From an uncultured Solirubrobacterales bacterium (lineage in GTDB: Bacteria > Actinomycetota > Thermoleophilia > Solirubrobacterales > Solirubrobacteraceae): a stretch of 64,000 nt of DNA. The notes under the pieces were generated by a model. The model made no database searches, was not told the DNA's origin, and worked only from the letters and a program-made list of their open reading frames with translations. This document shows positions 1 through 64,000 of the stretch, piece after piece. Position numbers and translations under genes: made by a program. The stretch lies in the NCBI GenBank assembly GCA_963757235.1, contig CAVWRC010000010.1, positions 218,009-282,008 of the forward strand, in the 5' to 3' direction. How positions within the stretch are numbered: the stretch's first letter is position 1; each line of letters begins with the position of its first letter.

Positions 1-78
1 AAACGGATAGATGGCCTGGGCGTGACGGGTCGTGCAGCGGTGCCCGGGGCGCCCCGCCGCCGGCCTGGCCCCGCTCAC
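1..78 (-). CDS. 5' end of VirB4-like conjugative ATPase (runs off window)
   Basis: Not in ORF track. GTG at 78 overlaps TGA of the upstream ORF (GTGA). Translates MSGARPAAGRPGHRCTTRHAQAIYPF, resembling the 'HRxTTxHxQAxYPF' N-terminus of actinobacterial VirB4, at the expected operon position. Confidence 0.7.
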   Translation of the reverse strand, partial: MSGARPAAGRPGHRCTTRHAQAIYPF

Positions 79-257
79 GTCCGCCTCCCACGTCGCCGAC
101 CGCGAGCCAGCACGAGCACGAACGCGGCCACGACGACGGCGAGCCACACGGCCGGGGTATGGCCGTGGAGGATCCGGCGCACGATCTCGTCGTAGAGCAG
201 CCGGGCGAGCACGTAGTGCCAGAGGTAGGTCAGGAATGCGGTGGCGGGCGCGGTCAT
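75..257 (-). CDS. 60-aa membrane microprotein in T4SS-like operon
   Basis: 4-nt start/stop overlaps with both neighbours; hydrophobic segments and a basic C-tail (RGRRRGRRT). Confidence 0.7.
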   Translation of the reverse strand: MTAPATAFLTYLWHYVLARLLYDEIVRRILHGHTPAVWLAVVVAAFVLVLARGRRRGRRT

Positions 258-1759
258 CGCAGCCCCCGGCAGAGCGGCAGCGTGAAGGTGAATGCCTCGG
301 CCTGCTGCCCGTACATCCGGTGGAGCTCGAGCCGGGCCCGGACCGCCTGCTCGTGGACCTCGGCGCAGGCCCGGCGCAGGTCGTCGGGATCGCGTCCGGA
401 CACCGTCACGAAGCCCGCCAGCCGCACCTCCGCGTGGCCGGCGGCGAGCTCGGCCTCACGCCGCACGGCCGACTCCTGCGCCTGTCGCTGCCGCGCCGTC
501 TCAGCCTGTCCGAACCGGTGGCGCAGCTCGCGGTCGGCGTGGTCGCGTGTCACGGCGGCCTCGGCCTCGCGCGTCGAGCGCTCCGGCGTGATCGGCTCGA
601 GCGTCACCGCCACCGTGCGCACCACGCTCGAGGCGCCCAGCAGGGCGTCCATGAACATGGGCGAGACGTCGACGCGCGGCCACTGCGCGATCCAGAACGT
701 GGCGTGTAGGGCGCCGTCGGCCCGGTAATGCTCCCAGGACTCGTCCGCGCCGAGGGGCCAGGCACCCGACTCGGCGAGTCCTGCGCGACCCGTATCGGCC
801 GCCTCAAGCGCTGCCAGCTCGGCACGGGCATAGGGATCGAACGCGGTCCGCAGCGCCCGCGCAAGCTGGCCTGCGCTGAGCGCTCCGAGCACCCCCACCT
901 CGGCCGCCTCGATCCCCTGCGCGACGCGTTCGGTCTGCTCGAGCAGGGCGCTGATGCCGTCGTCGGCGCCGCGATCGGCACCGTCGGCGTGGCGCGGATC
1001 GATCTGGACCGCGATCAGCACCTCGTGTTCCTGGGCGGCGCGGGCGGTCGCGCCGATCAGCTCGAGGTAGGACTCGATCATCGGCGTGCCCCGCAGCGGG
1101 ATGCGTGGATCGCGCTCGTCGTGCAGCCAGCGGGCCAGTTCGTCACCCTGCGCCGGAGCGGTCCGCTCGAGCCATTGGATGCGCCGGATCGGACCGCCGG
1201 CGGCTCCCGAGAGGACCAGGCCCCAGCGGGCCAGCCGGCGCTCCTGCGCCTCTGGGTCGAGCAGCGAGAACGCGATCACGCGGCAGGCCAAGACGGCTGT
1301 CAGTCGCCGGCGCCGATGGTCGGACAGCACCCCGATCGCACGGTCCGCGTAGGGCACGTCGAGAATTCGAACGCCCCTGAGCGCAGCCGGCGGACGCGGG
1401 CGCGGCGGTGAGAGCAGGCGGCGAAACGGGCTGGATCGCTCGGCCGCAAACGTCCCGGCGGCCGGGGCGCGTGAACGGAAGCGCAACCGGCGCCTCGCCC
1501 AACGCAGCGAGAACGAGAGCACGACCGGCATCCACTCCTCCGGCGTGCGCCGTCCCACGGGCGCGAACGCGACGGCCAGCGAGACGCCGAACCCAGCCAT
1601 CCCGAGGAACGCGCCGCCGGCCGTGGGCGCGCCATCCAGGATCGCGATCGCGGCCACCGCGCCGGCCGCGACGGCGCCGGCCTGGCCGAGGCGCAGTTGG
1701 CCGAGGAGTCCGCGCCGCTCGAGCGGGCCGAAGCGGTAGGTGACGCGCTCGTCGGTCAC
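254..1759 (-). CDS. SCO6880-like / PrgI(VirB3)-like conjugation protein
   Basis: GTG at 1759 overlaps the upstream TGA. Starts MTDERVTYRFGPLERRGLLG, has a TM hairpin, and ends with the HAEVRLAGFVTVS...YGQQAEAFTFTLPLCRGL motif typical of this family. Confidence 0.8.
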   Translation of the reverse strand: MTDERVTYRFGPLERRGLLGQLRLGQAGAVAAGAVAAIAILDGAPTAGGAFLGMAGFGVSLAVAFAPVGRRTPEEWMPVVLSFSLRWARRRLRFRSRAPAAGTFAAERSSPFRRLLSPPRPRPPAALRGVRILDVPYADRAIGVLSDHRRRRLTAVLACRVIAFSLLDPEAQERRLARWGLVLSGAAGGPIRRIQWLERTAPAQGDELARWLHDERDPRIPLRGTPMIESYLELIGATARAAQEHEVLIAVQIDPRHADGADRGADDGISALLEQTERVAQGIEAAEVGVLGALSAGQLARALRTAFDPYARAELAALEAADTGRAGLAESGAWPLGADESWEHYRADGALHATFWIAQWPRVDVSPMFMDALLGASSVVRTVAVTLEPITPERSTREAEAAVTRDHADRELRHRFGQAETARQRQAQESAVRREAELAAGHAEVRLAGFVTVSGRDPDDLRRACAEVHEQAVRARLELHRMYGQQAEAFTFTLPLCRGLR

Positions 1760-3162
1760 CGCGCATCCTCGTTCGGCCAGACCGGGGTCGAGTCGAAGCG
1801 CTCGCGGTCGAGCTCGAGGGCGGGTTGCTCCGAGAAGGTCTCGGCTCGTGAGTCGCCTGATTCGTCCCGGCCTGGCGGTGGGGCTGGCGGTCCGGCGGGC
1901 GAGTCGGCCGGCGGTTCGGCGGGCGCGTCGGCCGGTTCGGGCGGTTCGGCGGGCGCGTCGGCCTGCGGTCGGGCAGACGCTCCGCTTCCGGACCCCGGTC
2001 CGGGACTTCTCGACGGCGGACCGCCGGCCCCGGCGCTTCCGGCCTCGGCCGCCCGCCGCATCTCTTCCGCGCGCCTCATCCATCCCTCTTCGCCCCGCCG
2101 GGCCTGCGCCTCCGCCCGCATCTCCTGGGCTCCGATTGGCCTGAGCTCGCCTCGCAGCGGCCCTGCCGCGCCCGACGCGATCTCGGCCAGCGGGATCAGG
2201 CGTAACAGCGCCCAGGGCGAGAACGCCGCCAGCATGATCAGGACGGCGCCGGCCATCAGGCCGGTCAGGTTGCCGGCGGAGCTGACCGCGGCTCCCCCGA
2301 GCGACAGCACCGCGACGATCGCGAACTTCGACAGGATCAGCGCGACCAGCAGCTCTACCGCGCGGATCGCCCAGATCCGCCGCGCCGGCCACACGAAGGC
2401 GGCGAAACCGAGCGGGAGCATCAGCACGATCACGTACACCGCCGCCTCGCGCAGCAGCAGCTCGACCCACAGCGTGAACGCGGCCGCGATCATGAACAGG
2501 CCGACGAGGAAGGCGAGGAAAGGGGAGCCGCCCGCTGCGGCGGCCGTGGCGACGATGCCGATCCGACCGAGGAAGTGCGCGCTCGCGTGCCCGGCCGCGG
2601 AGGAGATGAACGAGCAGAGCTGATCACAGGCGGCCAGAAGCAGCATGGTGAGCGGCGCGGCGATTGCGATCGCCAGCATGGCCAGCGGCAGGTATCCGAA
2701 CGCCGCGCGAGCCAACATCGAGACGTCAGAGCGGATCAGCGCCTGGACCGCCGCCGCGAACAAGAACGGCAGCGTCAGCACCGCAGCGATTGCCGCCATC
2801 CGCCAGTAGGTCGAGGAGAACCATGTGGTCCGCAGCTGCGGGCTGGTCGTGTTGCCCAGCGCGGACGCAGTGTCGTTCAGCAGTGTCTGGGCGGAACCGG
2901 TCACCCACCCGTCGATCCCGGCGATCACCGCGTTGGTCGTGGTCGAGGCGACTGCGCCGGCCGCGCCACCGACAAGGCCGCCGGCCGCTCCGGGAATACT
3001 GCCCGTGAGTAGGTCGCCGCCCGCGTTCAGCAGCGAGCTCCCCCCCGGGTTCAGCGCCGAGGTCAGATCCGCCTCGGCCGGGGTCGCGAACAGCGCCGAC
3101 CCACCAGCCGCCACGACGACGCCGATTACCACGGTGAGCCGCGCGAGCCGGCGGACCCTCAT
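1756..3162 (-). CDS. VirB6/TrbL-like polytopic T4SS membrane protein
   Basis: ATG at 3162 overlaps the pilin stop (ATGA). Multiple TM helices, LLREAAVYVIVLMLPLGFAAFVWP motif, Pro/Ala-rich C-tail. Confidence 0.8.
   Translation of the reverse strand: MRVRRLARLTVVIGVVVAAGGSALFATPAEADLTSALNPGGSSLLNAGGDLLTGSIPGAAGGLVGGAAGAVASTTTNAVIAGIDGWVTGSAQTLLNDTASALGNTTSPQLRTTWFSSTYWRMAAIAAVLTLPFLFAAAVQALIRSDVSMLARAAFGYLPLAMLAIAIAAPLTMLLLAACDQLCSFISSAAGHASAHFLGRIGIVATAAAAGGSPFLAFLVGLFMIAAAFTLWVELLLREAAVYVIVLMLPLGFAAFVWPARRIWAIRAVELLVALILSKFAIVAVLSLGGAAVSSAGNLTGLMAGAVLIMLAAFSPWALLRLIPLAEIASGAAGPLRGELRPIGAQEMRAEAQARRGEEGWMRRAEEMRRAAEAGSAGAGGPPSRSPGPGSGSGASARPQADAPAEPPEPADAPAEPPADSPAGPPAPPPGRDESGDSRAETFSEQPALELDRERFDSTPVWPNEDAR
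1911..1963. repeat. 23-bp direct repeat encoding ADAPAEP units in the VirB6-like tail
   Basis: gcggttcggcgggcgcgtcggcc at 1911-1933 and 1941-1963. Confidence 0.85.
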
Positions 3163-3467
3163 TTCGCCGTCGTCCCCAGATGCTGGAAGAAGTTGACCAG
3201 CCCGGGGCCCGCACCGATCACCAGCGCCGACGCGCCCGAGATCACCGCGGCCATCCGGCCCCGAGCCGCGTAGTGCGGGTTGTGCGCATGCGACGCGAGT
3301 GCCCACAGCCCGGCGCCAACGAACGCGCCGATGAGCGCGATGGCCAGCGACCAGGCCTCGGCGCCGTTCACGAGCTGCTGAAGCACGTTGCTGCCCGGTA
3401 GACCGGCGGGGTTCGGCGTGGCCGTGACGTCACCGGCGATGACGAGCGGTCCAGCAAGAAATGTCAT
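3159..3467 (-). CDS. VirB2/TrbC-like pilin (DUF6112-like)
   Basis: 102 aa, 'VTATPNPAGLPGSNVLQQLVNG' plus two hydrophobic helices; RBS GGGGAG upstream; first gene of the operon. Confidence 0.8.
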   Translation of the reverse strand: MTFLAGPLVIAGDVTATPNPAGLPGSNVLQQLVNGAEAWSLAIALIGAFVGAGLWALASHAHNPHYAARGRMAAVISGASALVIGAGPGLVNFFQHLGTTAK

Positions 3468-3479
3468 GTCAGTCTCCCC

Positions 3480-3573
3480 GAGTCTAATTGAGCCAATTGA
3501 ATTCGTAAGACCCTATCAATACTAATTTAGTTGTGGTAGGGTCGAACGACTCAATTAAGTCTCAATTCGACTC
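3480..3573. promoter_or_regulatory. 94-bp imperfect palindrome holding mirror-image divergent promoters
   Basis: Left arm gagtctaattgagccaattgaattcgtaagaccctatcaatacta, centre att, right arm is its imperfect reverse complement; strongly AT-rich versus the flanks. Confidence 0.8.
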
Positions 3574-3576
3574 AAC

Positions 3577-4095
3577 ATGTCTGTACTGGAGAATCTGGAC
3601 GAAGGCGCCCGCCCGGTCGATGTCGGTGAGCTGTATGAGCTGCTGGCCAAGCGGCTGGAGCAGATCGTGCGACTCGACGTGCGCGCTCCCGACGTGGTCG
3701 TCGAGGACGCCTGTCAGTTCGCGTGGAGCCGGCTCGTCCACCATCGCGACCGCGTCCATCGGGAGACGGTCATGACCTGGCTGGCTCGAACGGCCGTGCA
3801 CGAGGCCGTCAAGCTGCTGCGACGTGATCGGCGAGAGCTCTCGATCGACGCGGCTCCGGAATGCGCGGTCCCGGTGGCGGTGGCGTCGAGCTTCCCGCCA
3901 CCGCACACGCTGGTCGAGAGGCGAGAGCGGCTAAACGAGCTGCAGCATCTATCAACCCGTCAGCAGCGTGCCCTTTGGTTGCACGCGTTCGGGCTGAGCT
4001 ATGCCGAGATCGCGGAGAACGAAGGATGCACGGTGCGCACCGTCGAGCGCCAGCTACTCCGGGCCCGGCAACGGATCAGGCAGGACGCCGACTAG
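3577..4095 (+). CDS. ECF-type sigma-70 factor
   Basis: Region 2 (EDACQFAWSRL...WLARTAVHEA) and region 4 (LSTRQQRALWL...GLSYAEIAE...TVERQLLRARQRI); 172 aa. Confidence 0.85.
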   Translation: MSVLENLDEGARPVDVGELYELLAKRLEQIVRLDVRAPDVVVEDACQFAWSRLVHHRDRVHRETVMTWLARTAVHEAVKLLRRDRRELSIDAAPECAVPVAVASSFPPPHTLVERRERLNELQHLSTRQQRALWLHAFGLSYAEIAENEGCTVRTVERQLLRARQRIRQDAD

Positions 4096-4101
4096 TAGCC
4101 G

Positions 4102-4512
4102 CTAGCGCGCCCGCCCGCGCTTGCGCCGCCGGCGCTCGGCCGGACTCAGCTTGCGCGGCTTGGCCCGCGGCTTTGTCCCGTAACGGGGGCCGCTACCGTC
4201 TGGCGACTCGCCGGGGCGGTGACGGACCGGCGCGCGCTTGCGCGCATCGCGCCAGATGTACAGCGAGATACCGCCCAGCACGACGAGCGCGCCGATCCCG
4301 ATGATGAGCGCCGAGTTGCCGGTGAACGCGCTCCCGCTTCCGGCCGTCGCGGACGTGGAGATCGTCGGGGCGGCGGCGGTGGTGGTCGACACCGTTGGCT
4401 GCGGTAAGGGTTCCGAGAAGGGATTAGACGTGGTCGACTGCGCGATCGCCGTAGCCGGCCACGCGAACGCCGCCGAAGCCACGGCGGCAAGGACAACCCG
4501 GGTCGATCTCAT
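4102..4512 (-). CDS. exported/membrane-anchored hypothetical protein
   Basis: Signal peptide, S/T/P-rich stalk, one TM helix, basic tail. Confidence 0.75.
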   Translation of the reverse strand: MRSTRVVLAAVASAAFAWPATAIAQSTTSNPFSEPLPQPTVSTTTAAAPTISTSATAGSGSAFTGNSALIIGIGALVVLGGISLYIWRDARKRAPVRHRPGESPDGSGPRYGTKPRAKPRKLSPAERRRRKRGRAR

Positions 4513-4533
4513 TCCCGCGCCCCCCGATGCCCA

Positions 4534-6048
4534 CTAAGCGAGTGGCTGCTCCATCGCCGGCGTCTCGGGCGCGGCGACGTACGGCTGCTCGTCCGCAACA
4601 TCCTCCTCGTGATACACGCTCTCGGCGTTCACCGCCCAGATGTCGTGCTTCGTGCCCTTGAGGATGTTCTCCACGGCGCGCATTGCCGTCAGCATCGAGT
4701 GGTCGGAGTTGTTGTAGCGGTGCAGGCCGTTGCGTCCGACCTGGATCAGGTTCGGGATCCGGTCGAGCCATCCCCGGATCGTCTGCACCCGCTCGGCATA
4801 TTCGGCGTCGTACATCGGGTACGCCTTGTGGACGCGCACAACGAAGCCCATCTTCACCTTCTCGGCTCGGGCCAGGCCTAGCTGCTGGATCTCGCGCGTG
4901 GCCATCGCCACGAGGTCGTCGTCGCTCGTGCTCCACAGCCCGTCGCCCTCGAAGCAGAAGTACTCCATGCCGATCGACGCGTCGGTGTCGTTCGGGACCA
5001 TGAACGGACTCCATGAGCGGAAGTTCTGGATCCGCCCGACCTTCACCGACGGGTCGTGGATGTAGATCCAGTTGTCAGGGAACACGTCCTCGTCCTCGAT
5101 CACCAGCAGCACCGTGAGGAAGTCCCGGTAGCGCAGGCCACGTGCCCCGTCGCGGACGTCGCCCGGCGCCTCGGGCTCGGCGATCCCGACCGTCGTGCGC
5201 AGCGGTAGCGAGGAGATCACGTACGACGGCGTAATCGTCTCGCCGCCCGCGACGACCTCGGTCACGCGGTCGCCGTCGAGGCGGATTCGCGTCACCGGCG
5301 CGTTCATGCGGACCTCGCCGCCGTGGGCGTGAATCTCGTCGCGCATCTTCTCCCACATCTGCCCGGGGCCGTAGCGGGGATAATTGAACTCCGAGATCAG
5401 CGACTTGATCTTGTTGCCCTTGTTGCCGAAGAACGCGTTCTTTGCCGCCGCAAAGAACGACAGTCCCTTGATCCGCTGCGCGGCCCACTCGGACCGGATC
5501 TCGGATGTCGAGACCCCCCACACCTTCTCGGTGTAGGACTTGAAGAACTGGTTGAAGAGCCAGCTGCCGAAGCGGTTGGTGACCCACTGCTCGAAGGTGT
5601 CCTCGTGCCCCTTCGGCTTGACCGTCGCCCACAGGTAGGAGACCAGGGCCTTGGTCAGGTCGACCGGCCCCAGCTTCTTGATCACGTCCATCCCCTGCAG
5701 CGGGTATTCGAGGAACTTGTGGTTCCAGTAGATGCGGCTCTGTCGCGGGCGCTTGAGGAACTCGTCAGCGAGGATCTCGTGCCAGAGGTCATCGACCTCC
5801 TTGGCCTTGGTGAAGAAGCGATGGCCGCCGAGGTCGAAGCGGTAGCCCTCACGGACGTCAGTGCGCGCGATGCCGCCGACCTGATCCGTCGACTCGAGCA
5901 CGATCACCGGCTTTCCCTGCTTCGCCAGCAGATAGCCGGCGGTGAGTCCGGCCGGGCCGCCTCCGAGGGCCACCACCGGACGCTCGGGGGTGATGTCCGC
6001 ACCGGGCGGCGTGGCGCCCGGGTTGGGATTCGGAGTCGGGTCGGTCAT
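4534..6048 (-). CDS. FAD-dependent oxidoreductase (UDP-galactopyranose mutase-like/PPO superfamily)
   Basis: GGGPAGL dinucleotide-binding motif, RFDLGGHRFF, GRNGLHRYNNSDHSMLT; start placed at MTDPT. Confidence 0.8.
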   Translation of the reverse strand: MTDPTPNPNPGATPPGADITPERPVVALGGGPAGLTAGYLLAKQGKPVIVLESTDQVGGIARTDVREGYRFDLGGHRFFTKAKEVDDLWHEILADEFLKRPRQSRIYWNHKFLEYPLQGMDVIKKLGPVDLTKALVSYLWATVKPKGHEDTFEQWVTNRFGSWLFNQFFKSYTEKVWGVSTSEIRSEWAAQRIKGLSFFAAAKNAFFGNKGNKIKSLISEFNYPRYGPGQMWEKMRDEIHAHGGEVRMNAPVTRIRLDGDRVTEVVAGGETITPSYVISSLPLRTTVGIAEPEAPGDVRDGARGLRYRDFLTVLLVIEDEDVFPDNWIYIHDPSVKVGRIQNFRSWSPFMVPNDTDASIGMEYFCFEGDGLWSTSDDDLVAMATREIQQLGLARAEKVKMGFVVRVHKAYPMYDAEYAERVQTIRGWLDRIPNLIQVGRNGLHRYNNSDHSMLTAMRAVENILKGTKHDIWAVNAESVYHEEDVADEQPYVAAPETPAMEQPLA

Positions 6049-6061
6049 TGTCGGGAGGCTC

Positions 6062-7669
6062 TCAGGAAACCTTCTGGTAGAGGACCGCGCTGTACGCGAG
6101 GATGCTGGCTCCGCGGTAGTTGTGTGGCGCGTAGGCAATCGGCTTGAGCACGCCGTTGTTGACGTCGGCCTGGAGGATCTGGCCCCACTGCGCCGCGCGC
6201 AGGCGGATCAGGTAGGTCCACGACGCCTTCCAGTTGGTCACGCCCTCGGTCAACGGCCGAACGTACAGCAACTGCTGTCCCGGCCTGAGGCTAGCAACGA
6301 GCGGATCGAGGGTCGCCGCGGGATTCGCGGCTTGCAGACGCTTCTGTGCGTGGACCCAGTCCATGTAGCTGGCGTCCTTGACCGGCCCGATCGTCGTGGC
6401 GTAACGCAGGCCGGCGGGCAGGTAGTACCAGGCGAGCGGCGTGGAGTCCGGCTGCGCGTTCACGACCAGGTCGCCGCGGTGCAGCAGCGGCGTCATCTCG
6501 CCACTGATGTCCTGCATGTCGCTCTTGTAGCGCGGCGCGTACGACGAGGGATGAACCACGAAGAAGAGCGTCAACACGATGCAGACCAGCCCGAGGACGC
6601 CCGACCGAGCCGCGCCCCAAGCGGCCAGCAGCAGAATCGACGCGAGGATCGGCGCCATGTAGCGAGCCACGAATGCCGGGGTGATCTGCGAGGCCAGCCA
6701 GGCGATGATCAGCGTGCCGGCGATCAGCCAGATCAGGGACCACATGATCGTCCCGTCACGGGTGCGGCGGCCGCGTTTGGTGAACAGCGGAGCGAGCCCG
6801 ACGATCCAGGCCACGAGCAATGTCACCGTGATTCGATCGGCGCCGAGCAGATCGCGCGACAGGAGCACCGGCACGCCGAAGCGAATGGTCGGCGCCCACG
6901 GCGCGCCCGTGTGGGTCGCCTGGTAGATGAAGTTGGGCACCCACGGCAGGAACAGCACAGCGGCGCCCACGTACGCGAGCACGGCGTCGCGCACGATGCC
7001 CCGGCGGTCGTCGCTCGTCAGCCAGATCGGGATCAGGGCGACGACCGAGCCGGCGGCGAAGAAGATGCCCCACGCGTGCGTGTACAGCATCAGCGCCTCG
7101 CACACCGCGAACACGATCACGTAGCGTCTTCGCCGGTAGACGAAGCCGTGGATGAACGCGGCCGTCTGGATGATGCCGAGCAGGCCCATCAGCTCGTACA
7201 TCCGGGCCTCCTGCGCGTACGCGGTCAGAAACGTGCTGAACGCGCACAGGACCGCCATGTACATGCCGGTGCGGCGGTCGAACAGACTCCAGCCCGCCCA
7301 CAGTCCGGCCGGGATCGTGAGCAGCCCGAACAACAGCGACAGCGAATGCGCGGCGGCTTCACCGGCCCCGAACCACCCGATCCAGAAGTGGAGTAGCAGG
7401 TAGAACAGCGGCGGCGAGCCATCGTGGCGCAGGATGCCGGGGATCGCGCCGAGCGAGTGCGAGGCGATGCCGGTCGTGATCGCCTCGTCTTCCCAGAATT
7501 GGCCAACGGATCCGTCGATGTAGCGCGTCCGGATGAAGGCCGACAGGGCCATCAGCACGACCAGGAAGATCGTCGTGCTCAGCCAAACGGGCACGCGCTC
7601 GAACCAGTGCGGCGTCTTCAGGTCGGCAACGCGCGGGATGCCGCCCGGGGGCGCGGTCGCCGTGGCCAT
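6062..7669 (-). CDS. GT-C (GT39/PMT-like) glycosyltransferase
   Basis: FWEDEAIT...HDGSPPLFYLLLH...EARMY motifs; many TM segments. Confidence 0.85.
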   Translation of the reverse strand: MATATAPPGGIPRVADLKTPHWFERVPVWLSTTIFLVVLMALSAFIRTRYIDGSVGQFWEDEAITTGIASHSLGAIPGILRHDGSPPLFYLLLHFWIGWFGAGEAAAHSLSLLFGLLTIPAGLWAGWSLFDRRTGMYMAVLCAFSTFLTAYAQEARMYELMGLLGIIQTAAFIHGFVYRRRRYVIVFAVCEALMLYTHAWGIFFAAGSVVALIPIWLTSDDRRGIVRDAVLAYVGAAVLFLPWVPNFIYQATHTGAPWAPTIRFGVPVLLSRDLLGADRITVTLLVAWIVGLAPLFTKRGRRTRDGTIMWSLIWLIAGTLIIAWLASQITPAFVARYMAPILASILLLAAWGAARSGVLGLVCIVLTLFFVVHPSSYAPRYKSDMQDISGEMTPLLHRGDLVVNAQPDSTPLAWYYLPAGLRYATTIGPVKDASYMDWVHAQKRLQAANPAATLDPLVASLRPGQQLLYVRPLTEGVTNWKASWTYLIRLRAAQWGQILQADVNNGVLKPIAYAPHNYRGASILAYSAVLYQKVS

Positions 7670-9400
7670 CTACCCGCTCACCTTACCTGGGCATGTCGAG
7701 AACACCCGGAACGTGCGAACGTGCGCAATCAGCGTGTAACGAGCGCCGTCGTGCTCCCAGGCGATGATCTGCTGCGGGGTGGGGAGAAGGGTGGCGTTCG
7801 ACTGGGCGCGGGTCTGGAGGATCACGTTCGGCCACGGTGGACCGGCCAGCGTGGCCGGCTCGGCCTCGACGCGCAGGGTGCGAACGCCGAGCGTCCAGGC
7901 CACCATCGGGACCTGGAAGCCCTCGGTCATCACCGATCCGCACCGGAGCAGCGCCTGTGCGCCGCCCGCCTGTGCCACTGCGGCGTTCAGATCGTCGCGC
8001 AGGTGCGCCTGGTAGATGAGGGCGTGATGGGTCCGGGGCAGGCTGATGACGTTCTTGCTGATCCACGGCGGCACGGCCAGGAACAGCGCAATCGCCGCCG
8101 CGGTCCCGATCGGGAGCGCGACCCGCGGGGCAGCCAGCCCTGCCAGCCTTGGACTTCGCTCGGCGAGCCAGCGGACGCCGCGTGCGGCCGAGCGCATCGC
8201 CCAGCCCCAGCCGACGCCACCGGCGATGGCTACCGCCGCCGTCCCGAACACGAGGTAACGGTCATTGCCCGAGAACCCGGCCTGGGTCTCGAACGCGATG
8301 ATCAGCCACCACACAAGCCCGTACCCGCCGATGATCAACAGCCACATCCGGCCGCGCGTCGGCGGGGTCATCGGGCTCTGCCTCCACCACGAGGCGCGTG
8401 TGCGCCACAAGCCGACCGCGGCCACGATCATCGCGAGGATGCCGGCGATCTTGACCCGGTTGAGCACGGTTGGCCACGCTTCCTTCTCGTACACCGTGCA
8501 CACCGGGCACTTCGTGAATGCGGCGCTGTTAGCGCGTGGGTGCTGAGCCCGGGTGACGCCGCGGAGAAGGTGACCGGACCCCCAGAGCTCGGGCAGGAAC
8601 CACAGCACCGGGATGAGCGCGAACAGCGCCACCACCAGCCGGCGCGCGCCCGGATCCTTCCAGAACAGGTAGAGCCCATACGGGCCCCAGAAGAGCCACA
8701 ACTCGGGCCGGTCGAGCGCGGCGAAGAAGCCGATCACGAACGCCCGTTGGCGAGCGCCGTCCAGGTAGCTGTCGACCGCCATCAGCCCGAACGCCGTGGC
8801 GAGCCCCTCCGAGTAGCCGAGCGCGTTGTCGGACACGAAGCCGCCCGAATTGATGAGGCTGCCCGCGGCGATCAGGCCCGCGAGGGCCGGCGCGATCAGC
8901 ACCATCCAGCCGGGCGCCCGTGTCTCGACCTCGGTCCCCGAGACGATGTCGCGGGTTATGCGCCAGGCGACCTTGAACACCATCACCACCGCCATCACGG
9001 CGCCGGCTCGTGCGATCACGAGCCACAGGTCCGGCTGCGCCTTGCCGAACAGCGCGAACGGAACCGTGAACAGCATCGGCAGCGGCTTCCACGAGGGCCC
9101 GCCGGCCGTATGCAGGTCGAAATGGATGATCTCGTGGCCCCAGACCAGCCACGCCCACGGGTCGTAGCTCGGGGTGGACGGGATCGCCAGGGACAGCGCC
9201 GCGATGACCAGCGCCGCGCCCGCGAGCCAGAGATAGAACGAACCGCCGCTGAGACGGGCGGTGAGCGCGCGAGCCCGCGCCGTGGCGTTGGCCGACGGCG
9301 CCGGTGCAGTCAGCTCTGCGGTAGGAACAGACAAGGAGACCGGAAGATGTGGTTGGTGCCGCGCTCGCAAGTTACGCACGGCGGCGGCAGACGCGTACAC
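7670..9400 (-). CDS. polytopic membrane protein, probable GT-C glycosyltransferase
   Basis: SYDPWAWLVWG, SWKPLP, YSEG and RPE motifs; multiple TM helices; start codon uncertain. Confidence 0.7.
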   Translation of the reverse strand: MYASAAAVRNLRARHQPHLPVSLSVPTAELTAPAPSANATARARALTARLSGGSFYLWLAGAALVIAALSLAIPSTPSYDPWAWLVWGHEIIHFDLHTAGGPSWKPLPMLFTVPFALFGKAQPDLWLVIARAGAVMAVVMVFKVAWRITRDIVSGTEVETRAPGWMVLIAPALAGLIAAGSLINSGGFVSDNALGYSEGLATAFGLMAVDSYLDGARQRAFVIGFFAALDRPELWLFWGPYGLYLFWKDPGARRLVVALFALIPVLWFLPELWGSGHLLRGVTRAQHPRANSAAFTKCPVCTVYEKEAWPTVLNRVKIAGILAMIVAAVGLWRTRASWWRQSPMTPPTRGRMWLLIIGGYGLVWWLIIAFETQAGFSGNDRYLVFGTAAVAIAGGVGWGWAMRSAARGVRWLAERSPRLAGLAAPRVALPIGTAAAIALFLAVPPWISKNVISLPRTHHALIYQAHLRDDLNAAVAQAGGAQALLRCGSVMTEGFQVPMVAWTLGVRTLRVEAEPATLAGPPWPNVILQTRAQSNATLLPTPQQIIAWEHDGARYTLIAHVRTFRVFSTCPGKVSG

Positions 9401-9525
9401 AGCCTGCGCACCGAGCGCGGGCGACGCGCCAGCATTCTAGTCGGACGAGCCGATAGGCCTCGGCCTTCCGGACGGCGCCTCCGGACCGGGCTCATGTAGC
9501 GCGCGCCGGGCTCAAACCGCGTCGG

Positions 9526-9975
9526 CTAACCCGAGACGCCCTGCTGCAGGCAGGCCGCGATGCTGGCCAGCTCGCCGCCCGAGCCCTGGTTGGGGTAGAC
9601 GAGCGCGGTGCCGATCACCTCGGCGGCTTGCGTCTTTCCCTCGATCTGATCGGCTTGCGCCGCCCCAGGGCTGTTCGTGAACACGATGGTGGGCCCGGCC
9701 GGAGGTGAGCCGACCCGCAGCTCGATTGGGCTGACCACTTGAACCGGCAGGTGCGCGCCGCGAATGCAGCCGATGTGGTTGTCGATGTCGGTCAACGGGC
9801 TGTCGACATCGCCCCGGCTGGCGAGCGTGCTTGACCCGCTCGGGGTGGTCGGCTGCACCCGGACCGCGCCGCACCCGGCAAGCGCGATCGCGCAGCCGAG
9901 CAGCGCCATCAATGCCCGCGCCGGAGTGCCGGCAGGCCGAGGTACCCGCGATGAGACGTGCGTAACGGACGGCAT
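9526..9975 (-). CDS. putative lipoprotein
   Basis: Lipobox-like LAGC after a hydrophobic stretch. Confidence 0.7.
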   Translation of the reverse strand: MPSVTHVSSRVPRPAGTPARALMALLGCAIALAGCGAVRVQPTTPSGSSTLASRGDVDSPLTDIDNHIGCIRGAHLPVQVVSPIELRVGSPPAGPTIVFTNSPGAAQADQIEGKTQAAEVIGTALVYPNQGSGGELASIAACLQQGVSG

Positions 9976-10007
9976 GCGATTTCGAAAGGTAGAGGATCAT
10001 CCTGACT

Positions 10008-11627
10008 GTGCTCCTGTACGGCGCCCTGTCCGGACCGCTGCCGAAGCTGGGCGTAGTGGCGGTGGCGCTCATCGCGGCCGTGGTCATGCTCCATCGCGAC
10101 GCGCGGGTCCAGGCGGTGGCCACACTCGCTGCGCTGGTGCTTTCGCCGGTGCTGCTGCTCGCTGCCATCTGGCACTCACCGCAGCTCGGCGTCGTGCATC
10201 GCCATCCGCTCTTCGCGGTGGTTGGCGCGATCGTCGCGGTCGGGGTGGTGATCGCCGCGGCCGTCGCAGTCGACCGGCGGCCGGCTCTGCTGGCCGGCGC
10301 GGTGCTGATTGCGCTGCCGTTCCGAATCCCGATCCAGGCCGGTGGCACCACGGCCAACCTGCTGGTGCCGCTGTATTTCGTCGTCGCGGCCGGATCGGTC
10401 GCGTTCGTCTTCCGGACGCTCCGGCCGGGGGCGGGTGCCGCGATGGGCGCCACGGCAGCCACGGACACCGATCACAACGCGGTGCCGGGCACTGATCACA
10501 AGGGGTCGGGCACCGATCTCTCCGACCGCACCGCCCCCGCCGCCGAGCCGGCCCGCTGGCTCGAGCGGCTGCTCGCCGCGTTCGTCGTCCTCTACGGCCT
10601 GCAAGCGACGTACTCGCCGGCCTTCCAGACGGCCCTTCAGAACATGGTGTTCTTTTACGTCCCGTTCGCGCTCGCCTACTGCCTGCTGCGCCGGATCGAC
10701 TGGACGCCGCGCCTGACGCGGACCTGCCTGGTGCTGATCGCCGGCCTGGCGGTGCTGTTCGCGCTCGTGGGCTTCGTCGAGTACGCCACCAAGACGATCT
10801 TCCTGAACCCGAAGCTGATCGCCGCCAACGCCAACCACACCTACTTCGCGGTCAACTCGGTGTTCTTCGACTCGAACATCTTCGGCCGGTTCATGGCGCT
10901 CGTGATGGTCCTGCTGGGCGCAGTGCTGCTCTATGCCCGCAGCCGGCGAACCCTCCTCGGAACCCTCGCGGTGCTGGCGATCGTGTGGGTCGGCCTCGTC
11001 CTCGCCGTGTCGGGCTCGAGTCTCGGGGCGCTCCTGGTGGGGCTCGGGACGCTGGCCGCACTCCGGTGGAAGGTCGATCGGGCGGTTTTCGCGGCGGCCG
11101 CAGTGGTGGCCCTGGCGGCGGCGGCGGTCGCAGTCACGCCGACGACGTTCGGGCTCAACCAGGGCTTGAACGGCGCCTCGAGAGGCCGCGCAGGACTCGT
11201 GAGCGGGGGCCTCGACCTGTTCTCCGAACGACCGATCTGGGGGTACGGGTCGGCCTCGTTCGAGACCGAGTACGGCAAGCGCCACCATGTGCTCGGCGAG
11301 ACCACGTCGGCGTCGCACACCATTCCGATCACCATTGCCGCCGAACAGGGCCTGATCGGCGAGATCGCCTACATCGCGCTCGTGCTCGCGGCGTTGATCA
11401 CGCTGCTGCGCCGTGCCCGGGCGGATCCCGCTCGGGTCGCCGTCGCGGGCGCGTTCGTGGCGCTGGTCTTCCACACCCTCCTGTACGCGGACTTCCTCGA
11501 GGATCCGATCACCTGGACGCTGCTTGCGATCGGCGCCGCGCTCGCCCGGCAGGCGCCGGCGGCCCGGGCGGCGCCGGGCAGCGACATCCTCGGACGCGGT
11601 CGCAAGCTCCAACGCCAGCTCGCGTAG
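10008..11627 (+). CDS. O-antigen ligase family membrane protein
   Basis: Polytopic; DSNIFG, 'RPIWGYGSASF' and SHT (periplasmic-loop His) motifs. Confidence 0.8.
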   Translation: MLLYGALSGPLPKLGVVAVALIAAVVMLHRDARVQAVATLAALVLSPVLLLAAIWHSPQLGVVHRHPLFAVVGAIVAVGVVIAAAVAVDRRPALLAGAVLIALPFRIPIQAGGTTANLLVPLYFVVAAGSVAFVFRTLRPGAGAAMGATAATDTDHNAVPGTDHKGSGTDLSDRTAPAAEPARWLERLLAAFVVLYGLQATYSPAFQTALQNMVFFYVPFALAYCLLRRIDWTPRLTRTCLVLIAGLAVLFALVGFVEYATKTIFLNPKLIAANANHTYFAVNSVFFDSNIFGRFMALVMVLLGAVLLYARSRRTLLGTLAVLAIVWVGLVLAVSGSSLGALLVGLGTLAALRWKVDRAVFAAAAVVALAAAAVAVTPTTFGLNQGLNGASRGRAGLVSGGLDLFSERPIWGYGSASFETEYGKRHHVLGETTSASHTIPITIAAEQGLIGEIAYIALVLAALITLLRRARADPARVAVAGAFVALVFHTLLYADFLEDPITWTLLAIGAALARQAPAARAAPGSDILGRGRKLQRQLA

Positions 11628-11728
11628 TCGGGAGCCGCGGGACCGTGCCATACGCAAATCATTGGCGTATGTGCGGGTTGTGACATCGGGGGTGACATCG
11701 CCGGCCGATAGGGGTAGCATCGGCCCCC

Positions 11729-11989
11729 GTGACCTGGGGACTCATCTGGTTGATGCTCGCCCTCAAGATCCCGCTCGCAGGGCTGATCTACCTCGTCTGG
11801 TGGGCGATCCACCAGGAGCCCGACGAGGCCTCCTCCCAGGACGACGACGGCGGCATCAAGCGCAACCCACGCCACCCGCGTAAGCCGTTTCCGCGCCACC
11901 CACGCCGCGGGCCGCACGGCGATCCGGCGCCGCTGGCGCCACCGCGCGTGCGGGTCAGCCGGGCACGGATCCGCACGTTCGAGCGCTGA
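11729..11989 (+). CDS. small membrane protein
   Basis: N-terminal TM helix; TAGCAT -10 box 8 nt before GTG. Confidence 0.7.
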   Translation: MTWGLIWLMLALKIPLAGLIYLVWWAIHQEPDEASSQDDDGGIKRNPRHPRKPFPRHPRRGPHGDPAPLAPPRVRVSRARIRTFER

Positions 11990-12078
11990 CCGCGCTCGCA
12001 GGACCGCTGACCGCGCTCGAGCCCGCGAGCAAGCCCCAGCCGCGCCCGGTCCGCCCCCACTGGCAGACTTGCGCGGAG

Positions 12079-12729
12079 ATGAACGCTCCCACCTCTGTCC
12101 TCTCCGACGCGACGATCACCGAGCTCGTGCACCAGGGCCGGATCCGGATCGATCCGTGGGATCCGAGTCTCGTCCAGCCCGCCAGCGTCGACCTGCGCCT
12201 GGGCGACTCGTTCCGCGTCTTCCACAACCATCGTGCGTCGGCGATCGACCTGCGCGAGCCGCCGTCGGGCCTCACCGAGGAGGTGGTGCTCGGGACCGAT
12301 GAGTCATTCGTGATCCATCCGGGCGAGTTCTGTCTCGGACGAACCCTCGAATGGGTCGAACTCCCCGACGACATCGTGGCGAGAATCGAGGGCAAATCGA
12401 GCATCGGCCGCCTCGGCCTGATCGTGCACGCCACCGCCGGATTCTGCGACCCCGGCTGGAAGGGGACACTCACGCTCGAGCTCAACAACCTCACCCGCGT
12501 CCCGATCAAGCTCTACCCGGGCCTTCAGATCGCGCAGCTCTCGTTCATGACCCTGGACCGACCGGCGGCCCGGCCGTACGGCAGCCCCGAGCTGGGTAGC
12601 CATTACCAGGGCCAGACCGCCGCCACCGAGAGCCGCTATCCGGGAATGAAGTCCACCGCCCCCGCCGGCGGCGACCCCAACCAAACTATCGCCCCCGCCG
12701 GCGGGGCGAAGCAGCCACCTATCAAGTAG
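12079..12729 (+). CDS. dcd: dCTP deaminase
   Basis: VQPASVDLRLG, ARIEGKSSIGRLGL, DPGWKGTLTLEL, YQGQ. Confidence 0.95.
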   Translation: MNAPTSVLSDATITELVHQGRIRIDPWDPSLVQPASVDLRLGDSFRVFHNHRASAIDLREPPSGLTEEVVLGTDESFVIHPGEFCLGRTLEWVELPDDIVARIEGKSSIGRLGLIVHATAGFCDPGWKGTLTLELNNLTRVPIKLYPGLQIAQLSFMTLDRPAARPYGSPELGSHYQGQTAATESRYPGMKSTAPAGGDPNQTIAPAGGAKQPPIK

Positions 12730-12739
12730 GCTCGCGCCC

Positions 12740-12961
12740 GTGCCTGCCCTGCTGATCGCCGCCGGGGAGCCTTCGAAGGTCCCGCTCTACATCATCGGCG
12801 GCCTGTTCGTGGTGTGGGCGCTCAGCCTGGCCGCCCTCGGACTCACGCGACCGGCCTTTCCCTATAGTGCCCGCGGCGCCCGGCTCGTGATGGGCACCAG
12901 CGCGGTCCTGATGGTGGCGACGATGGCCACGGCCGTCCTCACGAGCGCCTTCCCCAAGTAG
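12740..12961 (+). CDS. small two-TM membrane protein
   Basis: Hydrophobic 73 aa; TAGGCT 7 nt before GTG. Confidence 0.7.
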   Translation: MPALLIAAGEPSKVPLYIIGGLFVVWALSLAALGLTRPAFPYSARGARLVMGTSAVLMVATMATAVLTSAFPK

Positions 12962-13072
12962 TCCGCACCGACCCCGCGTCTCGCCCACACGATGTGGGTA
13001 CTAAATTCAAGGCTGGTATTCGGCCACGCCCCCGGCCGGAGCACCTTCGGCAAACGCGCGAGAAGGAGCGCC

Positions 13073-14401
13073 ATGACGACACAGACTGAGCAACGAGACG
13101 GCGCCGGCGCAGCGACGTCGAATGAGACCTTGACCGTAACCGACAACCGGACCGGCAAGCAGTACAAGATTCCGATCGAGGACAACACGATCCGCGCCAC
13201 CGAGCTGCGAAACATCAAGGTGGACGAGGACGACTTCGGCCTGATGACCTATGACCCGGCGTACATGGCCACCGCGTCGTGTCGCTCGGCGATCACGTAC
13301 ATCGACGGCGAGAACGGCATTCTCGAGTACCGTGGCTACCCGATCGAGCAGCTGGCCGAGCGCTCGAGCTATCTCGAGGTCGCCTATCTCCTGATCCACG
13401 GCGAGCTCCCCACTCGCCAGCAGCTCGACGAGTGGATCCACCAGATCACCATCCACACGTTCGTCCACGAGAACGTCAAGGAATTCATGCAGGGCTTCCG
13501 CTACGACGCCCACCCGATGGGGATGCTGCTCGCGTCGGTCGGCGCCCTGTCGACGTTCTATCCCGAGGCGAGCCAGATCCACGACCACGACACCCGCTAC
13601 ATCCAGGTGATCCGGCTGCTGGCCAAGATGCCGACGCTGGCCGCGTTCTCGTTCCGCCATAACCAGGGAAAGCCGTACGTCTATCCCGACAACGAGCTGT
13701 CCTACGCCGGCAACTTCCTCTCGATGATCTACAAGATGACCGAGATCCGGTACGAGCCCGACCCGCGGCTCGAGCACGCCCTCGACGTCCTGTTCATCCT
13801 CCACGCCGACCACGAGCAGAACGCCTCCACCAGCTCGGTTCGCGCCGTGGGCTCGACCCAGGTCGACCCGTACTCGGCGGTGGCGGCCGGCGTCGCGGCG
13901 CTCTACGGGCCGCTGCACGGCGGCGCCAACGAGGCCGCGCTGCGGATGCTCCGCCGGATCGAGACCACGGACAACATCCCCGACTTCATCAACGGCGTGA
14001 AGGAGGGCAAGGAGCGGCTGATGGGCTTCGGCCACCGGGTCTACAAGAACTACGACCCGCGGGCGAAGATCATCAAGAAGGCGCTCGACGAAGTCCTCGA
14101 GGTGACCGGCACCAATCCGCTGCTCGACATCGCACTCGAGCTCGAGAAGATCGCCCTCGACGACAGCTACTTCATCGACCGCAAGCTCTACCCGAACGTC
14201 GACTTCTATTCCGGGCTCATCTATGAGGCGCTCGGGATGCCGATGGAGATGTTCCCGGTGCTGTTCGCGATCGGTCGGACCAGCGGCTGGATCGCACAGT
14301 GGCTCGAGATGATCGACGACCCCGAGCAGAAGATCGCCCGGCCGCGTCAGATCTACACCGGTGATCGCGGCCGCGACTACATCCCCATGGATCAGCGGTA
14401 G
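13073..14401 (+). CDS. gltA: citrate synthase
   Basis: DHEQNAST, GPLHGGANE, GFGHRVYKNYDPR, YPNVDFYSG; RBS AAGGAG before ATG 13073. Confidence 0.97.
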   Translation: MTTQTEQRDGAGAATSNETLTVTDNRTGKQYKIPIEDNTIRATELRNIKVDEDDFGLMTYDPAYMATASCRSAITYIDGENGILEYRGYPIEQLAERSSYLEVAYLLIHGELPTRQQLDEWIHQITIHTFVHENVKEFMQGFRYDAHPMGMLLASVGALSTFYPEASQIHDHDTRYIQVIRLLAKMPTLAAFSFRHNQGKPYVYPDNELSYAGNFLSMIYKMTEIRYEPDPRLEHALDVLFILHADHEQNASTSSVRAVGSTQVDPYSAVAAGVAALYGPLHGGANEAALRMLRRIETTDNIPDFINGVKEGKERLMGFGHRVYKNYDPRAKIIKKALDEVLEVTGTNPLLDIALELEKIALDDSYFIDRKLYPNVDFYSGLIYEALGMPMEMFPVLFAIGRTSGWIAQWLEMIDDPEQKIARPRQIYTGDRGRDYIPMDQR

Positions 14402-14779
14402 CCCTCGCCCACCACAGCCAAAAAACAGAACTGGACGCTCACCGTCCGCGCCGAAGCGCAGGTCGACCACCTGCACTTCGAAGCGCTCGAGCCCGCCCTG
14501 GACACGTTGCGCCAGCGCATCGACGAGCTGGCGCAGTTTGCGGCCGAAGATCCGCCCGGCACCCGACTGCGCCGCTACGCACCCGAGGAACAGGTCGTGG
14601 CCCGGATCGAGCTGTCCGGGCCGCAGCGCCGCTTGCCCAGGGTGCACGCCGGCATCGATGTGCGGGGCGACGGTTCGACCGAGGCCTACGTCGGCCGGGT
14701 CCGCCGCCAGGCGCTCGGCGTCAGGCCGGACGAGGACCCGATCGCGGCGCTACGCCAAGCGATCGTCCCGCCGGCGTGA
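14402..14779 (+). CDS. hypothetical protein, start unresolved (first canonical start TTG 14507)
   Basis: Open frame continues directly after the gltA TAG with coding-like codons. Confidence 0.55.
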   Translation, partial: PSPTTAKKQNWTLTVRAEAQVDHLHFEALEPALDTLRQRIDELAQFAAEDPPGTRLRRYAPEEQVVARIELSGPQRRLPRVHAGIDVRGDGSTEAYVGRVRRQALGVRPDEDPIAALRQAIVPPA

Positions 14780-14827
14780 GCGACCGCCGACCCGATGGTT
14801 CGGGGCTGAGTTATCGTTATCTTTGAA

Positions 14828-15172
14828 GTGATGAGAGGAGCCTTAGTTCCGGTACGCCTTGTGCTCCGACCGTTCGGGTACCTCGCGTTCGTGCTCGCGT
14901 TGGCGTCACTTTCGCTGGCAGCCAAGGCGCTCGGGGATCGCGACGAGCTCGGCTACTTCACCGACCGGCTCGCCCGCATGCTGTGGCGCTATCCCGAGGT
15001 CACCCGGCGGGGCGTTCAGATGGCCTGGCTCGTGTGGGCGGTGGCGCTGGCGATCTCGATCTCGCCTTACGACCCGCTCACGACAACCCGGTGGGACGAG
15101 GTTGCGCTTGTGGCGGTGGCGATGGGCGTGATCTGGCGCCGGCTCCTCGCCGGGCACCGAGCCGAGCGTTGA
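14828..15172 (+). CDS. hypothetical membrane protein
   Basis: Three hydrophobic segments; TATCTT 4 nt before GTG. Confidence 0.65.
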   Translation: MMRGALVPVRLVLRPFGYLAFVLALASLSLAAKALGDRDELGYFTDRLARMLWRYPEVTRRGVQMAWLVWAVALAISISPYDPLTTTRWDEVALVAVAMGVIWRRLLAGHRAER

Positions 15173-15467
15173 GGTTCTCGAGCGCCTGCTCGAGCCCGAC
15201 CTCGGTCGGATCGAGTTCGCGCATGGCGGCGGCGAGGCGGTACTCGGCGAAGTAGTCCGGGTCGATGTCGCACGCCGCGGCGATCAGTTCCATGGCCCGC
15301 ATCGACGGCTTGTCGTGCCCGTTCGCGAGCATGTTGATGTGGGCGTGGGTGATCCCCTTGCCGTCGAGCTTGCGCGTCGCCTCGGCCAAGCCGCGGTAGG
15401 TCAGCGAGCGCTCATCCATCAAGGTCCGGAGCGCTTCTCCGAAGGGTTTCGTGCTGGGCCGAGTCAT
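15078..15467 (-). CDS. XRE-family helix-turn-helix regulator
   Basis: FGEALRTLMDERSLTYRGLAE...HAHINMLANGHDKPS...IAAACDIDPDYF pattern. Confidence 0.85.
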   Translation of the reverse strand: MTRPSTKPFGEALRTLMDERSLTYRGLAEATRKLDGKGITHAHINMLANGHDKPSMRAMELIAAACDIDPDYFAEYRLAAAMRELDPTEVGLEQALENLNARLGARRGAGARSRPSPPPQAQPRPTGLS

Positions 15468-15529
15468 CGAGTCTCCTGATCGGGCTTCCGAAAAATAGCG
15501 CCCCGCCGTGTCGTGATGAGCCTGTGGGG

Positions 15530-15564
15530 TTGACAGGTCTGGCTCACGCTTGGTAGGTTACCTA
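15530..15564 (+). promoter_or_regulatory. housekeeping-type promoter with an overlapping palindrome
   Basis: TTGACA 15530-35, 18-bp spacer, TAGGTT 15554-59; TAGGT-T-ACCTA palindrome 15554-64. Confidence 0.7.
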
Positions 15565-15565
15565 A

Positions 15566-15720
15566 CAGCGCAGCTGCAGGCAACCCTCATTTGACCAGCA
15601 GCTGCCCCCTCGTCGCCAGGCGCAGACCGGCAGGCCGTTGCGACGGGGAGCGCCGGGCCGAGACCTTACCCCGTGAGGGGGCGCAGACCTAGGTTTGCGC
15701 GGGGTTCTCGGCCCGGCTTA
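15566..15720 (+). ncRNA. candidate structured small RNA (family unknown)
   Basis: Follows the promoter; no convincing ORF; stems 15570-77/15598-605, 15608-16/15640-48, and a 12-bp stem 15652-63/15706-17 closing a three-way junction. Confidence 0.55.
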
Positions 15721-15728
15721 TCTATCTC

Positions 15729-16385
15729 CTAAAGAACGAGCGTCGCGCCATGGGCTCGCAGCCAGCGCAGCTGCTCGCGGTACCCCGGACTGCGATCGGC
15801 GAGTAGCCGCCAGAACCGCGGCGAGTGATCCATCACCTCGAGGTGGCAGACCTCGTGCCAGACGACGTAGTCGAGTACCGGCTCGGGCGCGAGCAGCAGC
15901 CGCCAGTTGAAGCTCATCGCGCCGTTGCGCGAGCAGCTCGCCCAGCGCGTCCGCTGCCCGCGGATGGTCAGTCGCGAATATGGCGTGCCCGCCATCGCAC
16001 ACGCGCGGTCCAACCGCGGGCTGATTTCCTCCCGGGCCGACCGGCGGTACCAGCGCTCGAGCGCCGGCCGGAGCCCCTGTCCAGCCGGCACGAACAGCTC
16101 CTCGTCGCGCCGCGTCACGCGGGTGCGTCCGGGCTCACTCACCAGCGCCAAAGACCGTCCCAGGTATGGCACGGTCTCCCCACGCGCGGCCACTGTCGCC
16201 TGCGCCCGGGCCAGCTCGGCGACCCGGCGCTCGATCCACGGCCGCAGCTCCCGGATGGCCGCCGCCGCCTCGCGCTCGGCCGCGCGCCGCGGCAGCACCA
16301 CCTCGACTCCGCGGGTCGCGTCGACCGTGACGCGCACGCGGCGAGCCCGGTCCGAGCGCCGCACCTGATATGTGAGGTCTTCCAC
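15729..16385 (-). CDS. M48/YgjP-like (DUF45) metallopeptidase-family protein
   Basis: RWASCS, FNWRLLLAP, DYVVWHEVCH (HExxH); GTG 16385 with TACTCT 8 nt upstream. Confidence 0.88.
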   Translation of the reverse strand: MEDLTYQVRRSDRARRVRVTVDATRGVEVVLPRRAAEREAAAAIRELRPWIERRVAELARAQATVAARGETVPYLGRSLALVSEPGRTRVTRRDEELFVPAGQGLRPALERWYRRSAREEISPRLDRACAMAGTPYSRLTIRGQRTRWASCSRNGAMSFNWRLLLAPEPVLDYVVWHEVCHLEVMDHSPRFWRLLADRSPGYREQLRWLRAHGATLVL

Positions 16386-16414
16386 GGCGCCAGAGAGTAC
16401 GGTCAGCGTCCGAC

Positions 16415-16969
16415 ATGCGCTCGTTTCCGCGCCTTCTGGAGCCACTCACCGACGGACACGTCGCGCTGCGCGACTACAACGAGCGCGACATCCCCGAGAT
16501 CCTGATCGCCTACCAGGACGATCGGCGGCTGCACCTGATGGCCGGCGAGCAGCGTCCTCCCAGCGGCGCCGAGCTAGGGAGCCGGGCCGAGCGCGAGCCG
16601 GTCGCTCGTGCCGCCGGCGAACGGGCCACGCTGACCATCGTCGAGCCGGGCGCGGACACCTGCCGTGGCCAGGTCGGGGTCACCGACGCGGATTGGGACA
16701 ACCGCCGGGCCGAGCTCGCGATCTGGCTGGCTCCCCAGGTCCGGATGCGGGGGCTTGGGCGCCGATCGCTCAGGCTGGCCGCCGAATGGCTGCTGGGGAC
16801 GTGCGGCTTCGCGCGGGTGGAGCTCGTCGCCGAGCCGGACAACGCCCCCGTCATCGCGGCCGCGCAGGCCGCAGGCTTCGTCCGCGAGGGCGTGTTGCGG
16901 GGCCACCAGCGCAAGCGCGGTAAAAGGGTCGACGTGGTCGTCATGTCCCTGATCACAGCCGATCTCTGA
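16415..16969 (+). CDS. GNAT acetyltransferase (RimJ/RimL type)
   Basis: RAELAIWLAP..RMRGLG, EPDNAP, GFVREGVLR. Confidence 0.85.
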   Translation: MRSFPRLLEPLTDGHVALRDYNERDIPEILIAYQDDRRLHLMAGEQRPPSGAELGSRAEREPVARAAGERATLTIVEPGADTCRGQVGVTDADWDNRRAELAIWLAPQVRMRGLGRRSLRLAAEWLLGTCGFARVELVAEPDNAPVIAAAQAAGFVREGVLRGHQRKRGKRVDVVVMSLITADL

Positions 16970-16977
16970 TTGCTGAC

Positions 16978-17274
16978 ATGCCCTACTGGCGCGTCAAGCT
17001 CCCGCCCGGCGTTCGCTCGCCGTTCGAGGTCTACCTCAACGGCGTAAAGCAAGAGCTCGGGACCGATTACCGGGTCGCCGAGGGCGAGATGTTGTTCGAG
17101 CGCGAGGTGGTCCGGCAGCGACTGGGCGCCCGGGCCTGGTTCCTCGGCTTCTGGGGAATCGGGACCTACAAGCGCAACGACGAGATCGACATCCGCTACG
17201 AGGCCGGCGGGGAGGCGCACGTGGTCCAGGCCACGGAGATCACTCCTCCGGCACCCTCACCACCTCGCGCGTGA
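16978..17274 (+). CDS. hypothetical protein
   Basis: 98-aa ORF with coding-like codons, co-directional with the GNAT gene. Confidence 0.7.
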   Translation: MPYWRVKLPPGVRSPFEVYLNGVKQELGTDYRVAEGEMLFEREVVRQRLGARAWFLGFWGIGTYKRNDEIDIRYEAGGEAHVVQATEITPPAPSPPRA

Positions 17275-18151
17275 CCCACGGCCGCAGCAGGCGCAACGCG
17301 GCCAGGATGGCCCGGGTCGCCGGCGAGCGGTTGAGCGTGTAGAAGTGGATGCCGGGCGCGCCGCGCGCCAGGAGCTCGGCGCACTGGAGGGTCGCGTAGG
17401 AGACGCCGAGTTGCAGCACCTCACTGGGGAACGGCGCCCGTTTCTCGAGCTGCTTGAGGAGCGAGTCCGGGATAGATGCGCCGCACATATCGGTGAATCG
17501 CTTGATCTGTCCCACGTCGGTTATGGGCATGATCCCGGGGATGATCGGGACGTCGATCCCGGCGGCGCGCGCCTCCTCGACGAACCGGAAGTACGCCTCG
17601 TTGTCGAAGAACAGTTGGGTGATCAGGAAGGAAGCGCCGCTGTCCACCTTGTGCTTGAGGAAGCGCAGGTCGCTCGTCATGTCGGCCGCCTCGGGATGGA
17701 CCTCCGGGAAGCAGGCGGCCCCGATGCTCATCGAGTAGCGCTCATCGATCAGCGCGGCGAGCTCGCTCGAGTAGCGTAGCCCGCCCGGGTGCGGGCGCCA
17801 CTCGGTCTCGCCCCTGGGCGCGTCGCCACGCAGGGCGAGCACATTCTCGATCCCGGCATCGTCCAGGCTGTCGAGGATGACGCACAGTTCGTCGCGGGTG
17901 GCGCCCACGCAGCTCAGGTGCGCCATCACCTCGATCCCGAGCTCCCGCTTGATCCACTTCGTGAGCTCCAGCGTTAGACCGCGCGTGGAGCCGGCCGCCC
18001 CGTAGGTGACTGACACGAAATCCGGCTCAAGCTCGCGCAGCTCACCGAGCGCGTGGCGCAGGTTCTGCTCGCCCTCGTCCGTCTTGGGGGGGAAGAACTC
18101 GAAGGAGAAAACCGGCTCATCGGCCTCGGCGAGGATCTGATCTATGCGCAT
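17240..18151 (-). CDS. metF: 5,10-methylenetetrahydrofolate reductase
   Basis: SFEFFPPK, SVTYGAAG, ITQLFFD, HFYTLN. Confidence 0.95.
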   Translation of the reverse strand: MRIDQILAEADEPVFSFEFFPPKTDEGEQNLRHALGELRELEPDFVSVTYGAAGSTRGLTLELTKWIKRELGIEVMAHLSCVGATRDELCVILDSLDDAGIENVLALRGDAPRGETEWRPHPGGLRYSSELAALIDERYSMSIGAACFPEVHPEAADMTSDLRFLKHKVDSGASFLITQLFFDNEAYFRFVEEARAAGIDVPIIPGIMPITDVGQIKRFTDMCGASIPDSLLKQLEKRAPFPSEVLQLGVSYATLQCAELLARGAPGIHFYTLNRSPATRAILAALRLLRPWVTREVVRVPEE

Positions 18152-18167
18152 GGTCGGGCACCGTATC

Positions 18168-18193
18168 AACCTTGACACGACCGTGTCAAGGTT
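18168..18193. promoter_or_regulatory. perfect palindromic operator over the metF promoter
   Basis: AACCTTGACACG-ac-CGTGTCAAGGTT; on the minus strand TTGACA-N18-TACGGT-N8-ATG. Confidence 0.7.
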
Positions 18194-18197
18194 TGGT

Positions 18198-19205
18198 TCA
18201 GCGATCCGACAATTTTCCTACCCACCGCTCCACATCCCCATCGGATTCGCGGGCCACGTCGCCCAGCCGCTCGAGGTGGGTCAGGTAGCACAGGGTCTCG
18301 GGCAGCCACCAGCCGGCGTTGGCCTGGGTCAGCGGCTCTTCGTGCAGTCGCGGCGTGATCTCGAGCGCGGTCTTCGGTCCCTCGGCCACCGCCGCCCGCG
18401 TCGCCTCGAGCCGCTGGGCGACCAGACGGCGGTTGCCCTCGATGTGGCCGTGCACGTCCAGGAACGGCTTGCCGTGGCCCGACAATGCAAGCCGCGCGTC
18501 CAGTTCGTCGACCACGCCGAGCGAGGCCAGGAACTCGCCAATCGGATCGGGCGTCCACCCGTAGTCGAAGTACAACGAGATCCGTCCCATCACGTGGTCG
18601 CCCGAGATCAGCAGCCGGCGCTCGGCCTGGAAAAAGCAGACGTGGGAGGGCGCGTGCCCAGGGGTCTCGAACGTCGTCCAGGTCCCGAGATCGGTATCGA
18701 TTGTGACGCCTGCGATCAGAGGGCGGTCAGGCTCGATCACCCGCGCGATCCCGGACGGGTGCGCGCGGGCCTCCTCGGCATAGCGCTCGAGCGCCGACGC
18801 CGGCACGCCGCTCTGTCGCCCGATCTCAAGGCGACGGGCGAGCACGGAGTCGGGGTCCGCAGCCGCGACGAACCCGTGCTCGTGGTTGGGGTGCATCCAC
18901 ATCTCGCAGCCCGTCCGGTCGCAGATCGTCGCCGCCTGGCCCCAGTGGTCTGCGTGCGCGTGGGTGCAGACGACCAGCCGTACGTCGTCGACCCGCAAGC
19001 CCACCTGGGCCATCGCGCGCTCGATGTCATCCATCGACCCCGGCTCGTGCATCCCGGTGTCGACCAGCACGAGCCCGTCGTCCGCCGCGATCGCCCACGC
19101 GTTGCAGTGCGGTATCCCGGGGAACGGGAGAGGGAGGCGCAGCCGCCACAGGCCGGGTATGACCCGCTCTCCCCGCCCGAGCTCACGTGTGCGTGTGCGC
19201 GGCAT
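18198..19205 (-). CDS. MBL-fold metallo-hydrolase with C-terminal winged helix
   Basis: VDTG, THAHADH, PGHAPSH, SGDH, SGHG motifs. Confidence 0.88.
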   Translation of the reverse strand: MPRTRTRELGRGERVIPGLWRLRLPLPFPGIPHCNAWAIAADDGLVLVDTGMHEPGSMDDIERAMAQVGLRVDDVRLVVCTHAHADHWGQAATICDRTGCEMWMHPNHEHGFVAAADPDSVLARRLEIGRQSGVPASALERYAEEARAHPSGIARVIEPDRPLIAGVTIDTDLGTWTTFETPGHAPSHVCFFQAERRLLISGDHVMGRISLYFDYGWTPDPIGEFLASLGVVDELDARLALSGHGKPFLDVHGHIEGNRRLVAQRLEATRAAVAEGPKTALEITPRLHEEPLTQANAGWWLPETLCYLTHLERLGDVARESDGDVERWVGKLSDR

Positions 19206-19265
19206 CCGGTCGCGAACCCTAGTGGTCTCGACCGCACCGGAGACCGCCTACACTCAGCCGCTCCG

Positions 19266-20474
19266 ATGTCGAGCGCAGACGTCGCCAGGCGCTACTTCGA
19301 GGCCCTCGCCGCGCGTGACGTGGAGTCCGCGGTGGCGCTGTGGGCTCCCGGCGGCATCGAGCGCGTCGTCGGTCAGCGCGAGCTCACGGCCCCCGGCGGT
19401 GTCCGGGACTTCCAGAACGAGCTGTTCGGCGCGTTTCCCGATCTGCGCTGGGAGGTCCTCGACGTCGTCCCGTCAAACGGCCACGGCGACGGGGACGGCA
19501 AGGTCGCCGTCCGCTGGCGCGCCACCGGTACGTTCGCCGGCCCCGGGGCCTTCCAGGGCTTCGTGGCCAACGGAGCGCACCTCGAGATGGAGGGCTGCGA
19601 CGTCCTCACCGTCAACGCCGAGGGCAAGCTCGAGCACCTGGACGCGTATCTCGACAGTGCCGACGTCGCGCGCCAGCTGGGCGTGCTTCCGCCGGCCGGA
19701 TCATCGGCCGAGGCCGGCCTGACCAAGCTGGCCAACGCGGTCACCCGGGCCCGGTCCTGGGTCGGCGGCGGCGAGCCGCAGCGCATCGCCGAGGGCGTGT
19801 GGCTGGTCCAGGGCGGCATCCCCAAGACGATGAACGTCTATCTGATCGAGGAGCCGGACGGCGTCACCGTGTACGACGCGGGGGCGTCCGAGATGCTCGC
19901 GGTGGTGGCCCGCGCGGCGGCTCGTCTCGGGGGAGTCAAGCGGGTCGTCCTCGGTCATGCCGACGCCGATCATCGCGGCACGGCGCCGGGGCTCAAGGCG
20001 CCCGTCTACTGCCACGCCGGGGAGCGCGAGGCAGCCGAGTCGCCCGAGTCATATCGCCCGTATTGGGACCGTTCGAAGCTCGACGCCCGCGGACGCACCG
20101 TCCTCTGGCGGCTGATCGCGCGCTGGGACGGCGGCGCGGTCGAGATCGCCGGCACCCTCGACGAGGGCGACGAGGTCGCCGGGTTCCGCGTCGTCCACCT
20201 GCCCGGCCACGCCCCGGGTCTGATTGCGCTCTTCCGCGACTCCGACCGTCTCGCCCTGGTCTCGGACACGATTTACACCCTCGATCCCCAGAGCGGACGC
20301 CACGAGCCCGCCCACGTTCCCCATCCGGCGTTCAACCAGGACACCCAGCAGGCCCGCGCAGCGATCCGCAAGCTGGCCGCGCTCGATCCCGTGACCGTGT
20401 GGGCAGGTCACGCCGAGCCCGTGACCGGCGACGTCCAGGCTCAGCTCGAGCGCGCAGCGAGCGCGCCGGCGTGA
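19266..20474 (+). CDS. SnoaL-like (NTF2) domain fused to an MBL-fold hydrolase
   Basis: N-term ARRYFEAL...AFPDLRWEV...RWRATGT; C-term YDAG, HADADH, PGHAPG, WAGH. Start MSSAD at 19266. Confidence 0.82.
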   Translation: MSSADVARRYFEALAARDVESAVALWAPGGIERVVGQRELTAPGGVRDFQNELFGAFPDLRWEVLDVVPSNGHGDGDGKVAVRWRATGTFAGPGAFQGFVANGAHLEMEGCDVLTVNAEGKLEHLDAYLDSADVARQLGVLPPAGSSAEAGLTKLANAVTRARSWVGGGEPQRIAEGVWLVQGGIPKTMNVYLIEEPDGVTVYDAGASEMLAVVARAAARLGGVKRVVLGHADADHRGTAPGLKAPVYCHAGEREAAESPESYRPYWDRSKLDARGRTVLWRLIARWDGGAVEIAGTLDEGDEVAGFRVVHLPGHAPGLIALFRDSDRLALVSDTIYTLDPQSGRHEPAHVPHPAFNQDTQQARAAIRKLAALDPVTVWAGHAEPVTGDVQAQLERAASAPA

Positions 20475-20481
20475 TCGCACC

Positions 20482-20832
20482 GTGGCCAAGCAGCGAAAGC
20501 GCCAGCGCGAGAAGCTTGCCGCTCCGACGTCCGAGTACCGCGACCCCGAGGGCAACGTGCTGACGCTGCGCGGATCGCTGACGCCCGGCGCTCGACGCGA
20601 GTACGCCGAGATCCTGAGCGGCGGCCTGAATCGCGAGGACGCCTGGCAGCGGGCCACCGAGCTGCTGTTCGAGCGCCTGGCCGTCGGCTGGACGATCTCC
20701 GGCCTGGAGATCACCCGCCAGAAGGAGCTGCTCGGCCGCTATCGGATGGCCACCGACGACGAGCGGCGCTTCGTGCGCGACACCCTGCGCGAGCACGCCG
20801 CCGAGCACTTCCCGGAGCTCGCGGCGCCGTGA
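20482..20832 (+). CDS. hypothetical protein
   Basis: 116 aa; stop overlaps the next start (GTGA). Confidence 0.7.
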   Translation: MAKQRKRQREKLAAPTSEYRDPEGNVLTLRGSLTPGARREYAEILSGGLNREDAWQRATELLFERLAVGWTISGLEITRQKELLGRYRMATDDERRFVRDTLREHAAEHFPELAAP

Positions 20833-21893
20833 TCGACCCCGACGCCTTCGCCGCGCTGCTGTGCGATTGGTGCCTGGACGTGCGCGAGCGCCAGTCGGTC
20901 CTGGTGTCCACCACGCCGCGCGCCGCGCCGCTCCTCCGGGCCTTCCACCGGGCGTGGATCACCCGCGGCGGATGGCCGCCTGCGCTGCGAATCGCGATCC
21001 CTGGCGTGGCCGAGGACTTCTATCGCCTGGCCGGCGACGAGCTGCTCGATAACTATTCGCCGCAGGACATGGCGGACGCCAAGCAGGCCGACGCGTTCCT
21101 CGCCATCCAGGCGCCGGAAAACACCCGCGCCCTTTCTGGCGTCGATCCGGTCCTCATCGCGCGCTCCTCCCGCGCGCTGGAGCCGGTCCGGGAGGTGCGC
21201 ATGTCGAAGCGGTGGTGCGGCACGATCTGGCCGACGCCCGCCCTCGCGCAGCACGCCGGCATGAGCGACGACGACTACGCCGCGTTCGTCAACCGCGCCC
21301 TGTTCCTCGACCGGCCCGACCCGGCGGCGGCGTGGCGCGAGCTGAACGACCTCCAGGCGGCCCTGGTCGATCGCCTGAACCAGGCGCGCGAGATCCGGAT
21401 CGAGGCCGAGGGCACCGACGTCCGCCTGCGCGTCGAGGGCCGGACGTGGATCAACTCCAACGGCAAGCGCAACATGCCGAGCGGCGAGGTCTTCACGGGC
21501 CCGCTCGAGGACTCGGCCACCGGCACCATCCGCTTCACGATCCCCTCGAGCCCGCGTGGGGTGCTCGTCGAGGGCGTCGAGCTGACGTTTGAGGAGGGCA
21601 AGGTTGTGCGCGCTGCCGCTGACCGCGGCCAGGACTACCTCGACGCCGCGCTCGCCACCGACGACGGCGCCCCCTTCCTCGGCGAGCTCGGGATCGGCAC
21701 CAACGCCGGCGTCGACCGGCCCACCGGGTCGACCCTGCTCGACGAGAAGATGGCCGGCACCGTGCACCTCGCACTGGGCGCGTCGTATCCGGAGACCGGC
21801 GGGCGCAACACGTCGGCGCTGCACTGGGACCTGATCTGCGATCTCCGCACCGGGGGCCGGCTGACCGCCGACGGAGAGCCGATCGAGGCCTGA
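20829..21893 (+). CDS. M29 (AmpS/thermophilic-type) aminopeptidase
   Basis: NMPSGEVFTGP, GELGIGTN, DEKMAGTVHLALG, SALHWD. Confidence 0.92.
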   Translation: MIDPDAFAALLCDWCLDVRERQSVLVSTTPRAAPLLRAFHRAWITRGGWPPALRIAIPGVAEDFYRLAGDELLDNYSPQDMADAKQADAFLAIQAPENTRALSGVDPVLIARSSRALEPVREVRMSKRWCGTIWPTPALAQHAGMSDDDYAAFVNRALFLDRPDPAAAWRELNDLQAALVDRLNQAREIRIEAEGTDVRLRVEGRTWINSNGKRNMPSGEVFTGPLEDSATGTIRFTIPSSPRGVLVEGVELTFEEGKVVRAAADRGQDYLDAALATDDGAPFLGELGIGTNAGVDRPTGSTLLDEKMAGTVHLALGASYPETGGRNTSALHWDLICDLRTGGRLTADGEPIEA

Positions 21894-21946
21894 GTTCACA
21901 CGGTCGTTAACCAGCCGCAACACGCCGTGCAGTAGCTTCCCGGGCA

Positions 21947-23356
21947 ATGCGCCGCACCAAGATCGTCGCCACCATCGGCCCCGCCTCCCGAGACCTCGAA
22001 ACGCTGACCCGCATGGTCGCGGCGGGCATGGACGTGGCCCGCCTGAACTTCTCCCACGGCAACCGGGAGATGCACGCCGAGAACGCCGAGCTGGTCCGCC
22101 GAGCTGCGGCGGCGGCCGGCCGCCAGGTGGCGATCCTCCAGGACCTGCCGGGCCCCAAGATCCGCATCGGCCGGCTCGAGGACGACACCGTCGAGCTCAA
22201 GCCGGGAGAGAAGCTCGTGCTGCTGTGCGATGACGGAGCCTCGCTCGGCAACGGGGCGCGGATGTCGGTCTCTTGGAAGGGGCTCGCGAGCGCGGTCGAC
22301 CCCGAGGACATCATCTACCTGGCCGACGGGGCGATCCGCCTGCGCGTCAAGACCGTGCGCGAGGGCGACGGCGAGGTCGAGACCGCGGTCGAGATCGGCG
22401 GGAGCGTGAGCACGCGCCAGGGCCTGAATATCCCCGGTTCGACGCGCGGCCTGCCCGCCGTCCCCGAGGAGGACATCGACATGCTGCACTTCGGCGAGTC
22501 GATCGGGGTCGATCTGGTCGCACTGTCGTTCGTGCGTACGGCCGAGGACGTGACCAGCGTGCGCCGGCACACCCGCCTGCCGCTGATCGCCAAGATCGAG
22601 AAGCCCCAGGCGGTCGACGCCGCCGAGGAGATCATCCGCGCCGCCGACTGCGTCATGGTCGCGCGTGGGGACCTGGGGATCGAGCTGCCGATCGAGGACG
22701 TCCCGATCGTCCAGAAGCAGCTCCTGCGCACCGCCGGCAAGCTGGCCCGGCCGGCGATCACCGCGACTCAGATGCTCGACTCGATGGTCAACTCCTCGCG
22801 CCCGACCCGCGCCGAGGTCGCCGACGTGGCCAACGCGATCCTCGACGGCACCGATGCCGTGATGCTCTCCCAGGAGAGCGCGGTCGGCTCCTACCCGGTG
22901 GAGGCGGTGTCGATGATGGCCGCCGTCGCCGAGCGGACCGAGCACACGCTGCCGTACCGGACCTGGAACGAGGAGCGCGTGCGCCGCGACGCCCGCGACC
23001 CCGCCTACACGATCGCCTACAGCGCCTGTGCCGCCGCGCGCGACCTGCACCTGGCCGCGCTGGTCGTTCCCACCCTTTCCGGGCGTTCGGCGCGCCTGAT
23101 CTCGGCCCATCGCCCCCAGGTGCCGATCTACGCGCTCTCCCCAGGCAAGGAGACCGTGCGGCGCTGCAGCCTGATGTGGGGCGTCGAGGCCGGCGCAATG
23201 CGCCGCCACGAGGTGACCGAGATGCTGATCGCCGACGCGGCCAAGCGCGTCGTCGAGCTCGGCTGGGTCAAGCCGGGCGCGCGCGTCGGGATCACCGCCG
23301 GGTTGCCATCCGGTCGCCCCGGAACGACCAGCCTGTTCCAGATCCAGCGGGTTTGA
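21947..23356 (+). CDS. pyk: pyruvate kinase
   Basis: RRTKIVATIGP, RLNFSHG, MVARGDLG, ATQMLDSM, DAVMLSQESA. Confidence 0.97.
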   Translation: MRRTKIVATIGPASRDLETLTRMVAAGMDVARLNFSHGNREMHAENAELVRRAAAAAGRQVAILQDLPGPKIRIGRLEDDTVELKPGEKLVLLCDDGASLGNGARMSVSWKGLASAVDPEDIIYLADGAIRLRVKTVREGDGEVETAVEIGGSVSTRQGLNIPGSTRGLPAVPEEDIDMLHFGESIGVDLVALSFVRTAEDVTSVRRHTRLPLIAKIEKPQAVDAAEEIIRAADCVMVARGDLGIELPIEDVPIVQKQLLRTAGKLARPAITATQMLDSMVNSSRPTRAEVADVANAILDGTDAVMLSQESAVGSYPVEAVSMMAAVAERTEHTLPYRTWNEERVRRDARDPAYTIAYSACAAARDLHLAALVVPTLSGRSARLISAHRPQVPIYALSPGKETVRRCSLMWGVEAGAMRRHEVTEMLIADAAKRVVELGWVKPGARVGITAGLPSGRPGTTSLFQIQRV

Positions 23357-23649
23357 TTAGGGCCGCGCGCCTGCGTCCCGCGCTCCGGTGTGTGCCGGCG
23401 CTCCGGGGCGCGCGTCATCCATGGGGCCGGTTGCGCGCGGCATCCCTGCCGCGCGCCTCGAGCTGACCGCGCCTGCCCTGCCCGATTCCACGCCGACCGG
23501 GAAAAATCCGGCATTCCCGGGTTCGGGTTGCACCGCCGCTAATTCCGGATTTCTTCTCCCCAACCGGAGTTATCCGTCGCTAGCCGCGTGGACGCGCAGT
23601 AATGGCGGAAATTTCCCGTTTCGGGGCGGAGCAGCGGGGTCCGGACGGT

Positions 23650-25032
23650 TCAGGCGACCTTGCGCCCGTAGAACTCGGCTTCCTGCTCGCCCAGCTCGGT
23701 CGCGGGTGGGTCGTCGTAGAACCACTCCCGAGCGACCCGGTGGAAGTTGCCGCGCGCGTGGAGCTGTGCCAGCACGGCCAGCGTGAGCACCTCCATCCGC
23801 CGCCCGAAGATGTGATCCGGCGGCGCGGACTCGTGGCGGAGCTGCCCGAAGTACTCCGAGCGCGGATCGCTCATGTCGATCAGCACCTGGGTGGCGTAGT
23901 CCGGGGTCAGCTCGGTGTACTGGTCAACGGTGTACCACGAGGTCGCGGCGCGGAAGTGGGCCAGCACCCGCTGGGGGTCGAACTTGTCAGGATCCGGGAA
24001 GAAGCCGATCTCGGAGCCCAGCCGCATGATCGTGTCGGTGTCGCCCTCGATGATCGCCCGCGCGACCTGGATCTCGAGCTCGACCGCGCCCGGTGGCATC
24101 CGCTTGAACAACCCGAAATCGAAGAAGACCATGCGCCCGTCATCGAGCAGTGCCGAGTTGCCGGGGTGGGGGTCGCCCGAGAACTGGTGGTGGCGGTATA
24201 GCGACCCGAAGTAAAAGCGGAACAGGATCTCGCCGATGCGGTCGCGTTCGTCCTGGGGATACTGCTTGAGCTCCTCGAACCCCGTGCCGTGGACGTACTC
24301 GCTCACCATCACCCGTTCGCGGGAGAGGGACGTGACCACGTCGGGGATTACGATGAACGGGTGGCCCCGGAAGATGCGCGCCATCGTGCGCTGGTTCTGG
24401 GCCTCGAGCTCGTAGTCGAGTTCGTCGTGGATCCGCTCGGAGATCTCGCGCCCGATCGCCCCGGGATCGAGGCCCGGTGCGATCCGCTTGGCCAGTCGCA
24501 GGATCAGCCCGAGGTTCTGCATGTCCGAGCGGACGGCCGCCGCGACGCCCGGGTACTGGACCTTGACCGCCACGTCGCGCCCGTCGTGCAGGCTCGCGTG
24601 GTACACCTGCCCGATCGACGCCGCCGCGATCGGCTCCTCGTCGAACTCGGCGAACACCTCCTTCAGCGGCTCGTCGAGCTCCTCCTCGATCACCTTGCGC
24701 ATGTCCTTGAAGGCGACGTTGGGGGCGGCGTCGCGCAGCGCCGCGAGCTTGCGCTGGAACTCGTCGCGGTACTCGTCGGGCACCAGACCGACGTCGAGGA
24801 AGGACAGCACCTGCCCGACCTTCATCGCCGCGCCCTTCATCGTCCCGAGCGCGGTCACGATCTGCTCGGCCGCCTCGACCTGGCGCTTCTCGAGGGCGAC
24901 CTTGCGCTGCTCCCCTGACCGGGTGACGTTGGCCGCACGGGTGCCCGCCTGGCGGATCGCCTGCCCCGCCGCTAGCCCCCCGATCCTGGCGGTGCGCCCC
25001 ACACGGGAGGTGGGGATCTTGTCCTTCGCCAC
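23650..25032 (-). CDS. ABC1/AarF/UbiB atypical kinase
   Basis: MKGAAMKVGQ, AAASIGQVY, VAVKVQYPG, DPHPGN, DFG. Confidence 0.93.
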   Translation of the reverse strand: MAKDKIPTSRVGRTARIGGLAAGQAIRQAGTRAANVTRSGEQRKVALEKRQVEAAEQIVTALGTMKGAAMKVGQVLSFLDVGLVPDEYRDEFQRKLAALRDAAPNVAFKDMRKVIEEELDEPLKEVFAEFDEEPIAAASIGQVYHASLHDGRDVAVKVQYPGVAAAVRSDMQNLGLILRLAKRIAPGLDPGAIGREISERIHDELDYELEAQNQRTMARIFRGHPFIVIPDVVTSLSRERVMVSEYVHGTGFEELKQYPQDERDRIGEILFRFYFGSLYRHHQFSGDPHPGNSALLDDGRMVFFDFGLFKRMPPGAVELEIQVARAIIEGDTDTIMRLGSEIGFFPDPDKFDPQRVLAHFRAATSWYTVDQYTELTPDYATQVLIDMSDPRSEYFGQLRHESAPPDHIFGRRMEVLTLAVLAQLHARGNFHRVAREWFYDDPPATELGEQEAEFYGRKVA

Positions 25033-25086
25033 GGCCCTAGATGCTAGCTGGCTGCGATTCCGCGACCCTGCGGTCGGTAGGGGGCT

Positions 25087-25839
25087 TCACATCCGCAGGT
25101 ACGAAGCGCCGTTGACATCGAGCACCGTGCCGCTGGCCAGCTCCGCCTCGGGCGAGGCCAGATACAGCACCGCGGCCGCGACCTCATCCGGCGTGGCCAC
25201 CCGGCCGAGCGGACTCTCGGCGCGTCGTCTGCGGCCGCTCTCGCCCTCGAGCTCGCTCGCGGCCATCTCGGTCTCGACGAAGCCCGGCGCCACCGCGGTG
25301 ACCGCGATCCGCCGCTCGCCGAGCGCGCGGGCCAGCGACTGCCCGAACGCGATCAGGCCAGCCTTGCTCGCCCCATACGCCGGGTGGTTGGGCTCGCCGC
25401 GGAACGCCCCGCGCGACGAGACGTTGACGATCCGCCCGCCGGCGCCCATGTGGCGCAGGACGCACCAGGTGACGTTGGCAGCGCCCACGAGGTTCACGTC
25501 CAGGGTGTGCCGCCACGCCGCCTGCCACTCCTCATACGTCGTCTCGGTGGCCGCGTGAGGCTCGAACACGCCGGCGTTGTTGACGAGCACGTCGATGCCG
25601 CCGAGCGCCCCGGCGACCTCGTCGACCATGAAGCGGACGGCGTCGGGATCGGCCAGGTCGGCGCCGGCCACGACGTGCCCGTCGCCCGGGAGCGCTTCGA
25701 GCACGCTCAGCGCGGCATCGTGGCGCGACCCGTAGTGGACGCCGACCCGGTCGCCACCAGCCGCGAACGCCCGAGCCACCGCGGCGCCGATTCCCCGGGA
25801 CGCGCCGGTGACGAGCACCGCCCGGCCGCCGGCCGCCAC
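25087..25839 (-). CDS. SDR oxidoreductase (FabG-like)
   Basis: TGASRGIG, NNAG, YGASK. Confidence 0.92.
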   Translation of the reverse strand: MAAGGRAVLVTGASRGIGAAVARAFAAGGDRVGVHYGSRHDAALSVLEALPGDGHVVAGADLADPDAVRFMVDEVAGALGGIDVLVNNAGVFEPHAATETTYEEWQAAWRHTLDVNLVGAANVTWCVLRHMGAGGRIVNVSSRGAFRGEPNHPAYGASKAGLIAFGQSLARALGERRIAVTAVAPGFVETEMAASELEGESGRRRRAESPLGRVATPDEVAAAVLYLASPEAELASGTVLDVNGASYLRM

Positions 25840-25840
25840 G

Positions 25841-26587
25841 CTAACTACTGCGCTCCACGCGCGAGCCGGGCACGATGTCGTCCGAACCGTCCGCCCAGCG
25901 CACCCACGCCTTGTGGCCGCCGTCGTAGTCGTCGCCGAACAGGATCAGCGTCGCCGGCTGGCCGAGCGCGGTGCACGGCTCTTCGCCCTCGGGATCGAGG
26001 CCGCGCCAGATGCGCACGAACGCGTTGTGCTCGAGTTCGTCGGCCACGGTCGTCGGGTCCGTGTGGCCGGGATGAACGCGCGTCGCACCCGGCAACTTCA
26101 GGAGCTTGTCCATGATCGATGACTTCAGGTCGGCGTAGCCGCTCGCGCCGGGCGCCCGGACCCCGCCCACCGAGCCCTTGAACAGCGTGTCGCCGGTGAA
26201 CACGTCTGAGCCGTTCACGAGCAGCGACAGCATGCCCGCGGTGTGGCCGGGCGTGTGGATCGGCTCGATCTCCAGAGCGCCCGAGACGATCTTCTCTCCC
26301 GGGACCATCGTGCCGGTCGCCGCCGGCACCTCGGCGCGCTCGAGCTCGTGGATCAGCACCGGCGTGCTGGGATGGCGCGCGAGCACATCCCCGACCTGCG
26401 ACACGTGGTCGTGGTGGCGGTGCGTGAGCAACAGGTGCGTGAGCGTGAGTTGGCCCCGATCGAGGAACTCGAGCAGCGGCGCCACCGGCCCGCCGGCGTC
26501 GATCATCACCGCGTGCCCTCCGGGCTCGTCCGCCACCACGTAGGTGTTCGACAGAAAGTCATCGTTCATCGAGCGCTCGACGATCAC
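25841..26587 (-). CDS. MBL-fold hydrolase (glyoxalase II-like)
   Basis: THRHHDH, TPGHT, TGDTLF, PGH. Confidence 0.88.
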   Translation of the reverse strand: MIVERSMNDDFLSNTYVVADEPGGHAVMIDAGGPVAPLLEFLDRGQLTLTHLLLTHRHHDHVSQVGDVLARHPSTPVLIHELERAEVPAATGTMVPGEKIVSGALEIEPIHTPGHTAGMLSLLVNGSDVFTGDTLFKGSVGGVRAPGASGYADLKSSIMDKLLKLPGATRVHPGHTDPTTVADELEHNAFVRIWRGLDPEGEEPCTALGQPATLILFGDDYDGGHKAWVRWADGSDDIVPGSRVERSS

Positions 26588-26619
26588 GATCCGGAGCCTA
26601 CTCGTTAGCCTGCGCAGTT

Positions 26620-26994
26620 ATGAGCCTCCTTCACACCTGCTACCGAATCACCGACATCGACCGCTCGGTCGCGTTCTACGAGGCGCTGGGATTCGAGGAG
26701 CGCCGGCGCATGCCGATCCGCGACGAGGCGATCAACGTGTTCATGAGCCTGCCCGACGATGGGCCCGAGCCGCGCCTCGAGCTGACCTACAACTTCGGCG
26801 TCGACTCGTATGAGCTCGGCACGGCGTACGGCCACATCGCCATCGCCGCGCCGGACCTCGATGCGACGCTGGCGCGCCTGGCCGAGTTGGGCATCGAGCC
26901 GGAACGCCCGCCCTACACGGTCAGCGACGGCGGCAGCCGCCTGTGCTTCGTCCGCGACCCGGACAACTACCGAGTCGAACTGATCGAGCGCTAG
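26620..26994 (+). CDS. gloA: lactoylglutathione lyase / VOC family
   Basis: HTCYRITDIDRS..FY, LELTYN, YGHIAI, DPDNYRVELIE. Confidence 0.85.
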   Translation: MSLLHTCYRITDIDRSVAFYEALGFEERRRMPIRDEAINVFMSLPDDGPEPRLELTYNFGVDSYELGTAYGHIAIAAPDLDATLARLAELGIEPERPPYTVSDGGSRLCFVRDPDNYRVELIER

Positions 26995-27007
26995 CCTTCG
27001 GCGAGTC

Positions 27008-27346
27008 GTGGCCGAACCGAGCAAGATCGCCATCCTCCTGCGGCAGGTTGCGATGGCCGTAAATGCCCACGATCGCGAAAACCCGGATCACAACACCTGG
27101 GGGATCGGGATGGCGCATTTCGACATCGAGCGGCTCGGGCTCGACGAAGGCGAGGAGCTGATCCCGGGGATCGTGCTCCAGGCCGACGGCGGCCAGACTG
27201 GCCAGTTCCGCATCCTGTGCGACGGCCAGCACGACCAGGGAGAGGTCGAGGAAGAGGAAGAGATCGTGGACGCCGTGGCCGAGCGAGAGCTGGCCGAACC
27301 CCTGCAGGCGCCAGGACCGGCGCCGCGGATCACGCCTCCGCTCTAG
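27008..27346 (+). CDS. hypothetical protein with acidic tail
   Basis: 112-aa ORF, co-directional with its neighbours. Confidence 0.7.
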   Translation: MAEPSKIAILLRQVAMAVNAHDRENPDHNTWGIGMAHFDIERLGLDEGEELIPGIVLQADGGQTGQFRILCDGQHDQGEVEEEEEIVDAVAERELAEPLQAPGPAPRITPPL

Positions 27347-27365
27347 GGACCACCCGGCAAGGCAT

Positions 27366-28256
27366 GTGACCTACTCGATCGTCGCCCGCGATCCGGACAC
27401 TGGGGAACTCGGCGTCGCGGTCCAGTCGCACTGGTTCTCGGTCGGCTCGGTCGTCACCTGGGCGCGCCCGGGCGTCGGCGCGCTCGCCACGCAGGCCAAT
27501 GCCGAGGTCTCGTATGGCCCCCGTGACCTCGATCTCCTGAGCCAGGGCGTCTCGGCGCCGGACGCGCTGGCGCGCGTGGTGGCCGAGGACCCGCGCGGCG
27601 CCTCGCGCCAGGTAGCGGTGGTGGACGCGCAGGGCCGGGTCGGTGCCCACACCGGTTCAAACTGCATTCAGTACGCCGGGCACGTGACCGGCGACGGCGT
27701 CTCCTGCCAGGCCAACATAATGGCCTCTGAGCGCGTGTGGCCGGCGATGCTTGCGGCCTTCGAGGCGAGCGCCGGCTCGCTCACCGGACGGCTGATGAGT
27801 GCGTTGGAGGCCGCCGAGCGCGAGGGCGGTGACATCCGCGGTCGGCAATCCGCGGCGATCCTGGTCGTGCCCGCTGATGGCGAGCCCTGGCAGACCGTGG
27901 TCTCCCTGCGCGTCGAGGACCATCCCGAGCCCCTGTCCGAGCTGCGCAGGCTCATTGCGCTGCACGACGCCTACGCGCTGGCCGGGGCGGCCGACGACCT
28001 GCTGAACGCGGGCCGCCACGACGAGGCGAACGCTCTGTACGAGCGCGCCAACCAGCTCGCGCCCGACAACCACGAGCTGATGGTCTGGGCCGGGCTCGGC
28101 GCCGCCGCGGGCGGCGACCTGGACGCCGGGGTGGCCAAGATCCGGTCGGCGATCGCGATTCACCCCGCCTGGAGTGAGCTCCTGCCGCGGCTGCCGGCCG
28201 CCCTCGCGCCGGCCGCCCCGGCCGTGCTCAGAGCGCTGGCCGCGGACCCCGGCTAG
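27366..28256 (+). CDS. DUF1028 family (Ntn-hydrolase-like) protein
   Basis: MTYSIVARD...GVAVQS, GGDIRGRQSAA, LRVEDHPEPL. Confidence 0.9.
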   Translation: MTYSIVARDPDTGELGVAVQSHWFSVGSVVTWARPGVGALATQANAEVSYGPRDLDLLSQGVSAPDALARVVAEDPRGASRQVAVVDAQGRVGAHTGSNCIQYAGHVTGDGVSCQANIMASERVWPAMLAAFEASAGSLTGRLMSALEAAEREGGDIRGRQSAAILVVPADGEPWQTVVSLRVEDHPEPLSELRRLIALHDAYALAGAADDLLNAGRHDEANALYERANQLAPDNHELMVWAGLGAAAGGDLDAGVAKIRSAIAIHPAWSELLPRLPAALAPAAPAVLRALAADPG

Positions 28257-29220
28257 CGTCCCCGTGCGCGCTGGCGCCACGCCCCGCGGCCTGCTGCTCG
28301 CGAATCGCCTCGCGCGTCTGGCCCTGAATCTGGCGCCAGGCCGTGCGGGCCTGGCGCAAAGCCTTGACCACCTGCGCGCGGGCCTCGTCGGCCGCCTGGG
28401 CCGCCTCGAGCACCTGCTGCTTAGTGCGCCGACCGTGGGTCGGCAGGTTGAAGGACCACAGCCCGGTTTCCAGCAGCCGCGCAGCGCGGTCGAGGTCGGC
28501 GAGCACGGCGTCGCGCAGTTCCTGCGCGCGTAGCCCTTCCTCGATGTAGCGCACCCGCGCCCGAAGGGCGACCCCGCCCAGCCCGCTCAACGCCCGGGCC
28601 GCGATCAGCGGCTCGGGATCGCGCGGGTCGACCTCGGCGCGGGCAGCGAGTGCCTCGGCGGCCGCCGTGATGATCCGGTCGTTCATCTCGAGCCAGGCGG
28701 CGCGCAGCGCCGGCGTCGACTCGATCAGCGCGATGAACCTGGGCAGGAAGATGACGAGGTCGTCCGGCACCTCATCGAAGCGCTCCATGTCCTTCTTCAT
28801 CGCGGCCACCACGGCGGTGGTGAGCGACTCGTTCGACGGGCAATCCCGGATCACCTGGGCCAGGCTCTCGATCGTCTCGTCGGCCCAGTCGAGGACCATC
28901 GACTCCTTGGTCGGGAAGTAGTTGTAGACCGTCTTCTCGGACACGCCGACCACGTCGGCGATCGTCGAGACCTTGACGTTGTCGAACCCGCGGCTCGCGA
29001 ACAGGATCGTCGCCACATCCGAGATCCGCTGCCGCGTCAGCCGCCGCTTGCGCTCGCGCAGGCCCTCATCCGGACTGCGCCGCAGAGCCATCGTCTCCTG
29101 GAAGCGGCGCACCCGGCGAAGCGAATCGGCCAGCTCCTCGCCCAGCTCAGCGGTCAACACCCGGTGAACCCGGTCGTCGCTGAACGGTTCCTCGAGCGCA
29201 TCTTCGTCAACGGTGCTCAT
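28228..29220 (-). CDS. TetR-family regulator with N- and C-terminal extensions
   Basis: GLRERKRR...LFASRGFDNV...IADVVGVSEKTVYNYFPTKE. Confidence 0.9.
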   Translation of the reverse strand: MSTVDEDALEEPFSDDRVHRVLTAELGEELADSLRRVRRFQETMALRRSPDEGLRERKRRLTRQRISDVATILFASRGFDNVKVSTIADVVGVSEKTVYNYFPTKESMVLDWADETIESLAQVIRDCPSNESLTTAVVAAMKKDMERFDEVPDDLVIFLPRFIALIESTPALRAAWLEMNDRIITAAAEALAARAEVDPRDPEPLIAARALSGLGGVALRARVRYIEEGLRAQELRDAVLADLDRAARLLETGLWSFNLPTHGRRTKQQVLEAAQAADEARAQVVKALRQARTAWRQIQGQTREAIREQQAAGRGASAHGDASRGPRPAL

Positions 29221-29234
29221 CCCCAGAGCATATT

Positions 29235-29269
29235 CAGTGACTTCAGTTGCAGAAATTTTTCAGTCACTG
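29235..29269. promoter_or_regulatory. inverted repeat (candidate TetR operator)
   Basis: CAGTGACT-N19-AGTCACTG just upstream of the TATGCT -10 box of the tetR gene. Confidence 0.55.
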
Positions 29270-29327
29270 TAGAGTTCTGGTGCATGAACGAAAACGCTGT
29301 CATCGAAGCGCGGCGATCTGCGGGGGC

Positions 29328-30044
29328 TCAGGCCGGCTGCCCAGCCGGTTGCTGCACCTCGCCGTTGCGCACGCGCCACTCGCCGAGCACCATCAGCGAC
29401 CCGTCGATGATCCGGTCGACGTACATCTTCGAATCGTTCAGGCGCGGGAACGGCGTGTCGGGCACGTCGACCTCGAGGAATCGGCACAGTGGCTCCCATC
29501 CCTCGCCGACGCTCCACACGAGCAGCCGGTCCTCGGGGATGTTGCGCTGGACTTGCTCCTGGTATCGGGTAATCGCGTCGCCGAGTTGGCCAGGCGAGAT
29601 CTCGGGGCCGCTGAAGATGCCCTGAGCCGCCCACATCCTGCCCATGAGCCGTATGTAGTGCTGCCAGTTGGGGTCGACGAGCTCGCGCGCCTTCGAGATA
29701 TGGGCCGCCGCCGAGTGGCCATAGATGGTGTCCCAGATCGTGGTGCGCATGCTCTTCTCCCACGCCTCCGGATCGCGGACGCTGAGCACCACCTTCGCGT
29801 CCGGGTAGGCGTCGGCCAGCTCGCGATAGAAGAACGCACCGGGCCAATCGACGGTCGACTCGTGCTCGCCGAAGATCCCGTCCCAATCGGGTTCCCCGTC
29901 GAGCGCCGCCTCCCACTGCTGCGACAGCGGCAAGTTGGTGAGGACGTTCACCATGTGGTAGCAGGGACCGAAGCCGAGCGTCTCGAGCGCGACCTTCTGA
30001 GAAAGCGTGCCGGTACGCGGCAGTCCGGCGCCAATGACCTTCAT
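29328..30044 (-). CDS. sulfotransferase-family (P-loop) protein
   Basis: MKVIGAGLPRTGTLS, CYHM, VDWP, VLSVRD, FPRLND; RBS AGGAGG. Confidence 0.88.
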   Translation of the reverse strand: MKVIGAGLPRTGTLSQKVALETLGFGPCYHMVNVLTNLPLSQQWEAALDGEPDWDGIFGEHESTVDWPGAFFYRELADAYPDAKVVLSVRDPEAWEKSMRTTIWDTIYGHSAAAHISKARELVDPNWQHYIRLMGRMWAAQGIFSGPEISPGQLGDAITRYQEQVQRNIPEDRLLVWSVGEGWEPLCRFLEVDVPDTPFPRLNDSKMYVDRIIDGSLMVLGEWRVRNGEVQQPAGQPA

Positions 30045-30550
30045 GTACGTCCTCCTGTTTGGTTTGGCTCGGCGACGATGACGTGATAGCCGAGGTGAAG
30101 CTCGCTCGCGGTCAGCAGCGAACGGTGTTTGTTCAGCCACCTACCGGTCTCGAGGTCGGCGGCAAGCGCGCCAAGGCCCCGGTCCACCGCGTCGGAGCTT
30201 AGCTGTGCGAAGACCGAGATGCCCGCCCGCACCTCGGGGCCCAGATAGGCCTCGGGCCGGCGCCAGAACGCTCCGTAGGAGCCGTCGGTGCAGTCGCCCG
30301 GGACCGGAACGGGGATCAGCTCAGCGTCCCCGAGGACGCTCCGCAGCTCCTCCTCCCACACGCCGGGCTTCGGTACCGCGGCGGGATCACGTCGAGGAAG
30401 TCGGGCAGACACTCGGGCCCGGCCCTGCACGACGCGAGTGGCTCCCGGCGGGCGCTGCGCGATCATCACCGGCGAGGGCTCGAGTGCGACCACTTCGCGA
30501 TCGCCGGGCTCGTAGCCACCAAGCCCGGTTATGTCAAACGAACCGCTCAT
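30041..30550 (-). pseudogene. internally deleted class I SAM-dependent methyltransferase remnant
   Basis: Keeps YEPGDREVVALEPSPVMIAQRP and VPVPGDCTDG..AFWRRPEAYL...DL, but lacks an intact GxGxG and the central segment. Confidence 0.65.
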
Positions 30551-32154
30551 GGGTCGATGAGCACTCCGGGATTAAGTGCTCCCGTCGGGTCGAGCGCGGC
30601 CTTGGTCGCCCGCAGCGCCGCCGCGAACAGCTCGGGCCGCTGGCGGTCATACCAAGGACGGTGCTCGCGCCCCACCGCGTGGTGGTGGGTGATCGTCCCC
30701 CCACCGTCGATCACGGCGTCCGACGCCGCCCGCTTGATCTGCGTCCACTGCTCGAGCTCGCCGCCGCGGTGGGCCGGCGCGAGGACCGTGTAGTAGGCGG
30801 CCGGTCCGTCCGGATAGACATGGGTAAAGCGGCACGTCACCGTCCCCCCGCCGGAGACCTCGCGGACTGCCTCGGAGACGTCTGCGAGCAAGCGCGCGTG
30901 GAACGCCGGGAAGCGATCCCAGGTGATCGCGGTCTCGAAAGTCTCGGACAGCACTCCGATGGCTATGAACACATCGCGCAGGTAAGGGGCGCGCAGGAAG
31001 GCCTCGCGCCAGCTGCCGACCGCCTCGCCCGAGGACCGCTCAGAGCCTCCGGATCCGCGCCGCTCAAACGTCCCCCCGTGGTCGGCGCAGATCTCGAGCG
31101 CCGTCGTCATCCACCCCTCGACGTCGTGCTCGGCCGACTCGAAGCCCAACACGAGCAGCGCGTGCGATCCGTCGCCGGCCGGGACGGCCCCGGTAACTTC
31201 GGCCTCGCGCGCGTCGATCAGCCGGCAGTTGGTCGGATAGAGGCCCGACTGCGAGAGGGCCCTGACCGCCTCGGCCCCGGTCATGAAGTCGCTGAACCGA
31301 ACCGGGGCCGACGCCCGAAACGCCGGGCGGCGGCGGACCCGTACCCACGCCTCGGTGATCACCCCGAGCGTTCCCTCCGAACCGATCAGCAGCCGGTCGG
31401 GTGAGACGCCGGCCCCCGAGCCTGGCAACCGCCGCGACTCCCAGACGCCCGTGGGCGTGAGCGCCTGCACCGACTCGACGAGATCATCGATATGCGTGTA
31501 AAGCGTGGCGAAGTGGCCGCCCGCACGGGTGGCGATCCACCCGCCCAGGGTCGAGAACCGAAACGACTGGGGAAAGTGGCGCAACGTCAACCCGTGCGCG
31601 CCGAGCTGCTGCTCGAGTCCCGGTCCCAGGGCACCGGCCTGGATCCGCGCCGACAGCGACACCGGGTCGACCTCGAGCACTTGGTCGAGCGCTTTGAGGT
31701 CGATCGTGACGACACCCGCACGGTCCTCGCAGCCGGTGGACGCCTCGACGCCGCCGACCACGCTGGTGCCGCCGCCGAACGGAATCACCGCAGCGCCGGC
31801 CGACACCGCCCAGTCGAGAACCCGCTGCAGGTCCGGCTCGTCGCGTGGGTGGGCGACCACGTCGGGCGGGTGGTCGAACCGACCCCGGAAGGCCCGTACG
31901 ACGTCGGCGTAGGAGCGGCCGTAGCAATGCAGCGCGCGCTCGTAGTCGTCGGACGCACAGATGCCGGCGAGCGCAGCGGGCGCGACCAGCCGCGGGGCCG
32001 GCAACGACACCTTCGCCAGAGGGACCGGCTCCTCGGGCTCGGTCGACCCGAAGCCGAGCCGCTCGACCAGGAACCCGGCCGCGCCACGCAACTCCTCCGG
32101 GGAGGGCTGCTCGTCCTCGAACCCCCACCCCCAGTGCTTGCGGCGTCGCTGCAC
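30547..32154 (-). CDS. FAD-binding oxidoreductase, alkyl-DHAP synthase-like
   Basis: PFGGGTSVVGG, RHFPQSFRFSTLGGWIATRAGGH, GSEGTLGVIT, THHHAVG. Confidence 0.88.
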   Translation of the reverse strand: MQRRRKHWGWGFEDEQPSPEELRGAAGFLVERLGFGSTEPEEPVPLAKVSLPAPRLVAPAALAGICASDDYERALHCYGRSYADVVRAFRGRFDHPPDVVAHPRDEPDLQRVLDWAVSAGAAVIPFGGGTSVVGGVEASTGCEDRAGVVTIDLKALDQVLEVDPVSLSARIQAGALGPGLEQQLGAHGLTLRHFPQSFRFSTLGGWIATRAGGHFATLYTHIDDLVESVQALTPTGVWESRRLPGSGAGVSPDRLLIGSEGTLGVITEAWVRVRRRPAFRASAPVRFSDFMTGAEAVRALSQSGLYPTNCRLIDAREAEVTGAVPAGDGSHALLVLGFESAEHDVEGWMTTALEICADHGGTFERRGSGGSERSSGEAVGSWREAFLRAPYLRDVFIAIGVLSETFETAITWDRFPAFHARLLADVSEAVREVSGGGTVTCRFTHVYPDGPAAYYTVLAPAHRGGELEQWTQIKRAASDAVIDGGGTITHHHAVGREHRPWYDRQRPELFAAALRATKAALDPTGALNPGVLIDP

Positions 32155-32179
32155 AAATCGCGACGGTACCTTGTGGTGC

Positions 32180-32830
32180 GTGGGCGTATCTGACGGCCTG
32201 CTTGCCCGTGGCCCCTGGGATCCCGACCAGGTGGTCGTCAGCTGGCGTAGTGATGCGTTCGAACCACCCGGCGAGGCGACCGACGCCGCCGACGTTGCCC
32301 TGGCGGCCCTGCGCAGTCGCGGCTCGCCGAGCTACGACGGACTGGCGGCCCGTCTGGTCGGCTTCGAAGCGACACCGGACCGGCTCTCGCTCGAGCTCCA
32401 GCCGGCGCGCTGGGCGCTGCGCCTGATTCCCGACGGCGGGGCCCGGAGCTTGTCGATCCTTTGCACGGTCCGCGCCGCCGACGGCAGCTGGCTGGCCGGG
32501 CGGCGTGCGCAGTGGGTAGCCACCTGGGCCGGCCGATGGGCGCTCGGCGCCGGCGGCTCGGTCGAGGTCGACGAGAACCCGGCTGACACGATGGGTCGCG
32601 AGCTGCTCGAGGAATGGTCGGTCGAGCCGGAGCGGCTACGTATCGAGGCGCTCATTCAGATCCCCGGTCAGTCGGTGCTGGTGGTGGGGCAGGCCTGGCT
32701 GGCCGACGGCGCCACCGTTGTTCCCGATCACGAGCACGACGAGTTCGCCTGGTGGCCGGCCGACCCGGCGATGTGGCCCGGGGAGGCCGATCCGGCCCTC
32801 CGCCACGTGGCCACCCTAGTCTCGAGCTGA
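32180..32830 (+). CDS. NUDIX-domain protein
   Basis: GGSVEVDENPADTMGRELLEEW Nudix-like box; GTG 32180 with TACCTT 7 nt upstream. Confidence 0.75.
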   Translation: MGVSDGLLARGPWDPDQVVVSWRSDAFEPPGEATDAADVALAALRSRGSPSYDGLAARLVGFEATPDRLSLELQPARWALRLIPDGGARSLSILCTVRAADGSWLAGRRAQWVATWAGRWALGAGGSVEVDENPADTMGRELLEEWSVEPERLRIEALIQIPGQSVLVVGQAWLADGATVVPDHEHDEFAWWPADPAMWPGEADPALRHVATLVSS

Positions 32831-32836
32831 GGGCTG

Positions 32837-33190
32837 ATGCGGACGACCAGCTTCACCCGGACGGTCACCTTCGGCCGTCTGGAGATCGTGTCCTTCACGC
32901 ACTCGTGCGTCTATCTGTCCTTGCTCGTCTGCGCCTTCGTACTCCACAACCCACAGCCCGAGACCTTCGTGCTGGGCCTGGCCCACGGCCTGATTTGGAT
33001 CGGGATGTCGCTGGTGTGCATCGCCGCCGCCCGCGCGCGAATCGTCCCCTACTGGCTCGCCGTCACGGTCGCCGTGCTCGGCGGCCTGGGCCCGTTTGCG
33101 GGCTCGATCGGGTTCGTGATCGAGGACCGGCGGCGTAGGCAGCGCTCGGTTTCCCGGCTACCCTTGAACGCAGCAGATGGCAGTCAGTAG
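32837..33190 (+). CDS. small membrane protein (DUF3817-like)
   Basis: Three TM helices, GLAHG and GPFAG motifs. Confidence 0.7.
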   Translation: MRTTSFTRTVTFGRLEIVSFTHSCVYLSLLVCAFVLHNPQPETFVLGLAHGLIWIGMSLVCIAAARARIVPYWLAVTVAVLGGLGPFAGSIGFVIEDRRRRQRSVSRLPLNAADGSQ

Positions 33191-36100
33191 CGGAACTGTC
33201 CAGGTAGTTATGCCGGCGATGGGTGACTCCGTCGCCGAAGGCACCGTGCTCGAATGGCGCAAGCAGGAGGGCGACAGCGTCCAGGCCGACGAAACGCTCG
33301 TCGAGATCTCGACCGACAAGGTCGATGCCGAGGTCCCCTCACCCGCCGCTGGCCGGGTAGTAAAGATCTACGCCGCCGAAGGCGACACCGTCGCGGTCGG
33401 TGCCCCGCTCGCCGAGATATCGACCAACGGCGACGGCGCTGAAAACGGGTCCGAGGTGCCTGCGACGGGAGTGGGCGTGACACCGGTTTCCGGCGAATCT
33501 CCTCCCGCGACGGCGGCGGAGGCAGTGGCCAGCGCGACCACCGAGGCCGAGGGGGTGGCGGCCGCCCAGGCGTCGACCGGCGAGCTGATCGACATCGTCA
33601 CGCCGACCGGCGGCGAGTCGGTCACCGAGGGCACGATCCTTGAGTGGAGCGTCAAGGTCGGCGACGTCGTCAAGCAGGGCGACACCGTGGTCGAGATCTC
33701 GACCGACAAGGTCGACATGGAGCTACCCGCCCCCGCCACCGGGACGATTGCCGAGATCCTGGCGCAGGACGGAGAGACGGTCAGCGTCGGGCAGGTGATC
33801 GCGCGGATGCAGGCCTCAAGCGGCGCCCCCAGGTGTTCCGCCAGCAACGGCGCACCGGCATCAGGTGCCACGTCGACGGGGTCTGGGACAGCGCCCGTGC
33901 TAACCGACGGCGGCTCGAATGCGTCTCCGGTCGCCCGCCGCGTCGCGGCCCAGCAGGGCGTCGACCTCTCTGCATTGACCGGAACCGCGCGCGGCGGCCG
34001 GATCGTCAAGGCCGACGTGCTCGCGGCCAAGGGAAATGGTGTCCCGCGCGCCCCCGGCGCAACCGCCACGGCGACCGCGCCGGCAGCGGCCACGTCTGAG
34101 AAACCCGCCGGCGCTCAGCTGATCAAGGGCGGAGCGGCCGCACTCGCGCGGTACATGGACGAGAGCCGCTCGATCCCGACCGCGACCTCGTTCCGCACCC
34201 TCACGGTCACCACCCTGGCGCAGCGCCGCGAACAGCTCAAGCAAGCCGGCCTCCGCGTCTCATTCACCCACCTGGTCGCCTACGCGATTGCGCGCGCCGC
34301 GACAGACGACATGGCGGTCATGGCGCACCACTTCGCCGACATCGACGGCAAGCCGCACCGGATCGACGACGGCGCCTGCAACCTCGGGCTCGCCGTCGAC
34401 GTCGAGAAGAAGGACGGCAGCCGCACGCTGATGGTCCCGGTGATCCGGGACGCCGGCCGCCAGAGCTTCAAGGAGTTCCTGGACGCCTACAACGAACTCG
34501 TCGAGAAGGCGCGGACGAACACGCTGACCGCCGACGACCTGACCGGAGCCAACCTGTCGCTGACCAACCCGGGCGGGATCGGCACGATCGCCTCCGTCCC
34601 GCGGCTGATGGTCGGCCAGGGCACGATCGTCGCCACGGGCGCGATCGGCTATCCCCCCGGCCTGGGCGCGATCGGCGAAGCGATCGGGGCCGAGAAGGTC
34701 ATGACCATGACCTCGACCTACGACCACAGGATCATCCAGGGCGCCGAGTCGGGCCGTTTCCTACAGCGGATCGAGGCGCTGCTTGCAGGCGAGGAGGGCT
34801 TCTACGAGCAGGTGTTCGGCGATCTAGGAGTGGCGCTGCCCGCCCTCGCGCCCCCGAAGAGCCCTCCGACCCCGGTCGCCGCCGCCGGCCCGGCCGCCAC
34901 CGACACTGGCGCGCCGCCGGCGCCCGGCGCAATGCCCGACGAGGAGCTGATGCAAGCGGTCCAGGCCGCGACCTCGCTGCTCAAGGCCCACCGCACGCAC
35001 GGGCACCTCGCTGCCCGGCTCGACCCGCTCGGCCGCGAGCCCGAGGGCGACCCGGCGCTCGATCCTCAGCCACTCGGGCTGTCCCCCGAGTTGATGGAGC
35101 GGATCCCGGCCCACATCCTGCGCATGTACGTCCAGGGCGAGAACCTGGCCGACGCGCTGCCCCACCTGCGCGAGACGTACTGCGGGCCGATCGCCTATGA
35201 GATCGAGCACATCGCCTCACATCGCCAGCGGCTGTGGCTGCGCGAGGCGATCGAGTCGGGCCGCTTCCGCCCGCCGCTCTCGACCGACGAGCAGAAGACG
35301 CTGCTGCGGCGCCTGACCGAGGTCGACGCGCTCGAGCGGTTCATGCACAAGGCATACCTCGGCCAGAAACAGTTCTCGATCGAGGGTCTCGACATGACCG
35401 TCCCGATGCTCGACGAGCTGATCCAGCTGTCCGCCACGCGCGGCGCGCGGGAGGTCGTGATCGGCATGGCTCACCGCGGGCGGTTGAACGTGCTCGCGCA
35501 CAACTTGGGCCGCCCGTACGACTCGATCTTCGCCGAGTTCGAGGGCTCCTCGACGCTTGAGCCGATCACCACGATTCCCCATGGCGGCACCGGCGACGTC
35601 AAGTACCACCACGGCGCTCAGGGCGCCTATCAGCTCCCGAGCGGCGAGTCGATCATCGTCCGCCTTGAGTCAAATCCGTCGCATCTGGAGTTCGTGGCCC
35701 CGGTGGCTGCGGGCGCGACGCGAGCGGCCCAGACGACCCGCCAGGGACCGCACGCCCACCGCGAAACCAACGCGGCCGTCCCGATCATCCTGCACGGCGA
35801 CGCGGCGTTCCCGGGCCAAGGTGTGGTCGCGGAGACCCTCAATCTGCAGGCGCTCGATGGCTACACGGTCGGCGGGACGATCCACATAATCCAAAATAAT
35901 CAGGTCGGTTTCACCACCGACCCGGACGACGCGCGCTCGACCACATGGGCCTCGGATCTGGCCAAGGGCTTCGACGTCCCGATCATCCACGTCAACGCCG
36001 ATGACGTGCCCGCGTGCATTGCGGCGGTCCGGCTCGCCTTCGCCTTCCGGCAGGAGTTCGGGCACGACGTGCTCATCGACCTGATCGGGTACCGCCGCTT

Positions 36101-37592
36101 CGGCCACAACGAGGCCGACGAGCCCGCCTACACCCAGCCCGAGATGTATCAGGAGATCAAGAAGCACCCGCCGGTGCGGGAGCTGTTCGCCCGGCAGTTG
36201 ATCGAGGAGGCTGTCGTATCCGAGCAGGAGTCGACCGAGCTGACCGATCAGGTCTGGGAGGTGCTCGCCGAGCAGCACCAGAGGCTCAAGGACCGGATCG
36301 CCGCCGCCAAGGACCTCAGGCACGCCACCGGCGAGTACGAGCTCGACCGCACGCCCTCGCCCGAGGTCAAGACCGCGGTTTCCTCCGACCGCCTCCGGGT
36401 GCTCAACGACGAGCTGCTCGCCGTGCCCGACGGCTTCACGATCCATCCCAAGCTGGTGCGCCAGCTCGAGCAGCGCCGCGAAGTGTTCTCCGGGGAGGGC
36501 GAGGAGGCCGGCACCGGCATCCTGTGGGCGCACGCCGAGTCGCTCGCCTACGCCTCGCTGCTCACCGAGGGCATTCCGATCCGCCTGACCGGCCAGGACA
36601 CCGAGCGTGGCACCTTCAGCCAGCGCCACCTCGTCCTGCACGACCCCAAGACCGGGCAGGAGCACTGCCCGATCCAGCACCTTCCGGGCGCGCTCGCCCC
36701 GATGGAGCTGCACAACAGCCCGCTGTCGGAGATGGGCTGCCTCGGCTTCGAGTACGGCTACTCGCAGGAGGCGCCCGAGACGCTCGTGCTCTGGGAGGCC
36801 CAGTTCGGCGATTTCGCCAACAGCGCGCAGGTGATCATCGACCAGTTCATCGTCTCGGGTCTGGCCAAATGGGGGCAGACCTCGCGCCTCACGCTGCTGC
36901 TCCCGCACGGCTACGAAGGCTCCGGGCCCGAGCACTCCTCGGCCCGGCTCGAGCGCTTCCTCCAGCTCGCCGCCGAGGGCAACATCCGCGTGGCCAACTG
37001 CACTACCCCGGCCCAGTACTTCCACCTGCTGCGACGCCAGGCCCGCGTCGCCAAGCAGCGCCCCCTGGTCATCATGACCCCCAAGAGCCTGCTGCGCCTG
37101 CCTCAGGCCACGAGCACGCTCAAGGAGCTGGCCGAGGGCCGCTTCCAGCCGGTGCTCGGCGAGGGGGACGTGCGCGATCCCGGTCAGGTCAAGCGGCTGA
37201 TCCTGTGCACCGGCAAGATCTACTACGAGCTCGCCACCCACGAGGCGCGCCAGGACAACCCGGCGGTCGCGATCGGCCGGGTCGAGTTGCTCTATCCCTT
37301 CCCGCAGTCCGAGATCCTGGCCCTGGCCGAGAGCTACCCGAACCTCGAGGAAGTCGTCTGGGTCCAGGAGGAGCCGCGCAACATGGGCGCGCGCGCCCAC
37401 ATGGGGCCGCGCCTCATGCAGATCCTGCCCCACCACCTGCGCTACGGCTACATCGGACGGCCCGAGCGGGCCGCCTCGGGCGAGGGCTACCCGGTGGCGC
37501 ACGCCGCCGAGCAGAACCGCATCATCTCGACGGCGCTCAACGCCGGCGAGGCCATCTCGCAGTACCCGCGCAAGTCCCCCGGCGACCGCTAG
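33177..37592 (+). CDS. kgd: multifunctional 2-oxoglutarate dehydrogenase (2x lipoyl + PSBD + E2 + E1)
   Basis: Two EISTDKV lipoyl motifs, ASPVARRVA...GRIVKADV, YDHRIIQG, GMAHRGRLN, HGDAAFPGQG, LPHGYEGSGPEHSS. Confidence 0.95.
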   Translation: MAVSSGTVQVVMPAMGDSVAEGTVLEWRKQEGDSVQADETLVEISTDKVDAEVPSPAAGRVVKIYAAEGDTVAVGAPLAEISTNGDGAENGSEVPATGVGVTPVSGESPPATAAEAVASATTEAEGVAAAQASTGELIDIVTPTGGESVTEGTILEWSVKVGDVVKQGDTVVEISTDKVDMELPAPATGTIAEILAQDGETVSVGQVIARMQASSGAPRCSASNGAPASGATSTGSGTAPVLTDGGSNASPVARRVAAQQGVDLSALTGTARGGRIVKADVLAAKGNGVPRAPGATATATAPAAATSEKPAGAQLIKGGAAALARYMDESRSIPTATSFRTLTVTTLAQRREQLKQAGLRVSFTHLVAYAIARAATDDMAVMAHHFADIDGKPHRIDDGACNLGLAVDVEKKDGSRTLMVPVIRDAGRQSFKEFLDAYNELVEKARTNTLTADDLTGANLSLTNPGGIGTIASVPRLMVGQGTIVATGAIGYPPGLGAIGEAIGAEKVMTMTSTYDHRIIQGAESGRFLQRIEALLAGEEGFYEQVFGDLGVALPALAPPKSPPTPVAAAGPAATDTGAPPAPGAMPDEELMQAVQAATSLLKAHRTHGHLAARLDPLGREPEGDPALDPQPLGLSPELMERIPAHILRMYVQGENLADALPHLRETYCGPIAYEIEHIASHRQRLWLREAIESGRFRPPLSTDEQKTLLRRLTEVDALERFMHKAYLGQKQFSIEGLDMTVPMLDELIQLSATRGAREVVIGMAHRGRLNVLAHNLGRPYDSIFAEFEGSSTLEPITTIPHGGTGDVKYHHGAQGAYQLPSGESIIVRLESNPSHLEFVAPVAAGATRAAQTTRQGPHAHRETNAAVPIILHGDAAFPGQGVVAETLNLQALDGYTVGGTIHIIQNNQVGFTTDPDDARSTTWASDLAKGFDVPIIHVNADDVPACIAAVRLAFAFRQEFGHDVLIDLIGYRRFGHNEADEPAYTQPEMYQEIKKHPPVRELFARQLIEEAVVSEQESTELTDQVWEVLAEQHQRLKDRIAAAKDLRHATGEYELDRTPSPEVKTAVSSDRLRVLNDELLAVPDGFTIHPKLVRQLEQRREVFSGEGEEAGTGILWAHAESLAYASLLTEGIPIRLTGQDTERGTFSQRHLVLHDPKTGQEHCPIQHLPGALAPMELHNSPLSEMGCLGFEYGYSQEAPETLVLWEAQFGDFANSAQVIIDQFIVSGLAKWGQTSRLTLLLPHGYEGSGPEHSSARLERFLQLAAEGNIRVANCTTPAQYFHLLRRQARVAKQRPLVIMTPKSLLRLPQATSTLKELAEGRFQPVLGEGDVRDPGQVKRLILCTGKIYYELATHEARQDNPAVAIGRVELLYPFPQSEILALAESYPNLEEVVWVQEEPRNMGARAHMGPRLMQILPHHLRYGYIGRPERAASGEGYPVAHAAEQNRIISTALNAGEAISQYPRKSPGDR

Positions 37593-37759
37593 TCGCTCCG
37601 CGCGGCCCGCCCCGGGCGGCTCGTCAGGCTCGTAACACGCCGCTCAGCGGCATTTTCTCACCCTGGCTGTCCTTTTCTGGCACCCTTCCGAGCATCGGCT
37701 TTCGTAGAGACGGATCGCGCAGAGACAATTCCCGGCGCCACCTCGCGCCCGCTTTCGGC

Positions 37760-38788
37760 GTGCACGACATGGCGATCGACCTCGGGACCGCCAACACGCT
37801 CGTGTATGTCGGCGGGCGTGGGATCGTGGTGTCCGAGCCCTCGGTGGTCGCCTCCGACGTTGACACCGGTCTCGTCCATGCGGTGGGCGCCGACGCCGAG
37901 CGGATGATCGGGCGCACACCGGCCACGATCGCGGCCACCCGGCCGCTTCGGCACGGGGTGATCGCCGACTTCGAGGTCACAGAGGAGATGCTGCGCTACT
38001 TCATCCGCAAGGTGATCGACCGCCGGATGGCGCATCCGCGGCTGATCGTGTGCGCCCCGTCGGGGGTGACCGAGGTCGAGAAGCGGGCGGTCGAGGAGGC
38101 CTCGCTCGCGGCCGGCGCGCGGCGCGTGCACCTGATCGAGGAGCCGATCGCGGCGGCGATCGGGGCTGGGCTCGGAATCGACGAACCGCTGGGGCGGATG
38201 GTCGTCGACGTCGGCGGCGGCACGAGTGAGATGGCGGTCATCTCGCTCGGCGGGATCGTGGTGTCGCGCTCGGTTCGCGTCGGCGGCTACGAGATGGACG
38301 AGGCGATCACCTCCTACCTGCGCGGCGCCTACCAGCTGGCCATCGGATCGAGGACCGCTGAGCGGATCAAGATCGAGAGCGGCTCGGTAACGCCGCTGCA
38401 TCCCGAAGAGACGATCGAGGTCCGGGGCCGGCACCTGGTGACCGGGCTGCCGACCGCGGTCGAGCTGCACTCGGAGGAGGTCCGCGCCGCGATCATGGCC
38501 CCGGTGCGCGAGATCATGCGGGCCATCCGCGAGACGCTTGAGGAGACGCCGCCCGAGCTGGCCTCGGACATCGCCAAGGACGGGATCCTGCTCGCCGGCG
38601 GCGGCACGATGATTCGCGGCTTCCAGGAGCTGGTGGCCGGGGAGACCGGAATGCCTGTGTACTCGGCCGAGTCGCCGCTGACGTGCGTCGCCTTCGGGTC
38701 AGGCCAGGCGCTCGCGCACTTCGACCAGCTGACTCGGGCGGGCCGCCACCGGGTCCCCAGCCTCACGTCCGACTGGCGCACGGCGTAG
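37760..38788 (+). CDS. mreB: rod-shape actin-like protein MreB/Mbl
   Basis: DMAIDLGTANT, APSGVTEVEKRAV, EEPIAAAIG, VDVGGGT; start at GTG 37760 or ATG 37769. Confidence 0.93.
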   Translation: MHDMAIDLGTANTLVYVGGRGIVVSEPSVVASDVDTGLVHAVGADAERMIGRTPATIAATRPLRHGVIADFEVTEEMLRYFIRKVIDRRMAHPRLIVCAPSGVTEVEKRAVEEASLAAGARRVHLIEEPIAAAIGAGLGIDEPLGRMVVDVGGGTSEMAVISLGGIVVSRSVRVGGYEMDEAITSYLRGAYQLAIGSRTAERIKIESGSVTPLHPEETIEVRGRHLVTGLPTAVELHSEEVRAAIMAPVREIMRAIRETLEETPPELASDIAKDGILLAGGGTMIRGFQELVAGETGMPVYSAESPLTCVAFGSGQALAHFDQLTRAGRHRVPSLTSDWRTA

Positions 38789-40105
38789 GCGGGCGATCAG
38801 CCAGTCCACCACCGCCGATAGGCCGGCGGCGGCGAGCAGGATCAGAAACGGGTCGACCGGCTCCCGGAACCTCGGCGTCTCGACGTTGACCAGGACGACG
38901 CTGAGCCCGAGCAGCAGCGGGATGACCCAAACCCACCACGGCGCTGAGCGCGCCCGCCTGGTGGCCAGGGCGAACAGCGCGAGCCCGCACAGGATCCAGA
39001 AGCTGGTCACGCCGGTTCGGGCCACGTCGGGGGTCAGCGAGACCGCGGCCGCCGACGCCTTCCAGGCGACGGCGCCCTCGAGCTCGAACAGCCGCAGCGT
39101 GTTGTGGTAGCCGACCTCGAGCGGGCTCAGCGGATGCTGCGCGATGTAGTGCAGGGCCTGGCTCTGGAGCTTTGAGCCGAGCTGCGGCTCGGTCATGCGG
39201 CTCTCGTGGTGGATCAACGACCCTTCGTGCGGGATGCCGTAAAAGATCCGCCACTTGTACGGCACCTGCGGGTTGGCGGCGGAGGCCACGTTGTAGGTGC
39301 CGACCAGCGTGATTCCGGTCTCGTCGGAGACCGGGATGAACGTATGCATGACCAGGGCATTGCGGATCGTCCAGGGCAGGATCGTGAGCGCGGTCATCCC
39401 GACGAGCAGCGCCGGTGCCGCGAGCGAACGGACCTTGATTAATTTCCCGCCCACCCGACGCACCGTCCAGACGGCCGGGATCAGCCCGACAAGGATCAGG
39501 ACTCCGTTCTCGTGGGTCAGCGTGGCCAGCCCGGCCAGTACGCCGGTGCCGGCGACCCAGCCGTACCTGGCCGCGCCCGAGGCCGCCCGGCGGGCCCGCA
39601 GCGCGGTGTACAGGGCGGCTAGCACGAGTGGTGTGAGGAGGTTCTCGGCCGCGATCACGCTGGCCAGCTCGGTGAACACCGGGTACACCGCGGCGAGCAG
39701 GAGCGCGATCAGCCCTGCGGTGGCCCCGAACAGCTCGAACGCGACCAGCCCGACCAGCGCCACCGCGATCGTCCCCAGCACCGCCTGGGAGTCGCGAATG
39801 GGCTGGATCGCCGGTCCCCGCCTGACCGCGTGGCCGTCGATCAGGTCGACCAGGCCTAGGAAGTACGGGAACCCGGGAGCGAAGTAGGCGCTCGGGCCGC
39901 GCGTGCCGCCCGCCCCCGAGCCGGGGGTCGTCTTCAGCGAGTAGTCGCCGGTCCGAGCGACGTAGGAGGCGATCGTCAGGTAGGAGCCGGCGTCGTTGAT
40001 CGGCTTGTACGGCATGCGGTGGGCGGCCTCGATGCGCAGGACGAACGCGAGGATCAGGATGCCCGCGATCAGACCGGCTCCGAGCGCGCGTCGGCCACTC
40101 ACCAC
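38699..40105 (-). CDS. GT-C (ArnT/GT39-like) glycosyltransferase
   Basis: NDAGSY, PGFPYF, SENL-type motif, PWTIRN, PRFREP. Confidence 0.8.
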   Translation of the reverse strand: MVSGRRALGAGLIAGILILAFVLRIEAAHRMPYKPINDAGSYLTIASYVARTGDYSLKTTPGSGAGGTRGPSAYFAPGFPYFLGLVDLIDGHAVRRGPAIQPIRDSQAVLGTIAVALVGLVAFELFGATAGLIALLLAAVYPVFTELASVIAAENLLTPLVLAALYTALRARRAASGAARYGWVAGTGVLAGLATLTHENGVLILVGLIPAVWTVRRVGGKLIKVRSLAAPALLVGMTALTILPWTIRNALVMHTFIPVSDETGITLVGTYNVASAANPQVPYKWRIFYGIPHEGSLIHHESRMTEPQLGSKLQSQALHYIAQHPLSPLEVGYHNTLRLFELEGAVAWKASAAAVSLTPDVARTGVTSFWILCGLALFALATRRARSAPWWVWVIPLLLGLSVVLVNVETPRFREPVDPFLILLAAAGLSAVVDWLIARLRRAPVGREAGDPVAARPSQLVEVRERLA

Positions 40106-40204
40106 GCCCGGAGATTACGGCGTGATGGGGGGAAAGTCGGCGCCAAGGCTCCGCGGCCAGGCGCTGCCGACCATTTCATCATCGCCGCTAACGCGGCCGC
40201 GGGA

Positions 40205-41341
40205 TCAGTGGACCCCGACGATGCCGGAGCAGACCCAGTTAGACGAACCGGCGCCACCATTCCAGACCTGCGCCGCTCGCTGATCCTGGAGCGACTTGGG
40301 CGCCTGGTAGGCCTGGCTGTAGCCGCCGTAGTCGTTCCAGGTCCCGGGCATGAACTGGTAGTAGCCCGACGCGCCGGCGCTGTTGGGGGTCAGGTCCTGA
40401 CCGCCGGACTCGCAGTTCACGACCGAATACGGGATCGACCAGCGGCCGCCGGCGCCATAACTTGGTCCGTCCGGGGTCGGAGCGCCGGATCCGCCGCCAC
40501 CGCCACCGCCACCGCCACCGCCACCGCCCGCGCCAGTGGACTGCTCGGCCTGCGCCGCGCGCTCGGCCGCGGCCTGCTCGGCTTGAATATGGCTGATCTC
40601 GGAGGCCAGCGCGGCGCCGCGCGCGCGACTCGCCGCCAGGGCGTTCTGCTGGGCGATTCGGGCGTCCTGAAGCGCTCCCTGCCGTGACTGCAAGAGCTGG
40701 TTCATGCTGGCCAGGGCGAGCACGCGCTGGCTCGTGGCCAGAGTCATCTCGCGGTCGCTCGCGCGCAGACCGGTCAGGCGAACGGCGGCGGCGTTCGCGT
40801 CGGCCTTGGCCTTCCGTGTGATCGTGATGATCGTCTGCTGCTGCTTCTGGGCGTCGCGCAGGTAGGTGAGGTTGTCGAGCAGGGCGGTGAAGCCGCTCGA
40901 CTCGAGCACGACCGAGACCAGGTCGGGTCTCGACTGCTCGTAGTTCGACACGAGCTGGCGGCTGAGGAGCACGCGAGACCAGGCCAGGCGCTGCTTGAGC
41001 ACCGCCAGCAGGTGCTCCTCGCGGGTCAGCGCGACCTCGACCGCGGCCAGCTGGGCCCGGTCCCGCGCCAGGTCGGCCCGTACCGCGGCCTCCCGGGATT
41101 GCACGAGCGAGATCTGGCCGGTCAGCGAGCTGATCAGCCCCGACAGGCTGTTGATGCTGCTCGCCAGGCTCGACTGGTGGGCCTGCTCGGCCCCCAGCTG
41201 CTGGTTCAGCGTCCCGAGGCTGGGGTCGGCATTCGAAATATCTGGTCCGGCCCACCCCATCGCCACGAGGCCGGCGGCGGCCGCCAGCGCGGCCACACCG
41301 GCCACCAGCGAGCGAGGGATCGTGCGCCTTCTGAAGTTCAT
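40205..41341 (-). CDS. secreted coiled-coil protein with an Rpf-like transglycosylase domain
   Basis: Signal peptide, long coiled coil, Gly linker, VVNCESGG...ASGYYQFMPGTW...QDQRAAQVWNGGAGSSNW. Confidence 0.88.
   Translation of the reverse strand: MNFRRRTIPRSLVAGVAALAAAAGLVAMGWAGPDISNADPSLGTLNQQLGAEQAHQSSLASSINSLSGLISSLTGQISLVQSREAAVRADLARDRAQLAAVEVALTREEHLLAVLKQRLAWSRVLLSRQLVSNYEQSRPDLVSVVLESSGFTALLDNLTYLRDAQKQQQTIITITRKAKADANAAAVRLTGLRASDREMTLATSQRVLALASMNQLLQSRQGALQDARIAQQNALAASRARGAALASEISHIQAEQAAAERAAQAEQSTGAGGGGGGGGGGGGGSGAPTPDGPSYGAGGRWSIPYSVVNCESGGQDLTPNSAGASGYYQFMPGTWNDYGGYSQAYQAPKSLQDQRAAQVWNGGAGSSNWVCSGIVGVH
40494..40523. repeat. (CCGCCA)5 tandem repeat encoding a poly-Gly linker
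   Basis: Direct reading of the sequence. Confidence 0.9.
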
Positions 41342-41347
41342 ATTCGT

Positions 41348-41478
41348 TGCCTACGGGGTTAGCTGTCGGGCTCGCGCGGCGGCTCGCGCTACACGGCCAT
41401 CAGGCCGCGATTCGCCCCCAGGGAACTTGTGGGTCCCCCGTTTTCCCGCACAGTGCACGGGAAATTCGGCGAGCGCAC
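41348..41478 (-). ncRNA. cyclic di-AMP (ydaO/yuaA) riboswitch
   Basis: Minus strand: cgccgaatttccc...gggaaaacgggggaccc...ctgggggcgaat...gtagcg...gagcccgacagctaaccccgtaggc, directly 5' of the Rpf gene. Confidence 0.88.
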
Positions 41479-41525
41479 CTTATCAAGAGTTGACGCGCCG
41501 GTGATTGACCATTGGCGGCGGCGCC

Positions 41526-42326
41526 TCAGGCCGTTGCCCGGTTACGGCGAGCGAAGCGCCAGGCCCGCCCGGTCGCGTAGGCCGCGGCGCTGGCCGTGCC
41601 GACGAAGAACCCGACCGGCCAGTCGGTCTGGTAGGACAGCGCGATCGCCGCCCACACGACGATCAGCGCGATCGCGACCGACATCGTCATCGCCACCCAG
41701 GGTCGGTTGGTGAACGCCCGAGCCGCCGCCGGCGGGCCGATCATGAGGCTGAAGATGAGCGCGGTTCCAACGACCGGGACGGTCATGGTGGTGGTGAGCG
41801 CGACGAGCAGCAGGAAACCCAGCTCGATGCCAAACGGGGCGACCCCCCTGGCCTGGGCGCTGTCGGGCAGGGCCGAGGAGAGCAGCAGCGGGCGGTAGAG
41901 AACGGCGAGCGCGGCCAGGCTGACGCCCGCCAGCGCGATCGTCGGCCCGAGCTGGTTGGTGCTGATCCCGAGCACCTCGCCGAACAGCAGCGAGTAGATC
42001 TCCGGGGCGTACTCGACGCTGAAGCTTAGAAATAGAGCGCCCAAGCCGAGCATGAACACAAGCGTCAGCGCGGTGGCCACGTCGTGGCGCCCCCGCCGCC
42101 CGAGAAATCCGATCCCGAGCGCCCCGCCGAGCGAGAACACGCCGAGCCCGATGAGGGCGTTGACGCCGATCAGGCTGGCGGCGGCCGCGCCGGCGAACGA
42201 GCCGTTGGGAACCGCGTGGGCGACGAACGCCGAGCCTCGGAGCACGACGAAGAACCCGACCGCGCCGCCGACCACGGCCACGATCGTGGCCACGATCCAG
42301 GCGTTGACCATGAAGCCGGAGAACAC
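41526..42326 (-). CDS. Zn/Mn ABC transporter permease
   Basis: GFFVVLRGSAFVAHA, LLFGEVLGI, GPPAAA. Confidence 0.9.
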   Translation of the reverse strand: MFSGFMVNAWIVATIVAVVGGAVGFFVVLRGSAFVAHAVPNGSFAGAAAASLIGVNALIGLGVFSLGGALGIGFLGRRGRHDVATALTLVFMLGLGALFLSFSVEYAPEIYSLLFGEVLGISTNQLGPTIALAGVSLAALAVLYRPLLLSSALPDSAQARGVAPFGIELGFLLLVALTTTMTVPVVGTALIFSLMIGPPAAARAFTNRPWVAMTMSVAIALIVVWAAIALSYQTDWPVGFFVGTASAAAYATGRAWRFARRNRATA

Positions 42327-43226
42327 TCAGCTCACCTGGGTGGGCGGGGATCCAGTCCGCCGGGAGCCGGCCCGCGCGGAGATCAACCGCGAGGCCAAGT
42401 AGGCGACCAGCACGATCGTGACCACGAAGAAGCTGACTGGCCAGCCGTGGTGGAGCGGCGGCCAGTAGTAGCTGTCGTAGGCGAGCAGGATCCCGAGCCA
42501 CATCGCACCGATCCCAACCAGCCCGGCGGTGAGGATCGCGCGGCCGGGACGCCGGGTGAGCTGGAGCGCGGTGGCGGCCGGCCCGACGAGCAGCGCGGTC
42601 GACAGGATCGCCCCAATCGTGAGCGCCGACAAGGCCACCGCGAGCGCCATCGCGAGCAGATAGAGCGCGCCGATCAGCCGGACCCGGAGTCGGCGGGCGG
42701 AGGCGAGGTCGGGGCTCACCGACACCAGCAAGAGCGGCCGGTAGAGAACAGCCACGATCCCCAGCGCCAGGGTGCCGAAGACCGCGGCGAGCGGCAGCGC
42801 CGAGCTTGAGAGGGTGAACGGCGACCCGAACAGGACGGTCACGGTCGCACCCGTTGTGTTGTCGTAGATGGTGCCGAGGTACAGGAACAGGGCGGCCAGC
42901 CCGAAGCCGGCGCCGAGCACGATCCCGGTGGCCAGATCGCGGCCTCGGGCGCGCTGAATCCCGATGAGCTCCATGATCCCCGCCGCCGCGACCGTGACCG
43001 CCATGAATCCCCACAGCGGGTTGACGCCCACCAGGTAGGAGCTCGAGCCGCCGGCGGCCCCAAGGTCGCCGAGCGCCTCGCCCGCGAACGACTGGGCGCG
43101 GATCACGGTGAACACGCCGACGCAGCCCGCGACGATCGCCACCACCGCGCCCACGGCCGCGGCCAGCTCCACCGAGGAGTTAGCGAAGAAGCCGGGCTCG
43201 ACGATCGCCCTGAGCACGTGATGCAT
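42327..43226 (-). CDS. Zn/Mn ABC transporter permease
   Basis: GVFTVIRAQSFAGEAL, LLVGPAATA. Confidence 0.9.
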   Translation of the reverse strand: MHHVLRAIVEPGFFANSSVELAAAVGAVVAIVAGCVGVFTVIRAQSFAGEALGDLGAAGGSSSYLVGVNPLWGFMAVTVAAAGIMELIGIQRARGRDLATGIVLGAGFGLAALFLYLGTIYDNTTGATVTVLFGSPFTLSSSALPLAAVFGTLALGIVAVLYRPLLLVSVSPDLASARRLRVRLIGALYLLAMALAVALSALTIGAILSTALLVGPAATALQLTRRPGRAILTAGLVGIGAMWLGILLAYDSYYWPPLHHGWPVSFFVVTIVLVAYLASRLISARAGSRRTGSPPTQVS

Positions 43227-43232
43227 GTCGCG

Positions 43233-44096
43233 CTAAGTGACGATCTCGACCGCGCCCGGGCCCTCGTCTGAGAGCGCGGGCAACGTGTGCTCGTCGTGCC
43301 CGGTGCCGGCGACCACGATCACGCGCCCGTGCACCCGGAGCACGTCGACGTGGTGGCCGTAGAGGTGGCTCAGAACCTCAGAGCGGACGACCTCCTGCAC
43401 CGACCCGCTGGCGGCGCGACCGGCCGCGAGGTAGACGATCCGATCCATCACCGGCAGCAGCGGGTTCATCTCGTGGGCCGAGATCAGCACCGCGATCTGC
43501 TGCTCGGACGCGATCCGCCCCAGCAGGTCGACGACCTCCTGAGCGGCACGCAGGTCCAGGTTGGCCAGCGGCTCGTCGAGTAGGAGCAGGCTGGGCCTGC
43601 TGATCAGGGCGTGCGCGATCAGGATCCGCTGCTGCTCGCCGCCCGAGAGCTGACCGACCCGGGCGTCTGCGAACTGGCGCGCATCGACCGCATCGACCAT
43701 CTCCTGGACGCAGGCCCGGCGGGCTTTCGAGGGCAGTGGGAGTCCGAGGCGGTGGCCGTCGAGTCCCAGGGCGATCAGGTCGCGGCCGCGCAGCGGCATG
43801 TCGGGATCGAGCAGGAACTTCTGCGGGACGTACCCAACGGCGCCCGAGCGGTTTCCGGTGCCTTGTGCGGGGCCCACTCGCACGCGTCCGGAGAGGGGCG
43901 ACTGGAGGCCAAGGATCACTCGGAACAGGGTGGTCTTGCCGGCGCCGTTAGCCCCGATCAAGCCGGTGAACTCGCCGGCGCGCACCGCGAAGCTGACGTC
44001 GTCGAGCACGGTGCGGCCGCCCAATCGCACCGTGACGTCCTCGACGCTGAGCGCGTCCTGGGGCGTCTCGGTCGCGAGGACGAGCTTGGCGCTCAT
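43233..44096 (-). CDS. Zn/Mn ABC transporter ATP-binding protein
   Basis: GANGAGKT, LSGGEQQR, LLLLDEP; ATG 44096 overlaps the upstream TGA. Confidence 0.92.
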   Translation of the reverse strand: MSAKLVLATETPQDALSVEDVTVRLGGRTVLDDVSFAVRAGEFTGLIGANGAGKTTLFRVILGLQSPLSGRVRVGPAQGTGNRSGAVGYVPQKFLLDPDMPLRGRDLIALGLDGHRLGLPLPSKARRACVQEMVDAVDARQFADARVGQLSGGEQQRILIAHALISRPSLLLLDEPLANLDLRAAQEVVDLLGRIASEQQIAVLISAHEMNPLLPVMDRIVYLAAGRAASGSVQEVVRSEVLSHLYGHHVDVLRVHGRVIVVAGTGHDEHTLPALSDEGPGAVEIVT

Positions 44097-45036
44097 TGCA
44101 GTCTCTCGGTCGACACCCGGTCCGCCACCGCCCTTTGAAGCGCCTTGACCTCGGCCAGCATCCACGATTGGTAGTCGTAGCCGGGAACTGGCATCGTCTC
44201 GTACACCCCCACGACCGGGATCCCATCCTGATGTGCCGTGGCCAGGAGCGACTGCGTCAGCGAGTCGGTGACCTGCTGGTTGTAGAGGAACACCTTGACC
44301 TTGTGTCCCGAGAACAGCCCGTTCTGGAGGGTCACGTCCTGGGGAGAGGGGTCGACGCCGTTCATGACGTCGGCTTGGAAGGTGAATGGGGTCAGGTTCA
44401 CCGTCCCGGCCGCATCGAGCATGTAGTCGCCGACCGGCTCGGTGGTCGCGACCGCGGTGTGGGGGTATTTCGCTGCGAACGCCTTCAGGGCGGCATACCA
44501 GGGCTGGAGCGAGGCGTCGAACGTCTTCGCGTTGGCCGCGAAGTAGGCGGCGTGGGACGGCTGCGATCGCCGACAGGTCCTCGACGAGCGCTTGCGCGAC
44601 CGCGGGCATCGTCCGCGGCATGTACCACAGGTGCGGGTTCGGCGTCGAATCCGGCAGCGCCGAGCAGCGTCTGGACGTCGATGATCTTGCGCGAGGCGCC
44701 GGGCGAGGCCGACTCGATCTTGTTCATGAACGTGTCGTAGCCGACCCCGTTCTGCACGATCAGCCGCGCCGACGCGACTTCCTGGGCGACGCTGGGGCTG
44801 GCCTCGAACGTGTGCGGGTCGGTGTTCGGGTTGCTCTCGATCGCGCTGACGGCCACGTAGCGCCCGCCGATTTGGGAGATGACGTTCGCGTATTCGTTCT
44901 CTGCGCCGACGGCGACGATCTGGCCGGCCTTGGCGCTCGTCGCCCCAGTCGCGGTCGCTCCGCATCCGGCCGTCGCGACGCCGGCGGCGAGCGATAGGAG
45001 GACCACGAAGGCTGAATATCGGCTGATCCGCTTCAC
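44093..45036 (-). pseudogene. Zn/Mn ABC substrate-binding lipoprotein, doubly frameshifted
   Basis: AGC lipobox, NTDPHTFE, NPHLWY, YNQQVT are spread over three frames; extra bases at about 44658 and 44564. Pseudogene or sequencing error. Confidence 0.8.
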
Positions 45037-45053
45037 GGCACGCTAGTCTAACA

Positions 45054-45073
45054 GAGAATGAGACCGATTCTCA
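45054..45073. promoter_or_regulatory. Fur/Zur-like box
   Basis: GAGAAT-N7-ATTCTC overlapping TGAGA-N5-TCTCA, between the divergent ABC operon and the Fur-family gene. Confidence 0.6.
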
Positions 45074-45111
45074 CTCTTGAGTTACACGACGCTCCGGCCG
45101 CTGGGGCCGAC

Positions 45112-45591
45112 ATGACCAGGACTAACCTTCCGCTGGTGGCGACGCAAACGGAGACCGACTGGGCCGAGCACGCTCGGACCGTGCTTCAGCGCGCCGGCCA
45201 CCATCGCGGCGCCGCGCGCGACAAGCTCATCGACCTGCTGTCCCGCCACGACTGCGCGCTCAGCGCGCTCGAGATCGAGGACGCCCTCGGTCGCGGCCGG
45301 CGCGGCGAGCGGTCGGTGGGGCGGGCCAGCATCTACCGGACCCTCGAGTTGCTGTACGCCCACGACCTGGTCAATCGCGTCGACGTCGGCGACGGGATCG
45401 CCCGCTATGAGACGGCCGACCCGGCCGGTCAGCATCACCACCATCACCTCCTCTGCGACCAGTGCGGCAAGCTCGTGCCGTTCCACGACCCCGCCCTGGA
45501 GCGCTCCATCGACCAGCTCTCGACCCGGCTCGGCTTTCGCACGACCGACCACGAGGTCACCCTGCGCGGGGACTGCCCTGACTGCAGCTAA
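45112..45591 (+). CDS. Fur-family metalloregulator (Zur-like)
   Basis: ASIYRTLELL, HHHHLLCDQCG, C-terminal CPDC. Confidence 0.9.
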   Translation: MTRTNLPLVATQTETDWAEHARTVLQRAGHHRGAARDKLIDLLSRHDCALSALEIEDALGRGRRGERSVGRASIYRTLELLYAHDLVNRVDVGDGIARYETADPAGQHHHHHLLCDQCGKLVPFHDPALERSIDQLSTRLGFRTTDHEVTLRGDCPDCS

Positions 45592-45638
45592 GCGTCCCTC
45601 CGGGAATGATTGGCGGCTTTGACGGCGCCTGAACGCGC

Positions 45639-45700
45639 CTGGGGCCTCCCGCTCGCCCTCACGTACCACCAGTACGATCGGGGCGAGCGGGAGGCCCCAG
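45639..45700. repeat. perfect 20-bp inverted repeat hairpin
   Basis: ctggggcctcccgctcgccc / gggcgagcgggaggccccag with inner cgtac/gtacg stem. Confidence 0.85.
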
Positions 45701-45759
45701 ACACGCCCAGTCACTCGTCAAATTCCACCACTAATTCCCGGACGAACGCTAAGCGTCCC

Positions 45760-46044
45760 AATGGGCGGGCGGGTCCCGATCGTGAGGAGCGGATCCTGGC
45801 CCGGGTGCAGGCGATCCCGGAGGGATTTGTCCGCACCTACGGCGATGTCTCGCCCGGCGCGCCCCGCATCGCCGGCGCGGTCTTGCACAACAACGACGAT
45901 CCGGCCATCCGATGGCACCGCGTGGTCCGAGCCGACGGGTCGCTGGCCAAGGGGGATGAGCAGCGCCGGCGGCTCGAAGCCGAGGGCGTCCCGTTCCGCG
46001 GTTCGCGCGTCGACATGCGGGCGGCTCGCATCCCCGAGTTCTGA
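45760..46044 (+). CDS. alkyltransferase-like protein (MGMT/ATL family), start unresolved
   Basis: IPEGFVRTYGDV, PRIAG, IRWHRVVRADG (W in place of the catalytic C), QRRRLEAEGV. Confidence 0.8.
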   Translation, partial: NGRAGPDREERILARVQAIPEGFVRTYGDVSPGAPRIAGAVLHNNDDPAIRWHRVVRADGSLAKGDEQRRRLEAEGVPFRGSRVDMRAARIPEF

Positions 46045-46469
46045 TGTGGCTTCAACGGGAAATTGGGTTCGGCGCGCGGTCGCGGGGGTTCCATCTCGTC
46101 ACCCGCGAGGTGCTGGACGCGCTGCCCGAGATCGGCGGCGTCGGGGTCGGGCTGCTCCATCTCCTGATCCAGCACACTTCGGCGTCGCTCGCGCTCAACG
46201 AGAACGCCTCGCCGGACGTGCGACGCGACTTCGAGACGTACTTCAACGAGGTCGTCCCCGAGGACGCGCGGTACTGGACGCACACGCTCGAGGGCTCCGA
46301 CGACATGCCGGCGCACATCAAGGCCGCGCTCCTCGGGCCGTCGCTGACGGTTCCGGTGACGAGAGGCGAGCTCGCCCTCGGCACGTGGCAGGGGATCTAC
46401 CTGTGCGAGCACCGCAACCGCGGCGGGTCGCGGCTTGTGGTCGCGACGCTGCACGGCGAGCCCGACTAG
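46044..46469 (+). CDS. YjbQ/UPF0047 family protein
   Basis: HTSASLALNEN, DDMPAHIK, GTWQGIYLCEH. Confidence 0.92.
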   Translation: MWLQREIGFGARSRGFHLVTREVLDALPEIGGVGVGLLHLLIQHTSASLALNENASPDVRRDFETYFNEVVPEDARYWTHTLEGSDDMPAHIKAALLGPSLTVPVTRGELALGTWQGIYLCEHRNRGGSRLVVATLHGEPD

Positions 46470-46475
46470 GCGCTT

Positions 46476-47255
46476 CTAGCGGCCCTTCCACACCGGGTCG
46501 CGACGCTCGGCGAACGCCGTGGCCCCCTCGCGCGCGTCCTCGGAGTTGAACACCGGCTCGAAGATCTCCCGCTGGCGGTCGAAGTACTCGGCGTCGGGCC
46601 AGTCTGCCGATTCGACCATGATCCGCTTGGTGGCGGCGAGCGCGAGCGGTCCGTTGGCGGCGATCGTCTCCGCGAGTTGGAGCGCTATGTCGAGCGCCTG
46701 ACCCGGGTCGGCGAGCCGGTTGACGAGACCGAGTTCGTGCGCCCGCTCGGCCTCGATCAAGTCGCCGGTCAGCGCGAGCTCCATCGCGACGTTGCGCGGC
46801 ATCGTGCGGGGGAGGCGAAGCAGCGCGCCGCCGGCGGCGACCAGCGAGCGCTTGACCTCGGGGATGCCGAGCCGAGCGCCCTTGGCGGCGACGATCAGGT
46901 CGCACGCGAGCGCCACCTCGAGACCCCCGGCCACGGCGAACCCCTCGATCGCCGCGATCAGCGGCTTGTCGGCGGCCCGCTCGACGATGCCGGCAAAGCC
47001 GCGCCCGGGCACGTGCGGCCGCTCACCGGCGCGGAACGCCTTGAGGTCCATGCCCGAGCAGAAGCCGTTGCCGGCGCCGGTCAGCACGCCGAGCGACAGC
47101 TCCGCGTCGCCGTCGAGATCGTCGAGGGCGGCGGCCACGCCCTCCGCCACCGCGGCGCTAACCGCGTTGCGCTGGTCGGGGCGGTTCAGGGTGATGATCA
47201 GGATGCGGCCGCGACGCTCGGTGATGACCGCGTCGTCGGCGGGCTCGGCACTCAC
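46476..47255 (-). CDS. enoyl-CoA hydratase/crotonase
   Basis: LNRPDQRNA, FCSGMDLK, AGGLEVALACD, GIPEVKR; GTG 47255 overlaps the nucS stop. Confidence 0.92.
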   Translation of the reverse strand: MSAEPADDAVITERRGRILIITLNRPDQRNAVSAAVAEGVAAALDDLDGDAELSLGVLTGAGNGFCSGMDLKAFRAGERPHVPGRGFAGIVERAADKPLIAAIEGFAVAGGLEVALACDLIVAAKGARLGIPEVKRSLVAAGGALLRLPRTMPRNVAMELALTGDLIEAERAHELGLVNRLADPGQALDIALQLAETIAANGPLALAATKRIMVESADWPDAEYFDRQREIFEPVFNSEDAREGATAFAERRDPVWKGR

Positions 47256-47935
47256 GCCGCGAACAATCTCAGATCCGGCTCGCGCTCGCCTCGCAGGACC
47301 GCCAGATCCACCTCGACGCTGTCGATCCCGCGCGCACTCGCCAGCACGCGCGCCTGCGGCTTGATCACCTGCGCGACCAGAATCCCGCGGCAGGCCGCGA
47401 ACGCCGGGTCGAGCCGGATCCGCTCCAGGTAGCGGGTGAGCTGCTCGACGGCCTCGATCCCCGCGACCCGCTTGACCTCGACCGCCACCCATTCGTCGCC
47501 GGCGTCGCGGCACATCAGGTCCACGGGCCCGATGTCGGTCGGCCACTCGCGGCGAACGAGCCGAAGCCCCTCGCCACACCACCCCGGCCGCTCGGCCAGG
47601 AGCTCCTGGAGGTGCGCTTCGACCCCGTCCTTGGCCAGCGCGGCGTCTTCGTCCGGGAGGCCCATGTCGTGGGTCACGTCCGAGAGCACCTCGGCCACGT
47701 CGATCTCGAGCCGATCGGGGTCCTTTCCCGCGCGCTTGCGCACGACGATCTGGGTGGGCGACTCCTCGATCACGGTGGGCGGCGTCATCCAATTCAGCGG
47801 CTTGTAGCCACCGGCGTCGGCGTGGATCAGGACCGACCCGTCGGCCTTGATCATGATCAGCCGCAGCGCCTCGGGGAGCAGGGCGTTGAGGCGTCCGCAG
47901 TAGCGGACCTCGCAGCGGGCGACGATCAGGCGCAC
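47252..47935 (-). CDS. nucS: mismatch-specific endonuclease NucS/EndoMS
   Basis: RLIVARCEVRY, KPLNWM, GVEAHLQELL, GPVDL, AVEVKR, VEQLTRY. Confidence 0.95.
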   Translation of the reverse strand: MRLIVARCEVRYCGRLNALLPEALRLIMIKADGSVLIHADAGGYKPLNWMTPPTVIEESPTQIVVRKRAGKDPDRLEIDVAEVLSDVTHDMGLPDEDAALAKDGVEAHLQELLAERPGWCGEGLRLVRREWPTDIGPVDLMCRDAGDEWVAVEVKRVAGIEAVEQLTRYLERIRLDPAFAACRGILVAQVIKPQARVLASARGIDSVEVDLAVLRGEREPDLRLFAA

Positions 47936-48009
47936 CGACCCACCCTAAGGACTCGGGCGGACGCTTGCAGTCCTCCCAGGGACCCGGCGCAACCGCGTTG
48001 CCAAGGACA

Positions 48010-48043
48010 GCGAGGGCCTCGGTCCCCCGACCGAGGCCCTCGC
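48010..48043 (-). terminator. 15-bp GC hairpin downstream of the propeller gene
   Basis: gcgagggcctcggtc-cccc-gaccgaggccctcgc. Confidence 0.65.
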
Positions 48044-48058
48044 CGGTGGTCCCCCGTG

Positions 48059-49186
48059 TCAGCCGTGACTGAGAACCTGCCCCAGATTGCCCCCAGTGAC
48101 CCCGACGGCCCATTCGTTTGCCGCGCCGGGGAACGTGGCCGCGGCGAACAGCTCGCCGGTGAAAACGCCGCTCGAGTCGACCGACCAGGCGCTGCCGTTC
48201 CAGCGGAGGATCATCGCCTGCTCAGGCCCGCCGTTGACGCTCGGGAGGTTCGTCCCAACCGCGTACACATCGCTCGCCGAACGCGCCGCGACGCCGGTCA
48301 GCGACGGGTAGGCGCCCGGCGTCGGACTCGTGACGATCTTCCAGGCGCTGCCGTTCCATTGCTCGATCAGCGTGCTGCCGCCGGCCGCGCTGGTGGTGCC
48401 GGTGAACTCGCCAACCGCCCATGCGTCGGTCGGCGAGATGGCCGTGATCGACCCGAGCGTGGCGCTCGACTGGCTCGGCGGCTGGGCCGCCGGCACGACC
48501 GACCAGGTGCTCCCGTTGTAGTGGAGCGTCTCGGGGATCGTGGCGTCGGTCGCCGGGTTGATCGAGCTACCCACGACCCAGATGTCGGCGGCCGAGTCGG
48601 CCGAGATCGCGTCGCCCGAGGACGGGGTGAACGCAGGGTCGGGGAGCGTGATCGTGCTCCAAGCGTTTCCGTTCCAGTGCTCGATCAGCCCGCCACTCCC
48701 GCTTTCGCCGACCGCCCAGGCGTTGGTCGGGCTCTCATCGACGACACCGTTCAGGCCGGCGGCGTAGCCCGTGAGCGCGTCCTTCGAATTGACCGACCAG
48801 GCCGAACCGTTCCAATGCTCGATCAGCGTCCCGAAGTCGCGGCGGGCGATCATCGTGAACCCGACCGCCCAGGCGTCGGTCGCGCTGCTCGCGCTGACGG
48901 AGCGCAACGCGCCGTACTCGCCGAGGTTCGGGGTCGGTGTCAGCGACCAGGATGTTCCGGTCCAGTGGTAGGCGACCGCGGGCGCCTGCGGCTGCCCGGC
49001 CCCGACGAACTGCTGCCCGACCGCCCATGCGTCGGTGCTGGTTCGGGCGGCCGCCCCGAGCAGGATGACGTTGTTCCCGGTGGAGGGAACGCTGACCGCC
49101 GTCCATCCGGTTGCGGCGTACGCCGCCATGGCGAGGGCGCCCATGGCGCCGAGTAACGAGGGGATCAGGATGACCAGCTTCTTCAT
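48059..49186 (-). CDS. secreted beta-propeller-like repeat protein
   Basis: Signal peptide; about 7 repeats of AWAVG...(L/I)xHWNGxxW; RBS GGGAG. Confidence 0.8.
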   Translation of the reverse strand: MKKLVILIPSLLGAMGALAMAAYAATGWTAVSVPSTGNNVILLGAAARTSTDAWAVGQQFVGAGQPQAPAVAYHWTGTSWSLTPTPNLGEYGALRSVSASSATDAWAVGFTMIARRDFGTLIEHWNGSAWSVNSKDALTGYAAGLNGVVDESPTNAWAVGESGSGGLIEHWNGNAWSTITLPDPAFTPSSGDAISADSAADIWVVGSSINPATDATIPETLHYNGSTWSVVPAAQPPSQSSATLGSITAISPTDAWAVGEFTGTTSAAGGSTLIEQWNGSAWKIVTSPTPGAYPSLTGVAARSASDVYAVGTNLPSVNGGPEQAMILRWNGSAWSVDSSGVFTGELFAAATFPGAANEWAVGVTGGNLGQVLSHG

Positions 49187-49310
49187 GTCTACTCCCGGCA
49201 GTAGTGGATTTAGCTGCTTGCCCACCGAAGATGCCGTGGGGCCTCGATCCTTCCCGGAGTCGGCGTCCGATTACGAGCTGGTCACGCCCCGCCCTATGAT
49301 CCGGTGCCAC

Positions 49311-49694
49311 ATGCGCCACCAGCTACGACCCCTGTTCGACCGCGTGGTGATCAAAGAGCTCGATCCTGATCGCGTGCGTCGGTCCGGGCTGATCGTTCCG
49401 CCCGGCTCCGAGGAGCCGCCACCCCAGCACGGGATCGTGCTCGCGGTCGGCCCCGGCCTGGACTGGTGGGACCACGTGGGGATCGCGATGCCGGTCCGGC
49501 CCGGCGACCACGTCGTCTTCCCGGCCTCCGCCGGTGTGTGGATCGAGGTCGAGGAGGAGCGCCTGCTCGTCTGCCGCGTGGGCGAGCTGCTGGGTGTGCT
49601 CGAGTCGGTCGAGAACTGCCCCGGATGCGGCGGTAGGCCGCTCGCGGTCGGCGAATCGTGCCCGGTGTGCGGGCGCGAAGGCTCGATCGCCTAA
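49311..49694 (+). CDS. divergent GroES-like co-chaperonin with C-terminal CxxC...CxxC
   Basis: LRPLFDRVVIK, GIVLAVGPG, VRPGDHVVF, then CPGC...CPVC. Confidence 0.8.
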   Translation: MRHQLRPLFDRVVIKELDPDRVRRSGLIVPPGSEEPPPQHGIVLAVGPGLDWWDHVGIAMPVRPGDHVVFPASAGVWIEVEEERLLVCRVGELLGVLESVENCPGCGGRPLAVGESCPVCGREGSIA

Positions 49695-49729
49695 CCCGGC
49701 GGTGGCGAGGGCCGCGATGGTGCGGCTGA

Positions 49730-50983
49730 CTAAGCCGCCGTGCGCTCGGACAGGGAGCGAGGCTGCGCCGCCTGGACCCGCGCCAGGAGGTCGGCGACCT
49801 CCTCGTTCTCGCCCAATGCCAGCGCCCGCTCGCACGCCTCGACGCATTCGCTGAATCGATCGGTGCGCGCGAGCGCGTGGGCGTAGCTCGACCAGGCGCT
49901 CTGTGATTCCGGCTCCAGACGCGTGGCGCCCTCGGCGGCCGAGACCTCGGCGCCGACGTCGCCGGCCAGGTGGTAGGCGAGCGCCAGCGTGAGTAGACCC
50001 TCGACCGTCGGCCCGACCGCCCGGGCCTGCTCGAGCGCCTCGATCGCCCCTGCGCGGTCCATCAGCCTCAGGCGAAGCCGGCCCAGTCGCTCCCAGGCCG
50101 AGGCGTCGGCCGGGGCGCGGGCGGCGGCGCGGGCGGCGGCATCGGCGGCCAGGTCGATCGCCCCCATGTCCTCGTAGATCCGGGCGGCGAAGCGCTCGGG
50201 GGTGGGGCGATCGGCCTCGGCACGTGACCAGTCCCGCACCGCCCGGGCGGCCGCCGGCAGGTTTCCGGCCTGCCAGAAGGCGGTCGTGAGCAGCCGCAGG
50301 ACGACCGGATTGTTCGGCTCGGCGTCGCGCGCGTAGATGAGTCGCTGGGCTGCCAGCGCGGCGTCACCCTCGGCGAGGGCGTGCTGGGCGGCGGTCATGA
50401 AGCGCTGTACGCGATCGGCCGCGGGGTCGGGCTTGGAGAAGTCGACGAACTGGAGCGAGCCGGCCGGGACGGTTCGCACGCCGACCGAGAAGCGAACTCG
50501 CGCCCATTGCTGCACCTCCTCGTCGTCGCCTGAGAAGTAAATGCCGGTCACGGTCCCCACGCCCCATTCGGGATACGAGGTACAGCGCGCGTAGCGGTGG
50601 ACGACCGAGTGATCGGGCACCCGCGAGCCGAACGGGTCGTTCCTGGCGCGGTCCTCGGCGGCGGCGCGCTCGCGCTGCTCGGCCTCGTACGCGCGCCGGC
50701 CGGCCTCCTCTCGTGCCTTGCGCGTGGCCGCCGCCGACACCTTGACCGCGTTGCGCGTGACCCGGCCGCCGCGCGAGGTCTCGGCCAGCTGCTCGAGCTG
50801 ATCGGCCGCCTCGTTGATCGCCTGGAGGTGGCGTTGATGCTCGTGCTGGCGCCCGGGGGGCGCGATATCCGGATGCCAACGCTTGGCCATCCGTCGCCGT
50901 GCGAGCTGGACCGCCCGCTGATCGAACGGCGGCTCGAGCTCGAGGAGGAGGAGGGCTTGCTCAACGTCGAGGATGCGAGGCAT
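49730..50983 (-). CDS. J-domain + Tudor-like + TPR protein
   Basis: AKRWHPD, QAINEAAD; YPEWGVGTV...VRF; C-terminal TPR-like helices. Confidence 0.8.
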   Translation of the reverse strand: MPRILDVEQALLLLELEPPFDQRAVQLARRRMAKRWHPDIAPPGRQHEHQRHLQAINEAADQLEQLAETSRGGRVTRNAVKVSAAATRKAREEAGRRAYEAEQRERAAAEDRARNDPFGSRVPDHSVVHRYARCTSYPEWGVGTVTGIYFSGDDEEVQQWARVRFSVGVRTVPAGSLQFVDFSKPDPAADRVQRFMTAAQHALAEGDAALAAQRLIYARDAEPNNPVVLRLLTTAFWQAGNLPAAARAVRDWSRAEADRPTPERFAARIYEDMGAIDLAADAAARAAARAPADASAWERLGRLRLRLMDRAGAIEALEQARAVGPTVEGLLTLALAYHLAGDVGAEVSAAEGATRLEPESQSAWSSYAHALARTDRFSECVEACERALALGENEEVADLLARVQAAQPRSLSERTAA

Positions 50984-51063
50984 GACCAGATTACGTTAGC
51001 GGCGCTGCCAAGCCGTTTGCGCCGCGAGCGGCCCGTCGGCGCCCGGTGCACGGCGCCGCCCAG

Positions 51064-51088
51064 GACCCGACCCGCAACAAATTAGCTT
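51064..51088 (+). promoter_or_regulatory. third copy of the GACCC-N10-AAWTTAG motif
   Basis: gacccgacccgcaacaaattagctt; 16/22 ungapped identity to the minus-strand arm at 3522-3543. Confidence 0.6.
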
Positions 51089-51130
51089 CATTTGCAGCCA
51101 GGTCGACTGGGTGGACGTAACGTGCCCGTC

Positions 51131-52264
51131 GTGGCGAGCACAGCGGGCAACGGGCGACCCGGCGGCGTGATTACGACGGTGGTCAGCGTCGGGGCGATCG
51201 TGGCCGCAGGCCTGGGCGTCGGTGTACTCGCGCTCCTGACAATCGGACTCGGCCAGGACGATCAATGCCAGGCCCCGGTGGGCGGCGCGGTCACCGGCCC
51301 CGGGGCAGGGATCGCGCTCGGGCCACCGGGCACCGGGCAGCTGGTGGGCGCCACCGAGTACGGCGGCCCCGGCGATCCGAGCAGCGGCGTGATGGGCTCG
51401 TCGGGGGCGAACCTGATCGAGTTCCCCGACAGCTACGCCGAGCTCGGCGGCATCAGTTTTCAGACCGCCACCGCGATGGGCGGGCTGCCCTACCTGACGC
51501 CGCTGCGGATCACCTGGGGGAACCGCTCGGCGATCGCCTACAAGCGCGACATCGGCCGCGGCGGCGGCCCGATCGACGGTCTGCCCCGCGTGCTGGACCT
51601 GTGGTGGGAGTTGGCCGGGCGGCTCGGGATCCCCTACGAGAACGGGTTGTGGTCCGGTCCGGTGCAGATCGAGCGCCCGCCGCCGGCCGGCGCCGGCAAC
51701 CTCCTCGGCCAGAGCGCTGTCAGCACCATCGACGCGAGCGCGTTGATCGCACCGCCGGCCGCGGCGCAGGACCCCGCCGTGTGCGCGCCGGCGGCTGCGC
51801 CGACCGGCGTCCCGATCACCAGCGCCGATCACGCCCAGCTGCTCCCGAACGGCCTCGCCGCCGCGCCGGCGGACGCGCCTCTCGCCGTGCAGGGCATCAT
51901 CGCCGCCGGCAACCAGATCGTCGGCAAGCCGTACGTTTACGGCGGCGGGCACGGGTTGCCGCTGTCGGAGATCGCGCCCGCCTACGACTGTTCGAGCAGC
52001 GTCGAGCACCTTTTGTTCGGGGGCGGACTCCTGCCCGTGACCTACGACGCGGCGTCGGGCACGCTCGAGTCCTTCGGGGCGCCCGGACCCGGCCGGTGGG
52101 TCACGATCTACGCGAGCGCCGACCACGTGTTCATGTACGTGGCCGGCTTGCGCTGGGACACGCACAACGCGGCGGGCCCGGGTGACGGCAGCACCGGGAT
52201 CGGCTGGCATCCGCTGATCCGCAGCTCGGCCGGGTTCGTTGTGCGCCATCCGGTGGGGCTGTGA
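51131..52264 (+). CDS. cell-wall hydrolase: TM anchor + DPBB/RlpA-like + NlpC/P60 (VirB1 analogue)
   Basis: QDDQC after the TM; ATEYGG...KRDIGRG...RVLDLWW; KPYVYGGGH, YDCSSSV, DHVFM. Start at GTG 51131 or TTG 51092. Confidence 0.8.
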   Translation: MASTAGNGRPGGVITTVVSVGAIVAAGLGVGVLALLTIGLGQDDQCQAPVGGAVTGPGAGIALGPPGTGQLVGATEYGGPGDPSSGVMGSSGANLIEFPDSYAELGGISFQTATAMGGLPYLTPLRITWGNRSAIAYKRDIGRGGGPIDGLPRVLDLWWELAGRLGIPYENGLWSGPVQIERPPPAGAGNLLGQSAVSTIDASALIAPPAAAQDPAVCAPAAAPTGVPITSADHAQLLPNGLAAAPADAPLAVQGIIAAGNQIVGKPYVYGGGHGLPLSEIAPAYDCSSSVEHLLFGGGLLPVTYDAASGTLESFGAPGPGRWVTIYASADHVFMYVAGLRWDTHNAAGPGDGSTGIGWHPLIRSSAGFVVRHPVGL

Positions 52265-52806
52265 CGATGCAACGCGGGATCGCTCCCGCGCTGTGCGCGC
52301 TCGCCTGCGCGGGCTGCGCCGGCGCTCACCACAGCAGGTCCTTGCCCCCGAGGCCGTCCCCGCTGGCCCAGGCCACCCACGAGTACCCCTCGCCCGCGCC
52401 GAAACCCCAAACCGGGGCCGGCGGCCTGCCGAGGCCAGTCCAGGCGATCCGCCGTTTCACCACCGCTTACATCAACTGGAACGCGCAGACCGTCGCGGCC
52501 GACATGCGGTCGCTTGCTGCCCAAAGCGTGGGCCAGGCCCGCTCCGCGATGCAGCTCGCGGCCGCCGGGACGATCGGCGACTATGAACTTCAGCGGGGCG
52601 GGGTCGCGAACCAGGGCACCGTCGAGGCGGTCGCGCCGCTGGCCGGCCGCCGCGATCAGTACGTCGTCGTCACGCTCGAGTCGACCACCGCGACCAACAC
52701 GACCGCGTACGAGGGTCTGCTCCCGGCCTGGCACGTGACCCTCGCCACGGTGGCCGAGCAAGCCCCCGGCCAGTGGGTGCTAAGCGGCTGGCAGCCGGAA
52801 AGCTAG
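52261..52806 (+). CDS. lipoprotein, NTF2/VirB8-like (conjugation-associated)
   Basis: ACAGC lipobox; 'IRRFTTAYINW' helix followed by a beta-meander; GTGA coupling to the hydrolase gene. Confidence 0.6.
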   Translation: MTMQRGIAPALCALACAGCAGAHHSRSLPPRPSPLAQATHEYPSPAPKPQTGAGGLPRPVQAIRRFTTAYINWNAQTVAADMRSLAAQSVGQARSAMQLAAAGTIGDYELQRGGVANQGTVEAVAPLAGRRDQYVVVTLESTTATNTTAYEGLLPAWHVTLATVAEQAPGQWVLSGWQPES

Positions 52807-52808
52807 AC

Positions 52809-53231
52809 CTAGACCGGCTGTCCGTTCGCGGTGAGCGTGACCTCGACGTTGCCCCGCGTCGCGTTCGAGTACGGGCAGATCTCGTGAGCCGCCGCGACGA
52901 TCCGCTTGGCCTCCTCGGCGTCGTCGACCTGCGGGAGCGTGACGTCGAGCTCGACGGCGACCGTGTAGGCGTGATCCTCGGTCGTGACCAGGCTGACCTT
53001 GCTGTCGATCGAGGCGTCGCCGACCTCTTTGTGCTCACGCCGGGCCGCGACGCCCAACGCGCCCTCGAAGCACGCCGCGTAACCGACCGCAAACAGCTGC
53101 TCAGGGTTGGTCCCGCCACCCTCGGTGGGCGCCCTCAGCTGAACGTCGAGCTCCCCGTCGCTGCTCCTGCCGTGGCCCTGCTCGCGGCCACCCGTGACCG
53201 TCGCCTCCGCCGTGTAGACAACCTTTGCCAT
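52809..53231 (-). CDS. ohr: organic hydroperoxide resistance protein
   Basis: YTAEATVTGGR, GTNPEQLFAVGYAACF, AHEICPYSNATRGN. Confidence 0.95.
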   Translation of the reverse strand: MAKVVYTAEATVTGGREQGHGRSSDGELDVQLRAPTEGGGTNPEQLFAVGYAACFEGALGVAARREHKEVGDASIDSKVSLVTTEDHAYTVAVELDVTLPQVDDAEEAKRIVAAAHEICPYSNATRGNVEVTLTANGQPV

Positions 53232-53283
53232 CGTCTTCTCCTCAGGAATTCTCGGTTGAGGGCGCAAGCTTACTCACGCCGGC

Positions 53284-53451
53284 TTAGTGAGCGGCGACGT
53301 TCAAGACCACCGCGATCACGAATGACAGCACCGCCGCCGCCCGCAGCAGGAGGCCTGCCCGGTCGCCCGGGCGACCGGTGACCATCCCAACGATCGCCAC
53401 CGTCATGCAGATGACCGCGATCAGCGCGAACCCGGCGGCCGCGGCGCGCAC
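53284..53451 (-). CDS. small two-TM membrane protein
   Basis: RBS AGGAGG 5-6 nt before GTG 53451; hydrophobic hairpin. Confidence 0.6.
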
Positions 53452-53478
53452 CGGCGCCCTCCTATCCTGTCCAAAGGC

Positions 53479-55134
53479 ATGTCGACCCAATACATCTTCA
53501 CCACCTACAAGCTGTCACGCCGCTACCCGCCCGACCGCGAGGTCCTGACCGACATCTCCCTGTCGTTCCTTCCGGGGGCGAAGATCGGCGTGATCGGTTA
53601 CAACGGCGCCGGCAAGTCGACGCTGTTGCGGATCATGGCCGGCCTCGACACCGAGTTTGACGGTCACGCGCAGCTCGGGGCGGGCGCGACCGTGGGCATG
53701 CTCGAGCAGGAGCCCCAGCTCGATCCGGCCAAGACCGTCCGCGAGAACATCGAGGAGGGCGTGGCCGAGACCAAGGCGCTTCTCGACCGCTTCAACGAGC
53801 TCTCGATGAACTACTCCGACGAGACCGCCGACGAGTTCGCCCGGGTCCAGGAGCAGATCGACGCCGTCGACGCCTGGAACCTCGACACCACGCTCGAGAT
53901 CGCCATGGACGCGCTGCGCACCCCGCCTGGCGACGCCGACATCGCCACGCTCTCGGGCGGCGAAAAGCGACGCGTCGCCCTGGCGCGGCTCCTTCTGAGA
54001 CAGCCCGACCTCCTCCTGCTCGACGAGCCGACCAACCACCTCGACGCGGAGTCGGTGGCGTGGCTCGAGCGCCATCTCCAGGACTACAAGGGCACCGTCG
54101 TGGCGATCACCCACGACCGCTACTTCCTCGACAACGTCGCGGGCTGGATCCTCGAGCTCGACCGCGGCCGCGGCATTCCCTACGAGGGCAACTACTCCGG
54201 TTGGCTCGAGCAGAAGCGCGCCCGCCTCCAGCAAGAGTCCAAACAGGAGAACGCACGCCAAAGGACGATCGAGCAGGAGCTCGGGTGGGTCCGCCTCAAT
54301 GCGAGCGCCCGGCGCAACAAACCCAAGGCCCGGCTGAACGCCTACGAGGCGCTGCTCGCCCAGGACCGCAACGTCAAGCTCGACCAGGTCCAGATCCACA
54401 TCCCGGCCGGTCCGCGCCTCGGCGGTGTGGTGCTCGAGGCGAACAACCTCAACAAGTCATTCGGCGATCGCCTCCTGATCGACGACCTCAGCTTCACGCT
54501 TCCTCCCGGGGGAATCGTCGGCGTGATTGGGCCTAACGGTGCCGGCAAGACCACGCTGGTGCGGATGATCACCGGCCAGGAGCAGCCCGATTCCGGGACC
54601 CTCAAACTCGGTGAGACGGTCGAGCTGGCCTACGTCGACCAGTCCCGCGACGCCCTGGATCCCGACAAGACGGTCTGGCAGGAGATCTCCGGCGGCGAGG
54701 ACCAGATCAAGCTGGGCGACCGCACGGTCAACAGTCGTGCGTACGTGTCGGGCTTCAACTTCAAGGGCTCAGACCAGCAGCAGAAGGTGGGAAAGCTCTC
54801 CGGCGGCGAGCGGAACCGCCTCCACCTCGCGAAGCTCCTCAAAACCGGTGGCAACCTGCTGCTCCTCGACGAGCCGACCAACGACCTCGACGTCGACACC
54901 CTGCGCGCGCTCGAGGAGGCCCTGCTCGCGTTCGCCGGGTGCGCGGTGGTCGTGTCCCACGATCGTTGGTTCCTGGACCGGATCGCCACTCACGTGCTCG
55001 CGTTCGAAGGCGAGTCCCAAACCCGTTGGTTCGAGGGCAACTTCGAGGCCTACGAGACCTTCCGCCACGAGCAGCTTGGCGCCGAGGCCGACCGGCCGCA
55101 CCGCATCACCTACAAGAAGCTGGTTCGCGGCTAA
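53479..55134 (+). CDS. ettA: energy-dependent translational throttle ABC-F protein
   Basis: Two ABC domains, [27 protein letters not shown]-terminus. Confidence 0.95.
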
Positions 55135-55177
55135 GGCGCCGCCGTCAGGCGCCGCCGACCCAATCTAATCTGTAGGC

Positions 55178-56014
55178 GTGCCCTCCAAGGCCGTCCTCAT
55201 CACCGGCTGCTCCTCTGGCATCGGCCACGCCACTGCCGACCTGCTCGCCCGCGACGGGTGGACGGTCTACGCCACCGCTCGCAATTCCGAGACCCTGGCG
55301 GACCTAAAAGCGCTGGGCTGCCGGACGCTGCCCCTCGACGTCACCGACGAGGCGTCGATGAGCGCCGCCGTGAACGCGGTCATCGCCGCCGAGGGCGCCG
55401 TCGGCGTGCTCATCAACAACGCCGGCTACAGCCAGTCGGGCGCCGTGGAGAGCGTTCCGCTCGACGCGGTCCGCCGGCAGTTTGAGACCAACGTGTTCGG
55501 TCTGATCCGCATGTGCCAGCTCGTCCTCCCGGGCATGCGGGATCAGCAGTGGGGTCGCATCGTCAACCTGTCGAGCATGGGCGGCCGGCTGACCTTCCCG
55601 GGCGGCGGGCTCTACCACGCGAGCAAGTACGCGGTCGAGGCACTCTCGGACGCGCTGCGCTTCGAGGTTCAGGGCTTCGGCGTCCGGGTGATCGTGATCG
55701 AGCCGGGGCTGATCGTGACCAAGTTCGGCGAGACGGCGGCTGGATCGGTTGAACAAGCGGGCGGGCCGTACGCCGACTTCAACCGCGACGTCGCGCGGGC
55801 CATCGAGGACGTCTACCAGGGTCCGCTGGCGAAGCTCGGCGCCGGGCCCGACGCGGTGGCCAAGACGATCGCCGGCGCCTTGAACTCAGAGCATCCGAAG
55901 ACCCGCTACCCGGTCACGGTGAGCGCGCACCTGATGATCAACCAGCGCCGGCTCATGCCCGATCGCCTGTGGGACCGCGTGATGCGCACCCAGTTCCCAG
56001 TGCCCAAGCCCTAG
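55178..56014 (+). CDS. SDR oxidoreductase
   Basis: TGCSSGIG, NNAG, YHASK. Confidence 0.92.
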   Translation: MPSKAVLITGCSSGIGHATADLLARDGWTVYATARNSETLADLKALGCRTLPLDVTDEASMSAAVNAVIAAEGAVGVLINNAGYSQSGAVESVPLDAVRRQFETNVFGLIRMCQLVLPGMRDQQWGRIVNLSSMGGRLTFPGGGLYHASKYAVEALSDALRFEVQGFGVRVIVIEPGLIVTKFGETAAGSVEQAGGPYADFNRDVARAIEDVYQGPLAKLGAGPDAVAKTIAGALNSEHPKTRYPVTVSAHLMINQRRLMPDRLWDRVMRTQFPVPKP

Positions 56015-56054
56015 TGTCGCCGTCGGCACGCCAGGCGTAGACGATCGTCGTCGC

Positions 56055-57380
56055 TTGCGCCTCGGCAACCTGAGAACCGACCTCTCGCCACTGCGCGACA
56101 GCCGCGACCTCCGCCTGGTCGTGCTCGGCGGTTTTCTCTCGGGCCTCGGCTCGCAGGCGACGCTCGTCGCGCTCCCCTACCAGGTCTATACGCAGACGCA
56201 TTCGGCGCTCCTGGTCGGGTTGCTCGGCGCGGTCGAGGTGATCCCGCTGGTGGCGGCGTCGCTACTCGGAGGCGCGGTCGCCGACCGGGTCGACCGCCGC
56301 ACGCTGCTGCTGCTCGATCAGGTCGGCCTGGTTCTCACCGCGGCGGCGCTCGCGTTGGCGGCGTCGCTCGGCCATCCGTCCCTCGTCGTGGTGTACGCGC
56401 TGGCGGCGCTGCTCGCCGCATTCACGGCGCTCCAGAGCGTGGCCAGCACCGCGATCGTCCCCGGCCTGGTCGCGCCGGCTCAGCTACGTAACGCGCTGGC
56501 GCTCAACTACGGGCTCAGCACGCTGACGATGGTCGTCGGCCCGGCGCTGGGCGGGATTCTGATCGCCGCGCTTGGCCTGCCCTGGGCTTACGCGGTGGAT
56601 GCCCTCAGCTGCGCCGCCATGGTGGTGGCGGTGGCCGCGATGACGCCACAGCCGCCCTCTTATGGGAACACGCCCACCCACCACGAGCCTCTCGGGCGGT
56701 CAATCGCCGACGGGCTGCGCTACGTGCGCGGCAACCAGGCCCTGCTCGGCTCCTTCGCGATCGACCTGGTGGCGATGATCTTTGGAATGCCGCGCGCCCT
56801 GTTCGCGGTCCTCTCCGTCAGCGTCTACCACGCGGGCGCGGTGGGCGCCGGCGCGCTCTACTCCTCCGTCGCCGCCGGTGCCACGGTGGCGGCCCTGACC
56901 ACGGGGTGGCTCCACGGCGTGAACCGACTCGGCCGGGTGGTGGTCGGCGCCGTCATCGCCTGGGGCGTCGCGGTGGCGCTGGCCGGACTGGCCGGATCGT
57001 TGTGGGTCGCGGCGGCGCTGTTCGCGCTCGCAGGCGCGGCGGACTCGATCAGCGCGGTGTGCCGGAGCACGATCAACCAGACGGTCACGCCCGACCACAT
57101 GCGCGGTCGCATGTCCGCCGTCTTCTCGCTGGTGGTGAGCGGCGGCCCCCGGCTCGGGGACATCGAGTCGGGTGCGGTGGCCGGCGCCGCCGGCCCGCGC
57201 TTCGCCGTCGTCTCGGGCGGGGTGCTGTGCGTGCTCGGCGTCGGGGTCGTGGTCGCGGCGTTCCCGGCGCTGCTGCGCTACGACTCAGGCGACTGGATCG
57301 CTACCACGAGCGCGTCGCGCAGCTCCGACGGGTTGCGCGCCACCGCGTCAGCATCGACAAGCTCGTCGACGCCGAACTGA
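56055..57380 (+). CDS. MFS transporter (EntS/DUF894-like)
   Basis: 12-TM pattern, GAVADRVDRR, TPDHMRGR, GPRLGDIESG. Confidence 0.9.
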   Translation: MRLGNLRTDLSPLRDSRDLRLVVLGGFLSGLGSQATLVALPYQVYTQTHSALLVGLLGAVEVIPLVAASLLGGAVADRVDRRTLLLLDQVGLVLTAAALALAASLGHPSLVVVYALAALLAAFTALQSVASTAIVPGLVAPAQLRNALALNYGLSTLTMVVGPALGGILIAALGLPWAYAVDALSCAAMVVAVAAMTPQPPSYGNTPTHHEPLGRSIADGLRYVRGNQALLGSFAIDLVAMIFGMPRALFAVLSVSVYHAGAVGAGALYSSVAAGATVAALTTGWLHGVNRLGRVVVGAVIAWGVAVALAGLAGSLWVAAALFALAGAADSISAVCRSTINQTVTPDHMRGRMSAVFSLVVSGGPRLGDIESGAVAGAAGPRFAVVSGGVLCVLGVGVVVAAFPALLRYDSGDWIATTSASRSSDGLRATASASTSSSTPN

Positions 57381-57994
57381 CCGGTCGCGACCGCGATGCA
57401 GCGCACTCCGTCGGCGCGCGCGCAGGCGATGTCGCGGGGCGTGTCGCCGATCACGATCGTGCGCGCGCGTGGGTACGCGACCCCGGCCCGCGCCGCCCGG
57501 CGGCGCGCGATCGCGGGGAGCGCGGCCCGGTCCTCGGAATCCGAGCCGAACGCCCCCTGGCCCGACGGGAACCATTTCCCAATCCCGGCGCGGGCGAGCT
57601 TCAGATGAGCCACCGGCTCGTAGTTGCCGGTGAGCAGGGCAAGCTCGACGTCGTCGCGGCCGCCCAGCCAGGACAACAGCTGCGCGACGCCGGGGATGAC
57701 GAGATCGCTCAGGTCGGCCGGAACGGTCTGGGCGTAGATACGGCAGCAGGCCTCGCGGACGTCGTCCGCGCGCTCGTCGATCCGCCGCGCCGAGATCCCC
57801 AGGTTGAGCAGGATCAGGCGGGCGATCTCCCCGTCGGTCCGTCCGGCCGGGCCGATCACGTCGCGCAGATCGCGCGGGTCGACGCCGTGCACCTCGCGGA
57901 TCGCGTTGGCAAGCGCCTCGCTGTGGGCCCTCCCGGCGCGCGCGACCAGCGTGCCGTCGATGTCGAACAGCAGCAGCAACGCGTCCGAGGTCAG
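57278..57994 (-). CDS. HAD-family hydrolase
   Basis: FDIDGT, LLTGN, IGDTPRDI; start probably CTG overlapping the upstream TGA (uncertain). Confidence 0.85.
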   Translation of the reverse strand: MTSDALLLLFDIDGTLVARAGRAHSEALANAIREVHGVDPRDLRDVIGPAGRTDGEIARLILLNLGISARRIDERADDVREACCRIYAQTVPADLSDLVIPGVAQLLSWLGGRDDVELALLTGNYEPVAHLKLARAGIGKWFPSGQGAFGSDSEDRAALPAIARRRAARAGVAYPRARTIVIGDTPRDIACARADGVRCIAVATGQFGVDELVDADAVARNPSELRDALVVAIQSPES

Positions 57995-59049
57995 CGCTCG
58001 AACGACGTGCCCGGCTCGAGTCGCTTCGCGAACGCCGCAATCAGGCGGGCCGCGGAGTCGATGTCGGCCAGCGACACCATCTCGACCGGCGAATGCATGT
58101 AGCGGCACGGGATCGAGACCAAGCCGGTCGGGATGCCCGCCCGGCTCAGGTGGATCGCATCGGCGTCGGTGCCGGTGCCTTTGCCGAGCGATTCCAGCGT
58201 GTACGGGATGCTCTCGGCCTCGGCCGCCTCGTATAGGTGCTCGAAAACGACCGGATGCAGCGAGGTTCCGCGCGCGATGACCGGACCCGAATCCAGCGGG
58301 TGCCTGGTGATCGCGCCGAGCTCGATCCCGGGCTGATCGGTGGCGAAAGTCAGATCGACGACGATGGCGACGTCCGGGTTGTGCGCGAACGCGCTCGTGC
58401 GGGAGCCGGCGAACGTCGTCTCCTCCTGGGTGACCGCGAGCGCCAGCACGTCGCCGGGGGCGCCGCCCGACTCCGCTACCAGCCGTGCGCTGTCGGCGGC
58501 CACGTAGCAGCCAACCCGATTGTCCAGCGAGCGCGACACGATTCGGTCGTGCCGGAACTCGGTCGGCTCGGCGTCGATCACTCCGACGTCCCCGATCCGG
58601 ACGAGCTTGCCGGCTTCCTCGGCGTCCTTGGCCCCGATGTCGATGTGGAGCTCCTTGAGCTCGGGGACCTTCCGGCGGTCCTCGTCCTTGAGCAGGTGGA
58701 TCGGCTTGCGGCCGATCACTCCGGGCACATCGCCCTCGCGTCTGCGGATACGCACCCGCTGGCCGATCAGGACGCTGGCGTCCCAGCCTCCGACCTGACC
58801 GAAGCGCAGATAGCCGTCGTCGTCGATGTGCGAGATGTGCAGCCCGATCTCGTCGATATGGCCGACCACGGCCACGCTCAGCCCGGCAGCGGTGCCCGGC
58901 ACACGCGCGTATGAGGAGCCGACGCGGTCGCCGCCGACCTCCGCAGCGAAGGTCGCGCAGTAGTCCCGCCACACCTTGGCTGGGGCGGACTCGTGCCCCG
59001 ACGGCCCTGGGGCGCGGAGCAGGTTCATGAGCAGTTCCGGCGTACTCAT
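57991..59049 (-). CDS. M42 family aminopeptidase
   Basis: GPSGHE, GHIDEIG, LDNRVG, TQEE, VDLT, YMHSPVE. Confidence 0.92.
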   Translation of the reverse strand: MSTPELLMNLLRAPGPSGHESAPAKVWRDYCATFAAEVGGDRVGSSYARVPGTAAGLSVAVVGHIDEIGLHISHIDDDGYLRFGQVGGWDASVLIGQRVRIRRREGDVPGVIGRKPIHLLKDEDRRKVPELKELHIDIGAKDAEEAGKLVRIGDVGVIDAEPTEFRHDRIVSRSLDNRVGCYVAADSARLVAESGGAPGDVLALAVTQEETTFAGSRTSAFAHNPDVAIVVDLTFATDQPGIELGAITRHPLDSGPVIARGTSLHPVVFEHLYEAAEAESIPYTLESLGKGTGTDADAIHLSRAGIPTGLVSIPCRYMHSPVEMVSLADIDSAARLIAAFAKRLEPGTSFER

Positions 59050-59104
59050 CTTCCGAAGGCTATTCAGTAATGCGCTCGATTGCGGAGCATGCCGTTTCGG
59101 GGGT

Positions 59105-59128
59105 GTTCAGCGCGGCCCTTCCGGGTAG
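59105..59128 (+). promoter_or_regulatory. possible SigB/SigF-type promoter
   Basis: GTTC-N14-GGGTAG 12 nt before the sigma ATG. Confidence 0.35.
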
Positions 59129-59140
59129 CACTCCCGAGGC

Positions 59141-60148
59141 ATGTCTCCGGACTTGAAAGTCGACCAGCGCGATACCGAGCTTGACTCGATCCGCGGCCTC
59201 TTGGCCGAGCGCGGGATCGAGTTGCGCGAGCGCAGTGGCGAGTCCGATCGCGATTCGGATCGCCATCTCCCGGACGCGGGCTACCGTGCCCAGGAACCGG
59301 CCGCGCGTGTCCACGAACCGGCCGAGCGCACGCTCGACTCGATGTCGTTGTTCATGGCCGAGGTTCGCCGCCACCCGCTGCTGAACCGCGCCGAGGAGGC
59401 GGATCTGGCCCGCCGGATCGAGCGAGGTGACCTGGCCGCGAAGGAGCGTCTGGTCAACTCGAACCTCCGGCTCGTCATCTCGAACGCGCGCAGCTACGAG
59501 GGCCTGGACCTGCCGCTCCTTGACCTCATCCAGGAGGGCATGCTCGGGCTGATCCGCGCGGCCGAGAAGTTCGACTACCGCAAGGGCTACAAGTTCTCCA
59601 CCTACGCCACATTCTGGATCCGCGAGTCGATCCAGCGGGCTATCGCCAACCGGGCCCGGCCGATCCGGGTCCCGGTTCACATCGGTCAGCGCGAGCGCCG
59701 GATCGGGCGTGCCCGAGCGGCGCTGATCGCCCAGCTCGGGCGCGAGCCCACCGACGAGGAGATCGCCGAGGCGGCCGAGCTCGAAGTCCGCGAGGTGCAT
59801 GCCAGCCGGGAGATCGCCCGGGTCGTCACCAGCCTCGACCGCCCGGTCGGCGAGGAGGAAGAGACCACCCTCGGCGCGCTGCTGGCCAGTGATGCCACCC
59901 CGGTCGACGAGGAGGTACAGCTCACCGCGCGCGACGACGCGCTGCATCGGGCGCTCGAGCGCTTGCCCGAGGCCGAACGCAGGGTCGTGGCGCTCCGCTA
60001 CGGGATCGATGGCGACGACCCGACGCCGTTGCGCGAGGCGGGCCGGCGCCTGGGGATCTCCTCAGACGCGGTGCGCAAGCTCGAGCGCAAGGCGCTCGCC
60101 GAGCTGGCCGGGAGCCGCGAGCTCGAGCCGCTGCGCCCGGCCGCCTGA
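59141..60148 (+). CDS. group 2 (RpoD-like, non-primary) sigma-70 factor
   Basis: LVNSNLRLVIS, DLIQEG, KFDYRKGYKFSTYATFWIR; short N-terminus without a long region 1.1. Confidence 0.9.
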   Translation: MSPDLKVDQRDTELDSIRGLLAERGIELRERSGESDRDSDRHLPDAGYRAQEPAARVHEPAERTLDSMSLFMAEVRRHPLLNRAEEADLARRIERGDLAAKERLVNSNLRLVISNARSYEGLDLPLLDLIQEGMLGLIRAAEKFDYRKGYKFSTYATFWIRESIQRAIANRARPIRVPVHIGQRERRIGRARAALIAQLGREPTDEEIAEAAELEVREVHASREIARVVTSLDRPVGEEEETTLGALLASDATPVDEEVQLTARDDALHRALERLPEAERRVVALRYGIDGDDPTPLREAGRRLGISSDAVRKLERKALAELAGSRELEPLRPAA

Positions 60149-60225
60149 GAGCCTTGAGCGCCGCGAACTTTGGCGCTGGAGGTAACAAATACGTGACTCC
60201 AGCGCCATCGGCCCGGCTACGCGGG

Positions 60226-63045
<2,820 letters not shown>

Positions 63046-63211
63046 GGTGCGTTTCTCCTGGTTCTGGGTCCTTCTTACTCTAGGACTCGAGACGCTCTCA
63101 GGCCCCCGCCAGGACTCCTACGCCCGTCTTAGGGACGTCTTCACGCGAGCTTCGCCCGCTGGCTGATTCTCCTCGCATGACCACTCCCCCGAAGTCCGAG
63201 GAGACCTAGCC

Positions 63212-63319
63212 ATGACCATCCTGTCCTGGACCCTTGCTGCCCTGGCCGCCGGCGTGTTTGCCGCGATGGCTGCGGCCGGCATCTACGCCGAGGCGCATCG
63301 CGCGCCCGACCAGCCATGA
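63212..63319 (+). CDS. 35-aa single-TM peptide
   Basis: Not in ORF track. RBS GAGGAG; MTILSWTLAALAAGVFAAMAAAGIYAEAHRAPDQP; ATGA overlap with the next gene. Confidence 0.55.
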   Translation: MTILSWTLAALAAGVFAAMAAAGIYAEAHRAPDQP

Positions 63320-64000
63320 GCAGTTCGCTCGTCACCACCACCCCCGGGTCCCGCGATGAGGCCCCCACGGGCCGCGGGTGGGCGGCACCAACTTCGCGAC
63401 CCGACGTCGAGATCGCGATTCCCGTCTACAACGAGCGCCTCGCGCTCGAGGGCTCGGTCCGCATGCTGCACGCCTACCTGACGACGGCATTCCCGTTCAC
63501 CTGGCAGATCACGATCGTCGACAACGCGAGCACGGACGGCACGCTCCACGTCGCCCGCCGGCTGATGTATGAGCTGCCCGAGGTGGGGGCCATGCACCTG
63601 CCGGCCAAGGGCCGCGGACGGGCGCTTCGCACCGCCTGGTTGGCGAGCCACGCCAAGGTCCTGGCCTACATGGACGTCGACCTCTCGACCGATCTCGCCG
63701 GGCTGTTGCCGCTGATCGCGCCGCTCATGTCGGGGCACAGCGATCTGGCGATCGGGACACGTCTGCACAGCGCGGCTCGGGTGCGCCGCAGCGCCAAGCG
63801 CGAGCTGATCTCTCGCTCGTATAACCGGCTGCTCCGGCTGGTCCTGCGCGCCCGATTCAGCGATGCGCAGTGCGGCTTTAAAGCCATCCGATCCGACGCC
63901 GCGCGACAGCTGCTTCCGCGCGTCGAAGACCAGGAGTGGTTCTTCGACACCGAGCTACTCGTGCTCGCGCAGCGCGAGGGCATGCGGATCCACGAGGTGC
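63316..64000 (+). CDS. GT2 polyprenol-phosphate glycosyltransferase (runs off window)
   Basis: IPVYNE, VDNASTDGT, GRGRA, YMDVDLS, DAQCGFKA, WFFDTELL. Confidence 0.92.
   Translation, partial: MSSSLVTTTPGSRDEAPTGRGWAAPTSRPDVEIAIPVYNERLALEGSVRMLHAYLTTAFPFTWQITIVDNASTDGTLHVARRLMYELPEVGAMHLPAKGRGRALRTAWLASHAKVLAYMDVDLSTDLAGLLPLIAPLMSGHSDLAIGTRLHSAARVRRSAKRELISRSYNRLLRLVLRARFSDAQCGFKAIRSDAARQLLPRVEDQEWFFDTELLVLAQREGMRIHEV

Follow-up and report, generated by a model that had tools for sequence, protein, structure and literature searches.

The window, by which we mean the whole 64-kb stretch of DNA analysed here, opens on the minus strand (positions 1-3467) with a translationally coupled operon of VirB2/DUF6112-like, VirB6/TrbL-like, SCO6880-family and microprotein genes and the start of an ATPase gene. 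This operon probably descends from an actinobacterial conjugative mating-pair-formation module that has become fixed in the chromosome, is passed on vertically and retains only the cytoplasmic-membrane core, now performing a host function. We consider the module co-opted because, among soil Solirubrobacterales, well over a hundred species have it at one and the same chromosomal spot, with conservation on a par with housekeeping genes. A relative of the conjugation machine, stripped down, would thus serve as a host function of Solirubrobacterales.

Gene content and the split VirB4

The first gene of the operon encodes a small pilin-like membrane protein of the VirB2/TrbC type (102 aa, positions 3159-3467). 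It is followed by genes for an SCO6881-like, VirB6/TrbL-like polytopic membrane protein (468 aa, 1756-3162), an SCO6880-family protein (501 aa, 254-1759) and a microprotein (60 aa, 75-257), and then by the first 26 codons of VirB4C, a VirB4 C-terminal-domain ATPase (1-78, GTG start at 78), the remainder of which lies left of the window. An earlier note on this DNA had placed a five-gene type IV secretion (T4SS) operon here with all genes coupled by 4-nt stop/start overlaps; all five are present on the minus strand, and the four overlaps can be read directly in the sequence (ATGA at 3162-3159, GTGA at 1759-1756, ATGA at 257-254 and GTGA at 78-75). Its VirB4-like gene was not identifiable from the window alone, because just 26 codons lie inside it, but the identification stood when their translation, VSGARPAAGRPGHRCTTRHAQAIYPF, proved to match, without a single difference, the first residues of a complete 423-aa ATPase encoded by a public contig (L289) from the same or a near-identical strain.

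For the left flank we relied on a contig with 99.2% identity (L081/L287) and a species with 87% identity (L001) in place of the window's own record. There the operon continues with the 423-aa VirB4C, a VirD4 coupling protein and a 138-aa protein, p138, and then gives way to housekeeping genes (glutamate decarboxylase, GAD; glycerate kinase; FAD dehydrogenase; ATP-dependent DNA ligase). A check of this side, proposed earlier, thus yielded VirD4 and neither relaxase nor integrase. To the right, Pfam matches gave the order previously described, with a divergent ECF sigma gene, a 136-aa membrane protein, an amine oxidase, PMT_2-like glycosyltransferases and Wzy_C.

The SCO6880-family protein matched its family model NF042935 with 293.8 bits (cut-off 60; 2.5e-87), and its AlphaFold2 model (pLDDT 81.9, pTM 0.81) retrieved TrwK/VirB4 of R388 (8rtb_B) in Foldseek with an E-value of 1.2e-10 over about 390-420 aligned columns. 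As modelled, the protein is an N-terminal transmembrane hairpin (helices 24-42 and 50-68) joined to a VirB4 N-terminal domain, and since this makes it the missing N-terminal half of VirB4, VirB4 is here split into two genes. The other half is VirB4C, whose alignment to VirB4 models is confined to their C-terminal half: the 423-aa ATPase matches the crystal structure of a VirB4 C-terminal domain (PDB 4AG5, 2.5e-19), and the L001 orthologue aligns with positions 439-727 of the TIGR00929 VirB4_CagE model (5.5e-16) and carries the Walker A motif GKLGQGKS. P0163 (883 aa) is a natural fusion of SCO6880 to the ATPase, and P0318 is a further natural fusion. Several databases label SCO6880 homologues as EccE, a type VII (ESX) component, and the protein does have a weak Pfam EccE match (27.4 bits) and an N-terminal transmembrane hairpin similar to that of EccE. 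However, EccE reached just E 0.05 in Foldseek against 1e-10 for VirB4, a preference of nine orders of magnitude, and no EccB, EccC, EccD, MycP or WXG100 genes were found near the operon. The EccE label on SCO6880-family homologues is a misannotation.

The VirB6 and VirB2 assignments are putative, as some of the matches behind them are transitive or lie under the threshold. The SCO6881-like protein has no direct Pfam match and falls under the curated cut-off of NCBIfam SCO6881_fam (7e-15), and is 39% identical (E 2e-49) to a protein of locus L284 that matches Pfam TrbL/VirB6 (1.6e-7). Its topology comprises a signal peptide, a Gly/Ala/Thr-rich extracytoplasmic region of ~95 aa, about six transmembrane helices and a Pro/Ala/Glu-rich tail. 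The pilin-like protein, with two hydrophobic helices, matches Pfam DUF6112 (28.7 bits, cut-off 25; 1.2e-6) and, under the cut-off, T4SS_pilin (18.2 bits, 2.7e-3); it is 41% identical (E 8e-18) to a protein of locus L286 that has DUF6112 and a weak TrbC match. The microprotein, which overlaps each of its two neighbours by 4 nt, starts with an amphipathic motif, has a single transmembrane helix and ends in an Arg-rich tail. We regard it as accessory because the ORF with its conserved motif F-x-T-Y-L-W-H-Y-x-x-A-R-L-x-Y-D is found in 19 of 75 loci, with short remnants at some others and none in a Conexibacter-like clade.

VirD4 is identified by T4SS-DNA_transf (9e-39), TraG-D_C (3.6e-21) and TrwB_AAD_bind (2e-13) matches, and keeps a Walker A motif and a Walker B-like LLCLDE motif. 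The p138 gene overlaps it by 4 nt at almost every locus. p138 has 33 invariant residues and is confidently modelled as a four-helix bundle for which no fold or family match was found; comparison with the plasmid gene at the same position by hhalign (E 0.09) is suggestive only. It may be a cytoplasmic adaptor of the coupling protein, or a substrate.

Together, the VirB2-like protein, the VirB6/TrbL-like channel, the split VirB4 (SCO6880 protein and 423-aa ATPase), VirD4 and p138 would form the core of one apparatus. In such an apparatus the VirD4-type coupling protein would select a cytoplasmic macromolecule, possibly with p138, and the two ATPases would drive it across the membrane through the VirB6-like channel. 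The leading candidate for the substrate, just short of an even chance, would be a protein; DNA is a tentative choice, and a role in envelope or division with no exported substrate, as in the cmd cluster discussed below, a fainter one. The usual wall-crossing parts of monoderm T4SSs are a VirB1-like hydrolase, a VirB8-like protein and an adhesin. All three are absent from the operon, and a complete cell-to-cell channel is therefore not evident; a hydrolase, effectors or a relaxase may be encoded elsewhere in the genomes.

The ECF sigma gene and the shared control region

The ECF-type sigma factor (positions 3577-4095, plus strand) was recognised by Sigma70_r4_2 (1.1e-13), Sigma70_ECF (4.7e-7) and TIGR02937 (4.2e-14), and a search for plasmid-borne relatives at E <= 1e-3 returned none. 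Its gene lies directly upstream of the pilin gene, in divergent orientation, in all loci with room for it, and this adjacency is kept even where genes are inserted between the ECF gene and the amine-oxidase block. Between operon and ECF gene is an AT-rich, dyad-symmetric control region of ~100 bp (3468-3576 in the window), conserved at every locus examined. Its nearly invariant core, AATTGAGnCTAAnTTGA, occurs once in the window. The control region has an inner inverted repeat, CCTAGCA-N13-15-TGCTAGG, where both strands show TGnTAGGnT, which reads like an extended -10 element, and TCAATT repeats about 10 bp apart face each of the two divergent genes. No ECF-type -35/-10 motif was recognised, and a consensus sigma-70 scan was empty. 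No RNA run contained the locus. The window's copy folds with z = -6.9, and the proposed pairs are Watson-Crick in 66% of cases across 84 sequences, compared with 15-30% when the register is shifted, but few compensatory changes are seen and RNAalifold returned no consensus structure. The linkage suggests that the ECF sigma factor controls the operon, setting its expression through what would be a conserved, symmetric divergent promoter region.

Fixation, selection and absence of mobile-element genes

The operon is fixed in the chromosome under purifying selection. In all ~80 species-level loci anchored on SCO6880, the module, ECF gene and control region share one position, with the order glycosyltransferases, amine oxidase, ECF sigma, pilin through VirD4, p138, GAD. 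The genomes compared are nearly all MAGs, and frameshift noise affects some of them. In an independent sample, for which the flanking amine oxidase served as anchor, 72 of 73 informative genomes had the operon beside that gene. A close relative of VirB4C was found in 340 species-level genomes. Presence is not patchy, given the synteny in about 80 loci and in the 72 of 73 flank-anchored genomes; the pilin-ECF-glycosyltransferase synteny that the earlier note proposed to check holds, and the strain-specific distribution it had set beforehand as refuting its reading was not seen. Values of dN/dS were 0.14-0.25 for pilin, VirB4C, VirD4, p138 and SCO6880 (lowest at the locus, 0.14, for the pilin-like gene) versus 0.22-0.38 for the flanks, figures to be used for comparison only, as dS approaches saturation and GC3 bias lowers it. 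In pairwise comparisons the T4SS genes diverge in step with the flanking genes (r = 0.8-0.9), to the same degree as flanking genes do among themselves. Codon usage pooled over the operon, a comparison suggested earlier, was host-like (RSCU distance 0.10 versus a background of 0.094 +/- 0.024).

The absence of integrase, relaxase, tRNA and att-like repeats from the 64 kb, also claimed earlier, held within the scope of our scans. There was no tRNA in the window, no att-like direct repeats bracket the module, and Pfam found no integrase or relaxase domain in 37 further window ORFs (all called ORFs of at least 250 aa and several shorter ones, few of them below about 200 aa), which encode core metabolism. 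No relaxase was found within 64 kb on one side and 10 kb on the other, in the window and about 150 orthologous loci.

Related systems and alternative readings

The closest precedents are cmdABCDEF of Streptomyces coelicolor and the relaxase-less T4SS of Patescibacteria. Several Streptomyces species share the cmd cluster (SCO4126-4131; paralogous cluster SCO6871-6884) as a conserved part of the chromosome. It is co-transcribed, and among its products is a membrane-bound ATPase resembling VirB4, with homology to the plasmid transfer genes SLP2.21-23. Mutants that lack the cluster are disturbed in aerial growth, septation and chromosome segregation; a relaxase is not reported, and the cluster could not replace plasmid transfer genes and is dispensable for plasmid transfer (Xie, Zeng & Qin 2009, PMC2782261). 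By family membership, the operon shares with it SCO6880 (CmdC-like) and SCO6881 (CmdD-like) membrane proteins, and also a VirB4-like ATPase of the C-terminal domain only. In contrast to cmd, which belongs to Actinomycetes with sporulating mycelium, the operon is found in Thermoleophilia, is attached to an ECF sigma gene and a symmetric control region, and has a clear VirD4 and p138, whereas CmdA may or may not be a coupling protein. The Patescibacteria T4SS is lineage-wide, conserved, chromosomal conjugation machinery of monoderm type that lacks relaxases in most clusters and is interpreted as co-opted for a non-conjugative role (Microb Genom 2025, PMC12102498). It resembles our operon as relaxase-less conjugation machinery turned conserved chromosomal trait of a whole lineage, but it is an independent co-option in an unrelated lineage with another gene set, including a full-length VirB4 and neither ECF sigma nor p138, and its proposed link to an epibiotic lifestyle is inapplicable to Solirubrobacterales.

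Actinobacterial plasmid and ICE T4SSs (MPF_FATA-like; Streptomyces and Arthrobacter plasmids; Iamia sp. SCSIO 61187, NZ_CP050950) share the order DUF6112, VirB6-like, SCO6880, VirB4 C-terminal ATPase, coupling protein, small downstream protein, with VirB4 split in the same way. The Iamia plasmid has this order next to a MobF relaxase, which bears out the earlier view that it is typical of actinobacterial mating-pair modules, and SCO6880-family genes are present on 112 actinobacterial plasmids at identities of 39% or less. These plasmid modules, however, are mobile in distribution, whereas the operon is fixed, and they alone have the MobF relaxase, a ParA-like ATPase, an HTH gene, cell-wall hydrolases of the CHAP-domain or D-Ala-D-Ala carboxypeptidase type and, between the pilin and VirB6 genes, one more gene, for a protein of 230-290 aa. 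That likeness, along with somewhat lower GC3 in the pilin (z = -3.0) and ECF (z = -4.4) genes, would suit an ICE or its inert remnant lying by chance among housekeeping genes. We consider this very improbable: the operon keeps a fixed place across well over 100 species-level genomes, purifying selection is at housekeeping level with co-divergence of the flanks, pooled codons are host-like, and the locus yielded no integrase, relaxase, tRNA or att repeat. The same observations support the earlier preference for a domesticated apparatus over an ICE.

The shared protein families, the chromosomal conservation and deletion phenotype of cmd, and the envelope glycosylation genes adjoining the locus in most Solirubrobacteraceae genomes would also fit a CmdABCDEF counterpart, that is, a membrane complex for envelope assembly, division or chromosome partitioning with no classical secreted substrate. 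We find this quite unlikely, since the retained VirD4 substrate receptor and p138 argue for a translocated substrate, and in the Conexibacter-like loci L065, L068 and L070 the connection with the glycosylation block is broken or inverted. Moreover, as far as we know, cultured Solirubrobacterales neither form mycelium nor sporulate, so the phenotype of cmd mutants cannot be transferred to them as it stands. Built-in chromosomal conjugation, or DNA export or uptake, with VirD4 fed by a relaxase and oriT elsewhere or by a relaxase-independent route, is likewise unlikely. The module does descend from conjugative modules adjoining MobF relaxases, its coupling protein has retained the all-alpha 'DNA-binding' domain of TrwB along with ATPase motifs that are intact, and cmd mutants have chromosome-segregation defects (PMC2782261). 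Yet no relaxase was found in the window or in about 150 orthologous loci, the operon has no wall-spanning or adhesin component, ECF control is atypical for conjugation, and cmd is no substitute for plasmid transfer genes. Were this reading true, Solirubrobacterales would have lineage-wide chromosomal DNA exchange or DNA release. The positions of two genes would suit it and may be coincidence: many loci have the ATP-dependent DNA ligase about 5 kb downstream, and in L286 a LigD Prim-Pol gene adjoins the related module.

Parts of the operon and a VirB4 ATPase divided over two genes

The operon lies at window positions 1-3467 on the minus strand, in actinobacterial DNA of about 70% GC. The earlier note had described pilin-like, VirB6-like, SCO6880/PrgI-like, microprotein and VirB4-like genes coupled throughout by 4-nt overlaps, and this observation was right: four complete genes and the start of a fifth lie on the minus strand. 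The first gene (3159-3467) encodes a pilin-like protein of 102 aa with two hydrophobic helices, which matches Pfam DUF6112 above the cut-off and T4SS_pilin below it. It is followed by genes for a SCO6881-like protein of 468 aa (1756-3162), a SCO6880-family protein of 501 aa (254-1759) and a microprotein of 60 aa (75-257), while the fifth gene starts at 78 and exits the window after 26 codons. Start and stop codons of successive genes overlap at ATGA (3162-3159), GTGA (1759-1756), ATGA (257-254) and GTGA (78-75). The last gene had also been called VirB4-like; this identity is not visible in the 26 codons inside the window, but it is borne out by a matching contig that continues the operon.

The genes left of the window were read from near-identical contigs. 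A public metagenome contig (L081) encodes exactly the same SCO6880 protein and, over 11.7 kb, shares 99.2% identity with the window; the microprotein recurs on other contigs as well, a short NCBI contig (L289) among them. In L289 the gene after the microprotein encodes an intact protein of 423 aa, the first 26 residues of which are identical to the translation of window positions 1-78; the protein is 96% identical to its orthologue in L001, the locus of the closest species-level genome (87% nucleotide identity). The next gene, again with a 4-nt overlap, encodes a VirD4-type coupling protein of 567 aa. This gene, which lies outside the window, is also present on L081 and a second near-identical contig (L287) and at the start of L289. 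The L001 orthologue of VirD4 matches T4SS-DNA_transf (9.2e-39), TraG-D_C (3.6e-21) and TrwB_AAD_bind (2.2e-13), and the protein has two N-terminal membrane helices, an intact Walker A motif and a Walker B-like motif.

The VirD4 gene is overlapped by 4 nt, in almost every genome, by a gene for a 138-aa protein, p138. Across 18 diverse orthologues p138 has 33 invariant residues, and its structure model is a confident four-helix fold. It has no family in Pfam or NCBIfam and no PDB fold match, and a resemblance to DUF4913 was considered, not confirmed and dropped. The fixed translational coupling to VirD4 suggests that p138 is a partner of the coupling protein, an adaptor or the cargo itself. Beyond p138 lie genes for glutamate decarboxylase, glycerate kinase, a PNPOx-like protein, an FAD dehydrogenase, an ATP-dependent DNA ligase and an iron-dependent repressor. 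In many genomes the ligase, which is of the LigD type, follows the operon at a distance of about 5 kb (L001:19947-20894).

The window's SCO6880 protein is a curated member of its family (NF042935, 293.8 bits against a cut-off of 60) and shows a weak match to Pfam EccE. A profile of SCO6880 proteins retrieved nothing from PDB sequences, and the likeness to VirB4 was revealed by fold comparison only. An AlphaFold2 model built from an alignment of 50 homologues (pLDDT 81.9, pTM 0.81) matched the TrwK/VirB4 chains of R388 over about 390-420 columns with an E value of about 1e-10 (1.2e-10), and the next unrelated match, EccE of ESX-5, reached an E value of 0.05 only. The 423-aa ATPase covers only the C-terminal half of the VirB4/TraC models (positions about 430-760), aligning with VirB4 positions ~439-727 at 5.5e-16; the L289 protein matched the crystal structure of the VirB4 C-terminal domain, 4AG5, at 2.5e-19. 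Its Walker A motif is intact (checked in the L001 orthologue). The two genes are also fused in nature, in a protein of 883 aa (P0163) and probably in a second of 928 aa (P0318). Together, the modelled fold, the C-terminal-only ATPase and the natural fusions show the SCO6880 protein to be the membrane-anchored N-terminal half of VirB4, the ATPase being split over two genes. Its transmembrane hairpin occupies the position expected of VirB3. Since each gene represents half of the protein, the scores fall below the curated cut-offs for full-length VirB4. Given this identity, the name EccE, which SCO6880 homologues carry in many databases, is a misleading misannotation, and the reading as VirB4 N-terminal halves corrects it across a family of about 4,600 clusters at 50% identity (4,579 at E <= 1e-3). 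Type VII (ESX) secretion was rejected on the same grounds: the EccE match is weak, the fold is VirB4-like and the neighbouring genes are those of a type IV secretion system (T4SS), with none for EccB, EccC, EccD, MycP or WXG100 substrates among them.

The assignments of the SCO6881-like and pilin-like proteins as putative VirB6 and VirB2 are weaker. The SCO6881-like protein has a signal peptide, a Gly/Ala/Thr-rich outer region, about six transmembrane helices and a proline-rich tail. It is homologous to SCO6881_fam (NF047967; 7e-15) below the threshold for membership (54.9 bits, cut-off 325). Neither the window protein nor any of three orthologues had a direct match to Pfam TrbL. A protein on another actinobacterial contig (L284) shares 39% identity with the window protein (E 2e-49) and itself matches Pfam TrbL/VirB6 at 1.6e-7, and the VirB6 assignment is thus partly transitive. 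The pilin-like protein is 41% identical to a protein carrying DUF6112 and a weak TrbC match; a VirB2-like protein gives no grounds to infer a pilus in a monoderm. The C-terminal tail of the SCO6881-like protein (window ~1890-2030, minus strand) is of Pro/Ala/Glu-rich low complexity, with ADAPAEPPEP in tandem twice, and is conserved less than any other stretch of the operon, which fits the high dN/dS of 0.42 for this gene. Frameshifts in the tail are common in orthologues from long-read MAGs and hindered extraction of these orthologues for the family scan. The microprotein is real but accessory: its motif is conserved in 19 of 75 loci, remnants persist in some, and it is absent from the Conexibacter-like clade.

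Long-term vertical conservation of the module

Genes of the SCO6880 family are present on 112 actinobacterial plasmids, at identities of 39% or less. The best match, a 34-kb Iamia plasmid, has the order ParA-like ATPase, DUF6112 protein, 287-aa protein, VirB6-like protein (annotated 'type IV secretion system protein'), SCO6880, 433-aa ATPase, HTH protein, coupling protein and 150-aa protein, and has genes for a MobF relaxase and a cell-wall peptidase as well. An Arthrobacter plasmid, typed MOBF, adds a CHAP hydrolase. The Solirubrobacterales operon is this plasmid-type module minus the relaxase, the partitioning ATPase, the hydrolase and the extra periplasmic protein. Neither a VirB8-like protein nor a peptidoglycan hydrolase (VirB1-like, CHAP or NlpC/P60) is encoded in the operon, whose overlapping genes leave no gap and no further ORFs; these parts may be encoded elsewhere in the genome. 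Between p138 and the Iamia protein at the same position, BLASTP found no significant similarity and hhalign gave an E value of 0.09, and p138 has no significant similarity to its counterpart on L284.

With such plasmid relatives, the module might have been an integrative and conjugative element (ICE) or the remnant of one. The earlier note had instead proposed a domesticated chromosomal system, reporting no integrase, relaxase, tRNA or att-like repeat, and our searches agree. The 64-kb window contains no tRNA gene. We compared 37 further ORFs of the window (all those called at 250 aa or more and several shorter ones) with Pfam and found no integrase or relaxase domains among them; these ORFs encode core functions, including citrate synthase, MTHFR, pyruvate kinase, a 2-oxoglutarate dehydrogenase fusion, aconitase, a principal-type sigma factor and dCTP deaminase. 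No relaxase match was recorded in the ~10 kb left of the window on a near-identical contig, and direct repeats around the module did not exceed chance-level matches.

The distribution of the module is likewise that of a host gene set. A scan with one genome per species yielded 109 SCO6880 relatives, and in the best 80 of these loci (SCO6880 identity 56-91%) the whole neighbourhood keeps one gene order: two GT-C-like glycosyltransferases, amine oxidase, a 136-aa membrane protein and a divergent ECF sigma factor, followed by pilin, SCO6881, SCO6880, ATPase, VirD4, p138, glutamate decarboxylase and glycerate kinase. To avoid circularity, a second sample was anchored on the flanking amine oxidase. 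Among 80 loci so chosen, the operon adjoins in 72, seven end too soon and one is ambiguous, which places it at the same site in 72 of 73 informative genomes; the site is thus conserved and the occurrence is not patchy. When the ATPase of the cultured Conexibacter sp. S30A1 was used as query, relatives were found in 340 species-level genomes.

The sequences have also diverged together. Pairwise protein distances of T4SS and flanking genes correlate with r of about 0.8-0.9, equal to the correlation among the flanking genes themselves. The dN/dS values, which are comparative only since dS is compressed in this GC3-rich genome, were 0.14 for pilin and ATPase, 0.21-0.25 for p138, VirD4 and SCO6880, and 0.42 for SCO6881, against 0.22-0.38 for the flanking enzymes. 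When pooled, the codon usage of the operon is host-like and indistinguishable from the background, lower GC3 being confined to the short pilin and ECF genes. With no relaxase or integrase among the scanned ORFs, no tRNA in the window, no att repeat around the module, a non-patchy distribution, co-divergence with the flanks and host-like codons, an ICE or ICE remnant was rejected; the T4SS module is a vertically inherited host trait.

Some individual carriers call for comment. Two MAGs, SMAG_U5889 and SMAG_U15164, have the ATPase gene on two contigs each (L326/L336 and L013/L365), owing to a second copy or to a bin of mixed strains. A Solirubrobacterales-type locus in MAGs labelled Burkholderia sp. 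and Acetobacteraceae (L067, L366) probably reflects binning errors and not transfer. The flank itself includes an envelope-glycan block (window 4102-11627) made up of the 136-aa membrane protein, which is Thr/Pro-rich with an Arg-rich tail, an amine-oxidase-like flavoprotein, two large GT-C/PMT_2-like membrane proteins and a Wzy_C protein. In Solirubrobacteraceae-like genomes this block and the T4SS locus are syntenic, and in Conexibacter-like ones the block is inverted or absent.

The ECF sigma gene and the proposed control region

The ECF sigma gene (3577-4095, plus strand) always lies directly upstream of the operon in divergent orientation, even where several kb are inserted between it and the amine-oxidase block. 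Because this adjacency persists despite insertions, the ECF gene belongs to the module. Despite its strict linkage, the sigma factor evolves fast (36-94% identity, dN/dS 0.42), and its gene has the lowest GC3 of the window genes examined (0.80, z = -4.4). No anti-sigma gene is evident adjoining it. The factor shows no similarity to the sigma gene of the Arthrobacter plasmid and has no plasmid relatives, so co-domestication of the ECF gene with the secretion genes is unsupported. From the fixed arrangement we infer that the ECF sigma factor controls the operon.

The 109-bp spacer between the two (3468-3576) is AT-rich within a 70% GC genome and is conserved across the order. Beside the ECF start it contains a nearly invariant AATTGAGnCTAAnTTGA. 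An inner inverted repeat, CCTAGCA-N13-15-TGCTAGG, has arms that read TGnTAGGnT on either strand, which would fit two back-to-back promoters, each with an extended -10 element, and TCAATT repeats ~10 bp apart face each gene. A consensus sigma-70 promoter scan of window positions 1-4600 gave nothing, and no ECF-type -35/-10 motif was recognised by eye. A search of RNA-seq runs turned up none that covers the locus.

The region in the window folds as a long hairpin (z = -6.9), and its dyad symmetry is conserved across loci (66% Watson-Crick pairing against 15-30% in shifted registers); a structured RNA was therefore considered. Despite this strong fold, RNAalifold returned no consensus structure and compensatory changes are few; the excess of G-U pairs comes mainly from one fixed position, and Rfam had no match in the region. 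Because of the few compensatory changes and the missing consensus structure, the region is more likely a symmetric operator/promoter acting at the DNA level than a structured RNA. When all genomes were scanned with the control-region motif, chance matches in AT-rich genomes dominated. Among the matches listed, eight were from Solirubrobacterales and all were this same locus, and a regulon could not be inferred from them.

Related chromosomal systems, possible function and other window loci

Similar minimal chromosomal modules occur in other uncultured Actinomycetota. One contig of a different lineage carries a five-gene module (L285:5933-14429) between seryl-tRNA synthetase and a flagellin/FliD region, with a divergent histidine kinase and response regulator in the place held by the ECF sigma factor in Solirubrobacterales; this layout suggests repeated domestication with different regulators. 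On a contig from the same sample as L081 (L286:2-2856 and 3310-9366), two YD-shell (Rhs-like) proteins are directly followed by a related module of DUF6112/TrbC, fused SCO6881-SCO6880, ATPase and coupling protein, and then by a LigD Prim-Pol gene, with MurT/GatD near. The YD proteins could be cargo, in this single case.

The conserved chromosomal operon cmdABCDEF of Streptomyces (SCO4126-4131) includes a VirB4-like ATPase, CmdB, with its ATPase domain at residues 44-427, and membrane proteins resembling SCO6880 (which resembles CmdC), SCO6881 and transfer genes of plasmid SLP2 (PMC2782261). Its deletion disturbed aerial growth, septation and chromosome segregation and raised actinorhodin, and left plasmid transfer unaffected (PMC2782261). 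Judged by sequence, our locus shares its set of protein families with cmd: a curated SCO6880 family member (CmdC-like) and an ATPase of the size of a VirB4 C-terminal domain with Walker A (CmdB-like); its SCO6881-like protein, a homologue below the curated threshold, may be the CmdD-like member. It differs in lying in another class of Actinomycetota and in having a recognisable coupling protein, p138, an attached ECF sigma factor and a conserved control region. A 2026 preprint describes a TraC-SCO6880-DUF6112 context in Frankia, and in Patescibacteria a lineage-wide, mostly relaxase-less chromosomal T4SS was interpreted as co-opted (PMC12102498, 2025). We found no publication on such a T4SS in Solirubrobacterales.

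Starting from the part identities (tentative for VirB6 and VirB2), the VirB4 split and the long-term vertical conservation, which we otherwise regard as established, a mechanism can be proposed. The parts would assemble into a translocon of the cytoplasmic membrane; VirD4, perhaps with p138, would pick a cytoplasmic macromolecule, the split VirB4 and VirD4 would energise its passage through the VirB6-like protein, and the ECF sigma factor would turn the system on. Since it has no hydrolase or VirB8-like part, the locus does not show a full route across the wall. As to the substrate, we lean tentatively to a protein because there is no linked relaxase, an adaptor-like partner is present, the regulation would be of the type that answers extracytoplasmic signals and a related module stands beside YD-repeat proteins. 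DNA as the substrate, which the coupling protein's domains would allow and which would have to be moved with no relaxase linked, is a somewhat less likely choice; the position of the DNA ligase and the Prim-Pol gene by the L286 module may point to a role involving DNA or may be fortuitous. A structural role like that of cmd is favoured by the shared families, and the coupling protein, p138 and ECF sigma factor set the locus apart from cmd; we consider this role the least probable of the three.

On a bolder and less probable reading, Solirubrobacterales would carry in the core genome an ECF-controlled minimal T4SS, with a split VirB4 and with p138 as a new partner of the coupling protein, that serves a lineage-specific intercellular function: it would either exchange chromosomal DNA with no relaxase linked or deliver proteins on contact to neighbouring cells. 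Were this true, free-living Actinomycetota would have their first functional, non-conjugative T4SS with a defined substrate. Diderm pathogens offer well-documented cases of conjugation machines taken over for host functions; in monoderms such co-option is, to our knowledge, known only sketchily, from Streptomyces cmd, which has no known mechanism, and Patescibacteria. The present locus offers a clean and deeply conserved case: across an order-level radiation, a module of seven genes, the ECF sigma gene among them, keeps to one chromosomal site and is constrained like housekeeping genes, and it has a sigma factor of its own and a conserved control region. It also defines a parts list for a minimal membrane T4SS core (VirB2-like, VirB6-like, split VirB3/4, VirD4 and p138). 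The function is testable in at least one carrier, Conexibacter sp. S30A1 (NZ_CP097127.1), which is cultured and has a closed genome; the closed MAG chromosomes OY969768.1, OY969904.1, OY969785.1 and OY970167.1 carry the locus too. Solirubrobacterales are among the most abundant actinobacterial orders of soil, and a DNA substrate or an interbacterial effector would bear on gene flow or competition in this dominant soil lineage.

Three other loci in the window were recorded. A third PMT_2-like gene lies at 38.7 kb (38699-40105). A c-di-AMP (ydaO-type) riboswitch at 41333-41481 on the minus strand (68.1 bits, gathering score 38) stands directly upstream of a minus-strand gene (40205-41341) for a 378-aa protein with a C-terminal Rpf-like 'Transglycosylas' domain; a c-di-AMP riboswitch with a cell-wall hydrolase is a classic actinobacterial pairing. 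A single plus-strand ORF of 1471 aa at 33177-37592 comprises two lipoyl domains, an E3-binding domain, an E2 acyltransferase core and a full E1 2-oxoglutarate dehydrogenase; this E2o-E1o fusion is complete, more so than is known for Kgd/OdhA-type fusions in Corynebacteriales.

Follow-up and report, generated by a model that had tools for sequence, protein, structure and literature searches.

The sigma/T4SS-like locus

The element described here occupies the 109-bp gap between two divergent genes in the window, by which we mean the whole 64,000-nt stretch of DNA analysed. To its left lies the gene for a small DUF6112/T4SS-pilin-like membrane protein (102 aa, 3159–3467, minus strand), the first of a T4SS-like operon, and to its right the gene for an ECF-type sigma factor (172 aa, 3577–4095, plus strand). 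The initial annotation had named the same two neighbours, and profile searches agreed with it. The pilin-like protein matched Pfam DUF6112 (E 1e-6) and T4SS_pilin (E 3e-3), and its gene has a Shine-Dalgarno sequence, GGGGAG (3474–3479, minus strand), at a position where GGAGG is conserved in orthologous left arms. Three further genes of the operon lie in the window (75–3162, minus strand; NCBIfam and gene tables): an SCO6881-family/TrbL-like gene (1756–3162; SCO6881_fam, E 7e-15), the start and stop codons overlapping at 3162/3159, an SCO6880-family/EccE-like gene (254–1759; SCO6880_fam, E 1e-86) and a gene for a 60-aa membrane protein (75–257). Past the left edge of the window, the operon comprises genes for a VirB4-like ATPase, a VirD4/TraG-like coupling protein and a 138-aa protein (gene tables of loci L081–L085, Pfam). 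The Pfam core set of the window and its relatives consisted of P-loop_TraG/AAA_10, T4SS-DNA_transf with TrwB_AAD_bind and TraG-D_C, TrbL_3 (weak) and DUF6112/T4SS_pilin; VirB4-, VirD4-, VirB6/TrbL- and pilin-like proteins, as in conjugative-type machinery, are all represented. No relaxase or integrase Pfam match was found within 10 kb on either side, and the insertion context was not variable, the locus lying in conserved chromosomal surroundings with the same flanking housekeeping genes where the sigma factor is about 70% identical.

The 172-aa sigma factor has the composition of an ECF (group 4) sigma, with regions 2 and 4 alone and no region 1.1 or 3 (Pfam Sigma70_r4_2, E 1e-13; Sigma70_ECF; Sigma70_r2, below its cut-off; NCBIfam TIGR02937, 52.5 bits against a cut-off of 42.9). 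Its relatives in the PDB are distant and all ECFs, and its more than 1000 homologues, where named, belong to Solirubrobacteraceae/Solirubrobacterales. The start codon is conserved among homologues and the DNA-reading regions are invariant across the order. The gene has no Shine-Dalgarno sequence and is monocistronic, being followed in the window and in relatives by a convergent gene for a 136-aa signal-peptide/TM protein. No anti-sigma gene was co-transcribed with, or adjoined, the sigma gene in any locus tabulated, which fits control at the level of transcription; a co-transcribed anti-sigma is typical of ECF sigmas, but not obligatory. The 60-aa, 138-aa and 136-aa neighbours contained no DNA-binding domain.

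A conserved imperfect palindrome

The 94-bp AT-rich imperfect palindrome noted initially at 3480–3573 was recovered with 37 of 47 arm positions identical in a gapped arm-to-arm alignment, the score of which (22) was not reached by any of 2000 dinucleotide shuffles (−5.5 ± 3.8). The inner arms (3503–3525 and 3527–3549) match at 18 of 23 positions (about 78%) and the outer arms (3480–3492 and 3561–3573) at 12 of 13; the reported 13/16 match between two inner 16-mers is also present in the sequence. The same holds for the heptamers of the outer arms, with AATTGAG at 3486–3492 and CTCAATT at 3550–3556 and 3561–3567, and these three are the only exact copies in the 64 kb. The palindrome (GC 0.38) lies in an island (3448–3607, GC 0.44) that is the longest and most AT-rich of the window, the mean GC content of which is about 70%.

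The sigma gene and the DUF6112 gene form a divergent pair with a conserved spacer in 78 of 80 species-level relatives; in these, the pilin-like protein is 70–96% identical and the orientation invariably divergent. The earlier proposal of a symmetric divergent control region was upheld by the comparison of orthologous spacers: mirror symmetry was not absent but retained in most Solirubrobacterales species. Fifteen of 79 sequences deviated from the canonical centre; all came from distantly related species (sigma identity of about 65% at most), the majority with the right arm retained and a different left promoter. To judge by the sequences compared, the module is conserved across the soil order Solirubrobacterales.

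Extended −10-like elements and the central spacer

Each arm carries an element of the form TGnTAGnnT. In the right arm, this is TGGTAGGGT (3534–3542, plus strand; hexamer TAGGGT, 3537–3542), with a predicted transcription start site for the sigma gene near 3549, and in the left arm TGATAGGGT (3510–3518, minus strand; hexamer TAGGGT, 3515→3510), with a predicted start for the pilin/T4SS-like operon near 3503. The column counts in 64 aligned sequences were T62 G64 C53 T64 A64 G64 G48 n T64 for the right arm and T58 G63 C52 T64 A64 G63 G53 n T64 for the left arm, so that TG, TA and the final T show little or no variation, whereas positions 4–5 of the hexamer are variable. The search used to anchor the alignment tolerated three mismatches at any position, and this pattern of conservation is therefore not imposed by the method. 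The extended −10 pattern (TGn-TAnnnT) was found on both arms in these 64 sequences and in the 31 independent metagenome loci listed. The −35 region is poor, with CTAGCA at this position matching TTGACA at 3 of 6 bases, and conservation of the C in TGC and of the G in TAG exceeds the strict requirements of a −10 element.

The two elements flank a central spacer (3519–3533; symmetry centre 3526) of fixed length and free sequence, which is GC-rich in some species (e.g. agaggggcggacgga). The distance between the two TGnTAG was exactly 15 bp in 64 of 79 sequences and, among the matches listed, in 31/31 regex-matching independent metagenome loci; the −10-to-box distance was 13 nt in 31/31 metagenome loci, again among the matches listed. 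The hexamers lie on opposite strands, 21 bp apart, and the predicted starts are therefore about 46 bp apart (near 3503 on the minus strand and near 3549 on the plus strand), so the footprints of two RNA polymerases must overlap.

A scan of 3300–3750 for consensus sigma-70 promoters and terminators returned nothing, the scanner being blind to extended −10 promoters with a poor −35. Across the window TGnTAGnnT was not enriched (5 sites against 3.9 expected). Other spacers in the window have TAGnnT-type hexamers near start codons, for example at 45042–45047 and 29270–29275.

Repeat arrays and other loci with the box

Beyond each −10-like element lies an array of 2–4 head-to-tail units of 10–11 bp (consensus AATTnGnCTC), reaching the ribosome-binding site or the start codon. 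The right-arm array (3550–3576, plus strand) consists of CTCAATTAAGT (3550–3560), CTCAATTCGA (3561–3570) and CTCAAC (3571–3576), which runs into the ATG; the left-arm array (3480–3502, minus strand) consists of ATTCAATTGG (3502→3493), CTCAATTAGA (3492→3483) and CTC (3482→3480), which abuts the ribosome-binding site. The units present TCA once per helical turn and AATT/ATTT cores every 10–11 bp, each AATT being followed by a conserved G (+2) and C (+4/+6). The right-arm units have a high information content and a register fixed relative to the −10: CTCAATTAGACTC begins exactly 27 nt past the T of TGCTAG in 56 of 64 right arms. In the left arm, the offset from TGCTAG to CTCAATT is 26–28 (42 sequences) or 16–18 (21 sequences), two classes separated by a single 10-bp unit, which is missing in about one third of species. 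With up to two mismatches allowed, the unit motif had 139 matches inside the spacers and none elsewhere in 770 kb. The earlier suggestion that the heptamers are additional regulator sites is sustained in so far as they form part of conserved regulator-type repeats.

The exact 16-mer TTAGTCTCAATTAGAC (the box) was found in at least 67 high-GC metagenome stretches, 59 of which were sigma/pilin loci; in four it lay upstream of a gene for an HTH_17 protein, and in two in the spacer between a DnaJ/TPR gene and a gene of a 380-aa class. These last two (L151 and L167) are orthologous to a spacer of the window that has a possible degenerate second box (AATTAGCTTC ATTTGCAGCC; 51080–51099, plus strand), between a DnaJ/TPR gene (49739–51001, minus strand) and a Pfam-less 380-aa-class gene (51173–52261, plus strand); the window orthologues are 81% and 68% identical. 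In another four HTH_17 loci, retrieved by way of their protein and hence chosen independently of the box, TTnGTCTCAnTTnG was present downstream of TANNNT in every case, and the box therefore precedes this conserved gene in 8/8 loci, 6 to 31 nt from its start. The box-bearing HTH_17 promoters have TAGTAT-type hexamers and no upstream CTAGCA. Neither the box-linked 380-aa protein nor the 155-aa product of the gene downstream of HTH_17 had a Pfam match, even at E = 1.

The HTH_17 protein, a conserved protein of Solirubrobacteraceae encoded outside the window (Pfam HTH_17, E 3e-18), has an invariant recognition helix and the fold of a minimal MerR-like winged helix-turn-helix protein, with no coiled-coil or effector domain (AF2 core pLDDT 86–91). 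The best PDB fold match of the model was BldC on smeA-sffA DNA (6AMA; E 9e-4, TM 0.81, rmsd 1.2–1.5 Å), followed by Pukovnik Xis (4J2N), which was also the best sequence match. The residues aligned with Lys26, Arg30 and His46 of BldC differ, with Asn in the place of Arg30. The gene is unlinked to the sigma/T4SS locus, co-occurrence with which was seen at the family level, and no integrase was found near it in the loci examined. Its association with the box and its predicted fold make this protein the best, if tentative, candidate for the factor that binds the repeats, and the presence of the box in its own leader would imply autoregulation.

Proposed assignment of promoters and operators

Where the left arm lacks one unit, TAGnnT and the conserved GGAGG are only about 21 nt apart, and a promoter built from the repeats does not fit upstream of this ribosome-binding site; TGnTAGnnT is therefore the sole candidate consistent in all species. 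In the one near-identical metatranscriptome contig (168 nt, depth 3.4, covering 3334–3501), the end at 3501 lies 9 nt past the minus-strand hexamer and 2 nt inside the predicted start, a single low-depth contig end from one metatranscriptome being weak evidence and the RNA run possibly containing DNA. The same run contained diverged pilin-gene contigs and left the start of the sigma gene uncovered. We consider it likely, from the pattern of conservation in the arms, that TGnTAGnnT is a −10 element read by a primary (sigma-A-type) sigma factor. A pairing of TGCTAG as a −35 with a repeat unit as a −10 fails where the left arm is one unit shorter. A leaderless sigma mRNA starting from TAGACT would leave only 4 nt between hexamer and ATG, an arrangement not kept in species with a Shine-Dalgarno leader.

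Two independent promoters leave the exact 15-bp spacing unexplained. This spacing, maintained with free sequence, and the conservation of C and G beyond the needs of a −10 would also fit a dimeric factor bound to CTAGCA-N15-TGCTAG. This inverted repeat could then be primarily the site of a symmetric dimer (or dimer of dimers), with the promoters elsewhere; for the sigma gene, an example would be TTGCTA (−35)-N18-TAGTCT (−10). In the right arm, TTGCTA/CTGCTA and TAGTCT at 18 bp would make a passable sigma-70-type promoter, which would explain the offset of 27. However, an invariant final T two variable positions past TAG is typical of a −10 and odd for a half-site, the left arm often has TTGGCT at the position of TAGTCT, and the left arms lacking that unit, in a third of species, are too short to fit a promoter ahead of GGAGG. 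A start from TAGGGT also agrees with the contig end at 3501. We therefore regard this reading as unlikely.

The units lie downstream of the predicted starts, in sense orientation in all four gene contexts, and could instead act in RNA, as CUCAAUUAGAC repeats of the 5′-UTR that form a site for an RNA-binding protein or an unstructured AU-rich translation enhancer. Such a role would be most important for the sigma mRNA, in which a Shine-Dalgarno sequence is missing. The sigma gene of most species starts 5–6 nt after the box without one, as do a single HTH_17 locus (L122) and a single 380-aa locus (L167). However, the right-arm units are fixed relative to the −10 (27 nt) and not to the start codon, species with a Shine-Dalgarno leader show the same 27-nt offset, and the distance from box to start is far from constant in the HTH_17 loci. 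The hairpin AGUCU-CAAUU-AGACU is not kept in left arms or HTH_17 leaders, and no Rfam family was matched, the sub-threshold match to mir-580 being a chance effect of hairpin shape. Finally, 10–11-bp phasing with AATT cores is a DNA-shape feature used by BldC/Xis proteins (PMC5859096). An RNA-level function is quite unlikely; the units more probably than not act on DNA, and we propose the arrays as operators.

The initial annotation read GACC-N15/16-TAG(T) on each strand as a promoter for the adjacent ECF-type sigma. The string GACC-N15-TAGT does occur on both strands, but its TAGT falls inside the variable 15-bp spacer, and the GACC taken as a −35 is merely the end of the opposite arm's TAGGGTC, i.e. 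the −10 of the other arm. The ECF-type sigma might alternatively read CTAGCA (−35)-N18-TAGnnT (−10), and either arrangement would give symmetric positive autoregulation and sigma-dependent expression of the T4SS. The constant divergent adjacency of sigma gene and operon, the identical elements in both arms and the invariant DNA-reading regions of the sigma factor are as expected from such a circuit, in which the exact N15 would serve as a −35/−10 spacer constraint. Moreover, autoregulation is common among ECF sigmas, and in HrpL there is a known case of an ECF sigma devoted to a secretion system. However, the TG of a promoter is contacted by sigma region 3.0, which ECF sigmas lack, and the conserved TG is therefore difficult to reconcile with recognition by this protein. 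No pair of an AAC-like −35 and a CGT/GTC-like −10 at 16–17 bp was conserved on either of the aligned arms, and the TAGTAT-type hexamers of the HTH_17 promoters are not preceded by CTAGCA. The sigma factor is also distant from solved ECFs, so its specificity is not predictable. Recognition of both arms by the ECF-type sigma is therefore unlikely, and the positive feedback and bistability suggested from it are speculation. Hand-fitting of GGAAC/AAC…CGT/GTC, of an RpoE-like TCAACTT-N14-TCAAy or of the pairing of TGCTAG (−35) with a repeat unit (−10) to the aligned arms gave an unworkable spacing (14 or 28 nt) or a predicted start inside the coding region or the ribosome-binding site.

A cruciform had also been suggested. 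The proportion of mirrored cells that pair (68.0%) was no higher than in shuffled arms (68.2 ± 0.7%; 304 of 500 shuffles as high), so the compensatory conservation looked for in orthologous spacers was not found. Permutation tests showed the arms not to evolve in concert at the −10 and spacer (z = 0.4) and to do so only slightly at the units (z = 2.5), an effect driven by one column. A role for a cruciform, or for a hairpin in single-stranded DNA or RNA, is thus largely refuted by the comparative data and extremely improbable, since, despite a single-strand fold far better than that of shuffles (−22.6 kcal/mol, z = −7.5), the arms do not covary, match imperfectly in their inner part, are unequal by 10 bp in roughly one species in three and enclose a centre not palindromic beyond chance, and no predicted transcript spans both. 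The lack of covariation and the unequal arm lengths indicate that the symmetry reflects two copies of a module and not selection for pairing.

A model for the divergent control region

The palindrome is best read as a single module of promoter and operator present in two mirror-image copies that stand back to back. This module most likely switches the T4SS-like operon and the ECF-type sigma gene together. In the model that we favour, each arm would contain an extended −10 (TGnTAGnnT) read by a primary sigma-A-type sigma, and the repeat units following each −10 would cover +1 and extend as far as the ribosome-binding site (pilin-like gene) or the start codon (sigma gene). Head-to-tail polymerisation of a small BldC/Xis-type winged-helix protein on the arrays would gate the two promoters simultaneously, in the simplest case by repression from the initially transcribed region, and the cmd-like operon and the anti-sigma-less sigma gene would be switched as one. 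That back-to-back housekeeping-type promoters are gated by a shared repeat operator seems to us an evenly balanced proposition. A wider, decidedly doubtful extension is an order-wide regulon, in which a BldC/Xis-like polymer on mirror-image AATT-phased arrays would gate mutually exclusive promoters, turning on the T4SS-like machine together with its dedicated sigma factor, and the latter would bring additional genes into the programme.

Although Solirubrobacterales rank among the most abundant Actinomycetota of soil, little is known of their gene regulation. The locus provides a precise and testable cis map, in which a spacer of exactly 15 bp, two −10 elements and countable units can be assigned. 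The HTH_17 protein, which is BldC/Xis-like, is nominated as the trans-factor, and at least two other loci as further targets. Were the order-wide regulon real, it would represent a compact developmental or DNA-transfer switch in almost unstudied soil Actinomycetota. If the link to HTH_17 is not confirmed, the locus is still a well-conserved, conventional divergent promoter-operator.

Comparison with known systems

We found no paper on the spacer element or on the pairing of a sigma factor with a T4SS in Thermoleophilia. Divergent overlapping promoters under one shared operator are known from E. coli bioA/bioBFCD (bioO) and Tn10 tetR/tetA. The locus resembles these in its compact, partly palindromic spacer, the overlapping polymerase footprints and, as proposed here, a single regulator for both promoters. 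However, the bioO and tet operators are palindromes for symmetric dimers, located between or over the −10/−35 elements, whereas the arrays described here are directional and lie downstream of the −10; in addition, one of the genes controlled here encodes a sigma factor.

The sigma factor itself is reminiscent of HrpL/ECF32, ECF sigmas that serve a secretion machine and are controlled transcriptionally, in being a small sigma2+sigma4 protein without a cognate anti-sigma, encoded beside a secretion system. HrpL recognises a target promoter of its own, the hrp box, and its gene is transcribed from a sigma-54-dependent promoter, whereas no ECF-type target promoter was identifiable on the arms.

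The operon has a counterpart in the Streptomyces cmdABCDEF genes and SCO6871–6884 cluster, likewise a chromosomal, non-ICE T4SS-like set, which encodes a VirB4-like ATPase and membrane proteins of the SCO6880/SCO6881 families and is developmentally regulated (PMC2782261). The Solirubrobacterales set adds a VirD4/TraG-like coupling protein, and neither a divergent sigma gene nor a repeat operator was reported for cmd (PMC2782261). The T4SS-like system is vertically inherited, and its cmd relatives in Streptomyces affect chromosome segregation and development. The cmd genes are not mentioned among the BldC targets (PMC6428758).

Xis-type excisionases (lambda Xis, Pukovnik Xis 4J2N, RdfS) share the winged-helix fold of the HTH_17 protein and assemble head-to-tail into polymers on direct repeats phased at about one turn of the helix. 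They are recombination directionality factors of mobile elements, whereas the gene described here is chromosomal, as are its putative sites, which lie on promoters.

The closest parallel to the arrays is provided by BldC, which binds AATT-containing direct repeats head-to-tail with 2–4 protomers and represses or activates (PMC5859096; PMC6428758). The BldC arrays of Streptomyces whiI and smeA-sffA similarly consist of 2–4 AATT direct repeats at promoters (PMC5859096, PMC6428758) and are bound cooperatively by a minimal MerR-like winged-helix protein, which is also the best fold match of the HTH_17 candidate. At least two head-to-tail AATT repeats, about one helical turn apart and at a promoter, are likewise present here. 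However, the 9-bp AATTXXXX(C) register of BldC, in which the C-G pair is read by Arg30, is not that of these units (10–11 bp, AATTnGnCTC), in which the conserved C also sits elsewhere. The recognition-helix residues of the HTH_17 protein, the candidate binder, differ as well, and its conserved C-terminal GPSAxDFWGG has no room in the 68-residue BldC. Furthermore, the locus has two mirror-image arrays around back-to-back promoters, which, if the model is correct, would represent a new geometry on overlapping divergent promoters. BldC-type regulation by head-to-tail filaments would then extend to a deep-branching actinobacterial class, and an order-wide regulon, if it exists, would provide an evolutionary link to BldC-controlled development in Streptomyces.

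Conserved architecture of the divergent spacer

The 94-bp imperfect palindrome described in the initial annotation was confirmed, with its arms, at positions 3480–3573. It lies in a 109-bp spacer (3468–3576) between a DUF6112/T4SS-pilin-like gene (3159–3467, − strand) and an ECF-type sigma gene (3577–4095, + strand). The DNA of the window has a GC content of about 70% and originates, by protein similarity, from Solirubrobacterales, class Thermoleophilia; no other AT-rich island of the window is as long or as AT-rich as the one that surrounds the palindrome. The inner arms (3503–3525 and 3527–3549) match at 18/23 positions and the outer arms (3480–3492 and 3561–3573) at 12/13, and the two centres differ by one base. 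In a gapped comparison, the arms had 37 identities over 47 nt, a score reached by none of 2000 dinucleotide shuffles, and the single-strand fold of the palindrome had a z value of −7.5. All three exact CTCAATT heptamers of the 64 kb fall inside the palindrome region.

The comparative set comprised 80 loci from a scan with one genome per species, all genomes used being MAGs or metagenome contigs. The pilin-like gene was divergent from the sigma gene in 78 of these loci, and the orthologous spacers yielded a nearly gap-free alignment, in which each arm, read toward its own gene, opens with TGCTAGGnT. Column by column over 64 sequences, each arm reads TG, then mostly C, then TAG, then mostly G, any base and a final T; TA and this final T were found in 64/64 sequences on both arms, and the G of TG in 64/64 and 63/64. 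The alignment anchors were picked by similarity to TGCTAGGGT (≤3 mismatches), so overall similarity was partly selected, but the pattern of invariant and variable columns was not. The gap between the two 9-mers is exactly 15 bp in 64 of the 79 sequences and in 31/31 independent metagenome loci fitting the pattern, and these central 15 bp are variable in sequence, from AT-rich to GC-rich.

Downstream of each 9-mer are head-to-tail units of 10–11 bp (consensus AATTnGnCTC), with TCA recurring once per helical turn. On the sigma side (right arm), CTCAATTAGACTC begins 27 nt past the T of TGCTAG in 56/64 sequences, at the same offset with an immediate start codon or with a Shine-Dalgarno leader between. 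On the pilin side (left arm), the offset is 26–28 nt in 42 sequences and 16–18 nt in 21, the difference being one whole unit less, and the final unit always adjoins GGAGG. The unit motif (≤2 mismatches) had 139 matches in these spacers and none elsewhere in the 770 kb of fetched sequence. We are close to certain that the architecture is conserved.

The 15 sequences with a noncanonical centre are all from distant relatives, most of which have kept the sigma-side arm and have a different pilin-side promoter. In a minority architecture (L025, L026, L031, L046, L053, L061 and L065, all loci of distant relatives), the sigma-side arm is intact and the pilin-side TGCTAG is absent or replaced; L025, L026 and L031 have instead two GAGTCTAATTGA units about 27–38 bp apart. 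Evidently, some lineages have remodelled their pilin-side promoter.

Promoter assignment

The column pattern of TGCTAGGnT reads as the extended −10 pattern TGn-TAnnnT, and TAGnnT is the usual −10 form in high-GC Actinomycetota. Where the pilin-side arm is short, the distance from TAGnnT to the conserved GGAGG is no more than about 21 nt, so TGnTAGnnT would be the sole element able to serve as a −10 in all species on this side; by symmetry, the same is expected on the sigma side. TGnTAGnnT is therefore probably the −10 element. The predicted starts lie near 3503 (−) and 3549 (+), 46 bp apart, and two RNA polymerase complexes at this distance would overlap, judged by known footprints. The RNA data came from one soil metatranscriptome, in which a 168-nt contig with one mismatch to the window spans 3334–3501, its end lying 2 nt within the start predicted for the − strand, a weak agreement consistent with that start. 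The same run contained more diverged pilin-gene contigs and gave zero coverage of the 5′ portion of the sigma gene.

At 45042–45060 in the window, the gene at 45058 has its ATG 10 nt after TAGTCT; this is probably another leaderless promoter, and it speaks for TAGnnT being the usual −10 form of this genome. In the second most AT-rich spacer of the window (29235–29286), an inverted repeat with 8-bp arms, CAGTGACT...AGTCACTG, separated by 19 nt and accompanied by TTCAGT repeats, lies directly upstream of TAGAGT, and an ATG comes 8 nt further on. The arrangement resembles a leaderless-type promoter with a putative operator. A perfect 11-bp inverted repeat, AACCTTGACAC-GACC-GTGTCAAGGTT (18168–18193), where two − strand genes join, could be an operator or a hairpin.

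Two independent promoters leave the exact 15-bp centre unexplained. It is possible that each extended −10 also serves as a weak −35 (CTAGCA, 18 bp upstream) for the other promoter; the possibility that a symmetric factor binds there too is retained as a rival. The initial annotation had proposed GACC-N15/16-TAG(T) promoters through which one factor would drive both the T4SS operon and the sigma gene. These promoters are not conserved, since TAGT (−10) falls within the variable 15-bp spacer and GACC (−35) is the tail of TAGGGTC in the opposite arm. Several other ECF-style −35/−10 pairs were tried on the aligned arms, and none suited both, due to wrong spacings or a predicted start inside the ribosome site or coding region. 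The conserved TG is contacted by sigma region 3.0, which is absent from group-4 (ECF) sigmas, and this analysis found nothing in favour of feedback by the ECF sigma on the spacer.

The mirror symmetry itself is real, with 68% of mirrored positions complementary versus 26–45% when one arm was slid by 1–3 columns. However, shuffling the right-arm letters among species fully reproduced the complementarity (68.2 ± 0.7%), and arms from the same genome were no more alike than those from different genomes. These comparisons leave the suggested cruciform unsupported and indicate no selection for base pairing between the arms, which are alike because each fits one common module.

Genomic context

On the − strand, the pilin-like gene is followed by an SCO6881-family/TrbL-like gene, an SCO6880-family/EccE-like gene and a gene for a 60-aa membrane protein; beyond the left edge of the window, near-identical contigs continue with a VirB4-like ATPase, a VirD4/TraG-like coupling protein and a 138-aa acidic protein. 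Housekeeping genes flank the locus on either side (citrate synthase, dCTP deaminase, Wzy_C protein, amine oxidase, pyridoxal-dependent decarboxylase and glycerate kinase), the same ones as in a species with only ~70% identity in its sigma. No relaxase or integrase was found within 10 kb of the operon in the window and L081–L085 (relative loci). The operon (75–3467) therefore looks like a vertically inherited chromosomal T4SS-like system rather than an ICE or conjugative element, and like a core system of the order. Among the systems studied, Streptomyces cmdABCDEF and SCO6871–6884 are closest to it (PMC2782261).

The sigma gene is monocistronic, with no Shine-Dalgarno sequence and no adjoining anti-sigma gene. 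In its product, C46 (region 2) and C151 (region 4) are invariant in 14/14 aligned homologues. The 136-aa product of a conserved convergent gene downstream (4102–4512, −) combines a signal peptide with a Ser/Thr-rich segment, a single TM helix and a C-terminal tail that is very basic, and has no significant Pfam family match. Gene callers differ at this position, and some contigs have an opposite-strand 93-aa call instead.

The repeat unit at other loci and a candidate regulator

A metagenome scan with the exact two-unit 16-mer TTAGTCTCAATTAGAC returned at least 120 stretches. Among the matches listed, 53 were low-GC chance matches and 67 were high-GC stretches, the latter including 59 sigma/pilin loci, four with the box closely upstream of a small HTH_17 gene, two with the box flanked by a DnaJ/TPR gene and a 380-aa Pfam-less gene, and two without explanation. 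In two high-GC metagenome contigs, L132 and L185 (GC 0.64), the exact 16-mer has unrelated surroundings, in L185 between the end of an efp-like gene and the start of an aspartokinase-like gene; these boxes could be chance matches or further sites.

The HTH_17 protein (95–125 aa) belongs to a large family, Solirubrobacteraceae by name in the source annotations, with an invariant recognition helix (LKLNQQTVRNWIDQG) and a second conserved motif, GPSAxDFWGG. The leader contains a TTnGTCTCAATTAG box in loci L122, L125, L189, L199 and L215–L218, outside the window. The last four were fetched via the protein and hence not selected for the box; in all of them, TTnGTCTCAnTTnG lies 19–24 nt downstream of a TANNNT hexamer (e.g., TAGTAT) and 6–31 nt upstream of the start codon, and the HTH_17 gene is followed by a Pfam-less gene of 155–157 aa. 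The gene's own leader appears to carry a phased AATT site. The AlphaFold model has a confident core (pLDDT 86–91), and its best fold match among PDB chains was BldC on smeA-sffA DNA (6AMA; E 9e-4; TM 0.81; rmsd 1.2–1.5 Å), followed by Pukovnik Xis and BldC-whiI; the sequence search agreed, more weakly. The predicted fold is BldC/Xis-like, and we tentatively put this protein forward as a binder of the units, an assignment that is rather less probable than its converse.

In the window, a DnaJ/TPR gene (49739–51001) is divergent from a 380-aa-class Pfam-less gene (51173–52261), and their spacer (51002–51172) contains a degenerate two-unit site, AATTAGCTTC ATTTGCAGCC (51080–51099). At the orthologous position, the corresponding spacers of the metagenome contigs L151 and L167 have the sigma-arm 16-mer box in its exact form. 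The gene pair (49739–52261) may also belong to this regulon.

Proposed mechanism and comparison with known systems

We suggest that the spacer contains two back-to-back extended −10 promoters of the primary-sigma type, each followed by an array of directional units that starts at about −3/+3 and extends as far as the ribosome site or start codon. A BldC/Xis-like protein would polymerise on these arrays and gate both promoters jointly, in the simplest form by repression, and the T4SS-like operon and the ECF-type sigma gene would thereby be co-regulated. A sigma without an anti-sigma neighbour would fit such control at the level of transcription. We moderately favour the view that the units act on DNA.

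BldC binds AATT-containing direct repeats head-to-tail as 2–4 protomers, its wing reading the AATT minor groove, and can either repress or activate (PMC5859096; PMC6428758); the phased AATT units are therefore the kind of site used by this fold. However, the units have a 10–11-bp period versus 9 bp for BldC, and neither their conserved bases nor the contact residues of the HTH_17 protein are those of BldC. No description of the element was found in the searchable literature. In the way it would work, the spacer resembles both the divergent promoters with a shared operator of bioO and tetR/tetA and the BldC/Xis repeat arrays. It differs from them in geometry, as its directional arrays are mirror images set on overlapping promoters around a centre of exactly 15 bp, and in the pairing of a secretion-type machine with a sigma gene.

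Follow-up and report, generated by a model that had tools for sequence, protein, structure and literature searches.

Is the 2-oxoglutarate dehydrogenase (ODH), the citric-acid-cycle enzyme, of a soil actinobacterium of the order Solirubrobacterales (class Thermoleophilia) a complex that needs only E3, or does it depend on lipoyl arms in trans? OdhA and Kgd lack lipoyl domains and borrow those of the pyruvate dehydrogenase E2 (E2p) (Bruch et al., bioRxiv 10.1101/2020.07.24.212647), a point on which the initial annotation of this locus was correct. The gene studied here lies in a 64-kb stretch of DNA (64,000 nucleotides, referred to as the window) and was annotated as a fusion of E2 and E1 that carries its own lipoyl domains.

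Gene and domain organization

The fusion gene is a single unbroken open reading frame, with an ATG at 33177 and a stop codon at 37590-37592, and its third-position GC content of 0.91 was computed across the full frame. The start at 33177 is supported by homologs, which conserve the N-terminus MAV(D/S)T..VQVV directly before 'MP', and several of which have no Met at the downstream 'MP' position. The alternative start at M12, used in the database gene call (1460 aa), was rejected because the residues upstream of it are conserved among homologs; it would also leave lipoyl domain 1 without its first strand. The 3' end of an upstream gene, for a DUF3817-like protein with no known ODH connection, overlaps the start of the fusion gene by 14 nt. 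No ODH-related neighbours were found in the 64-kb window, which instead holds genes for DUF3817, FAD oxidase, TetR, sulfotransferase, PMT_2 and ABC-3 transporter proteins. The features are collected in Table 1.

Table 1. Features of the fusion gene and its upstream neighbour, in window coordinates (LD, lipoyl domain; PSBD, peripheral-subunit-binding domain)
Feature	Residues	Position	Strand	Basis
Small DUF3817-like membrane protein (context only)	117 aa	32837..33190	+	Neighbour annotation
Whole fusion gene, LD-LD-PSBD-E2o-E1o, assigned as full-fusion OdhA/Kgd ortholog	1471 aa	33177..37592	+	Single ORF, Pfam and NCBIfam domains, GC3 0.91
Lipoyl domain 1	8-81	33198..33419	+	PF00364, two stretches; DKV motif
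Lipoyl domain 2	138-212	33588..33812	+	PF00364, best stretch 140-211; DKV motif
Peripheral-subunit (E3)-binding domain	249-282	33921..34022	+	PF02817, 1e-12
E2o succinyltransferase catalytic domain	300-545	34074..34811	+	PF00198; residue alignment to MsKGD 8p5r and CgOdhA 8p5t
E2o-E1o junction, Ala/Pro-rich, low complexity	546-592	34812..34952	+	Alignment and composition
E1o 2-oxoglutarate decarboxylase/dehydrogenase	593-1471	34953..37589	+	PF00676, PF02779, PF16870; NF006914 1102 bits; alignment

The anatomy first read from the sequence, with two lipoyl domains, an E3-binding domain, a succinyltransferase domain and E1 in one chain, proved exact in the Pfam search. Biotin_lipoyl was matched twice (whole-protein E 9.9e-44), and the lipoyl-lysines are K47 (codon 33315-33317, within the motif ISTDKVD) and K177 (codon 33705-33707, in a DKV motif). 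The E3-binding domain is flanked on either side by a linker of ~35 residues, 71-83% of which are Ala, Pro, Gly, Ser or Thr.

In the catalytic domain of E2o, where the Pfam 2-oxoacid_dh match covers residues 320-537 (3.3e-40), the key residues are Ser338 (PTATS), Thr463, Ser473, Tyr515, His517 and Gln521 (YDHRIIQG), and Phe542 in the terminal helix. The motif YDHRIIQG (residues 515-522, with DHRIIQG at nt 34722-34742) is the same as that of MsKGD. The roles of the aligned E2o and E1o residues were taken from PMC10415282. Conserved relative to MsKGD and CgOdhA are the catalytic dyad of DHRIIQG, the Ser of PTATS and the Tyr of YDH (succinyl specificity), Thr and Ser at the CoA site, the terminal-helix Phe and the E1o histidines. 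The E1o part comprises E1_dh (738-1039), Transket_pyr (1115-1307) and OxoGdeHyase_C (1312-1454). Its ThDP motif, HGDAAF...QNNQ, lies at nt 35793-35903, and its catalytic histidines sit in MAHRGRLNV, DVKYHHG, FGHNEAD and PHGYEG. PF16078 (2-oxogl_dehyd_N, the N-terminal E2-docking motif) had no match in the fusion at E <= 0.01 in the Pfam search; an OdhA-type relative and E1-only relatives carry it.

Among the circumstances that the initial annotation named as undoing its reading was a mis-join of separate sucB and kgd genes. Nothing was found in favour of such an artefact, whether from mis-assembly or from a sequencing frameshift fusing sucB to kgd/sucA; three homologs in draft genomes contain one or two in-frame stops. 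The frame of the present gene is unbroken and its GC3 uniform, and more than 100 independent assemblies contain this fusion, among them single-contig genomes, two of which gave full-length matches with open frames of ~1420-1540 aa. Over the first 600 residues, identity is 70-82% among the more than 100 homologs listed, and among listed homologs of at least 1400 aa (n = 106) two lipoyl domains are found in 103 and three in the other 3. Moreover, split-gene relatives are ordered sucA then sucB, the reverse of the order in the fusion, and the E2 catalytic domain (E2c) of the fusion has an OdhA-type Gln where stand-alone E2s have Asp. The artefact is thus a negligible explanation: a mis-join is ruled out, and the fusion is a genuine single-chain enzyme.

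Comparison with known 2-oxoglutarate dehydrogenases

The highest-scoring family model was NF008907 (OdhA/Kgd), which aligned residues 285-1455 with model positions 102-1240 of 1241 at 1502.6 bits (cut-off 878). Canonical E1o models were also exceeded over residues 591-1455 (NF006914, 1102.6 bits vs 764; TIGR00239, 1008.6 vs 770), while canonical E2o models were not reached (TIGR01347, 243 bits vs 378; NF004309, 258 vs 449). Among solved structures, which are available at 47% identity to the fusion, residues 290-1454 are colinear with MsKGD (928 bits) and CgOdhA (851 bits), and residues 9-545 match 9y7v_D, a 553-aa E2 chain of LD-LD-PSBD-core layout, end to end (234 bits).

The best-scoring NCBIfam model is named 'multifunctional oxoglutarate decarboxylase/...', and the E1 part also matches DHTKD1-type E1 structures. 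Both would suit an enzyme whose main role is not the formation of succinyl-CoA, for example a decarboxylase, a carboligase or an enzyme acting on another 2-oxoacid such as 2-oxoadipate. Against such a role, which we regard as very improbable, the E1o equivalog scores lie well over their cut-offs, E2o retains its succinyl-specific Ser and Tyr, and the presence of lipoyl arms and an E3-binding domain is sensible only for the full dehydrogenase reaction. In addition, a profile search of the genome identified the fusion as its sole E1o and sole OxoGdeHyase_C match.

Like OdhA and Kgd (NF008907; PDB 8p5t, 8p5r, 2xt6), the fusion has its E2o catalytic domain colinearly joined upstream of E1o, with ~44-52% identity in E2c and 44-48% in E1 to the OdhA-type relatives sampled. 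It shares with them the His/Gln dyad in DHR[IV]IQG (His316/Gln320 in CgOdhA), the specificity residues, the terminal-helix Phe, the ThDP site and the catalytic histidines. It differs in two respects: two lipoyl domains and an E3-binding domain stand where OdhA has the helical 2-oxogl_dehyd_N segment, and the junction is 15-20 residues longer, Ala/Pro-rich and without the OdhA-conserved PYEPxRW. Since its own lipoyl and E3-binding domains replace the N-terminal segment of OdhA, the fusion should not depend on E2p arms.

The classical system (E. coli-type SucA, SucB and Lpd) has the same chemistry and overall domain set, and the LD-PSBD-core order of the fusion is that of SucB. In contrast to this system, the fusion is one chain with E2 preceding E1 (the operons of split-gene relatives run sucA then sucB), its dyad has Gln where SucB has Asp (DHRxxDG), and its E1o lacks the N-terminal E2-binding motif of stand-alone SucA. 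The C-terminus of its E2c is not free but continues into E1, and so is unavailable for the contacts between trimers that build a 24-mer core. The LD-LD-PSBD-core layout of DlaT/'SucB_Actino' E2s (TIGR02927; 9y7v_D) is that of the N-terminal 545 residues of the fusion; however, the catalytic domain of the fusion is only ~27-32% identical to those of stand-alone E2s and on the tree groups with OdhA E2c rather than with theirs.

The closest precedent is the "LB-PS-E2-E1" full fusion reported in 2020 in three Thermoleophilia genomes by Bruch et al. (bioRxiv 10.1101/2020.07.24.212647), who proposed that it requires no lipoyl domain in trans. No biochemical follow-up of it was found in the literature searched. 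The Pfam set is the same (PF00364 x2, PF02817, PF00198, PF00676, PF02779 and PF16870), PF16078 is likewise absent, and the class is also Thermoleophilia; nothing essential differs. The present gene is one more ortholog of this full fusion, in the genome of an uncultured member of the Solirubrobacterales. Because Bruch et al. published both the layout and the idea of self-sufficiency for Thermoleophilia, neither is new here.

Genome inventory and predicted operation with E3

No separate sucA or sucB was found elsewhere in the genome. It encodes four other E2s, each in an operon with aceE or with E1 alpha and beta genes, together with lipB and lipA, and two Lpd genes exceed the model cut-off. 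The initial inference of a requirement for E3 alone agrees with what the sequence and genome hold: intact K47 and K177, an E3-binding domain, complete E2o and E1o sites, no PF16078, no second E1o, and lipA, lipB and Lpd. The fusion is, on this evidence, likely a self-sufficient ODH requiring only E3.

We consider it quite probable that the gene joins a complete E2o to a complete E1o and that, having its own arms, catalytic sites and E3 docking, the product would need no partner but E3 to make up an ODH complex, with no arms borrowed from the pyruvate dehydrogenase E2. In the proposed cycle, LipB and LipA would attach lipoyl to K47 and K177. The E1o part would decarboxylate 2-oxoglutarate on ThDP and reductively succinylate a lipoyl arm of the same particle. 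Swinging on its Ala/Pro-rich linkers, the arm would reach His517/Gln521 of the E2o site and there hand succinyl to CoA, and Lpd (E3), docked on the E3-binding domain of the fusion itself, would re-oxidise the reduced arm and generate NADH. By analogy with OdhA, E2o trimers and E1o dimers would probably assemble into a hexamer bearing 12 arms. The geometry of the OdhA hexamer may not carry over, because the junction is longer, of low complexity and without PYEPxRW. For the fusion, lipoylation at these lysines, self-sufficiency, the oligomeric state and the docking of E3 are predicted properties.

An alternative is a mixed assembly, in which the fusion would share lipoyl or E3-binding domains with the pyruvate dehydrogenase (PDH) or branched-chain complexes, or use their arms. 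OdhA, the ortholog of the E2c-E1 part, operates in a hybrid PDH/ODH complex, and the lipoyl domains of the fusion are closest to those of DlaT-like stand-alone E2s (53-60% identity). The genome also encodes five other lipoyl carriers (the four E2s and one lipoyl-domain-bearing Lpd), so that arms could be shared. Nevertheless, the AceF-type E2 of this genome has a canonical C-terminus (...KRALL), without the C-terminal insertion tied to hybrid PDH/ODH complexes (Bruch et al., bioRxiv 10.1101/2020.07.24.212647), and the fusion has every component but E3. We regard a mixed assembly as unlikely.

The initial annotation also expected regulation to differ from that of the hybrid complex and suggested a search for GarA/OdhI. 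The genome encodes a GarA/OdhI-like FHA protein with a Zn-ribbon-FHA(-MerR) layout; the expectation is therefore not supported, and FHA-type control may persist. At the GarA/OdhI contact positions on E1o, the Lys (Cg K484) is retained, and Q488, A791 and E801 are changed, as they also are between Cg and Ms. GarA/OdhI contacts E1o mainly at backbone atoms.

Distribution, origin and significance

The survey of domain architecture that had been suggested was carried out on genomes drawn from Actinomycetota. The fusion was found in every sampled genome of four Thermoleophilia families, with one, two or three lipoyl domains, and one further family of the class has E1o only. All 16 loci retrieved have 1-2 lipoyl domains per locus. 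Of the best 80 loci, nearly all bear Solirubrobacterales or Solirubrobacteraceae in their titles, a few are assigned to Actinomycetota alone and one is labelled Planctomycetota; among the matches listed, full-length ones are confined to genomes of the same class.

The motif DHR[IV]IQG is present in 17/17 full fusions and 17/17 OdhA-type proteins, and in 0/19 stand-alone E2s. The E2c domains of the fusion and OdhA form a clade with an SH-aLRT of 100%. The shared Gln dyad and this clade support a single E2c-E1 fusion event, with both enzymes apparently descended from one E2c ancestor. The direction of change can be read in two ways. In one, OdhA would derive from an ancestral full fusion by exchanging the lipoyl arms for an E2p-docking helix; the E2c tree places OdhA inside the full fusions, with an SH-aLRT of just 81%. 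In the other, the full fusion would have arisen later, when an OdhA-like protein was 're-armed' through recombination with a DlaT-like E2. The distribution of PF16078 argues the opposite way to the nesting in the E2c tree, and the E1 tree was built without an outgroup from outside the phylum.

The present gene contributes breadth of evidence to an idea already in the literature, rather than a discovery. Beyond the three genomes of Bruch et al., it adds a genome inventory, conservation across four families, a shared E2c ancestry with OdhA and a longer junction linker. We give about even odds to the broader proposal that the full fusion is an autonomous ODH without an E2 core (an OdhA-like hexamer with 12 arms of its own that docks E3) and possibly marks a key stage in how the actinobacterial two-in-one enzyme evolved. 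If E3 alone suffices, the fusion would offer a natural control for the idea that OdhA and Kgd require the hybrid PDH/ODH supercomplex. It would then be the simplest 2-oxoacid dehydrogenase assembly known, made from two gene products and lacking a large E2 core, and would be attractive for cryo-EM and for the study of lipoyl-arm recognition by E1o. The fusion also bears on the evolution of actinobacterial ODH, a drug-target pathway in mycobacteria.

Reading frame and architecture of the fusion

The fusion gene is an uninterrupted frame with a third-position GC of 0.91, usual for genuine genes of this 70% GC genome, and Pfam places two lipoyl domains (LD), an E3-binding domain (PSBD), an acyltransferase domain (E2c) and an E1o module along it. 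The lipoyl-lysine motif ISTDKVD occurs in each of the lipoyl domains, at K47 and at K177, and Ala, Pro, Gly, Ser and Thr make up 66–83% of the four inter-domain linkers. The initial annotation had described this anatomy, length included, and every item proved right. The database gene call begins at M12 (1460 aa); this start was rejected because MAV(D/S)T..VQVV preceding 'MP' is conserved in homologs and Leu or Ala replaces the downstream Met in several of them, and the predicted start at 33177 stands.

The gene start overlaps by 14 nt a gene for a DUF3817-like small membrane protein, which suggests co-transcription. The ~1.1 kb on the 3′ side of the fusion gene holds no confident gene; a 270-aa frame within it gave no Pfam match and failed on GC3.

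Features of the fusion and of related loci in the same genome (C, contigs of the assembly; L, fetched loci)
Feature	Location	Strand	Remark
Fusion ORF	window 33177–37592	+	1471 codons, no internal stops
Lipoyl domains (two)	about residues 8–81 and 138–212		Pfam
E3-binding domain	residues 249–282		Pfam
2-oxoacid acyltransferase catalytic domain	residues 320–537		Pfam
E1_dh (E1o module)	residues 738–1039		Pfam
Transket_pyr (E1o module)	residues 1115–1307		Pfam
OxoGdeHyase_C (E1o module)	residues 1312–1454		Pfam
DUF3817-like gene	window 32837–33190		
Region without confident gene	window 37593–38698		
270-aa ORF	window 37658–38470	−	
aceE-aceF-lpd operon	C3 (L006:4362–10152)		homodimeric-E1p type
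E1alpha-E1beta-E2 operon	C2 (L009:4384–7732)		
lipB	C2:140818–141297		
lipA	C2:142553–143395		
GarA/OdhI-like FHA protein	C20 ~45026–46267 (L093:1255–2493)	+	outside window

A mis-join of separate genes, one of the conditions named in the initial annotation as fatal to its reading, was rejected: the frame is intact, the architecture is repeated in more than 100 listed homologs, and the separate genes of family f19 run sucA-sucB, the reverse of the fusion, so that simple read-through does not explain it. The N-terminal 600 residues are 70–82% identical in >100 listed metagenome and genome proteins. Among the matches listed, homologs of at least 1400 aa have two lipoyl domains (103 of 106) or three (3 of 106), with the same catalytic motif in all 106. 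In a phylum survey of 401 genomes, matches were found in 212, a count that takes in 15 unpublished genomes (G226, G001, G048, G148, G174, G336, G082, G120, G268, G318, G239, G018, G088, G391 and G343), all outside the window's class and absent from the fetched loci, alignments, trees and full-fusion claims. Full-length matches, with open frames of ~1420–1540 aa, occur in every genome sampled from families f1–f4, all four of the window's class, single-contig genomes included, and each of 16 fetched full-fusion loci is one frame with one or two lipoyl domains, PSBD, E2c and E1. Of the best 80 loci in a species-representative genome collection, nearly all have Solirubrobacterales or Solirubrobacteraceae in their titles, and the window accordingly belongs to the Thermoleophilia (Actinomycetota).

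One full fusion, its N-terminal 608 residues 70% identical to the window's, lies on a 4.78-Mb contig titled 'uncultured Planctomycetota bacterium' (locus L080, CAVYEC010000003.1); this title is probably a mislabel, the alternative being gene transfer. Three full fusions from draft genomes of the same class contain in-frame stops (G103:C122:17267–21526, TAG; G388:C2:109387–113775, TGA and TAG; G333:C24:8647–12285, TGA), which may be sequencing errors or mark pseudogenes.

Relationship to OdhA/Kgd and origin of the fusion

Residues 285–1455 match the OdhA/Kgd equivalog NF008907 (NCBIfam; 1502 bits, cut-off 878), and residues 290–1454 are colinear with two solved structures, 8p5r (KGD of M. smegmatis, 928 bits) and 8p5t (OdhA of C. 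glutamicum, 851 bits); residues 9–545 match the 553-aa E2 chain 9y7v_D (LD-LD-PSBD-core) end to end (234 bits). A residue-level alignment, with roles after PMC10415282, showed that the fusion keeps the E2o catalytic His/Gln dyad (YDHRIIQG, Cg His316/Gln320), both residues holding the succinyl carboxylate (Ser in PTATS and the Tyr preceding DH), the CoA-site Thr and Ser (SLTNPG, ASVPR) and the terminal-helix Phe (GFYEQVF) that blocks trimer–trimer contacts (PMC10415282). In E1o, the histidines of MAHRGRLNV, DVKYHHG and FGHNEAD are kept, as is PHGYEG by motif, and the ThDP motif (HGDAAF...QNNQ) is present. All 17 full fusions and all 17 OdhA-type proteins sampled have DHR[IV]IQG, and none of 19 stand-alone E2s does, their site reading DHRxxDG or variants; the dyad Gln is a lineage marker.

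The two architectures differ at the N-terminus: the helical segment that lies within the first ~100 residues of OdhA (PF16078, 2-oxogl_dehyd_N) is replaced in the fusion by LD-LD-PSBD. A Pfam search did not find PF16078 in the fusion or in a one-lipoyl-domain relative; it was found in an OdhA-type relative and in E1-only proteins of families f7 (same class) and f19. The E2c–E1 junction is also ~15–20 residues longer than in OdhA-type proteins, Ala/Pro-rich, and without their conserved PYEPxRW, so the rigid OdhA hexamer geometry cannot simply be assumed.

In an E2c tree (quick search), full fusions and OdhA-type domains formed one clade against the 19 stand-alone E2s (100% SH-aLRT), within which OdhA was monophyletic (100%) and the full fusions unresolved or paraphyletic (81%). 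In the E1 tree the full fusions grouped with E1-only proteins of f7 (99%), separate from OdhA (100%) and f19 (100%); their E1 identity is 52–59% to E1-only proteins versus 44–48% to OdhA. The fusion lipoyl domains are nearest those of DlaT-like stand-alone E2s (53–60%; f19 SucB, 44–49%). Family f7 (loci L146 and L147, genomes G249 and G223) has only an E1o, which carries PF16078, and an OdhA-type (DHRxIQG) E2 domain was found nowhere in these two genomes; the E2 part may have been lost secondarily, or this may be an earlier condition. Together, the trees, identities, lipoyl-domain affinity and f7 gene content support a single origin of the E2c–E1 fusion, the armed form being either ancestral or secondarily re-armed.

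Genome context and possible regulation

In the source assembly (6.3 Mb, 23 contigs, 94% complete), the fusion gives the sole OxoGdeHyase_C match and is thus the genome's only E1o. Four other E2s, with one lipoyl domain each, adjoin their own E1, one in an aceE-aceF-lpd operon and three beside E1 alpha/beta-type genes; linkage to an E1o was seen for none of the four. Two Lpd genes score above cut-off, and the 584-aa Lpd of the operon has an N-terminal lipoyl domain (PF00364, 3.6e-20). The E2 of the E1alpha-E1beta-E2 operon is most like actinobacterial DlaT/'SucB_Actino' and is directly followed by lipB and lipA, an order recalling the mycobacterial dlaT-lipB-lipA neighbourhood. The C-terminus of the AceF-type E2 has the canonical ...KRALL tail and lacks the insertion linked to hybrid PDH/ODH complexes by Bruch et al. 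(bioRxiv 10.1101/2020.07.24.212647).

A search for GarA/OdhI, as the initial annotation had proposed, found an FHA protein that, among solved structures, matches GarA (6i2q, 1e-23) and OdhI (2kb3, 2e-20) best. Without an intervening stop, the open frame runs on downstream into an Rv1828-like MerR domain; the locus is one fused FHA-MerR regulator or else a pair of genes that overlap. A zinc ribbon lies at the N-terminus of the protein, and a Thr-rich stretch, TTTATY, stands at the position of ETTS in GarA. The arrangement with the MerR domain recalls the garA-Rv1828 neighbourhood of M. tuberculosis. The E1o side-chain contacts named in the literature are not conserved in the fusion; they are also unlike between the two solved complexes. 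Since a GarA/OdhI-like protein is encoded, FHA-type control of ODH may persist.

Proposed mechanism and standing

The sequence shows the domains and key residues, the orthology and the gene inventory; from these we infer that the fusion is lipoylated and self-sufficient, docks E3, and assembles as a hexamer of E2o trimers and E1o dimers. LipB and LipA would lipoylate K47 and K177; E1o would decarboxylate 2-oxoglutarate and succinylate an arm of its own particle, the arm would hand the succinyl group to CoA at the His517/Gln521 site, and Lpd docked on the PSBD would re-oxidise it. All features testable in silico back the initial annotation's interpretation that the enzyme would need only E3.

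Both that finding and its inference had already been reported by Bruch et al. (bioRxiv 10.1101/2020.07.24.212647). Full-text literature searches found no further paper mentioning the full fusion and no experimental work, and it is absent from the discussion in the 2023 OdhA structure paper. The observation is confirmed here from sequence, having been published before as a bioinformatic observation, and the full fusion is a target of moderate value for reconstitution and structural work.
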